NCBI GenBank assembly: GCA_049999805.1 | Contig: JBNGIO010005973.1 | Span: 128,877 to 177,153 of the forward strand | DNA length: 48,277 nucleotides | Direction: 5' to 3' | From: Folioceros fuciformis | Lineage: Eukaryota | In this document: piece after piece, positions 1 to 48,277 of the stretch | How the letters are laid out: every line of letters begins with the position of its first letter | Numbering within the stretch: the stretch's first letter is position 1 | Translations under genes and position numbers: made by a program | Notes under the pieces: model-generated | What the model was told of the DNA's origin: nothing | The model's database searches: none | Seen by the model: the letters and a program-made list of their open reading frames with translations, nothing else

Positions 1-2397
1 CAGATGGGACCGAGCGCAACAGAGCATGGGGCCGGTGTTATTCATCGGTCTATTGACCTGTTGTTCAATTTGAAGAAGGATACTCTTCACGATTGGGAGT
101 TCAAGATATCAGCAGAGATAATCGAGGTGCCTTTTGTCATTCATGTAATTTACCTGGGCATTGGACTTCAGCCTCGATAGTCAGAGCAATGCACTCATTT
201 ACGTGGTGTCTTCCAGATTTACAATGAGACCGTTCGTGATCTTTTGGCTGGACTGAATAAGAGCTTCTCAAGATATCCTTTTGCCGGTCTCGTCGTGTAG
301 AATGTGCATTGTTTCAGCTTCGCTATTGCTTCTACAATTTATGGTTGCGAAAACTTCTTGACAATTTTGCACAGTCGAGCAGAGGCGGTTGGATAACTCA
401 ATACGAGGATCAGATTCTGTGCAAGTGAAAGTTGACTCGACCCAGGAGGTCATTCAGCTCATGGAGATAGGTGCACGAAATCGTGCAGTAGGAGCGACCA
501 GTATGAATGAGCATAGCAGCAGATCCCATTGGTGGGTAGAGTAATTCTTGTCCCTTCTGTTGAAGACTCCAAACGTCCATTCAGAGTTGTGTGTTCTGAC
601 TCTCTACGCATTTTATGGCAGCATTGTTATTCTGAGAGTGGAGGGTGTGCAAAGACATAGTGGTGAGAAGATCTTCAGCTCTCTCAATCTGATAGATCTC
701 GCAGGGTCGGAGCGCGTGTCTCGCTCTGAAGCCACTGGTGATCGTCTGAAGTGAGTGGTTAACTGAGCCAACACCAGTGTTTTTTCTTTCTGTCGCGCTG
801 TGGGATGCCGCATCTGACGCTCAGGGCCCTCTGAATTGGTTAGAGAAACGCAGCATATCAACAAGTCTCTGGCGGCCTTAGGGGATGTGATGCAGGCCTT
901 GCTCGAGAAGCGATCCCACATCCCCTTCCGCAATTCCAAGCTCACACAACTGCTTCAAGATTCTTTAGGTGAGCTCCTTTCAACCCACTGCACTCAGGAT
1001 GGGAGCTTCTATGTTCAGAATGGCCAGTTAACCAGAAAATCGTTGACACAGGTGGCAATTCGAAAGTGGTCATGCTGGCACATGTCGCCCCTGAAAGAGA
1101 ATCTTTGAGTGAATCGATCAGTACGCTAAAGTTTGCTTCAAGGTTGCTCAACGTGGAGCTGGGCATGGCTGGGAAGAACAAAGGCGGTTTCCGACAGTTG
1201 CAGGCTATGGTAATATCGTCCGATCAGCCTGTTTCGCCATTTTCTCGCATGAGACTGGCTGTAAAAATCATGGAGCTTCAAATGGCATGGTAGGAGTTGC
1301 CGACTCTTGTTTTGTTTTTGACAATTTCGATTTGGCGCTAAGCAGGTCTCGGACAAAGATAAGGAGGTGGAGGACGTAAAGCGGCAGTTAGAGGAAAGTC
1401 AGAAACTGGCAGCTTACAAAATTGAAGGTTGTAAAAAGGAATTGTTGTCAAAGAAGGCTGAGGTACGTGCGCTAGAAATGAGCTTGATTCATCTAGTAGG
1501 ACACACTATGGAGTCATCGCCATATGATATTGTTTAATCATCTTTGCAGGCAAAGGCTCTTGCTGCGCGAGTGGCTATTCTTGAACAGAAAAATAGAGAT
1601 TTGGAACGTCGTCTGGAACAGGGTGCTGCGTTTGAGAGCACTGTGTCCAACTTGCAGCGCCAGTCTGCTTCTTTGAACTCATCTTTAAGCTCTGAGATCA
1701 TTCGAAGCGGTAAAGTCCAACACCCGGCAGCGAATGATCAGTATCATCGAAAGTTTTGAGACTCTCGTGGCTGAAAATCTTGAACTGTGGTTCTGTGCAG
1801 ACGCCGTTACGACAGGACGGTTGCCGCGATATCCAGAGAGTAGATCCTTGTCAAGAGCCCCCAGCACGTGTAGTACATTGGGAGACGCTAGTGAAGTTTC
1901 TAGCCCGGAGCTCCAACCGTCGAGAGAACCGGATCTTGGTCTAGCGGACAACTCGCTTGAGCCGCTTCCCCACTCCGAAACTGAATTGTAAGTGTCTCAG
2001 CCGTAAGTTCTAATCCTGCTCTGGTTGGGGTAAGGAAGAAAGTCGCTGAAAGCATTAGAATTGAACTCATTTATGCAGAGCGTGTGTCCTTCCACGAAAG
2101 TTACAGTCACGAGAACAACTGTCTAGATCGAAGGATTTCGCGCATTATGTACAACATGGTAGAAAGTTAAGGATACCAAGGTACGCAGTCCGTCACCGTC
2201 GAATTCCTAGTATCCAATTCTGCTAATGGCTGCCCTCGAAACCGTTTTGGCTTATGTGGCTAACTTTTGGACTTTTCCTGTCGTGCAGCGTTTCGTTGTC
2301 GATAAACGGGCACCCTGCGTTAAGAGAATCAATTACATCAACAGGAATGCTGCCCGTTGGCAGAGTGCAGAAATACACGTCGAAAAGGTGGATGTAA
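1..2397 (+). CDS. Kinesin-14 family motor protein, 5'-truncated by the window edge, multi-exon
   Basis: Spliced exons give the kinesin motifs [18 protein letters not shown] (switch I), [10 protein letters not shown] (switch II), [31 protein letters not shown] and STLKFASR, followed by a coiled-coil-like tail. The proposed last exon (2289-2397) ends ...SKRWM*. The 3' exon structure is tentative; an alternative stop lies at 1991. Confidence 0.85.
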
Positions 2398-3058
2398 TGG
2401 TTGTGACTACTTGTTAGTGCTAACTAAACCACTATAGCCATTGTTCTTGTACTCACCCTGACACGTCGCTGGCACGGCTATCACATGTTGCGATTGTTTG
2501 TTACTAGGTCTCCAGAACCATCTCGGAGAGGTCTATTCTAACCTGCCAAGCTTTAAGCCAAGGCGGTTGATCAGGTTGTAAATTCTAACAGTGTGCAAGT
2601 TTTTGATAACGCTGATCACTAACAAAAACGCCCTTGGAAGGAAGTTGCACAGAATAGTGAGTGGGGCGAATGTCTTGTATCATATAGAAGAGGAATCTGA
2701 GTAAGCTTTGAGCTTATACCATTACATTATAACGGTGATCTGGAGAATCAAAACCTCATGATACTCTCGACAAATCAGCATCGTTTACTTGGTGTGTTTA
2801 AGCTTACAAAAATGCCGAGTAGAGATATTTTGGTAGGTAACTGCTAAAATTCATCATCCGCAGATCTTGCTTTCTCAGGACGGCTACCTTCCCGACGATG
2901 ATAAACCAGTTGCTGAAGCTGTCACAGTGCCAGTCATTTATGGACCTGGTAGCACCTAGATCTTCATGGGGAAAGTGGTCAAGTTACCAGCGTTCACTGC
3001 CCTCATCCAATCTTTGCACATAAATATTCACAGAGGCCCATCTTGTACGTTCATGACT

Positions 3059-4789
3059 CTAGCTCGTATCTCTTTGCTTTTTCTTCTTCTTCGCTCTCGT
3101 TCTCTTCCGCTTGGATTTCTGCTGCACATCTGAGGCGGAACTTCCTGCTGTACCAGATCGCCCCCTCCCACCCTCCAAGACTTCCCAACTGTTGCTGGAC
3201 GACGATTGATGTTTGACTCTGCTATTCATGTCTCCATTACTAACAGACGGGCGCTGTGTTCTCCTTTTCCCCGCATCTCCAATACTGGTGTTCCCTGACC
3301 TGCTTCCCCCACCGGTATTGACGAAAGATACTTGACCCCCTCTTGACCTAGGTGGTGGCATGAGGATACTGGCGGACCTTTGTCTCTGTAAGTGCCACAG
3401 TTACTATCAGGTGCCCACAGTTCCAGCTAATGTTTTTCATACCTTCATGGCAGCTTTAAACCTAAAGCCCTAAGTCCCAAAGCCTAAGTCCCTAAGCAAG
3501 AACATACCTGATCTTTCGAGGAGTGCTTGGATGACTTTCCACTATCCTCAAACACCCGTTGCCTTTTAGTGGCAGGCTGGTTCCTGGCCTCCCTCACCAG
3601 ACTAAGCGGTACAACCTCTCGGGATGTGTCATCCTTCTCCTCACCCACCCTTGAAGCCAAACACACGGTCACCAAGCATACCTGACCGAGAACCTGTAAA
3701 GCATCGAGCCCATTTTCACAAATGACTATCGACACAGGTCATGACACTTACCTTGGGCTCCTGTCTGTCCACTCATCATCTGCGTCTGCCTCATCGCTTG
3801 ACGATCCAGCAACGAAGAAATCATCCTCACTCATATCCGTTGCTCCATCATCTTCACTTCCAGTCTCTGGTGAGAGCCCACAAAGTTTCAAGTTGCAAAC
3901 GATCACCGACTACTTGACGAACAAAGAGGAATGAATTCCACTAGCCCTTACCCTCAAGGTCCACACCGGCAGCAGCAGCCGCAATACGGTTGGCTTTAAT
4001 CTTCTCCCTCAGCTCATTCCTCCGAGCCACAACCTGCTCATCATCGCCTGAAAAAAGGGACACATACTTCTCCGTCTTGGGGAAAAACTGCACAGAACCA
4101 ATCCGTCACATGAGCAGAAAAACTCATCTCCCCAACCGGAAACCACAATTTCTCATCCCATAGTCTCAGCTACGAACTTTACCCTAACATACTCCAAGTC
4201 CTCCTTCAAGTGAGCAAGCTCCTGGCTAATCTCAGCGGCCTTGTTATCGCCATCGTTCTCCGAACTAGCTCTTTGCTGTTTCTCGAGTCTCCGTATCCTT
4301 CTCTCTATCTTCCTCCTCTCTGCAAAGCCAGGGGTTTCAAATCAGCGGCTCCAAAATGCAGTCCTTTCACCACACAACCTCCAACCAAGCAGAAACCCTC
4401 ACCGAAAAATTTCACTTTCCGATACCGAAGAGCCATCTTCCTCTCAAGCTCACAGCGAGCATGTAAGTCCGCCTGCTTTTTCAGCTCGTCCAGTCTCTTC
4501 TGCTGCACATCCTTCATCTCCACGGACAGGGACTGCACTTCACCCCAGAGCTACTCAGTCCTGCCACTCACAAGAATCCGTAATTGGAAGAACCCCAAGA
4601 AAAGCGAACGCGGATCACCTTCTTCAGCAGCCTCTCAATTGAGCGAATTTGGTTCTTAATCGACACGATCTTGGTCTTCTTGCCAGGATCCTTGCGCACT
4701 CCCGTGACCCTGGACCGGGCCTTCCCCAACCCGGAAGCTACAGACGGTCGGCCCGCCACCCTCCTCTTCCCATAACCTCCGTGGGCCAT
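3059..4789 (-). CDS. EFG1: rRNA-processing protein EFG1-like, multi-exon
   Basis: N-terminus MAHGGYGKRRV...VSIKNQIRSIERLLKK, then LERKMALRYRKVKFF, an acidic SEDDFF segment and a basic C-terminus KSKRKRTRAKKKK. These match my recollection of plant Efg1-family proteins. GT-AG introns separate the ORF-track fragments. Confidence 0.75.
3452..3496 (+). repeat. Degenerate telomere-like (CCCTAAR) tandem array in an EFG1 intron
   Basis: Sequence ctttaaacctaaagccctaagtcccaaagcctaagtccctaag consists of imperfect 6-8 nt units resembling CCCTAAA. Confidence 0.4.
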
Positions 4790-5298
4790 GCTGCAAAATC
4801 CTCCTTATCCAACACTCATCGATGCCAAGCTTCTCAATCCGGATTCCTACCCCTGCTCGCGCCAGGCCCCAGTTCCCAGGACAGACCGATTCACACCAGA
4901 TTCCCGCCCCCTAGTTGCATATCAGCTCGTTCTCTAGTCTCGATGCAAAAAAGCTTCCGCGCCATTCAAGACCTGGAATCTTGCAACCCCCAGAGACCGT
5001 GCCTTCCATTTAAGATGAAGCCACCAATACTGACCTCCACATGGATCGCGCAGAAGCCGTTGCAAACGGGGGGCCTTCCAGCCGCTGTCATAGTTCGGAA
5101 TGAGCCTTGCAAAATGTACGCCGAGCTCGCGAGGTCGCAACCCTTGGGTTCAGTTCGAACCAAACCTACTTCAACGAAAAAACACGTGAAACTTGACAGG
5201 TAATGGGTGAACTGGTGAGCCTTCTACCTAAAATACATGGCCTTATTTTAAGTAAGAAAGCTATATGTAGGCAAACTCCTTGACCCTGACCCTGCTCC

Positions 5299-5319
5299 GC
5301 TCGGCTCGGCTCGGCTCGG
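5299..5319 (+). repeat. (GCTCG)4 microsatellite between the divergent EFG1 and MIA40 genes
   Basis: gctcggctcggctcggctcgg is read directly. Confidence 0.8.
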
Positions 5320-5649
5320 GTCGAGCACTATGACATACCTTACTTATCCAGGAAACTTCCATCTACTGGATGTATGCATGTTTAGGTCGTTGAGACTCAA
5401 GATTTGAATGGTCATTCATGTCGTTGTTGCCACAATGTTGATCTGACTGCGCCGTGCATCCATTCTGGTAAGGGCTGGCTTGTTTGCTTGTGTGGTATCA
5501 TGGAGTTTGTTATTTCTCAGGAGGGAGAGATGTAGTTCTGCCTGGTTCAGATGGCTTGGCAGGAGTGCATGGCTTCAGATTCACGTCTTTCATGTATGTG
5601 CAGGTGATGAGGAGAAGGGTTTGCACCTCCGTTTGAGGGTTTTGCAGGG

Positions 5650-6532
5650 ATGCCAAGAACGACAGATCAGGTGAGGAGTGGCTGTATAGGCATTGATAGC
5701 TGTGGGAAACAGGTGTGGTTGTGGCAGTGTGCAGGATGGGTCCGAGGGTGCACAGCGCACGAGCACGACATACGGAAGCAAAGCTTTGATTGCGGAATGA
5801 AGTTATGATGGGGTTCTGGAGCAAACGGTTCCACAGATTGTTTTGTTTCCGAGACATGGGGATTGTGGTGACTGTTGTTGCATGGTGCTGTAGGCGCCCG
5901 GCAAAGGGGATGGATTCAGAATCGGCCCTGAAGTTTCTGAGGTTATATTCCGCACTGATTGGGAGGTCTCGAGCCAGTGGTAGGACTGTTGGCACCTAAG
6001 CTTTGGTTTTTGTTGTGTTCTGTGTGGGTTGGTCCAGGAAGACGCAGAAATACAGCGTGACCGTGAAGCCCTAGCGAATGAGGCCATCGAGTGTGAATGC
6101 CTCGACGGGTTGAAATCTGGTCCTTGTGGGGAGGAGTTTAAAGAGGCCTTCCTTTGTTTCTTAAAGAGTGGTCACCCCGAGAAGGTCAGTGATCGTCTGC
6201 CTGGTTAACCTGGATCATGTCAGTGGCAGTTGATACGGATGGCTGCCTTCGTCTATTTGACTATAGTGGTCTTTCTTCATCTTCAGGGGACAGACTGCGT
6301 AGAGCCCTATTTTACAGCCTTGAAGAAGTGCATAAATCAGAATGAGAAAGCCCTCCTGGAACTTGCACCTGAAGACGACCCAGCGAGGTACACAGGGGCC
6401 CCTTTACCAGCCGTTGACCCTTCAAGCGTCAAGCTTCCTAAGTTTTACAACGATAAGCATTGGAAACCAGGGGATCCAGAGCCTATCAGCAAGGACGAGG
6501 ATGGGGACACGGAGATGTCAGATGCAGACTAG
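5650..6532 (+). CDS. MIA40: MIA40/CHCHD4-like intermembrane-space oxidoreductase, atypical; start tentative
   Basis: Exon ~6038-6184 reads EDAEIQRDREALANEAIECECLDGLKSGPCGEEFKEAFLCFLKSGHPEK. After intron 6185-6286, exon 6287-6532 reads GTDCVEPYFTALKKCINQN.... This follows the plant MIA40 pattern (CPC...GxCGxxFxEAFLCFLKS..EKGxDCV..F.AL..CI). A putative first exon MPRTTDQ lies at 5650-5670. Confidence 0.75.
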
Positions 6533-6775
6533 CCTCATGGCACCTTAAAGTGGTTTGTAGCGCACAAGGAGCCCATTCAACCTTTGAATTGGCTGCTTGG
6601 GGGGAATGCGTGGGACGCGCAAAATGAGAAACGTTTGTTGTACATGGAAGGCCTTGTGAGAAAATTGCCCGTCGGATACACATTTAGGTTTGTCATGTAC
6701 TGCAAGCAACCGAAGGGAAGGAAATGCAATCTGCATCTGCAGGAAGGGGGAAAGACAGCTCAACCCGGGTAGATC

Positions 6776-9700
6776 TCACATGAGGGTTGATCTCACAAGA
6801 CTCCCAGCGAGATCCTCAAAGCTCTTTGATAGCTGCACTTCGTCTATAGTCCGTTTGAAGGTGCCCCGCGCGGCACTAGCCATGTTCTCCAGAAGATTTG
6901 TGCTTCTGTCGTTACCAAACAGAATGGTGTGGAGGACCAGCTTTGGCATCACCGTCTTCATACTTTCTATGAGGGTGATTGGATCATGAGGTCCAAAATT
7001 TTCACCGTCACTGAGAAAGATGAGCACGGGACACTTTGGGGGATTGTCCTTCGCAGCCACCCGAAGCAGATAGTCAGCTTGATGCAGGCCGCTGCAATAG
7101 TCTGTCCAGCCACCTGCGTAATGAGAGAGGAGCTTTTCAACTGCAAACTTCTTGATAAGCTGCCTCTCCAATACAGTTGTACCAACACTATTGAACAGGA
7201 TGACGGAAACCAAGTCAGGCTCCCGAGTTGCCAGCTTTCCTCGACCTTTGACGAAGCGAACAATTGCTTCATAGACGCATCCCAGTCTATTGTTGTGTTT
7301 CTTAGCTATTTTGGAGAGAGTGGGTCGGATATCGTTGTCAGACATGGATGCCGACCTGTCTACGATGAAGATAATGTGGTAGGAAGTGTCCCTAGCATGG
7401 TTGCAGGAAAAGGAGTGACCATCATCTGTTACATATCCAGTGGTAGGCAGAGCAGAGGGTTCCGTGTTTGGAACAGGCTGATGCCACAGCTTCTCCCTGC
7501 AGTAGCTTTTGGCGCTATCGGAATCGTGGTCGTCAGACCTGCAGAAATGGTTGCAGAGCTCGAATTCTTTGCGATCCTCCTCTTTGCAAGGGTGCTTGAA
7601 CCTGATGTGGTTCCAGTACGCACTACATGTGAATTCATCCTTTGGCTCATCGAAGTTGGGGCCGAACTTCCTGGTTTCATGTCTTACACCCTTGAGGGTG
7701 GTCTCTCCACAGACCCCAGACGCCTCATGCCCCGGACACCTGACAAGATGAATGTGGCCCCTGCCCTGTGCCTTGCAGTACATGCTGCAGATCTCAGCCA
7801 TTCCAGACTCTCCCCATGCGTACCTGCGGCCCTGAATATCGATTGCCTCTGCCTCAGCCACAAAGCTAACACTACGCATGTTACCATGCACTGTATCGTG
7901 CAATCCTGCATGACCCATCGCAAGGTGGCAGAAGTACCCACAAGCTGGGCATCGTTCGCTACAGAAGTGCACAGCGTTCTCCTCTGTTGTGTGACGATGG
8001 GGCCCCTCGTGCCTGTCTGCGCCCGGGGGGATTGCAATGCAGCATCGCTCTCTCACACCGTTCTGCTCGGTAACATCTTCGTACTCGAAAACTGACCTCT
8101 TCCCTGCGAAGGTCATGGGGTGCTTGGCCTGTTCCGTCACAATCCGACATATCCCAGGAGCCTCACATTCAGCATGGCAGCTGTGCTCGTACCCACAGAT
8201 GTGCTTGCCATCAGAATGCAACTCGTGGAAATGATCCAAGGCGCCACACTTCCTGTTGCACCCTGGAAATGTACAGGTTAGAGGGCACGTCTGCTCACTG
8301 CATGCGTGCCTTTCATGGTGCCCGAGTTCCAGACGTAATGTACAGGAGTTCCTGCACGAGGACATAGAACATGTCCCTGCACACAAGTGGTGGTTGGTGT
8401 TGCACCTGTGATCGCCCGGATGGTGCAGATCCAGAGCACAAAACCTGTTACAGTTGGAGGACTTGTCAGAAAACGTGCATTCCTGACCACAGGCGTGATT
8501 CCGTTCCTTACAGTCATGCGGACCATCGTGGCCATTCAAGTCACCACACTCATTCGCCGAATTCTTGGTTGCTGGGTCCGCAGTACAGAAGGTGCAAGGA
8601 CTGGCACACCCATGAGAGCTTTCCGAACAATCGTGGCCATGCGGATGGCCTCTCTCCAGCACACAAAGCAGGAAGCAAGCTTGACACTTGTTGCTACACA
8701 GCGACAGCTTCTGTTTCAGGTCTGCCAGCATCGCAAGTGCTTGAGAACGGATCTTTTCAACCTCGCCATCACTTTGGAAATCCACTGTATTGCAGCGCAC
8801 CCACTCCGACACCCTCCATCGGCGTCTCTCTACTAAGGCAGCCAAGAAAGCTTCAAACTTGGCATGCCAGATACCATCATCCGTCCCCTTCCTCTGGACC
8901 ACCTCCACAAATGTAGCCTTCAAAGACCGCAGAACGCTACCAATCACAAGACTGTCCTGGGAGGGAAACAGCTGCAAGCCTGTGTCCCGCACTCCGAAGC
9001 TGTACTGGTCCAGCTGAAGAGCATCATCAGCAACGGGCTCCAAAGTGTCAAGATTCACCAGCTCATTGTCATGCTCTCCTTCTAGCTTACCAGAACAAAC
9101 AGCGGTGCTCAAGTCCTTCCTGAGAGCATCAAGCCGCAGGGCGACTCTTTTCGTGGAAATTGGAGACCAGTCCTTAGCACTGATCTGGGCTATCATCAGC
9201 TTTAAATCAGTTGCCAGGTTGCCTCCGTCCTTATATACTTCCTTCAACTCCTCTTCCACTGTCGCCGCTAGATCAACCACGCTCTTGTGAAATTCTGGTG
9301 CGTGGAAAGGATGCATCGTGGCTATGACTATGTTGCCTCCGTACATCTTCCTGAGAAAATTCTCTTCTGACCTGCGGCACATGTGCATCATTTTCTTATG
9401 AAATTCGTTCTCCAGGGCCTCCACATCTTCTGCATCCACGTCCTTGATAGCCAGGTAGAAGAGCCCTTGAAACAACCGAGGATCCTGCTTGACCAAGCTG
9501 ATGCTGTTTTGAAAACGTTGGAACACAGCATCGGTCTCCTTGTCCAGATTGAAATCCTGGCAGCCAGAAACGAAAAGCAAGAGTGCACAGCTCACATCAA
9601 TTGCAAGCAAACCAGAGGGCTACTCTCTCTCTACCGGAAGGGAGCATAGAACCAGAGGGCTGACCTTCTTGTTGAAAATTGTGATATTGCTCAATGCTGC

Positions 9701-12700
9701 ATTGAGAAGGGACAAGAGCATGTCCTCTTGCTCACTTCGCTCGAAGCTACCCAAGCCTTCAAAATCCAGAAGCACGTACAAGCACTTGTCAGTGACTCGT
9801 ACAGTCATCCAGACGCCATCTGTGCAACGCCCACCTGCCACATCCAGCAAGGAACCGCTCAGGTGATTGAGCAGGTAGGATTTCCCACTGCTCTGTTTTC
9901 CCATGGACGAGATGACCTTGACAGTGCCGTGCCAGTGAGCGAGGACAGCATCGTACAAGCCGAAGTGGATGCCGTTGGCTAGAGAGATTGCATCGGCGTA
10001 CTCCAAGTGTGAAGGAAGCTGGAGTCCATTGCTGAGCGGACGCAGGCTGTTGTTCTCTGCTCGTGCTATCTGTATTGGCACTAAGCAAATCAGCTCCCTG
10101 ATCCATGTCCCAACGCCTACTGGAGAACTATGCTTCCGCCCAAGACTCTTCCCATGAGATCGGCACCCAGCTAAGGTGTCTGACGTCAGGTGTATGTGCA
10201 GATTGGACAGATCTTTGCCTCTTTGTCCCAGCTTCTCCAGCGAACTCTCTACATAGCGAACGTACTGCTTCCCGAGTTCCTTGCTTGGGTCTGACAGTGA
10301 TCTTCCTCCTAGCACGATGTATACGTACACGTTTCTCATCGTATTCAACAGAGGTGGGCTGGTGGAGAACTTTTCGAAGATCATTGAAATATAATCCAGT
10401 GCCGGGGATGTCACGGATACAGGGCCTGGCTGGCTGGCTTCCTCTCCCATTCCCCTCTTCCCTTGCCTAGCCTCCTGCAGCTGAGAGCCTGGTAAATGTT
10501 GTGGAACTTCCACAAGGCTGTCTATCACTTTCGAGCAAATACCTCTGGAGGGTTTTGATGTGTCCAGAAGGACGAGGTGCATCTGGGACTCGAACTTGAT
10601 GACTGCAGCCTCCAGACTAGCAGGGTCTTCCACCGGAAAGTCTACCTGCACAGTTTTCAAATGGTCAATTTCGTCCTCCAGGTTGAATATTTGCACCTCG
10701 AGAAAAGCATGAAGCCTGTCATTCTGATCGTGCAGAAGCTCATCAGTTGCATGCCCTTGAGGCTCGTCTGCTCCCGAAGCACGAGATGTTGGAGACTGAG
10801 CCGAGCTCCCTCCTGCTGTGTAAATCGTGATGAGGCAGGACCCATCGCTGGAAACAAACACCTTGATGGGGGAGCCTGGAAGAGACGCAGTTCTTGGTTT
10901 GATCATACCAGACTGATTTATCTCAAAGACTCGAACTCTGCAATCAGTGTCAATAAGGAGCAGCTCCCTCTTCCCTGGAATGAAGAGGATGGCAGTTAAG
11001 TCTGCACTGCCGGAATAATCGAGCAGAGGCAAGTTGATATCGCAATATTCGATGCGATGTGTAGTTTCATCGTAGCGATAGATTCCCACTTTGCTCAACA
11101 GCCGATCATACAGAGCCATGTACTTGGAGACTTCGTCGAAGGCGAACAGATCAAAGCGTTTGAAGCTTCGGATGGGTTTAGCACTTGCCAGGTTTGAACC
11201 CACTTTGGGGCATAGGTACACCCTCAGCGAGGTGTTCTCAACATCGTGAACGAAGATGAACAACTCTCCAGACCTTAAAGCAATGACTCGATACAGCCTA
11301 TCTGCGAGCAAGTCCAGGTCCATCAGCTTGAGGTACGACGAAGAGCACTGTGGAACGATGACGTGGGCTGGATTCCGAACCAACTCATCAACATCCTGCT
11401 TCGTTGCTACAAGCTCGGCTACTTTCCATGTGACTATTGCTGGCTCTGTCACCTCTTGCGAAAACTGCAGTCCAACCCTTTCCTCCTTCAGCTCCACGTC
11501 CTCGAACCTCGTGTTTCCCCTGTTGGTGTTGGAGAACTGGCCCTCCGTCTTCCTGGAGAGAAGGGTACACCTGGAAATGGACAAGCTGGACAGCCAAGGC
11601 ATGCACGGGTTCTCGCTGGCTGGACTCCTATGTCTCTTCAGGAACTCGGACATTTCGGATGTGAATGACTGCTCAAGCACCCTGCAATGGCTTTCCAGCT
11701 GAAGACGTCTCTGTTCCCTCAGCAATGTGAGCACCTTCCTCTGCACCAGCCTCTCCACCTTGGAAGAAAGATTGTAACAGTCCTCTCGATAAACTGCCCT
11801 GCAAGCTTCCATCACTTCAGGGACATACGTAGCGCTAGGCAGTTGAAGTGACAAGAACTCCAAGGTGTACTTCCCAACCATCTCGCCAACCTTTTGGTTT
11901 GAAAACTTCGAACGAAAATAAGCGGAGGGGGAGGAAGACATCACAGCTTCCCTGACTGAGGCCAGTGTAGCCTGACAAACGTCGTCTCCATAGTCCTCAG
12001 GGCATTCACATACGCAGCTCAGCGCATCTGCCCTGAAACGCTGAGGCATGACACTTTCTTTCCCATACATGTCCATCCACCTCAACATACCTTCTGCTCC
12101 CTGGTCCATCACCTTAACTCGCACTGTACACGGCAATATGAGCAAGGGACAATCACCCTCGCCAACACACACCGTCCTTTCAATGCTCGCGGATGCTATA
12201 ATGGGTCCTTCAGCAGATTCACCTTCATTTGGGAGGAATTGCAGCTTGCAAAAATCTTTGTGTGGACCGCCTTGTTTCAACCTTGCAACAAACTCATGAG
12301 GAAACAATATAGGTCCAGCCCACTTTGAAGTCACGTTCTTCACACTCTCAACAACAGCTGGACCCACAATCAGCTCATTGGTAGCACTGTTTACAAGATG
12401 AAATTCCGAGCCCACGAACAGAAACGATATGTCGGTGCTTGCTTGAGTGACACCCATCCACATCCTGCAAAGCTCTAGTTCTACTTCCCCTAGCAGAGGC
12501 CTCCCAGCTTCAGCTGAGCCCAAAGGAGGGAGATCATCCATGTCACGATCTTCAGTTGCCAAATGCGTCTCCTCCCAGCTGAAGCAAATACTCCGGTACA
12601 GTTTCAGTGCCCTCCGGAACAGACCCTGCAGAACCTTTTCCTCATCTTTCAGACTGTCCTCCAGATGGTAAAATTTCTGCTTGTGCTCCTCTCTCCTTCG

Positions 12701-13675
12701 ATGGAAACTGTCGATGAGGGACACATAAGCTGTCCCCACTCTCTCTTTCAGCACTCCACATCGTAGCAGCGTCACAAAGTCGTCGTCGGGAAGCTCAGAA
12801 AAGCTAAGCGCGTGATGTTTGGACCATTCTTGAACAAGATGTGGGAGGTCCCGGGCCTTTACTGTCTTCTCTTGTGTGATGCGCCCCGTCTTCGGAGGAT
12901 GTACAGAAGGAAAGAGCAGGGCCAGCCGATGGTGACTTTCACAAAGCATGAACCGGAGCTCGCCACTCACAAACACATTCTGGTCCTGCACAACGCATGT
13001 GAACCAGTGGGTACCCCTGGACAAGCGGGGCATATCAATTTGGAAACCGGTGCGCAGCTGGATATCACTTCTCAGAGGTGTAGGAGGGATGATGATCTTC
13101 GTGGTCCTCCTACCACGCGCGGAAGCAGATTTGGAGTTGGAACTGGTTTGCTCAGAAGCAGTAGGTGCGGCCACGGTAAACTCATCCTCATCCTCCAGGC
13201 AAACATAGACTGTGTCGCACAGGTCCACAACATATCTGATAAAATTGCAGGATACATCCTTTCTGGAGGCTTCTCCCAACCTCTCGCCAGGATGCCAGTA
13301 GCAAATGTACAAGACATCTTCAGACAAGATGCCGTAAATCCCAGACTCCAGCTGAGTCGTCGCAGAAACTAGCTTCAGACCCACAAGAAGATTCATAACC
13401 ACGTTCTTGCTTCCATAGAGCCCAATCACATGTACCTTGCCCATATCTAGAAAGTCGAAATCTAAAACAATCTTTCCATGTTTCCAGTTTGCTGAGCCCG
13501 CAGCGGCCTCATTGCACAGACTGATCACGTTCTCTCTAACAAGCATCACCTTGTCCACAATTATCAAGTCCAGCTGATTTGGTTGCAAATGCACCAACTT
13601 GTGAAGTCTTGGCTCCGTCGTCCCACTCACACCCACCCGGTCCCGATGGTTTGCCAGGGGATCCGGACCGTCCAT
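6776..13675 (-). CDS. Giant VLIG/RHD3/GBP-superfamily GTPase with Cys/His-rich array and C-terminal vWA domain, paralog A, ~2263 aa, 2 coding exons (13675-9665, 9556-6776)
   Basis: Two long ORFs are joined by a phase-0 GT..AG intron at 9557-9664 (IFNKK|DFNLDK). GTPase motifs: G1 GKQSSGKS, G2 GRCT, G3 LLDFEG, G4-like LAIKDV. A ~430-aa Cys/His repeat region follows. The vWA MIDAS elements are IIFIVDRSASM, GGWTDY and LIFLSDG. Confidence 0.88.
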
Positions 13676-14398
13676 CCTGCTATCTGATGCTAGAAGCTAT
13701 AGTTGCAGCCTGGTTCTCTATGATTTGATGCCCTGCACAAATGAATCAGAGTGCGTCAGTTGGTACACGGTCGAAGCACGAAATCTTCGAACAAGTCCAA
13801 ATCCGAAACCGAAGGGGATTCGAATATCACCTGGGCTTCTCAACACTGCCCTCCACCCGCCTTGAAGAAGCTGTCAAGCCAGAGGAATAAACTATGTAAG
13901 ATCCTCTGGCCTGATTGCAAAAACTTCCCGCGTGGATGGAAGCTTCAGCTTTCTTTCCTTCCAAAAAGCATCCGAGCCCAACTTGATACTATGAGAAGGC
14001 AGCTTGCGTCGTTCGCAATCTAACAAGCCGCACGCAAAGTTAACATCGTTTTCATACACAACCCATGCCAATCAGCCGTCACCCACAAGCATTCCACGGT
14101 CCCACGTCACTCTGCACCACTTGAAACTTTGTCAACGCTTACCTTCGCTTCGAAGTGATGTTCGCACGATCCAGGAACCTCACGTTGCCCAACTCTTGGT
14201 ACCAACCGCTCGGGGATGATCATCTATAGGTGGAAACACAAAGGCGAATGGCCCTGGACTTGACGTGACAGCAACGTCAGTGCTCTTGGTTGCAACGAAC
14301 ACCCTCATCCCTCTGGACAAGAGCAAAGGTTACAGAACTTACAGAGTGGCGATTATAAGGAGCTAGAGGAGGTCGGGAGGGAGCAGGCAATTGTGGAG
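13676..14398. promoter_or_regulatory. Putative shared bidirectional promoter / 5'-UTR region of the two giant GTPase paralogs
   Basis: 723 bp separate the divergent ATGs (13675 minus, 14399 plus). It contains a candidate minus-strand 5'-UTR intron: donor AAG|GTAAGC at 14142, acceptor TGCAG at 13733. Confidence 0.45.
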
Positions 14399-17300
14399 AT
14401 GGGGGCTTTGGATCCCAGTGATGCATATCATGTGCTGGAGTTGTCCGAACAGTTTCTGCTTGGCAACGACAGAGAGTCTGAATGTGAGTCCAGATGTGGG
14501 ATCATTCCAAAGATGAGACTCGTGAATATGGAGGACTCATCTGAGCATCAAGACGAAAAGAAGGGGCAGAAGGAGGTACCTGCTCTGCATAAGCTGATAC
14601 ATCTCAAGGCTGATCAGCTGGATTTGAGCTTTGTGGAGAAGGTGGTCGTCTCCCAGAGTGGCATCATTGATTTGTGCAACCTGCTGTTGCCGGGGTCAGC
14701 CAATCGTATCAAGGATGAGATACGCTTGGATGTCAGGTCCTTGAATGACAACTTGAAGCCGTTGCATACGGTTGGCTTGTATGGAAGCAAAGACGTGATG
14801 GGGCTACTTCTCGAGAGGGCGGGGATCATGCGATTGGCTCAAGAGCAGCTGGATTGCATGGAATCAGGAGTCTATGGAATTCTCTCACACGACTTGATAT
14901 ACCTCTTCTACTGCCATCCTGGAAGGCGTATGGCAGAGGCCTCTAGAAAGGACGTCTCTTGCAACTTCATTCGCTACCTGATGGACTTGTGTGGAACCGT
15001 TTATGTGTGCCTAGATGCAGAGGACGTGAAGCCCCTCTTGCTGGTCGCAACCCCTGGGACTAAACCTAGATCCAGAGTGCCGGGAAGTCGAAGGAAGATG
15101 CTTGAAATCTCTCAGCCCAACACCTCCGAGAATGAGTTTGAGCTGCGTTGTGGATTCCATGTGTTTGCACCCGGCCTCTCTAATGACATTGATTCAAGTT
15201 CCGTGAAGTCCTCCGCCGTTTCCACATTTGATCTCACGTCCAGGTTCTCCGAAGGTCTGTATCGTTGTACTGTCCTCACACCCGTTGTTTGCCCGCCTAG
15301 TAAACGGTACCTAGAACATGAGAAGGATCTCGAGCAGCAGGAGCTACCAGCAATCGTGGAAGACTGGTCTGCAGCTTACAATCTTGATCTGAATACGCTC
15401 CCTGATAAGGATCTGCTGCTGCTACTGAAATGTGGAAAGTTGCAAGCCCACCAGGCATACTTGTCACTGCGTCATTCGTTTGAGCTCAGGATAGAGGACA
15501 ACAAGAACAAGTTCTACGGCCTGGAGGAAACTCTACGACAGGACCTCAAAAGCCTGCAGCTCATTTTCCAAGATATTCTCAAGGCTTACCGCAAAGTGGT
15601 GTACAGATCAGAGGAAGCAGTATTGGCAAGCAATGCAGATACTTGGAAGGGGAACCGGATGGGCGCATCTTCAAACCAATGTGCTGAGATGATTGCCCAG
15701 GAGAGGAAGCTCTGTGGGTTCTGGACTGGCCATGACAGCGCTCCGGGTAGTCCATCCCTGTTGTTTGTTGGTTCCGAGTTCATTTTTGTTGGGGACGACA
15801 ACAAAGTGATCCCCCTTTCAAGAGAACTTGGGTGCATGTTTGTGGTACAGAGCGGTAGGCTGTCAAAATCTGCGGCTGGACCATTCCACCTTCAGCAAGA
15901 ACTTGTTGCAAGGTCGGTTTCCACAGACGGCTCTTCGGCTTCGTTTTCTTTCACCGTTCACTCTCTTGCGGGTGACTGCCCCAAAGGTCCCATCGTGACC
16001 TCCCGGCGGGTCCAAGTCTCTGGTAGGTTTGCGTCACCAGCTCACAGGAACGAACAAGAATTCTCTTGTACTGTGCAGATCAAGTTGAAGGAAGCTTCGT
16101 CGGCGGGCATGCTGACCTGGATGCAGTCGTATGATAGAGCAGGGTCCATAGGATGCCAGGGAACAGCTACCCTGCCAAGTGCTGGCACACTATCTACCTC
16201 AGAATATCGAGATGTCTGTAGGAGTCATTCTGCAAAGGTCGAAAGCATGATAAAACGGGAGCTGTTGCCATTGGTGAGAGAATTCAGGCGCTTTGAGATA
16301 AATTCGCAGGGGAGCTTGCTCAACCAATTATTCCAGCAGGAGGAGTCTGTCTTCATGAACAACGTTAGGGAACAGTTCAGCAATGCAAGGCCAGATCAAC
16401 CCAGTCTGTCAATCATCGGATGTCACCTTGTCTCCAGCAGTACGACGCAGTCGTCGTCAGCAAAGGCGCCTCAAGAGGCTGATGACAAACTGGTCGTACG
16501 ATATGTCTCTGAAGAGATAGAGCAGGCACGAATTAGGTGGAAGGTTACTGAGCTTGCACCCATGAAGACGGATGTAGAGAGAGCAACCACGGACAGAACT
16601 CATGTCATCGTCCCTCGCTGTTCAGATGCTCACACGTTGATTGAGCTGGAGCAAAACGTGGAAAAGCTGACGAAGGTGGTGGCCATCAGGTCTGGAGAGA
16701 TGCTGGTGTTCGTGGAAAATGCTAGAGATGTATCCACAAGCGTGCACCTTTGCCCAAGACTTGGAACAGACGTGACGTCTGTAAGTCCTCTGAAGGTGTT
16801 TCCTAGGCTCTTTCTCCTCATAGCTGTTGATGAGACTTCCAAGTTTGTGGCGTTGTATGCACGAGAATACAGCAAAGTTAGCTTGTACAAGTTTGATGAG
16901 GCCTTTCGGAACATGGATAGAAGCAACACCGAGCTCCAGCTCACGGATTACATTACATGTGACTTGATTTCCATCATGTTCATACCTGGGAAGAGGGAAA
17001 TGGTGCTCATAGACAGCGAAAATCGAGTAAGCATCTTCCAGATAAGCCAAGGTATGATCAAGCCTCGTAGTGTTGTGTTGCCTGGACCTCCAGTAAAGGC
17101 CCATGTTACCACTGATGGATCCTGTCTCCTAGCTCTGTATGATGGAGGGGACTTTGATGAAGATGCTGGGACTCGTCCTGTTCAGGATTCTTCGACTAGC
17201 CTTCTGGAAATACACGTGTATGTGTTGGATGACGAACTGACACACCTGAAAACCGTTCAGGTGGACTCCAAAGAAATATGTGACGTCAAGGGAATGGAGT

Positions 17301-20300
17301 CCAGTATTGTGAGCTTCGAGACACAAATGCACCTCCTGGCTTTCAATGCTGGCATTACTGAGGAGGGAATCCGGTCCAAAATATTGAACATCACCACCAG
17401 TTCCGGGGGTTGCCAAGTGAGGGAGGTAAGGAGGGCGAAAACTGAGCCAGAGGATGCATCACAGAAGGCTACTACTTGTCCTGCCCTGGACTACGTGGGT
17501 CAGGTATTCGAGAAGTACGCAACCAGCCCACCTCTTCACGAAACCAAGAGGGATCTTACCATTCAGGTGGTTCTGGGAGCAGGAATTCAAGAGCAAGCCA
17601 AGCGGGAATGCATAACCTCCGTTCACAACTCGCTGGCATACATCGGAAAACAGCGGGGCAAGGATTTCTCCAACCTTGACATCGAGGTCCGCGCCGACGC
17701 GTTTGATGACTGCTTTGATGACGAAGACCAGCTTGAAGGAAGCAGAGACGATGGAAACCTCAGAGATGTGGGAGATTTCGTTCAGACCCTTGTCTGCTTG
17801 ATCCCAATACAGATAGCTCGTGCCGAGAAGAACACCTTGCGACCCTTGAGTGATGGCCTGCAGCTCCCGCCCGGCATCGACTACACCGATGCTGTGTCTC
17901 TGGCCACTATCATCCGATTCGGGTTCTACGACGCAGTGCTAGCACAGTGGCAGGGACCAATCAAAGTCATATCATCCATGGGAAAACAGAGCAGTGGAAA
18001 ATCTTACCTTCTCAACCATCTGAGCGGGTCCTTGCTTGATGTGGCTGGAGGACGTTGCACTGATGGTGTGTGGATGACCCTGAGGCCAACCCAAAACTGT
18101 ATGTATGTGCTGCTGGACTTCGAGGGCCTTGGAAGCTTCGAAAGGAGTGAACAGGAAGATCTCCTCCTTTCCATCCTGAATGCTGCTGTGAGCAACATCA
18201 CCATCTTTAACAAGAAAGTAAGTAGGCGGCTACATTTGTCAAAATAGTGGATGTTCTGACTGCATCTTGCTTGACTACTGGATTCCTGCAGCGGATGGAG
18301 GAGCTCTTGTGACAATTTGAAGCTTTCTAATCTGTGTTGACGTTGTTCTTGACCCAGGACTTCAACCTTGATAAGGAAACAGAGGCTGTGTTTCAAAGAT
18401 TTCAGAGTGGAGTACGCTTGGTGAAGAACGACACTAAGCTCTTCAAAGGCATGTTCTACCTGGCTATCAAGGATGTGGACCAGGACGACGTGGACGAGCT
18501 CACGGTCGAGTTTATTAAGAAAATCCGGCACATTTGCAGCAAGTCGGAGGAGAACTTCCTGGCCGTAATGTATGGAGGCCACGTTGAGATTGCAGCCATG
18601 CCTCCCTTCCAGAAACAAGAGTTTTATGATAGCATTTGTGAAATCCAAGAAACTGTGGAGGACCTGGTAGCAGTTCAACACAACGGGGGGAATCTAGCAA
18701 CCGACCTGAAACTGGTGATGGCTCAGCTCTGTGCCAAAGACTGGTCCCCTATTGACACAAAGCGTGCGGCCCTCAAGGTTGATCTGCTCCGCAAGCACTT
18801 ACGCACAGCCATCGCTCTTGGAAGACTACAGGGGAAGGACGGAGAATCACTGGTAGACTTCGACAGGCAGGAGGCCATACCCGACCTCCCGGTCCAGCTC
18901 CATGGCCAAAGCTTCGCAATACCAGACACGGACCTGGAGCTCTCTCCTTACCAGGACAGCCAGGTGGTTGGCAGCATTCTCGAGATGCTGAGGCTCAAGT
19001 TCGAGATTGTTTTCCCCAGGACAGGAACTGATGGCGAGGTTTGGCATTCCAACTTCGAGAAATTTCTGCTTGCTCTGGTATACAGACGCCGCATCAGAGT
19101 GATGGACTGGCTAGATCGCAATACATCCGAGTTCCAAAAGGATGCAGACGTGCAAAACCTCCGCATGAAGGGTGTTGCAATACTTGCAGAGTTGAAGCAA
19201 GCCCTAGCTCTTTGCAGCTGCAAATGCCAGATCTGCTTCCTTCGCTGTGTTCTTGAGAAGTCTCATCCCTCGGAACACACCTGCATGGGAGGCCATGTCT
19301 GCTCACAGATCTGCACCTACTGCAGCCAAGAGAGCTCGGGGGAACACAACGACTGCACAGATGTCAGCGGCCACGAAGGCCCGCATGACTGCAAGACTCG
19401 AAGCCATACCTGCGGGAAGCATTGCCACCTCTTCGAGATATCATCGAACTGCAATCAAGTCTGTGCTTTAAGGCCGAGTCATGCCGGGCACCATCTCTGC
19501 AACACCAGCCAACACATGTGCAACCAGATCTGCTCCCTGCCTTCCTGCAACAACTCCTGCAGCTATCCGTTCGATGCTCAGGGCCACGACAGGCATGCTT
19601 GCAACGAGTTCAGGTGCCTCAAGAACTGCTCCATGGAGAGCTGCAACAGGAAATGCGCATCCCCTGACCACTTCCACGCTCTGGGTAGCGACAAACATCT
19701 GTGCGGATACGAGCATGCCTGCAAAGGAGTGTGTGAGCACCCAGGGGCCTGCCAGATAGTCACCGAGCTCTCCAAGATTTCCAGGAAGTTCTCAGGCAGG
19801 AGAGGCCTCTTCGAGTGCGAGCATGCCTCGGAGAACAAGGGGATCAAGAAGAGCTGCAGCATCCCCATCCCCATCGGCCAGGAACGGCATCAAGGCCCCC
19901 ATGCTTGCCACCCTGAAGCCCTCCACTACTGCGAAGCTCGCTGCCAGGCCTGTGGCTACATCTGCAACCTTCAGTCAGGGCACGGAGGCCGGCACGACAC
20001 CACCCACGGCCACATGAGGGATGTCAAGTTTGTGTCAGAGCAGGAAGAGATCGACATTGTGGACAGGAAGTATGTGTGGGGAGAGTCGGGGATGGCAGAG
20101 ATGTGCATGCTGCACTGCAAGGCTCAGGGCAGAGGACACATCCATCTGATCAAGTGTGGAGCTTCCGAGCCTGGTGGAACCTGCGCCAAGGACTTGTACC
20201 CCGACGCCAGGCACGAGTCGAGGGAGTTTGGCCCAGACTTCAAGGTCCCCAAAGACGAGCTCACACATGCAGCATACTGGCGGCACTTGGGTTTCCGAGA

Positions 20301-21156
20301 CCCATGCCAGGAGGAAGACCAAGCGGAGTTCGCTCTCTGCAACCACTACTGCACGTCGGAGGACCATGAGCAGCCCGACGCCAAGAGATCCTTCTGCATC
20401 GAGAAACTCTGGCATGACCCTGTGCCTCCTCCTGCTGTTGGCGAGCTTGCCAAGTTCACAGGTTATGTCAGCAGAGACGGGCACCACTTCCGATGCAGGC
20501 ATGCCGCCAACTCCGCCAACCACATCATCTTCGTCATCGACAGGTCGGGCTCCATGTCCAAAGACGACATCAAGCCCTCCATGCGAGAATTCCGAAACCG
20601 GCATAACAACAGGTTGGGATGCGTATACGAAGCCATCTACAGGTTCTTAAGGTCTAGGCTCAAGGCCCAGCGTGTGACTTCCCATCAGGAAGATAAGGTT
20701 TCCATCATCCTGTTCTCGGAGCCGGGGACCGCAAAGATTGTGGAGAAGAGAAGGGAAATAGGCGAGATATCGGTGTACGGACTTATCAACCATTTCTGCA
20801 CTTTTATGGGAACTTTCTACGCCGATGGACTCGTGCTTGCGGCGGCTGTGATGAAGGAGGCTTTGGTATCCCAGTCCGACCGGGACAAAGAACCTGTGGT
20901 GATCTTCCTCAGCGACGGCGTGAACGACGATGGAAACACCCCGCTCCTCGTCATCGAGGAAATGCTACAGATTGATTCCAGGCTTGTGCTGCATACCATC
21001 CTGTTTGGGAAGAAGCGAGTGAGGGACACCACGTTGCAAGCCATGGCTGACAGCGGGAGAGGCCGCTTCCAAGTGAGCATCGACGAGGTGCAGCTGGCTA
21101 AGAGCTTCGAGGGCTTTGCAAACAGTCTTCGGGCCCCTGTCAACGCCCTAATGTAG
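14399..21156 (+). CDS. Giant VLIG/RHD3/GBP-superfamily GTPase with Cys/His-rich array and C-terminal vWA domain, paralog B, ~2205 aa (or ~2162 aa from ATG 14528), 2 coding exons (14399-18217, 18358-21156)
   Basis: A phase-0 intron at 18218-18357 (AAA|GTAAGT...CCCAG|GAC) joins IFNKK|DFNLDK. G1 GKQSSGKS is at 17981-18004, followed by GRCT, DFEG and LAIKDV. The Cys/His array spans ~19213-20502. The vWA domain has IIFVIDRSGSM...MGTFY...VIFLSDG. It is colinear with paralog A along the whole length. Confidence 0.88.
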
Positions 21157-21577
21157 AATTCTGTTCTCAGCTCATGACTTCTTCACTCTCACAGGGCCAG
21201 CCTTTCCACTGTCTTCTGCTCTTCTTCTCCCAGGTACATATGTTGTGTCCAGTAAAAGAGGAAGCGAGAGGAAAGCCTGGTCTTAAAGAACTTAAATCGC
21301 AAATGTGTACCAAACTCCAACGATTCTGTTCCCTATTTTTTCTTTTCAATTTTTCTCTTGTTTTCCACCAATTTAGATTTTCTTACGCACCTCGCCTAGT
21401 AAACTACATACTTCGTTACCGTTGAAGCACTTTTGAAAGGATCACGGATGGACATTCCAGAAGATTTGCGGAGACAAAACCTCCCGAATGCCCGAGCCCC
21501 GAGTCTCATCGTTCCGAACATTTGTGCCAAGACGTGCCCTCTTGCTTATCCGAGCATCCAAGCTCTTGCTTATCCTA

Positions 21578-21731
21578 AGGTGCACTATCTCGGACAATCC
21601 ATTCCACCAACCTGCTTTAGCTTATTCAAATATCCAAGGAGGAAGGTGCATTATCTCATACAATCCTTTCCACCAATCCGCTTTAGGTGTCCTATCTCAT
21701 ACAATCCATTCTACCAATCTGCTTTAGGTGT
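21578..21731 (+). repeat. Imperfect ~41-bp direct repeat, 3 copies
   Basis: A unit like aggtgcactatctcatacaatccattccaccaatctgctttag recurs at ~21578, ~21644 and ~21685. Confidence 0.75.
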
Positions 21732-22679
21732 GTTGAGATGCATTGCTGCATCATAGATTCTACAAATTCACTTTGCCTTGCTCATGCGGGATTTGCCTTA
21801 ACTAAGTGCTTATGATGTCACAAATCTCACAAACCTGCTTGCCTTTCTTATGCAGGATTTATTGGACCATTACTATGTAGATTGCATTGTGGTATAGACT
21901 TTGTATATGTGACTATGCTGCAGACTGCCATGCCTTCACGCAGACAGTAACGAGATGAAAGAATCAAAGGTAAACCAAAGTCACCTTCCTCCTATGCTTT
22001 GCTACTTCACTCTAACCAATTGCTATCTTACTCTATCAAACATTAGGTATCAAACCATGTTACTTTCCTTGAATTTATTCATCCTCTTCTTGTGTCTATT
22101 TTTTGTTGGCTACAATCAGGTCTGCCTAACATAGGAGTGGTCAGCATACACTCACAGGGGGAGTTGAATACCATAATTGGATCTTGAGACCCTGTATTGG
22201 CCAAGGAATGTATGGAGATCTATTCATATGTTTGACTCTAATGGTGAGGAGGAGGCCAGCATAAATAGAGAATGCCCTAGCCAAATAAGAGGAAGTGAAG
22301 AATTTAATTTCTTGTCAAACAACAATACATCCTATATGAGGGACTCATGTTCAAAGTTGAAGAGAAAGAGAGATGAATTTTCTCATGTGGATGACTCCAA
22401 GAATGAGCAAGAGCCAAGTAAAGTTGTAAGATCCTATGACCAAGAAAGAAGGCGAATTGGAGAACTAACAATAGTGTCCACAACAACACAAAAGATCTCG
22501 AGAAGTCAAGTGTAAGGACGCAGAAAGGCAACAATGAATCTAATCATATGCACAAATCTCATATTGAGGGAGAGGCAAGTAGAAAGGATGGATGCTATGA
22601 CACAAAAGGAGAGAGAAGAGAAGAACTCAACACATTGTCAAACTTTAAGTTCGGCCAAAATCTCTGCACTGACAATTCT

Positions 22680-23110
22680 ACAGATGAAGACCTCAATTGT
22701 GAAAATAGATATATGCCTATTGAAGATGGATTCCTCCCTTTTGAAGATGCAGACCTTAATTGCAAAGATGGATTCCTCCCTTCTGAAGATGAAGACCTTA
22801 AATGCGAAAATGGATTCTGCCCTTTTGAAAATGGAGACCTTAGTTGTGAAGATGGATTCCTCCCTTCTGAAGATGGAAACGTTAATTGTAGACATAGAGA
22901 CCTCAGGGTTGAAGATGGATACCTCCCTTTTGAAGATGGATACTTCCCTTGTGAAGATGCAGACCTCAATAGTGAAGATGGAAGCCTCCCATGTGAATAG
23001 GGAGCTTGAGGCCCCAAATGTGAAAGGAGAGACCTCTAGTGTAAAGATGGGGACCTCTATTATGAAGATGAGGACTATTGGTGTGGACATGGAGACCTCT
23101 AGTGCGAAGA
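22680..23110 (+). repeat. 21-bp minisatellite with an alternating 42-bp higher-order unit
   Basis: Units tgaagatggattcctcccttt and tgaagatg(c/g)agaccttaattg alternate and degenerate toward the 3' end. All four long ORFs here show heptapeptide periodicity (e.g. EDGFLPS/EDGDLSC; LKMDSSL). Confidence 0.9.
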
Positions 23111-23272
23111 GGAGATTGTTGGTGTGAACATGATGACTTCTGCCATGAACAGCAAGACGTTCCCTATAAAAAGGGAGACCTCTACTTCGAAGAGAAAGAC
23201 CTTCGCCATGAAAAGGGAGAGCTCCATTGTGAAGAAGGAGATCTCAACTCATTGTTAGGCTCTACTGTCATT

Positions 23273-23421
23273 AATAGATTCTCCACATCCAATTCCCAAG
23301 ATGAAGACCTTAGTTCATCAATAGATTGTAGCTTAGATGAAGAACTAATAGATTCTTCACATCCAATTCCCAAGATGGAGACCTCAGTTCATCAGTAGAT
23401 TGTAGCTTAGATGGAGAACTA
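23273..23421 (+). repeat. 74-bp tandem duplication
   Basis: aatagattct(c/t)cacatccaattcccaagatg(a/g)agacct(t/c)agttcatca(a/g)tagattgtagcttagatg(a/g)agaact begins at 23273 and again at 23347. Confidence 0.85.
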
Positions 23422-25274
23422 AGTTTATCATCATCTTCAGATGAAGAACCAAGGTTATCATCATCGTCTAACTTAGATGGAAAACGTATTATATCATCAC
23501 TTTCGTGTGGAGAACTTAGATGGACAACATAGTGTATCATCATGTTCGACTGAAGAACTAAGTTTATTGCCAACCTCTAACATATGTGACTTTTCTAAAG
23601 ATTATTCCTCTTAAGACAAATTGATTGAAATGTCAACTAATTACATGGGTTAAAAATTCAGGCCAAAGTTTGGTTCAAATGTTTTCAAATTCAATTATGT
23701 GAGCTAGAAGTTAGAGTTGTTACAGTAGTATATAATATTAAAATATATATTTTAATGAAGGTAATCTTTCAAACCAAACTATGATCCGAAAATATATTAC
23801 TTATAAAATTATGTTGATATTACTTATGAATTTAGGTTGATCCCTTCTGACCTCTTTAGATTCTTTCCTATTCCCATCTCTTTTAATAAGATATTTATGA
23901 GATTAAGAGGTACTAAGATTATCTCTGTTTATGAATGTTTAAACTAAAGATAAATTTTTATGATAACCGATAATCAACTAAAATTCGATTATTTTATCTA
24001 CATTAACATTTTTCATTTCACTATATGACAAATAGTACAATCACGTTAGTGGGCTTCGCTGTCCTCGCCTTGGCCATTGAGGGGCTGTGGGCAAGACTCT
24101 TGTCGGTTTTCCTGAGCATCCTCATTCCATCGAGCCCCCCCCGAAGACGAGCTTCGAGCCATACAAAGCACCAACAAGTATAGACACAAAACCTGGGCAC
24201 CTGGTATGCCTGGCATGGCAACAGAGAAGCCACGATACTGACAAGACGCTTAGCCATGCGATCTGGTTAGAGACTGCTAACAAAGAACGCGCCAAAATAT
24301 CTTCTGGATCCCCCTGCTACATTCTGATTGCGTCTAACAGAATCAGGTCCTGAATTTCACTTCAGAGTAGACGGTTTAGGAGCGCTATGAAAAAACAAGC
24401 TGGGCTTAAGCAATCTCTTACCGAACCCTGGAATTCGATGCAGGATGATCGCGGCTCCAAATTCTGTTCAAAGGGGAAGGAGCTGGTTAAGTGAAGAACT
24501 GACAACATCGTTCCTCACCATTGCAGACAGAAAATCGCAGGCAGCTTGTGGTAAAGACTGTTTTGGATACGTGCGTGAGGGTAGTATACAGCAGTTAGCT
24601 CTGCACCCAGCCTCGGTTTCATCCCACGTTGATCTCTCAGAGCACCAGTCACTACACCTTTCACAAAAGCAATAAGCACCTGTCCTATACCTCCCACCAA
24701 TGGTCCAGAGCTTTCTTCACAACACAGTCACGCCACAAAAACGCTGACGTGCAACGGACCAGCTAGCTAGAGATTAACAAGTGCAAAGACGCTGTGTAGG
24801 GCAAGGGCCGCCTAGTATACGACAGGAAACTCCCCAGCCATACATATTCACATGCAATAGTGACGTGAAGGAACCAGGGAACCAAAGGATCACATAGCAA
24901 TGAGCGTGGGAACATAAGGAATCTGACTTTGATGAAAATAGTCATAACAACAAAGTCAAATCAGCCAGGAAAGTCTACATTACCGCAGAGCATGCAACAT
25001 AATCATCATCCAGCCATCCCAACTCCCTGCATCTCAAACACTAGAGTTCCTAACATAGTTCAGACAAGAATCATGACATTTCCGTACCAGTATCTTGCAT
25101 CAACTCCAAAATTTCCTATAAAAAAATCCCTGGACAGAGACACCAGGCTGTCCTACAATTGATTGGCCTACTTGCTCTATCTACTGCTGGCCATCCCTGC
25201 CTGACAGTGCACATGCTTTACAGCAGAAACAGAGAATTTGCAGCTGGCATGGATCATGTTCGTTCTAGCGGAGC

Positions 25275-26184
25275 TCAAGGGAGTATAGCAACATCCAAGA
25301 AGTCTCCAGTCTGCATAAGGTAACAAAAATCAGAAGATGAGAAAATGAAGCGTGTAAACAACGCTGGATTCCATACAAGCATTTCATCTGACAAACCTGG
25401 AAACTCAAATCTGCTAGAGTTTTTAAATCATCCCCAGCTCGCCTTGAGCCATTTGCGTAAGTCAGTCCAACCTGCTTGAACACCAAGCTAGATGTCAGCA
25501 AGGATTGGGACAATTTGCACTTCAATTAAAGCACAAGAACTATCTCCAACAAAACGCACATTTCTGATGACATTACGGCCCCGGCGATCTGGGTACACGA
25601 AAGCAAATGAGAGCTTGGCATCTCTCCTCCTGGCGGCGGGTGCTACCTCTTTCACCTGATCCCATTTCAGTACACCGTCAACTCTCACAGGCTTGAAACA
25701 GTGGCTCTACGAACAGGGAAAGATGGGACGTGTATGCTTACCAAGTCAGTCAGTTCACGCAAGTTAGCATCTCTCCAGGTGTATATTTGCACTTCTTCCT
25801 TAGGCTCCTTACCTCGGACTGCAAAGTCCTCTACAGTATGATGGCCTCCAACCTGCCTCAGAAAAACAGCAGAATAAGACCAGAACCTGCTAAAGTAAAG
25901 ACACCCACCAAACATATCACGAAAAGCACTGACATGCTCACCTTCGTGAAAACACGAAGCAGAAGAGGGCAAGTCTGCGAAAACGCAACAAACACGATGA
26001 ATCCAGGTCCGCATTCTTGTTAAGACATTCTTGTTGGCCTTCTTGTTGTAACGGGAAATACAAACTCTACCTTCTCCCTGTCCACAACGAGCTGCGGGCG
26101 GGGAGGACCTCCAGGTCCCATCCCCATGTTACGCTGCATTGGCAGTCGTGGCGGCCTTGGTTGGACATCTGGGGCTGCTGCCAT
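25275..26184 (-). CDS. SAP18: Sin3-associated protein SAP18 (HDAC/ASAP complex), 6 coding exons
   Basis: Exons: 26184-26071 (MAAAPDV...VVDREK), 25974-25942 (TCPLLLRVFTK), 25852-25742 (VGGHH...EVQIYTWRDANLRELTDL), 25655-25560 (VKEVAPAARRRDAKLSFAFVYPD...), 25471-25397 (...DDLKTLADLSFQ) and 25310-25275 (TGDFLDVAILP*). All introns are GT-AG. Confidence 0.95.
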
Positions 26185-26425
26185 TCCGACGTTATCTATC
26201 GCGCCCGCTTACTGCGCCTCCTCCCACGACAATTGTCTACCTTCCACTGGCTCTTCCAACTGGAGCGCCAAATTCCTGTAGGTTTTAACTGTCCATCTTA
26301 CTGCGTCTAGTTTCTGTGCGACAGCTCGGTGATAAAGCGACCGACACACAGCCCACACTGGTGTATAATAATTTAGGGTTTCCCAGTTTCTCCAGGTAGT
26401 TGATTCAGCAATGTGAGTGCCTGCT

Positions 26426-27503
26426 ATGGAGGAAGGCGACAAAGAGGAGGAGGAGAAGCGGGAAGTTGGAAAGCTGGCAGTGTGGAGCGTGAGCTCAGCG
26501 AAGCCGGGGAATGGTGTGGACAAGCTTCGTGACTCCAACCTCGATACCTTCTGGCAGTATGCTCTCTATCAATTGTTTTTTTAGCTACTTGGCTCTCTTG
26601 GGAGTGTGCCTGAGGACCCTGGAGGGTCGTCCGTTTTCTCCGCGACACGATTGAGATATATATATATTTTTTCGTGCAATGCTACTAGCAGATCAGATGG
26701 TGCCCAACCGCATTTAGTCAACATTCAGTTTCAGAAGAAGGTCCGCCTCCAGGTAACTTCTGGTTCAATCCTTAAATTGTTGCTCCCTAGCTGAAGACGA
26801 TGTGTCACATATCACGCTGAGATGTCAGTGCATCGCAGCAAGTAGCTATCTATGTAAACTTTTCTACAGACGAGAGCTACACACCGAATAAGATCTCAGT
26901 TCGTGCCGGGAATTCGTTCCATGATTTACGGGTATGGCCGTAGTCTGATGTTTTGTGCGAGTTGGTTGGATGCTAAACTTAAAGCCATTTCTGCAACTTT
27001 CAGCAGTCTTTCGGTTGCAGGAAATAAAAGTTGTGGATCTGCAAGAACCCGTGGGCTGGGTGTATGTATCTCTATGTCCAAATGGCGGTGATGCGAAGTG
27101 CGTGCGGTGACGTACTCAGTAGCTTTTCCGTTAGGCATGGAATTCCGCTCAATTAACTGACTTCCTTTTGTTTTCAGAGGAGGTGAGTTTCTGCGTGCTT
27201 TCCTCGTCCAGTTGGCTGTTCTTTCAAATCACCAGAACGGAAGAGATACACACATTCATCAGATCAAGATTTTCGGGCCCAGACAGTGAGTTGATGTCCT
27301 TGGAGCTCCGCAGGTTATGGATTCGTTGTTATGTTGAGACGGCCTGAAGCTCAATGCCGTCATGGTCTGTAGAGTCCTCCAGTCTTCTACCAGATATATA
27401 TTTTTTCAGTCTGAATTTGGGTTATATGCACAGGAATGCAGTTATTGGCAACTCCTTCCAATTTACAACTGTGGACTTCAGCATGCGGTCTACTGTCCGT
27501 TAG
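26426..27503 (+). CDS. APC10: Anaphase-promoting complex subunit 10 (DOC1), multi-exon
   Basis: Spliced translation reads [48 protein letters not shown]/..[33 protein letters not shown]/..[23 protein letters not shown], ending in the IR-tail-like TVR*. Confidence 0.95.
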
Positions 27504-27983
27504 TTCTTTGGGGCTGGCCATTGGATTGCGCTGCAAATCTCAGATTCCTTCGACGATATTCTGGGACTGCTTTTTGACCTAGTCTTATGCTGCCGGTCCC
27601 AACCACCAGCATAAATCAGGAGACTCGTCTGGTTTAGACTGGGTAAGCCGGTGTTTATTTGTTTAAACTGTGACCCTCAGGTCAAGGTGCCCCAACCAGC
27701 CAGCCATGCTTGTTAAGCCCTGGCCGTGCTCTCATGGTTCATTCAGTACTTTTATTGTGACAGCTTCAAAGAGACCTACCAATGGTGTATTTTTGAGAAG
27801 TGACTGATGCTGATGTGGAGAAGAACCGAAGCTTAGCTGACCATCGAGAACCATAGCAACCAGCAGCTAGCGTCTGGAGCTTTCCACTCGGCTATCCCAC
27901 TCAGAAACCTCATGTGCCCTTTGAGTCATGTCTCCATTGCGGCGTGTTGTCTTTCAGATTAGCTTTGCCCTCCGTACGTTGCG

Positions 27984-27996
27984 AACCCTAAACCCT
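27984..27996 (+). promoter_or_regulatory. Telo-box-like motif
   Basis: AACCCTAAACCCT lies downstream of APC10; function unverified. Confidence 0.3.
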
Positions 27997-28254
27997 GCAG
28001 CTGGAACCCTGTTGTGATTGTAGAATGAGAGGAATTATTTCTGGAAAACTGTCATCACGGCACGGACCACGACCCTGACTCCAAGTGTCCTGAACTCGTC
28101 GCCTGAACTCAAGTTAAGTCTCCCCCCCACTAACACTTCCCACCGCTCGAGGTACCACGTAATGTTAGGCATCTGTAGTGGTACCTATAGTTCTCGACAT
28201 TGGTTTTCACGGGTCTTTTTCTCTTTCTGAAAAAAAAAACGTAAGCTAAACGAT

Positions 28255-29926
28255 TTATTGACCATCGCTCGGCTTCTGTGAGGGAGACTGTGCGTCGGAT
28301 GATAGACCATGTTCTGAGCTTGAAGAAGGTGGCTGTTCCGGAGTTTGAACTTCCAGGCCTCCCAAATTCAAAGACAAGCGAGTGACATCTATGTCTTCCT
28401 CAGCAGCCGCTCTGGAAGACGTTTCAGCCAGCTCCTCTTCTTTTTGTTGGTTCTCAACGGCTTTCAGTTTGGCTTGGGTGGCCATCTTGATGTTGCCTTC
28501 CACTATACCCAGCTGAACCTTGGAGAACGTTTCCACCTGGCGGTTCCCGGTACGCTTTGCGTACTTTAGGGCAGCGTTGTACTCAGTTCGAGCTTCGAGA
28601 TGCCTGCGTTAGCATGGCAGGTCTCATGTCAAACGCTCGTGAGTAAGGAGTTAATTTGTGGCTGCCGTGAAAAATTCTACTGCGTACCTCTCCATCCGGA
28701 AAGCTATGTTGCCAAGAGTGAAGTGTGCTCTGGCTTGACCGACTTGGTCATTCAGTAGTCGGCAGATTTGCAGGTACCTGGACATGCAGAACGCGGAAGA
28801 TGAACAACCGGGCTTGGTGAAGGTTTGGCACAACCTTGGGGTCAAGTTCTTGACGAGGGAAGTGATACCTTGACATGCAGGCCTTCGCGGCCAACATCTT
28901 GTCTCTTCGGAAAAGTAGGAAGCCAAGACTACTCAATGCGATGGCTTGCTCCTGTGGATTTTCTAACGTGGTACAGCATTTCAACGCTTTCTGCACATCA
29001 CATGGGTCTCAGCACCTTCGCCATAACCTGGCTCTCACAAGGAAGCGTTCAACCGAAGGGCACAAGCGATACTTGCCTTGAAAAACTGGGCTGCATCGTT
29101 CCACTTCCCCAGCTTCATGGAGATGAATCCCAAGTTTGTGAATGCCACAAACTTTCCTTGTAGGTCTGCCATTTCCGCATGCTTTATGTGGTGCTGCATT
29201 GCTTGCTCGTACTGCGGAGGGCCACAGTGAGTCAACACTTGAACGCAGCAATTTCAGACCTTTGTGACGGTGATCCGCCCCTGGTCGGAAAGACAGAGCA
29301 AACCTCGATGATGTCATCAGTTTGCGTTGCAACTTCTTCATCGTGAAGAGCATGCTTCACAGTTTGAGCTTCCTGCAAGGAGCAGCCCATGCAGTTGTAC
29401 GCCAGAGCCTGTCCTTCCTTGTCTTCTACTCTTCTACAAATGTCCAGGAATCGTTCATAGTTCTCTATCGCCTTAGGATAGTCCTGCGTTTAGCAGCAGC
29501 AAGTATCAGGTATGAGATGGCTGTCAGCACAGTCCTTATCTGCACGCCCACGCAACCAAACGACAGATAAAAAGTACCTGGCAGTTGTCATACAGAACAG
29601 CCATGCATAAGACTGCCCTTCCTTCGTCGAGCAACCGACTTGAATCATGGGATCGTTTACACGAGTCGGCAAGCACCTGGTAGTCAAGCAGCTTGTCTTT
29701 GTACCCTGGAAAACACATCTCCATCGAATGATCAAAGTGAACGCTTAATACGGACTTGCGACTTTCTCAGAAACAGTGGGTGCCTGGTGTATTTACCAAA
29801 ACCTCCTTTCTCCAGAGACTTCTTCTGGTCCTCTGCAGTCAGCCTGTTTGGAGCCCGGTACTGAATGGGTATTGGGAGACGAACAAAGCTTGTGCTTGGT
29901 CTGCAGAGCTCGAGGTCTGCATCCAT
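28255..29926 (-). CDS. Tetratricopeptide-repeat (TPR) protein, multi-exon; 5' end uncertain
   Basis: Exon fragments show TPR-like helices: EGRAVLCMAVLYDN, YEQAMQHHIKHAEMAD..GKFVAFTNLGFISMKLGKWNDAAQFFKASI, QEQAIALSSLGFLLF, CMSRYLQICRLLND..GQARAHFTLGNIAF. They end in a low-complexity C-terminus that stops at 28255. Confidence 0.7.
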
Positions 29927-30711
29927 TGGTGGCTTTGAAAATGAGCACATCGACAGATGTGGTCAGCAAAGGATTGCATGAGCATCAAGAGGCAAATTTA
30001 CGACCATGATTCTATTCTTCTTGGGCCCTTATGGACGATCCCAAGACCTTGCACTAGAGCAATGTAGAAGGAAGGACCTGAGGGTGGTGGCTTGCGTCCC
30101 AAGATGTACCGAGGAATTGGTACAGCAGGGCCCGCTTTGGAATCGCTTTTCTCTTCATACCTGGACACAAAAATAAACAACCACAGGTTCCATGAGGTGA
30201 GGAAAAGTGGAAGAGGTGGAGGAGGTCGTAGTCTAGCTCCCGGGATAGTGAGATTGTTAGTCATGAAGAGGAGTGATTGGGAAGTACCACAGACGGAGAC
30301 CTTGTGCTCTGTCATTGAGTCTCAGGCCAATGTCAGAGGGGTTCAGCTGCGCAACTGAGGTTGCCATTACCACACATCACTTCAAGATCTTATGGTAGCC
30401 AAATGGGAAATGACATAGGCCAGATGCTTGATGAAAAGGTTTGACACATCCAGGTGGACAGCTAAACGAAAGAATTGTGGTGGTTGGGTTTCAAGGCCTG
30501 ATTTGTAAAAGTCAGGTGGCAGAGTAAAACAGAATCTCTATGGGATTGTCCTCTAAAAGCACTAAGGCTTTGCAGTCCGATACAGAAGATTCATGGCCCA
30601 GATGTCTCCATATGCTCCCTCTATCCCTGAGTATCTCCTCTGAGCAGCATATAGGAAACTCAGCGCTCAATACAGAACTTGATCTGATAACTATTGCATG
30701 ACTCCATCTTG

Positions 30712-31851
30712 CTACAGAGCTCTCCAGTAGGTATAAGATTGCTGTCTTCACAAAAGCTCGTGGCTACGACACAGCTCCCGGAGTCATCTTTGCTTCACGG
30801 GGACTTTTCTACTTACAGGATTTTTTACCCTGAACTTACCCTTTGCAGCCTCCTCGGTTTCGAAGTTCATTGCCTTCAGGAGCATGGAAGGAGATCGTCC
30901 GGTAGGGTCAGCCATCTCGTCATTTTTCTTCTTCTCTTTATCCATAATCTGCTTCTGGATAACTTTCTGCGGGGAAAAACTCAGTGCATTCAAAATCCTC
31001 CAGAGACTCTATCATGCTGGAGGATGTTTCAAGCTGGAAGAAATGCCCTTCATGTCAGGTGTTATTGCAGAGATCATGTCTTGACACCATGCTGTCGTCT
31101 TCAGAGTAAGCTTGTCTGCATGCCAGTGGTCATAGATTCAGCCCTCTGATCCTGCATGCCTGTGCAGGTCAGGAAAGATGAACCCTGTTGCAATCACATG
31201 GGCTCTTAAAAAAAACATTCCATTTTGCATGTAACCATGTGGAACATTTTGGTATGGAAGATCTGGTGTGGCTTCACGGCCTACGCTTTCTCCACCTACC
31301 CTTCTTGCTGGGGAAGCACTTCTTGCAGTGCCTATTCCGTCCCACACTGAAAAAAATCCCTCATTCGCTTCTTTTCTTCTCCTCCTCCTTTCTTTTTCTG
31401 AGATCTTAACTTCACGCTCCTCCAAAGCTTCTCGGTCTGCAACTTTCTTCAAGTAAACTCTCTCCTCAGCCGCTTCCTTGTCATCTGCCTCCCGCTTCTC
31501 CCTAGCTTTCCTCAATGCCCGAAGTTCCTTCCAGTCTGACGGAACAGGAAACTTCTCTTGCACTTCCTTTAATCTTTGCTTCTCTAGTTCCTTCAAGGTC
31601 TTCTTATCAGGTCCCTTAGGCCCACGCTCATGCCTTCCAATCTTACTCAACACCACAATCTTCGGGGCTAATGCTTTTCGAGCTTGGAAACCATTGTATC
31701 CCTGAGCTAGAGCGTTGTTTCCACGAGGCTTGAACTCACGGAGGCTGTCATGGATCCAATTCAGGGAAGACGGGGCACAGTAGCTTCCCAACTGTGGTGT
31801 CGTCTCTATATCCTTCTCAACAGTCCGCTTACCCCTTTCTAGTGCCCACAT
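30712..31851 (-). CDS. Hypothetical protein with a charged coiled-coil-like segment, multi-exon; boundaries tentative
   Basis: A long open exon from ATG 31851 (MWALERG...KELEKQRLKEVQEKF...EKERRRRRKE) is followed by spliceable fragments (VIQKQIMDKEKKK...FRVKNP|GTAAGT) and a possible last exon QSYTYWRAL*. No family recognised. Confidence 0.5.
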
Positions 31852-32185
31852 TGTCTGATTTTTGAGCAACAACTGATGCCCATGCAGGGTGCGATTATGG
31901 GCCAGAACCATGTGCAGACAGATATCACCTCCCTGTCGAGACAAGGTTTCAGCCCTGGCGGTGTCTGCGAAGGGAGCTCACATCCATCAATTCATGGCAC
32001 ATTTCCAGGCCCATGAACAATGAGCCTGACCCAATGCAGCTCAGGGTTTAAGCCTTTGTGCAAAGTTTCTCACCTCAATTCCACTCGTCAATCTCATCCG
32101 CAGAGAAGCCAGAACCATACAAATCCCGCAGAGCCAACATCAAACCTGCTGCCCTTGGAGGAGAAGAAATTCTTCGTCTGGCTCT

Positions 32186-32201
32186 CTAAACCCTAAACCC
32201 T
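32186..32201 (+). promoter_or_regulatory. Tandem telo-box motif in a divergent intergenic region
   Basis: CTAAACCCTAAACCCT lies between the minus-strand hypothetical gene and the plus-strand E2F/DEL-like gene. Confidence 0.45.
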
Positions 32202-33060
32202 CCCCCCAAGGCTCTGCTCCTTCAGCTACGATCCGCCACTCGCTCGAGGGACAGCAACGCTGGCGTCGTCGCCCGCAGTTTTGGAAGGCAAGAAACTGAT
32301 TAGCAGGATCGGCAAAAGGGACAGGGGCAGGCGCAAGGTGAGGCCCAGGAAGTTGAAGCTCACGGCACAGCAGGCAGGCACGGTGGACGAGAAGCAACCT
32401 AAACGGACTGGCTTCTTTGCCTGCCCAAGAGCGGCAGAGTCCATGGCAGGAATGGAGAGCCGGGTGACAGTCTTGCTGCCGCGAAGATCTCACTCCGATC
32501 TTGTTGCCAAACCCACCCACAAGATCGACGCCATAGCCGGCCGGCAGGCAGGCATCTCATCTTGCCACTGGTCGCGTCCAGTGCCTCTTCACAGGGGCCG
32601 GACAGTCAGGTGGCCGGTTTTCTCGTTGGAGACACTCGTAACGGAACGGGACAGCCTCCAGCCATTAAGCAAACAGAGGGTCGAGCCAAGAATTAAGCCG
32701 CGAGGTCCAAAGAAAGCCGCTCTGCCTGGCTGCCTGGCCTGTCTTCCCCTTAACGTTCCTCTCCTGTTCAAACCTTTGTCATCGTCGGGCTGGAGCTCTC
32801 CTTCAGATCCTCTGTCTCCAGCTCACACCAAGGTCTCCTATTGAGCTCACGCTTTGTTTGCACGGCCAACCCATCCTTTTGACTGAACTTATGACTCAGA
32901 GGCACTCACAAACAGTGATCAAAAGCACTTGACAATTTCTGTTCGTGATCGATTTGATTGCCCAGTACTGCCATGGGAGTTGCAGCATGAATTGGTAGAA
33001 TCAGCATATCCAGGCTGCCACAACGTTGAGCCCGGGGCCAGACTCATTCACTCCAGCAGC

Positions 33061-36000
33061 ATGGTTTCAACCCACGACTCTGATGGAGAGGAGATGAGCC
33101 TGCCATACGGGAAGGAGAATTTCACAACCGTCAGCCTGGCCGGAAATCTGTACAAAAATGACGCCGAGCTCCTCTGTCCTGTTTCCACCAGCAGTGCTCT
33201 TGCAATAGCAGAATTGCAGGCAGAGCTCAGGTAATGACAAAAGTACAGGCAAAGCAATTTCTGATGACTTTGGGCTGCAGAGACAAGGTTCACGGAATCC
33301 TGAGACAAGCGGATGTGAATGTCATCTTCCGCAGAGCTTATAAGCTGGGGAAACAGAAGTGCTCTTACAACCAGGTGGAATTAGTGATCAAAGACATTGA
33401 TTGCGGAGGAAAGGTGTCGGAGCTGAAGGTTTCAGAGGCCATAGAGACGTGCGTGGGGCCAGAAGTGGATGAGCAGCTTCGGGAGAGCTGCCTCAAATTC
33501 AATGTCCGCTTTGTGAACAACAACAGGATGAATTTGTACCTGTTTGTGGTGTATGCCACGCCTGGCAGGACAACTAGGACGGAGAAAAACACAGTCCGAT
33601 ATCACTGGGTACCTGTCACACGTTCCAAATGCCGCAAAGGTGATAACTCAGAACAGTCTTTCAGGATTGTGTAGTAAGAGGAATTGACGGCTAACCTGGG
33701 ACTTTGAATGAACTGCAACCTGTAGGCTGCACGGGCCCGGTCATCAGGGGACTGCAGAGATTTGGAAGAATGCCGAGACGGGGAGCAGGTGCAGCTGAAG
33801 GAGGAGAGGATTCCTGGAAGGAGCCAAGACATTTGTATATTGCAATAGACGAAGCCAGCACACACGTCTGCCCTAGAGATGAGACCTCCAAGTTCAGACT
33901 TCTTCTTGCAGCTTACGATGACAGGCAGCAGTTGATGGGCACCACGGTATCCAGCAGTATACGTGTTTTAGCCAACAACGACGCTCCTCTGGGTGCAGCC
34001 TCCTTCAAGCTTCACTGCCACATCAGAGGTAAGACTCGTAACACAAGTATGTCAAGGTCAGAACTCTGAGCATCTGTGCATCCGTTACCGTGTGCTTCCG
34101 GATACAATGTCAGGCGGTTGGAGGTCCTCAAGCTCTGCACAGTTCAACTCCAAGGCTGATAGATCCGCAACTTGCAACAGAGCTCCATTACAAGGTACCC
34201 ATGGTGTGAAGATTGCAGCACTGTGAAGCATTCGTCTTGAACCAACTTGCCCTCCTTCAAGTGGGACCAATCTAACAATGAGTAGGGTGGGCAGCAGCTC
34301 TACTGCAAAACAACAGCCCAACCCGGAGCTGCAGCACCAGTACACACACATCAAGTGAGGAGACACACCAGGTGGTTGAGTCTCCAACATCTGTTCATCA
34401 AAGCTTTCTGGCCACAGATCAATCATCCCAACAACAGGTGGACAAGCTTGCACCTGTGACTGTGGCAGATGTGAGCGTAAGACATGTAGGAGGATCTTGA
34501 CCATCCGTGACCATCTCAATCGTGCGCAGATTCATACCTGTTCAGGCAAGTACAGATCCAAATGCAGTGCCTGGTCGGAAGACATGAATTGTCAAAGGAA
34601 GCAGTCACTCACAGAACTGTGCGATCGGCTTTTCGAGACGTATGGAGGAAAGCAGGACACCGTGATGACTCTTAAAACTGTATCCAATTTGCTAGGTGAG
34701 TTGACACTCACAAGCGCACAGGCCCCCCGTGATGCCGCGTTTCTTTGCACTCCATGGGTCGGCACTGACTGCACAACACTTGTCTTCAGGGACCAGGAAA
34801 AACCGCATTGGTGACGTCTTCAATGTGCTGGAAGTTCTAGAGGTGGTGAGACACCAGGACAGGGATTCTTACGTATGGCTTGGCTATCAGCAGATCAGCC
34901 ACAGATTAGGAGAGCTCCAGGTACAAGCACCACTCTTGCTAGAGAACTGCATAGATCGATTTCAAAAGCGGTGGAATTCGAACACCAACAGGCATGCTTG
35001 GTATGCTTCATGATATCTGTGCTAGACGGAAATGACGAGCATGAGCGAGAGACGTGACTGTCAGATGTGCCGGCACACCTCCGGCACGCGAGCGATGCAA
35101 GAACTAGGTGACACCGAGCCAACCTTGATCAGAATCATGAGCAGTAATGGCAGGAGCTCTCCAGATTCAGTTTTGCCACTAAAGAGCATGTCCCTCAACG
35201 GCAATGAATACAATGCACAGACAACTTCCCGCGCTGTCGTGTACGGAACAGAAAGGAACGACTCTGAAGCAAAGCATCTAGCTCGCAATGAACGAATGGG
35301 TGGTACATTAGATGCCCCAAAACTTCACAGTTCCCGCCAGACGATAGCAGATGGCATCCAGCGAGTACTAACAGCTGCTGGAATGTGTGCGCTGCAGATA
35401 ATGCTGTCGGGCAGCTCACAAGGAAGTTTCTACAGCTGTTTCTGATGGATGAGGTTTGAGTGTAGCTCTTCTCCCGATTCCCCTGTTCGCTCATCACTGC
35501 CATGGACAATCACAAATCAAGGAGATAGCGCTAATATGCTGTCTGTTTACCAGGGATTACTTGTTGGTTGGGATCATGCAGTCAGAGCAGTACTTGATGA
35601 TGCGGACATCCAGCACACTGTTCGTGGTGAGGCATGCTAGCAGAGATAAGACTAAAGGACTTCTGCACTTCTGCTTTCACAAAAGCATGCTGATAGACGT
35701 CAATGCTTCTGGAACACACAGTTCAAATTAGGCGGCTACTGGATATTGCAACCGTCCTATGTGCCTTGCACCTCATCAGGAGAATTGGAAGCTATAACTC
35801 CAGCTGCTGCTATGAATGGCTTGGAGCCCGAGGCGTGATCAACCATTTCATGTCCAGGGGTATCTTGTCACCATCTGCCATCACTGCTGCAAGTCTTCTA
35901 ACAGTCAAGAAGTAAACAGATTGGGAAGGTCCAGCAATTGTATCCGGGTCGAACAAGAAATGTTTCTGCGAGTAGCAGCTTACTTCACAGATGTGCAGAT

Positions 36001-37238
36001 GCAGCTGGCGTGAGGGCGGAGGAACTGAAGTCCAGACTGACCCCACCTTCGGTATTGTGTCCAACCAAGCGAGGAAGATCGAGCCGTGCAGCAGTAGAGA
36101 ACTGCCGACGCAAAAGGGCCAAGGTATCCAGTGGATCGGACTCAGAGGGCGTCTCTGAGTCTGCATCTAAACGTCCTCGACAGCTGCCAAACAGATACCT
36201 GGGTAGTTCTTCCCTTCGAAAGGAAGGATCACAAACCGGAGTGGGTTTGGCTCCCTCCACAAAAAGCAAGAAACAAAACCATGGCAGCAATCCGAGGGCA
36301 GTAAGAGGAAATTGTGAGAAAAGAGGAAGCACTGACAACATAGGCAAAAAGCCTGCTCCAGGTGGGAGGAAGCCTCAACGTCCCAGGAGCATCCACGCTC
36401 ACAAGTCAGCAGAAGAGGATACAAGCCAGGTTGAAACTGTCCAGGCTCAATCGAACATCACAAGGATTGCTCCGGACTGTCAAGAACATAAGACATGGAA
36501 GGACCGGAGGCAGTTGACCTCGGTCATTCCTCAGTTACCGAAGGATCTCCAACATCAGATGTACTCGGCAGCAGAGCCTGGGAAAGCTGGATCAGCTGCA
36601 CTTGCCGTTCAGAAGTTACAGACATTAGGCCCGTGGCCCTGGTCTGCCTCATGGCAGCTCTGGGACTGCGAAAGTTGCCATCTGGGTCCGTGCACAGTCT
36701 TCTATCATGGCCGTCATGGGGGTGATTGTCAAGAGCACGAAACTCCTCTTCCTGCATTCAATCCGTTTTTCTATTTGCAGATGCTGTTCACGCCACAGCA
36801 AGTAGCACAAATGCAGTCACAGAATCCAGGTGAACACGCATTTCTCCGCCTTCTTGGATTTGCCAATAGGGCGAGAGATGCAAGAAGTCTGGATCTAATC
36901 AACATGTGTTACTTGCAGCGTTTCTGTTCAACTACGTACACTACAACAGAGTCTACTACCATCTCTTCTGTGCACAGACATGTTCTTTCAACAGCACACT
37001 GGTTCGGCCAGTTGCAGAGCTGGGCAGTGTTAAGGCGGACGACATTCTATGTCAGGAGCGCCGGAATCCGTTACCCTTGTCTGTTTCTCCAGCTGCACCT
37101 CCAAAGATTCCGAGCAGCATTTCAGCTAGCCCTGTGTGGAAGAGAGACAGGAAGGAACACAGCAATTGCAGTGAGGACTTAGACCTTGCCCTGGTTTCAT
37201 GCTCAGTGAGCAGGGGCTTAGGTTCAATCCTGTACTAG
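33061..37238 (+). CDS. Atypical E2F/DEL-like protein with two winged-helix DNA-binding domains and an extra uncharacterised N-terminal domain; start uncertain
   Basis: DBD1 (34596-34920, intron 34696-34789): RKQSLTELCDRLFETYG..VMTLKTVSNLLG|TRKNRIGDVFNVLEVLEVV..DRDSYVWLGYQQISHRLGELQ. DBD2 (35398-35825, introns ~35454-35553 and ~35626-35721): AVGQLTRKFLQLFL..|..WDHAVRAVLDDA..TVR|VQIRRLLDIATVLCALHLI..YEWLG. Both align with DEL/E2F7-8 domains. Phase-compatible GT-AG introns link the exons through most of the gene; a TACTAAC branch site lies at 35366. One donor near 36600-36780 was not resolved. Confidence 0.72.
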
Positions 37239-37604
37239 GAAATGTTATGTAGCGTAGGCTGCTGTGCTGTGAGACAATAACAAATTACAAATAAAAACGT
37301 GACAACAAATTGATGAGTGTGGAGTCTGCTTGCCGCTTCGGCCGCACTAATGTACATTATGCGTCTGATCCACACCGAAGTGTGATTCGCATGAGTGATT
37401 CAAACCAAAATCAAGGCACAATTACAGATGTCAGAGTGCCTGTGGCATCCCTACCTAAACCAGCCTAATCCTGCTCAGGAGCTAGGACATGACCAAGCCA
37501 TTGTCACTGTCGGGTGCATTGCGTCAGGCCTACAGCCATGTACCTAAGCTCTCAATTAATGATGAATCACTTACAAAAACCTAGAATCGGAGGAGGCACT
37601 TTTG

Positions 37605-40600
37605 CTAGTTCGAACTTCCAGAAGGCTCCCCGCTGAAAGCGCCACTGCCTCCTGATGTAGACCCTGTCGGACCAGAAGCTCCAGAAGACGCAGCCCGCGC
37701 CCGTTGCATCTGACGAAGTCGGAACAGGTCGCTTGTTGCAGGTTTGCTTGGTGCGGCAGGGACGTCGTCCTCGTCTTCCTGTCCTGCTTTGTTTACAATT
37801 CAAACTTTAATCACCGTTTCTTGACACTTAACGACAACACGTTTACTCTTACTGTTCCCACGTCTTCCCATGTATGAAATGCTTACTTAACGTTTCCGCC
37901 ATTTACGAAAACGCGCTTACTTACTCTCAATTTCTTTCCTCTTCTGTTGATGGCTCTGCCGTGCCTGCCGCATCCCAGTCTGAGTCAAGCCTCCTCCAGA
38001 AGTAAGTCCCAGCCGAGTTATTCCATTTGCTCCTCCTTGTGATTTACCAACATGATCTGTGGACTGAAGACCAGACCCTCCACCTTGTGCCATATGGATG
38101 TGAGCCCCTTGAGCACCTAGGCCTTTCAAGTCGGCCTGCATCAATACAGACATCACAATTTCTGGTTCTGGATACGGTCCTGCACATGCCAGACACCTCA
38201 CAGATCAGAAGTATTGCCACTGTGACACAACAGACTCGAGCCCACAAGATGCAAGAAGCGATACTTGCCAGGAACATGCGGAAGGCTTCTGACAAAAGAG
38301 GCCAGAGTAGCCGGCAGATACTTCAAACTCTCTTCTCCCGGCTTGAATGCAGCATCGGCGGAGGGGCGTCCAGCCGGCAATGTTTGCGATCCCGATGGCC
38401 GCGGAGGCAAGCCTCCAGTGACATTTGATGGCCGCATCTGCAGATTATGACCAGCACTACCTGCAGAAAGCCGCAGTGAGACCAAGGTTGGAAAAGGGAT
38501 TTACTACACAACATGACCACAACACTACAGCAGGAGACAATTACCTTGGGCAGATACAATGCCGGGGGGGAGAGGTCCTTGCAAAATCTGTGCAGCAGTC
38601 GACACAGAAGCATGTGGGTTCAGTGCAGGTTGGCCAACACAGAAACAGAGCTCTGTAAAGCACAAATCTTGTCTTACTTGTGATGATACTTGAACAGGAA
38701 CCGCTCCTCCTGAAGGCGCAAAATTATTAGTCAGGCAAGTACCATATGATCACAGAAATTAAAATGCTCATCCTTGCGTAGAGGTAATTTCTGATTCGGG
38801 TCACATCAGATTCTCAGACCCGACCTTTCCTCTACCCCAAATACATTCTATTGTTGTTAATCACGTCAATACGAACCAGGGTACTGCTTTACATACAATT
38901 TGTAGGCCAACGACATCGTCCGCGAAAGTTTATCTGTTCTTACCATATCCTTGGCGAGGATCATACAAAGCCATCTTGGACACATCTGGTCTTGCCAGAT
39001 TGAGGGTCGGAGCCGCCGGTGTCTGTGACTCACTTGCTCCAGTGGAGCCATTCATACCTTTCTCTGATGTGAAGGAAAGGGAAGGTTACAAGAGGAACGG
39101 TATGAAAAATGACAGTCCCACAGGGAAAAAGGATGTGAAAGGACCACTTCAAACCAACCTGGTTGGGCACTGATTGCACCTGGTTTTTCCATCTTCTGTG
39201 ATGCCCTTTGAGCCATTAACTACAGCAAACAACTCGATTCTGTCACTGGCAGGACTATATCACCAGCCTAGGTTCAAGTAACCCCAAAACCTTCCGTGGG
39301 CACGTCAGATGAGTTTGTGAAGGGGAAGGGGAGAAAGACCTGTTGCCGAGTCAGGTGATCGAGATCAGATGTAGAACAGGGCCACAAATCCCGAAACCGA
39401 TACCGTGAGATCAGCTGCTGTAAGGCTCCCTCTGAGGTTTCTTCCCCAATCGAAGCTAGCGCTTCCCTTTTCCTTTGTTCGACCTGACCGAAAAAAAGAA
39501 ACCTCTTGAGTTCAGCAAGAGAACTGGTAATTCGTTTCATCGGGCAACATAAGAAGTGCAAGGAAGCCGTACGTGTGCAGTTTTGGTTTGTGTGATTTCG
39601 TACCTTCAGTATGCTTTGCAGATCCTCGTATTTTGCTTCCAGTTCCAAGTACCTATTCCACACCTGTTATCCGGAAATCTCAGCAACCTTTCTTGCACAA
39701 CCGAGAAAGTGAGCTCCTCACACGGCTGTTCATCCACTGCTGAGAGGCAACAATATGTACCTCAAGAGACTCATCTGGTGGTAAGACACTCAAAGCTCGC
39801 TCAAACAGTACCCGAACGTTCTTGTCATCATTCATGCGATCTAGGAAATCAGCGTATCTGTTGAGCAAAGGAACCCCAGATCCACTCAAAAACCAGGGGG
39901 TAAGTACCCAACTATAGAAAGTGCACGAAGGAATTAACATAACGCAGACTCTCAGACATTCAACCACTTGCATTCGACAGCATCGACTCAGTAACGAGAA
40001 CATGCAACTTACTCAAGGACGTAAGCAGGCTCATGGATGTACTTCTTCAGCCCCAACTCGAAGATATTTCGGGCTACCTGCAGACCAGCAACTTAAGATA
40101 GTCCTGTGAACTGCAACTTATCCAAATAGGCCTACCAGTACAAGAGTAGCAAGAGATAACATCCATAGATCGAGAAGAGTATAAACCTTGGGATCTTTAT
40201 CCACACAGAGCTCCATGATTGCAGAGGCAACATACACTTGATATGTACAAGCGGGGGCCTTGCGTGCTTGTAAGAACACCTTCCTTGCTTCATCGATGCC
40301 TTCAGTTCTCCTCACAAACCGCATAAACTGATTGTTTCATGAACAACTCTATAGTGAACACACAATCTTATACTGAGTCACACTGAATGTCATCCTGTGT
40401 AGGATCCTTGCTTAGGATAGCTAATCAGGTCACGACCAACAGCTTCAACATGAGACACACACCTGGATGTACGAAAGTGCATCGGAGCTGCTGGTATTCC
40501 GAAGAAGACTTTCATACACCTTCTTCGCTTCCTGTACGACAAACCCCGCAACTTGCATAAAGAGACACACTTGCCAAACAGCTTAAGAGATGACAGGCTC

Positions 40601-43600
40601 CACAACGTACCTTGTAATTGCCACGGGCTTCTTCGAACTCAGCGCTTGCAAAATGAAGCACTGCAGAATCTGTAACATTGTGATGAGAGAGAGCACCACA
40701 AAAGTTGAGAATCAAAGCCAGGTCCATCCGAACAACTGGAGCACTTGGAACACGAGCTTGCCTGGCAAAGCTTTCAGAGCCCGCTGAAAGATAGCTGCAG
40801 CTTGATCTGGCAACCCGTTCTGGGCATGCCAGGTTGCAAAATCGAACCACACATCTGGGAAGTGGTACAAGAACATGAGGCACTGCAACACATATACAAA
40901 GGTATCAGCAACACCACACAAACAAGACCTCAAAAGCAGTGGATGACCAGAAAAGACACCTGCTCATAAGTGAAGGCTACTCTCTTGGTGAGTGCCGCAG
41001 GGTCTAATCGCTGAGGGTTCCCCCTGCATTTGGAATTGATCAGTACGAAGGGTCCCCCACAGACAAATTCTTGACGCCCTAGACTTCTCAACCCTTAGCG
41101 CTGCACATGATCACCAGGAGAGAACAAGTTGGGCACCTTGCTGGACTTACTTCTCAAATTGCAGCAACTGCCTCCAAGCAAGACATTGTTGTTCCTCCTG
41201 CAGGTTTCCAAACGGATCGCCATGAACATGTCACTTAACACCATGTCTAGAGTTACAGAGCTACCCATTGGTAGGACAGTCGTGGAAATATCTTTTCAGG
41301 CTGCTTCGCAGCGTTGAGGCTGCTTACACCCCATACACAAGAATACCCTGTCTTATCGTGCAGAACTATTTAGGCACAGCTGACTGATTTCACGAGAAAA
41401 CCAAACTACAAGCATCGAATGGAGTGTATGTGACTCGATCGCCCCGTCAAATAACTTGTTGGGTTCTGAACATTGCACGAGCTGAAAGAAGCAGAAAGGA
41501 AACAGACACATGTGCTGCTAGAATCATGCATAGTTAGGGAAGTGAACTTGCTTTGGAGGAACCAGTTGGAGGCACTGGCAACATGGTTTGATCAATGCGC
41601 TCGCAATACTTCTTGCGCTCCTTATAGACAGCCCTCGCACTGAAGTGCTTGGGCTGATATTCAGTAAAAAGACCTTTAGCCTGCATAAACAGTGCATGCC
41701 TCTCAGATGTCTTTGATACGAATGAGAACTGGAAATACATATGCACATTTGGAAGAGCGAGCATCACGGGATGGCATTGAACAAATCATTCTGGCAACAG
41801 AGCTTGCCGCAGCAGATGAAAGAATCCCAGACAAAGGTGTGTCCACCAATCAAAGGCCATTCACAGTGTGGGCACCAATCCAACCCATAGACCAGCTTCA
41901 CGTACAACACAGGCAAGCTGCACTTCCTTGGTGGGGGAGCATGTGAAAAATCCATAACTCAGACGAAGAGACAAATGCAAACATCACTTGGGCCCCAGCA
42001 CCAAAAGCAACAACTGCGATATGGAAACTGTAGCTTTTATTGAAGGAGCTCAGACTACAAATTTCAGGATCTTCACTCTGTAACAGTGAAGTAAAGAGAA
42101 AGCAGCCAACCAGGGCACGACTGACAGAATTTTCAAATGATTCATAATCCTTCCACAACTGCTCCACGAGGTGGACGGGAGCTAATACAGCCCGCTGGTA
42201 GGCCTTGCGCACTGAGGTCATCCGCTGTGACTCCTCATGAGGTGTGGATGCCTGTGAGATCCAACATGATCAGATTTCAAGACCAACAGACCAGCACATT
42301 CACATACTACGAGTAGGTCTAGTAGGTGGAGCTCAGACACGCAGCAGAACATCACATTAACGTACCACTGCTCCCTTCAGAAATGAAATGTACTCTTGCC
42401 AAACAGAACCAGCAGAGATGTCGGACCCTGCAAGTCCAAGTCCGGCAAGAAAAAGCTGTGCTATCAGGTTCCCACCCTGAGGCTGATTGCAACCCCTCCG
42501 CAACGCCTCATAATCCATAATGGCACACAGTACCTGAGGCAAATCAAAGCAGCACTTACCAACGTGATCCAACATAAACTCATACGCCTTTTTCATCTCC
42601 TCCCTTCCCTCAGGACCTCTACTTTCATTCACCTTCCGCACGAACCGAATGTAAGACTTCCTGCACAACGGCTGGGCTTGTGAGCAACTGAAAGCAGATC
42701 AACAGAGGCGACCCAGCTGCGGACAGGAGTAGTAGCACGCACCAAAGATCCACACTTAAGCAATTACGCAAACACCGACTGAAGATTTGCTTGACAGCAT
42801 CATCATTGTTGGCACCCATTTGCAGCTCCACATACTTCTTCCAGTAAACGGCCTGCACCCCAACATCGTCAAATTCATCAGCATACTGCCGTCAACCGAC
42901 ATATGTGACCCCCAGGACATGGTGTCCCAGCTCCCTCCCTCCCAGCCACTGAACACCAAGAAACTCCACCCAACTCCCTACCACCACAATCTTCACAACA
43001 ACGATTCCCCATCGAAGCCCCATACAGCCCTCGTGAGAACCTCACCGAAGTTGGGAAGTTGGCAATAATAGCCTCATAAATCGGAATGGCATCAGCCACA
43101 GACCTCGACTGCCAAAGAAAAGAGACAAACCATTAGGACCTTTCTTGGACCACAGCAACAAAGGCACCACCCTTGGACAATTGCCCCCAAAAAACCTCAC
43201 CTGGGCCTCGTTCCCAAGCAACACCCAAGCCTCCACGTCATACTGATCAAGCTCAATCCTCTCCCGAGCACGCCGCTCCTGAAATCCCACAGACCCAAAA
43301 CCCTCAATCACGAGAGCAGAGAAAACCCACCGACGCCCGACACAACCACACCCTCACCTTCTCCGTCAGAGGAGGACCCAGCTGCGGAGGCGGCTTCACA
43401 ATGGTCACCAAAGCCGGGGCCGCCTCCGGCCTCCCCCTGTCCGCAGATTCAGGCCTACCGGGCCCAGCATTCTCAGGTACCCTGCGTGCAGCATCCTGGA
43501 TCCCAGATGCAGACACACTATCCTCCTGTTTCACTTCCTCCTTCACCACGACCCCGGAATTTCCCCCGGCAGCACTACTGGGCACCGCAGTGCTGGCAAT

Positions 43601-43831
43601 CTCCTCCCCCACCTCCACCTTAATGCCCTCGCTTGAAACAGCCTTTTCTGCGGGCTCCGCGACCATGGCAGGCACGCTGGCCTCATCCTCCGTCTTCACC
43701 ACCACGAGCTCCAGCCCGGAGCTCACGGGCGGCCCCTCTTCCCCTGCGCTCATGCTGCTGGTCCTCCAAGCTTCGCTGCCCTCATGCTGCATGGTCTTTC
43801 CAGCCATCTTCACCGAACGTGAAAATGCCAT
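37605..43831 (-). CDS. CSTF77: Cleavage stimulation factor 77 kDa subunit (CSTF3 / Suppressor of forked), many exons
   Basis: HAT-repeat exons include YDVEAWVLLGNEAQ, YWKKYVELQM..NNDDAVKQIFSRCL, MTSVRKAYQRAV..VEQLWKDYESFENSVSRAL, YHFPDVWFDFATWH, MRFVRRTEGIDEARKVF..ARK, NVRVLFERALS and SRYRFRDLWPCS. The last exon reads ..DLFRLRQMQRAR...FSGEPSGSSN* with the stop at 37605. The start codon could be any of the first few ATGs. Confidence 0.93.
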
Positions 43832-44931
43832 TCCACCGCCGGCTCCGCCTCATTCTGCTGCTCCGCGTCTTCGGGGCGAGCGGCAGCAAGAGCAATGCGG
43901 ACCGAAGACATTTCGGCTGTAAGTTAGTTGATTGTTCATTGACATCTTTCTCATACGAGTAACACATTACATATTTCTATGCAATTCTCATCCTCCATGC
44001 CTCTGTATAAGGACCCACTTTGCCTACTCCACTGTTGCCGCGGAGAGAGAGCATGTGGCGATCCCCTGGCGGATGCTTGAGCGCCCAATATTTACTTGTT
44101 TGTGATAGATTTTTTAGTCCAAAGTTAATTTAAAAATATAGCTAATAAAATATATTAAAATAATATAGAATCATAATATTAATCTATTATTATAATATTA
44201 AAATTGTATGAGTAAATTTTTAATATATATTATTAAAAAAGAAATGAAAAACCATCTACTCCAAAGATAGGAATAACCCAAAGAGAGCCAAAGCACCTAA
44301 AGAGGACTAGCCCCCTCCAACATCATTCTCAAAACTGTTTTCTTACTCCCAAATTATTGTGTTGCTAAAACTGCTTTCCTTACTTCTTTTTATAAATTTA
44401 AGTAGTATTGGATTTCCAGACCACTCAAGGTTGCAAACTTGTTTTTGAATTTTTTTTTATTTTAAAAAGAAACATCAACCCACGAGTATGTCCTAAATGC
44501 CAAAGTTTTATCAGTGTAAGTCATTGCTTCACTAAGGTTTTGTGCTTTAAAATTTGTTAAATGCAACGTTTTGCCATGTACTCCAAATTATTTTTCTTCA
44601 CAACTTCTGTAATAACTATTTCCACCTCAGTTCAATGAGATGATTTATTGTAGGATGGTGTGCTTAACAATGTACCGGCCCACAAGAGTAGAGTCAAAGA
44701 AGTCTATGGCAGATAATCAGATAGGGAAGTCCATGGTGGATATACAATAGAGCTTTAGAATCTAAAACAAGCATCGTCACTTCAAACATACTAGGTTATG
44801 TACTACAACTATGTGCTTGAGGAGAAGAAGCATCAATTTATAAATTCGATAAGATTATGAAATGTATTCGGTTTAGGATGGAGCAATGATGTCCATCAAT
44901 GTAAACCCGTTCCTAGATCTTCGGAAACCTC

Positions 44932-45075
44932 CCTAACCTAGGGCTTGTAGATGGCATGGTGTTTGTCCACCTTAGTCATTAATGAGTAGTGCACCACCGT
45001 GATTTGAAAACCCCTAACTAAGGGCTCTGGTAGCATGGTATTTGTCCGATGTGCCTATCGAGGAGTATTGCACCA
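44932..45075 (+). repeat. Degenerate ~80-bp tandem duplication
   Basis: cctaacctagggct..gcatggtgtttgtcc..gagtagtgcacca is followed by cctaactaagggct..gcatggtatttgtcc..gagtattgcacca. Confidence 0.6.
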
Positions 45076-45464
45076 TACAAAGGGTGGACGTAGTGGTTGC
45101 CTATGGAATCTTTCTCTGGGTTCATTCATGTAAAGGTGAAACGTTTATGTAACCTATAGAGGTACAGAGAGGTAGCAAATTTGTTCTTGAAGGCATGACC
45201 TACACGCCAACATAGAGAGGGGACAAGCTTGGTCAAATCAATGCATGTGTGTTGCCTAGTGGTCATTATAACCACCCTCCCTTGGCCTCACCACTTGTAG
45301 GGCATTTCCCAATTCAAGGATTGGAAGGTGGTTGATAAAAGCTACAAAGCGTTAAGGGTTGGTCGGACCAACTTCTCTTTGTCTAATGGGTTCTATTGTC
45401 ACACACCCCTTTTGAGATCGCCTAGTTGTGATTCTGTCTCAATACATCGTTTTCTTTGCACCTA

Positions 45465-45660
45465 TTTCGGCAAATGTTCCTCTTTCCATTCCATCCTCGT
45501 TTGCAAAGAACATGGGCAAACAAATGTTCCTCATTAAATTTCTATTCCATCCTCATTTGCAAAGAATATGGGTAAACAAATGTTCATTTTCCCATTCCAT
45601 CCTTGTTAAACAAATGTTCTTCTTTCCATTCCATCTTTGTTCGCAAGAATATGGGTAAAG
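45465..45660 (+). repeat. Degenerate tandem repeat, ~4 copies of a ~30-58 bp unit
   Basis: The core ttccattccatcctc.tttgcaaagaa.atggg.aaacaaatgttc recurs. Confidence 0.7.
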
Positions 45661-47576
45661 TAAATAAGGGCATTTGTTGTACAAATTGAATTTGAGCATT
45701 TTTCCTACTAGTCCACTAGCTATAGTACACATTTATACTTTATTAATAATTATTCATACCAGGCCACACTATACACACCTCAATCATGTAAGCTTATAAT
45801 ATAAAGCGTTCATTTCCTTTAGACAAGAATCTCTACCCACCACCAGCCTGCTTAATTCTCATGGCTATAGCTTGGCTTCTCAAATCCACAACCAGGTCAC
45901 ATGATCTTACATCTCAACTCCACAACTAAGTCACATGGTCCAAAAAGAAAATCCACACTCAAGAGGTGAGAAGCAAGAGATCACAAGTTTAAAGCTATAG
46001 CAAACAATTTTTATACTACAATTGTAACATAGCTAAGCTTTTATACTTGCTATAATCACGTTCACACGTTAGTTTTGTGTCTATCATCTTGATATTATAT
46101 TATATTATCTAATTATTTTAATTAAATAGTTTACTAATTATTCCTAATTTTATTTATTAATATTGAATTATTTTAACTAAATAATTAACTAATTATACCT
46201 AACTTCATTTATTAGTATTATTTAATTATTAATTGCATGTACCTACACAAGAGCATATAATCCTTCTGCAATGCTATCACAATCACTATTTTAATTATCC
46301 TAGAAAACATGAGACTAGCTCTGAAGTTTGTGCCAGTGCTCTTAATCATCCTTCTATCATGCACCACTTTGACGATATATACAAGAATCCTGACAAGTAC
46401 ATAGACATGTGCTCTGGGATGGACTCTTCCCTTGTTTATTTGTCACATATTGAACTTGTTGGCTTCTATTGAAGCTATCAATGAGGCAAATGTTGGCTTT
46501 TGCCGCTTAAAGGTGCTAGATGCAAGGTTTCTTAGGCAAATTCAGTAATACAAACACACATTGTCATGCATGTGACATTGTGCATCTATCTTATGATTGA
46601 TGTTGGAAATTCTCTTTCATGGTTTGTTCTTCTATCTAATACTATAGTCTATTTATACTCGATTGCATTCAGACATATCAATTTATAACAACTTAATTGG
46701 GAAAGGAAGGAATGTTCATAAGTTTGAATTGACAGATATGACTTCTTTAACTCCACGAACACATAAAGATTGAAGCAATGGCTAACTAGCGCCACAATTA
46801 TCTCCATAGCACAATAGCACTCATCCTCTTTCACATCTCTCCTAATGGAAACATACAATTGCATGGATGGACTTGAAGTTTGCCGACCACTACCTATCTT
46901 AGAATTGGGGATTGTCCTCTAAGGATCCACAAACATTTTGTTGAAGTTAATCTTGAAATCTGTGACCCCATTCTTACTTGTCAACAAACTTTGATTGTCA
47001 CTTTCGAATTCATCGATCTCTTGCTTCACTAACACATAAGCATTCAAGACCCTCAGCTTCACCATCACCTCATCTTAGTGCACCGACGCCATGTACTAAT
47101 GAGCATATCACTTGGGCGCTAGATACTCTTCGTAATCCTCCTCCATGTTCTCTAACTCAACTAGCTTGGCTCCACCCAATAGCGTGTGTAATAAAAAAAA
47201 TAGAATTCTATTTACATGTAGCTTTGCCCACACCCATTTTGATCTCGCAACTTGAGCCACACCTATTAGAAAAAGGGAGAGAAAGAAACATACCTAAAAG
47301 TCATGACTTTTGAATGTTTAAAATCGATAGACCAATCTCAATCTCTCACACATTGGCGTACATACATACTATATGCCAAAAATCCTAGATGAAGTACCGG
47401 GCAAATCCCAAGCTTTATTACATTCTATTTTTGCGTACACACAAAACAGATAGGCTATGCATATATTTACAATTTTTACATTAAACAATATCTCAAAAGG
47501 TATGAACTTTATCCCCATTGTTATCTAACTTTATAACATATTCTTTAAGTACTAATAATATGCATGAGTATTAAAC

Positions 47577-47646
47577 CATAACTCATATCTTAATAAGTTA
47601 TAAATCTTAACCTTAAGATTCATAACTTATTAAGGTATGAGTTATG
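47577..47646. repeat. Near-perfect 70-bp palindrome (34-bp arms, 2-nt spacer)
   Basis: cataactcatatcttaataagttataaatcttaa-cc-ttaagattcataacttattaaggtatgagttatg; 32 of 34 arm positions are complementary. Confidence 0.9.
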
Positions 47647-48277
47647 TGATGAAAAATCATGCCTTGCTCTTAGATACAAAGTGGTACAATGCAATGAATT
47701 GATTAAAAGAGTAAAGTACAAGCCTATATAGTTATAGTGGTTAGGTGGTTATAACAATATGTTGTTGTAACCACTAAGTTGTTGTAACTAATATAACAAC
47801 TACCTACCTAGAGCAACTAACTAAGTAACTACCTAATATCCTAGGCCTAAATTAATGTTTAAGTAATACAGCCCTCATAAATAGTGTCTTAAGCTAGATA
47901 TATTTCATCACTACCACTCACTATGAATGTAACGATGAAAAACTAGCTTTAAAATGAGACCTATTATATAACTAAGCTCTTACTTAATCAAAAGTTATAT
48001 GCTTAAGAAAATGTTCTAAAAACTTAAGCTGATAAAAGATAACTTAAACCCTAGTTTAAAGCTTAATAAAAATGGAGGAAAAATAAGCCTAATTTAAACA
48101 TAAATGAATAGACTTAGATCGGTCTTTTAATGGTAACTCAAAATAGGTAGGAAACCCAAAAATAGGCTATATGGAAAAGCAAAATTAAAAGTGAAAGCGT
48201 GGGTTAAAAATAATAGCCAAAAAAAGGGTTTAAACGGTATATAAGCCCGAAATGGCCCCTTGCGTGCCATTGATGGG

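Follow-up and report, generated by a model that had tools for sequence, protein, structure and literature searches.

Gene models and locus layout

Two large paralogous genes, A and B, lie head-to-head in the window (the whole stretch of 48,277 nucleotides of Folioceros fuciformis DNA that was analysed), and tblastn found just these two family copies within it. Gene A is on the minus strand and encodes 2263 amino acids, and gene B is on the plus strand and encodes 2205; each is interrupted by one intron, and the genes are transcribed divergently with 723 bp between their ATGs (Table 1). The donor of the gene A intron reads AAG|GTCAGC, and the intron of gene B falls at the identical codon position. 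Removing the introns from the window sequence leaves both reading frames free of internal stops. The products of exon 1 share 39% identity (521/1336) and those of exon 2 51% (474/931; BLASTP), and the two proteins have one common domain order. A sequence-only reading had described divergent paralogs of about 2200 amino acids with 723 bp from ATG to ATG, in exact agreement with the ORF and junction sequences; its claims of intact frames (2263 and 2205 codons) and of the same domain order in both genes (Pfam matches and 39–51% identity) were also borne out. The pair and the domain order in its gene anatomy stood, and one intron per gene, cutting the GTPase domain, had to be added.

Table 1. Features of the head-to-head locus, in window coordinates.
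Feature	Position	Strand	Description and basis
Gene A exon 1	9665..13675	-	1337 codons, ATG at 13675; ORF and translation
Gene A intron	9557..9664	-	108 nt, GT..AG, inside GTPase domain; sequence and spliced contigs
Gene A exon 2	6776..9556	-	926 codons and stop; ORF and translation
Gene A residues 20-165	13181..13618	-	N-terminal half of predicted degenerate GBP/atlastin-like G fold; AF2 model
Gene A residues 274-695	11591..12856	-	Helical stalk and small beta subdomain; AF2 model
Gene A residues 696-1053	10517..11590	-	Beta-propeller; Foldseek and VIA
Gene A residues 1085-1200	10076..10423	-	Predicted C-terminal half of degenerate G fold; secondary structure
Gene A P-loop GKQSSGKS, residues 1259-1266	9878..9901	-	Pfam, motif alignment
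Gene A Cys/His array, exon-2 residues 287-718	7403..8698	-	Alignment of 27 rows
Gene A vWA	6788..7393	-	DxSxS at 7346-7360; Pfam, Foldseek, VIA
Inter-ATG region	13676..14398	.	723 bp; sequence
Gene B exon 1	14399..18217	+	1273 codons, ATG at 14399; ORF and translation
Gene B intron	18218..18357	+	140 nt, GT..AG; sequence and spliced contigs
Gene B exon 2	18358..21156	+	932 codons and stop; ORF and translation
Gene B P-loop GKQSSGKS, from residue 1195	17981-18004	+	Motif alignment
Gene B Cys/His array	~19213-20496	+	Alignment with gene A
Gene B vWA	~20506-21132	+	MIDAS DRSGS at 20539-20553; Pfam

Transcription and splicing

Splicing was assessed with contigs of two runs, one of the window's own species (X1) and one of a relative about 91% identical to it (X2; 8.2–9.6% nucleotide differences from the window). 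Both runs were taken to be RNA as a guess, and we infer that their contigs are cDNA because these lack the introns. The intron of gene A was removed in contigs of X1 and X2, with a short side of 255 letters in each and the junction at 9555>9664. The intron of gene B was removed in a contig of X2 (side of 255 letters) and in one contig of X1, with a short side of just 29 letters; a contig of X2 also spans 14378-18215 unspliced. Transcription of both genes is supported by these data. Part of the X1 cover of gene B exon 1 came from contigs spliced on the opposite strand, so that full-length sense mRNA of gene B in the species itself is documented only around and downstream of the intron. Such minus-strand splicing within gene B suggests that transcription units overlap, as opposed to a single compact promoter shared by the two genes.

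The motif-keeping GTPase domain

Pfam models of GBP/URGCP/RHD3-type GTPases matched the end of exon 1 in both genes, and in gene A the domain covers residues ~1215 to ~1470, with the intron falling inside it. The GBP model (PF02263) passed its cut-off of 21.1 bits marginally with the exon 1 half (23.0 bits for A and 24.5 for B) and scored 21.2–24.0 bits in the full-length homologs (4/4). URGCP_GTPase (PF25683) was the best-scoring model on the G domain (E 8.9e-10 and 5.9e-9), and its 38.3 bits for A, 35.6 for B and 31.5–37.6 for all four full-length homologs did not reach the cut-off of 55; likewise, RHD3 (PF05879) gave 23.9 and 24.2 bits (full-length homologs 24.4–29.8) against a cut-off of 42.4. 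Searched against the PDB, a family profile matched GBP1, GBP2 and GBP5 (E 4.9e-8 to 6.1e-6). Both proteins carry the dynamin-superfamily motifs G1 (GxxxxGK[ST]) and G3 (DxxG), the latter as DFEG at residue 1304 of A and 1240 of B. In the GBP/atlastin/RHD3/VLIG group the G4 motif is of (R/K)D type instead of NKxD. A motif of this type, AIKD, is found at residue 1373 of A and 1309 of B, and its K and D (exon-2 K38 and D39) are at least 90% conserved. Splicing also creates an NKKD across the exon junction, which was read as coincidental; its place is the strand that follows helix 2. Overall, the predicted membership of the GTPase in the GBP/atlastin/RHD3/VLIG group is supported, in line with the earlier assignment to large dynamin-like GTPases of GBP/VLIG type, by the Pfam GBP model above its cut-off and the profile matches to GBPs of known structure. 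Over the first half of the G domain A and B are 77–88% identical; as G-domain identity is high across the family, this is nothing particular to the pair.

An N-terminal module with a predicted degenerate G fold, stalk and propeller

The AF2 model of gene A points to a second G fold at the N-terminus, with the order b1-a1-b2-b3-a2-b4 in residues 20-165 and a3-b5-a4-b6-a5 in residues 1085-1200; in the motif alignment its P-loop position reads GLYGSK. The prediction is a degenerate G fold of GBP/atlastin type that lacks Walker A and is split between strand 4 and helix 3 by an insert of about 930 residues that comprises the stalk and the propeller. VIA-align of the model yielded six G-type rows (Sey1p, GBP1, SMG8-SMG9, atlastin-1, atlastin-3 and GBP2) with Z 13.9–15.4 and 204–222 aligned residues; each of the six begins at model residues 19-23 and ends at 1200, where the range gives the first and the last aligned residue only. 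The model ends at residue 1200, and the packing of residues 1085-1200 might thus change with the real G domain present. Protein Atlas features of residues 1-380 gave Smg8_Smg9 (0.89) and RHD3, GBP and atlastin (0.87) as leads only, since all scores are below 0.9. In a two-chain test with ESMFold2, residues 20-165 and 1085-1200 scored 0.53, with 0.00 for the best of three controls, at least 53% contact agreement between runs and a partner pLDDT of at least 51. The result was graded as weak support: the mark is passed by 51 of 78 solved complexes and 2 of 108 mismatched pairs, and passes at or below 0.60 comprise 5 of the 78 solved complexes and all four passing mismatches (of 180). When the N-terminal module, the C-terminal part or the two joined were compared, profile against profile, to the real G domain of the family, no signal emerged (probability 0.2–0.3).

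The stalk contains helices at residues 311-364 and 619-683 of gene A, and this part (residues 274-695) is where A and B diverge most (16–28% identity over residues 376-750). For the propeller, both Foldseek and VIA recovered the WD40/NHL beta-propeller fold. Nearly all of the PDB matches listed by Foldseek were beta-propeller proteins of WD40/NHL type (best E 6.5e-07), and VIA aligned 259 residues with the NHL domain of Brat (1q7f_A; Z 17.2, rmsd 4.1, model range 205..1059). The pLDDT was mostly 90–96 over residues 730-950. Strands in residues 205-273 (window 12857-13063) are predicted to complete the propeller, which would be six- or seven-bladed. Two labels of the sequence-only reading can therefore be sharpened: its 'beta-rich region' corresponds to the beta-propeller, and its 'unknown N-terminal region' to the predicted half of a degenerate G fold.

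The Cys/His array and the vWA domain

A helical region is predicted between the GTPase domain and a Cys/His array of about 430 residues. Exon-2 residues 280-725 of gene A contain 85 Cys/His, 69 of which stay Cys/His in at least 90% of 27 aligned rows. The array had no match in Pfam or among PDB sequences, and the NF-X1-type zinc finger (PF01422) did not match the Cys/His segment of either gene up to E 10 (0/2); the H-x-C-x3-C spacing only resembles that finger type. The array is predicted to be of zinc type. At the C-terminus, vWA matches filled the Foldseek and VIA lists, with vWA domains of TFIIH p44 among the top matches; the model of gene A aligned with 4fx5_A over 174 residues (VIA Z 23.1, rmsd 1.9; Foldseek E 1e-10). 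In Pfam, the vWA domain of gene B scored above the cut-offs (VWA_2 30.6 versus 27, VWA 28.2 versus 23.8) and that of gene A below them (20.7 and 21.2 bits). The MIDAS motif DxSxS reads DRSAS in A and DRSGS in B, so that the GTPase and MIDAS motifs (GKQSSGKS, DFEG, AIKD and DxSxS) are kept in both genes, as had been noted from the letters. Exon-2 residues D733, S735, S737, T818 and D850 of gene A are at least 90% conserved in the 27 rows; T818 and D850 are, judged by position, the likely further MIDAS metal ligands.

Family range and kinship of the two genes

Named relatives were confined to gymnosperms, ferns, a lycophyte, a moss, liverworts, dinoflagellates and oomycetes, and none of the 49 match rows names a flowering-plant protein. 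In one search, 13 of 31 matches were Cryptomeria proteins encoded on a single sequence of 862.7 Mb. The C-terminal half retains 45–51% identity from bryophytes to gymnosperms. In two trees A and B fell together in one lineage-specific clade (SH-aLRT 99); the path between them (1.10) is close to that from A to moss and liverwort (1.15), indicating that the pair is old and that both copies and their adjacency were kept for long. Each gene deviates at 11 of 215 family-conserved columns in the C-terminal half, and neither carries an extra or a missing domain. The literature searched contained no paper on the family, which supports, within that scope, the view that the architecture lacks a characterised counterpart; the earlier remark that no characterised plant protein with it was known also held there.

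The intergenic region and conservation of the pairing

The head-to-head arrangement is also present in the relative, where one X2 contig joins 13197-13822 to 14378-21201. In place of 555 bp of the intergenic region this contig has 556 letters, which were not placed on the window (placement threshold of 90 letters in 100). The 723-bp region contains no palindromic promoter halves, inverted similarity being confined to coding sequence. Among 26 metagenome loci none had an inverted family copy, and 0 of 666 HSPs were on the minus strand; one locus (L003) is a head-to-tail tandem of family copies. The N-terminus is visible, with 1.5–3.6 kb upstream, in three distinct genes (L004, L007/L008 and L014). 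Conservation of the pairing was assessed in one relative that is about 91% identical and in these 26 loci, which include the three genes with upstream sequence.

Interpretation

The locus is probably an old inverted (head-to-head) duplication of a single gene from an uncharacterised family of giant dynamin-superfamily GTPases with the domain order predicted above. If the proteins work as GBP, atlastin and GVIN1 do, their G domains would pair on binding GTP and larger assemblies would follow. Target choice would fall to the propeller and the variable stalk, and docking of partner proteins to the MIDAS vWA and the zinc array. A and B could co-assemble, because the first half of their G domains is so similar. 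A role in surveillance or defence is the most likely biological context for such a machine, which we put forward tentatively and by analogy.

The sequence-only reading had gone further, to a co-regulated, possibly heterodimeric defence module, by analogy with the head-to-head sensor/helper pairs of NLRs; taken in full, this would be an obligate heterodimeric immune module driven by a shared bidirectional promoter. The divergent genes with 723 bp between the ATGs fit this, as do the intactness and transcription of both, an arrangement and spacing kept in the relative (555 versus 556 letters), and the age of the pair (1.10 versus 1.15) with its long-retained adjacency. The 77–88% identity in the first half of the G domain would be compatible with a mixed G-G interface, but it is family-wide. 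Moreover, A and B belong to one lineage-specific clade and not to two partner clades, they are conserved to the same degree (11 deviations each in 215 conserved columns) with domains and nucleotide-binding motifs kept in both, no inverted copy occurs in the 26 metagenome loci, including the three with a visible N-terminus, and the minus-strand-spliced contigs in gene B suggest overlapping transcription units. There is no sign of a specialised sensor versus helper; one clade with SH-aLRT 99, equal deviations, no extra domain and 0/26 inverted loci speak against the NLR analogy, and the module as a whole is, in our judgement, decidedly unlikely. That one copy is decaying, or that the gene models are artefacts of long ORFs, is highly improbable. 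The opposite-strand splicing over gene B exon 1 in X1 and a single-base indel of X2 at 11065 inside gene A would fit it; however, after splicing the frames stay open for 2263 and 2205 codons, contigs that lack the introns confirm the two splice events, five of the six gene A indels listed in X2 are multiples of three (17 further indels exist), and family-conserved residues are kept equally in A and B, so that this reading is largely refuted.

A constitutive cell-biological role in place of defence, with A and B as two subfunctionalised paralogs, is rather unlikely. Proteins of this kind include RHD3, Sey1 and atlastin, which tether and fuse membranes or organelles, and the G-fold pair SMG8-SMG9 and vWA/zinc proteins such as TFIIH p44, which would be models for assembling a large complex and controlling its quality. 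The G domain also matches RHD3_GTPase (below cut-off), Sey1p is the best G-type structural match with SMG8-SMG9 among the six, and TFIIH p44 ranks among the top vWA matches. In addition, 45–51% C-terminal identity from bryophytes to gymnosperms is high for a gene in host-pathogen conflict, and the transcripts come from ordinary transcriptome-like assemblies of two species. On the other hand, a core housekeeping factor would seldom be lost as the lack of a named flowering-plant protein in 49 rows would imply, and copy number is highly variable with local clusters (13/31 on one Cryptomeria sequence, and the metagenome tandem). No membrane anchor, such as a transmembrane hairpin, was noticed. A bolder form of the surveillance context, which we regard as unlikely, makes the family the non-flowering-plant counterpart of the animal GBP/GVIN immune GTPases: a ligand sensed by propeller and stalk would release an intramolecular pairing of G domains, GTP-driven polymerisation would display the zinc array and the vWA to recruit effectors, the long-retained A/B pair of this lineage would form mixed assemblies, and the system would have been lost altogether in flowering plants. 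The ligand could be microbial or damage-derived, the released pairing would be that of the degenerate with the functional G domain, and the transcripts of A and B would be overlapping and divergent.

If the predicted anatomy holds, land plants outside the flowering plants possess a large and apparently unstudied GTPase family. In the literature searched, no characterised dynamin-superfamily protein is described as joining a GTPase of GBP/VLIG type to a propeller, a very large zinc-binding array and a vWA with MIDAS, and a G fold interrupted by 930 inserted residues would be structurally unusual. The range of the family, from bryophytes to conifers with many clustered copies in one conifer, no flowering plant among the named matches and patchy occurrence in dinoflagellates and oomycetes, is a pattern usual for conflict or surveillance genes. 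A defence role, if true, would make it a candidate cell-autonomous plant immune system unrelated to NLRs and testable in transformable bryophytes.

Comparison with known systems

The plant NLR pairs RPS4/RRS1, RGA4/RGA5 and Pik-1/Pik-2 are arranged head-to-head with a short intergenic region, and paired immune receptors have specialised partners from distinct clades, one of them with an integrated domain or degenerate motifs. A and B resemble them in divergent transcription, in the short shared upstream region (723 bp) and in encoding large NTPase-containing proteins; they differ in NTPase class and in being sister paralogs of equal architecture and conservation, with no integrated domain and no specialisation of the partners, and their pairing was not seen in the other family members examined.

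RHD3, Sey1 and atlastin are related through the RHD3_GTPase model (23.9–29.8 bits including homologs, below 42.4) and through Sey1p, the best G-type structural match to the gene A model (Z 15.4, 222 aligned), but they are membrane-anchored ER-fusion proteins of 700–800 residues. In SMG8-SMG9 a functional and a degenerate G fold work together, as predicted for A and B (5nkk_B, Z 14.2, 204 aligned); there the folds are on separate chains and serve mRNA surveillance, whereas in A and B both are on one chain, and no sequence relation between the two systems was detected. With GBP1, GBP2, GBP5 and the Arabidopsis GBP-like proteins, A and B have in common the match to the GBP Pfam model and to the family profile, and the (R/K)D-type G4 motif. 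GBPs have about 600 residues in an LG and a helical domain and lack a propeller, a zinc array and a vWA; the exon-2 translations of A and B contain no C-terminal CaaX box.

Like A and B, vertebrate GVIN1/VLIG-1 and URGCP are cytosolic giants with some 2,000 residues or more, and the VLIG/GVIN group is marked by induction through an immune signal and by assembly on pathogens. The URGCP_GTPase scores of A and B are below the gathering cut-off, and the regulation of VLIG/GVIN by interferon is without a plant counterpart. In passages of a preprint, GVIN1 is predicted to have a pair of LG domains and to use them for dimerisation (bioRxiv 10.1101/2025.03.24.645074), a parallel to the degenerate and the functional G fold predicted in A and B. 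The propeller, the Cys/His array and the vWA of A and B are not described for GVIN1 in these passages, and the first G fold of A and B differs in being degenerate and split by a large insert.

Gene models and similarity of the two paralogs

The six-frame ORF list of the window contains two very long ORF pairs, facing away from each other, which correspond to gene A on the minus strand and gene B on the plus strand; each gene consists of two exons separated by a short intron (see table). The distance of 723 bp between the two ATGs, claimed in the sequence-only reading, is borne out by the window sequence, as are the intact frames, since the computed spliced frames do not contain an internal stop. 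Two intact, spliced paralogs are thus present at the locus, and by tblastn they are the sole copies of the family in the 48-kb window. The proteins are 44% identical overall, with 39% identity (521/1336) for the exon-1 products and 51% (474/931) for the exon-2 products; the similarity is lowest at residues 376–750 (16–28% identity) and highest at residues 1201–1350 (77–88%). The intron lies in the G domain, after the codon that corresponds to gene A residue 1337 (between NKK and DF). Its position is common to L014 (8118/8310) and L015 (8889/9081), two other distinct metagenome genes; the metagenome loci L006–L008 have no break at this site.

Features at the locus (window coordinates)
Feature	Coordinates	Strand	Basis or remark
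Gene A exon 1	13675..9665	minus	ORF list, translation, junction sequence
Gene A intron, GT..AG, 108 nt	9664..9557	minus	junction sequence
Gene A exon 2	9556..6776	minus	translation; whole protein 2263 aa
Gene B exon 1	14399 (ATG) to 18217	plus	ORF list, translation
Gene B intron, GT..AG, 140 nt	18218..18357	plus	junction sequence
Gene B exon 2	18358 to 21156	plus	translation; whole protein 2205 aa
Thaumatin-family match	4114-4659	plus	weak; E 0.005, 17 bits, below cut-off 27.4
Neighbour of gene A	5668-6776	plus	introns 5668>5892, 5939>6036, 6182>6285
Gene to the right of B		plus	introns 21643>21854, 21967>22118
SAP18 (Sin3-associated p18) match, ORF	25685-26128	minus	E 2.4e-10, 41.2 bits (cut-off 27)
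Minus-strand joints (CT..AC) in run X1	14174-17675	minus	14252>14342 (side 79), 14455>14580 (side 114); 16508>16634, 16823>16986, 17203>17675 (sides 27-30)

The SAP18-like and thaumatin matches were the sole ones among the 20 flanking ORFs scanned, and no link to the A/B pair was seen. The G+C content is 0.33–0.37 at 22001–24000 and 44001–48000 and about 0.50 in the rest of the window.

Transcripts and the intergenic region

Contigs without introns over the region were found in two sequencing runs, X1 from the same species (at least 99% identical to the window) and X2 from a relative (8.2–9.6% other letters over four coding blocks). Neither run is recorded as RNA; because the introns are missing from the contigs, we infer that both are cDNA. 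The gene A intron is skipped in contigs of X1 and X2 (short side 255 letters in both runs). The gene B intron is skipped in an X2 contig (short side 255) and in one X1 contig, where the short side of 29 is under the bridging rule of 31. Five of the six X2 indels listed within gene A are multiples of three, and there are 17 further indels beyond these.

One X2 contig of 8035 nt joins 13197–13822, the 5' coding end of gene A, to 14378–21201, which comprises all of gene B in spliced form; between 13822 and 14378, 556 letters that do not match at the threshold used replace 555. The head-to-head layout is therefore found in the relative too, with its spacing kept. The contig also covers the entire intergenic region plus the first 480 nt of the gene A coding sequence (13197–14398), so that in the relative the 5' ends of both transcription units overlap or abut (the assembly is unstranded). 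The minus-strand joints in X1 (see table) indicate a spliced transcript complementary to gene B exon 1, crossing the B start codon towards gene A; this RNA may be a long gene A leader or a separate antisense RNA. A palindromic promoter between A and B was ruled out, as inverted repeats occur only in homologous coding sequence. At the other end of gene A, one X1 contig merges the 3' part of the gene with the transcript of its plus-strand neighbour; the two genes therefore seem to have convergent, overlapping 3' ends.

The GTPase domain

The Pfam models URGCP_GTPase, GBP and RHD3_GTPase match the last ~85 residues of exon 1 in both proteins. Among the GTPase models, GBP alone reached its cut-off (23.0 and 24.5 bits versus 21.1); URGCP_GTPase (38.3 and 35.6 bits versus 55) and RHD3_GTPase (23.9 and 24.2 bits versus 42.4) stayed below theirs. 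These low scores are not due to the intron, because four full-length homologs score likewise (31.5–37.6 bits for URGCP_GTPase and 24.4–29.8 bits for RHD3_GTPase). The motifs GKQSSGKS, DFEG and AIKD are kept in both A and B, and a PDB search with a profile of 27 family members matched GBP1, GBP2 and GBP5 (E 4.9e-8 to 6.1e-6). Both proteins have a G domain of the GBP group with its nucleotide-binding motifs.

Predicted structure of the N-terminal region

Residues 1–1200 of gene A were folded with a 65-row alignment (mean pLDDT 79.8). Among the Foldseek matches listed, nearly all are WD40/NHL-type beta-propeller proteins (best E 6.5e-07), and structure comparison with VIA-align against 48,161 chains yielded NHL/WD propellers with Z up to 17.2. 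The model thus contains a propeller. The strands of residues 205–273 seem to supply the rest of the propeller built from residues 696–1053, because the ranges aligned by VIA-align in the model begin near residue 205.

The VIA-align matches also include six G-domain chains: Sey1p (Z 15.4, 222 residues aligned), GBP1 (14.4, 205), SMG8-SMG9 (14.2, 204), atlastin-1 (14.2, 216), atlastin-3 (13.9, 209) and GBP2 (13.9, 218). All six matches start at model residues 19–23 and end at 1200. The order of secondary-structure elements is consistent with a two-part G fold, with b1-a1-b2-b3-a2-b4 at residues 80–160 and a3-b5-a4-b6-a5 at 1091–1198, separated by ~930 residues. At the P-loop position, A and B have GLYGSK (family consensus G(F/L)YGxK), and at the DxxG position the sequence is (F/Y)WHxG; the fold is therefore called degenerate. 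The model thus predicts a split and degenerate G fold that immediately precedes the functional G domain.

Two further, independent methods back the split fold weakly. Protein Atlas features of residues 1–380 matched Smg8_Smg9 (0.89) and RHD3, GBP and atlastin (0.87), all below 0.9. With ESMFold2, placing residues 1085–1200 against 20–165 gave a score of 0.53, which the tool rates as weak support, versus 0.00 for the best of three controls; at least 53% of the contacts agreed between runs and the pLDDT of the partner was at least 51. Of 78 solved complexes, 51 reach the mark of the tool, as do 2 of 108 mismatched pairs; scores up to 0.60 account for 5 of the 78 solved complexes and for all 4 passing mismatches out of 180. 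Profile-profile comparison (hhalign) of the N-terminal module with the real G domain of the family gave no homology (probabilities 0.3, 0.23 and 0.20), which counts against the split fold.

The top Protein Atlas feature matches to residues 1–380 are hypothetical proteins of Ascomycota (0.92). Many database representatives of 350–600 aa (P0041, P0042, P0044, P0045 and others) match gene A residues 16–375 only and have no Pfam domain (5 of the 7 proteins scanned). They could represent either partial gene models or stand-alone versions of the N-terminal module.

The Cys/His array and the vWA domain

Pfam VWA and VWA_2 match the C-terminus of both proteins. The MIDAS motif DxSxS is kept in A and B, the Thr and Asp of the MIDAS reach 90% conservation or more, and the 27-member profile matches ITIH-type vWA domains in the PDB (E 2.8e-10); a phmmer search of the PDB with exon 2 gave a best match of E 0.27. 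The exon-2 product, folded with 27 rows (pLDDT 77.8), has a clear vWA fold at exon-2 residues 722–923 (Z 23.1, rmsd 1.9, 174 residues aligned; Foldseek E 1e-10). A vWA domain with a MIDAS is present in both proteins.

The preceding region, exon-2 residues 287–718, holds 85 Cys/His in gene A; 69 of these positions are occupied by Cys or His in 90% or more of the 27 rows, and the region thus constitutes a conserved Cys/His array. Pfam, including its NF-X1 fingers, gave no match to the array, nor did the PDB with the 27-member profile, and Protein Atlas gave no usable one. Pfam searches with segments of the array and two N-terminal segments yielded sub-threshold noise only (zn-ribbon_14, E 0.0071; DUF7050, E 0.43; DUF6980, E 0.16). 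The Foldseek and VIA-align lists for the exon-2 model are taken up by vWA matches.

Distribution of the family

Three word-seeded searches returned 31, 8 and 10 match rows, with some proteins in more than one list. The named matches are from gymnosperms (Cryptomeria, Ginkgo, Taxus), ferns (Ceratopteris, Adiantum), a lycophyte (Selaginella), a moss (Ceratodon), liverworts (Riccia, Calypogeia), dinoflagellates (Durusdinium, Effrenium) and oomycetes (Achlya, Saprolegnia); flowering plants are not among these rows. The best identity of database matches to the window is 41–51%, so the source species is absent from the protein database searched. Thirteen of the 31 matches of the first search lie on one Cryptomeria sequence of 862.7 Mb, and the locus tags of six of these fall between SUGI_0690960 and SUGI_0691520. 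Relatives of the N-terminal 1200 residues are few, 118 at E ≤ 1e-3 in a set of 1.84 billion representatives. Scanning bacterial and archaeal genomes with one family pattern yielded 12 matches to the pattern and no relatives, which is weak evidence of absence.

Some relatives bear additional N-terminal SAM and C2 domains; the unnamed 2417-aa relative P0075 adds SAM-like and C2 domains at residues 52–471. The Achlya relative P0034 has a P-loop kinase-like start at residues 68–188 (PRK, E 0.0024, below cut-off). This P-loop was rejected as a clue to the N-terminal domain of the plant proteins, the oomycete N-terminus being different and kinase-like. Database entries of the family are labelled hypothetical, 'VWFA domain-containing' or 'VLIG-type G domain-containing', and a literature search by titles and abstracts or six locus tags found no paper on it among those listed; supplements might list such genes.

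Origin of the head-to-head pair

Tree 1 (1869 columns) comprised A, B and 21 homologs picked for length and taxonomic spread; tree 2 (917 columns) covered the exon-2 region of A, B, 21 database proteins and 10 metagenome-derived rows. Both were quick searches without bootstrap and leave out most Cryptomeria paralogs, tree 2 also the dinoflagellates and Saprolegnia. A and B fall in one lineage-specific clade in both trees (SH-aLRT 99), nested in a bryophyte-lycophyte group (support 98 and 97); in tree 2, the unnamed 927-aa protein P0153 groups with B (support 80). The path from A to B (1.10) is about as long as those from A to the moss and the liverwort (both 1.15), and the duplication is therefore old. 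In the exon-2 region, 215 columns show 85% conservation or more across the other 25 rows; A deviates at 11 of these columns, and B likewise at 11.

A metagenome scan gave 26 further family loci. None of the 666 tblastn HSPs obtained at these loci with nine family queries indicated a copy on the opposite strand, and L004, L007/L008 and L014, distinct genes with a visible N-terminus and 1.5–3.6 kb of upstream sequence, have no divergent copy there. On L003 (1581–12787) there are two copies in head-to-tail tandem; both are ~32% identical to gene A, and they form one clade with L004 in tree 2. Since inverted copies were absent from this small metagenome sample, the head-to-head layout looks like a property of the A/B lineage and not of the family.

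Possible function

According to 10.1101/2025.03.24.645074, GVIN1 is predicted to have two LG domains and to dimerize through them, and it forms a coat on bacteria. By analogy with GBP, atlastin and GVIN1, the G domains of A and B would pair and assemble in a GTP-dependent manner, the propeller and the variable stalk would be the recognition part, and the MIDAS vWA domain with the zinc array could provide a docking platform. Surveillance or defence is ranked as the most likely, if tentative, context for such a protein, because the distribution of the family is patchy and expansion-prone. The main rival is a constitutive role, which we regard as possible and rather doubtful. The sequence-only reading had proposed a paired immune module. 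That A and B form an obligate sensor-helper pair is improbable; adjacency and long retention speak for it, and nothing beyond these. Prokaryotic MoxR-vWA and GTPase-centric conflict systems have been described in PMC7159879 (eLife 2020), with an architecture different from that of A and B. The architecture of the two proteins also differs from that of every characterised giant GTPase that could be compared.
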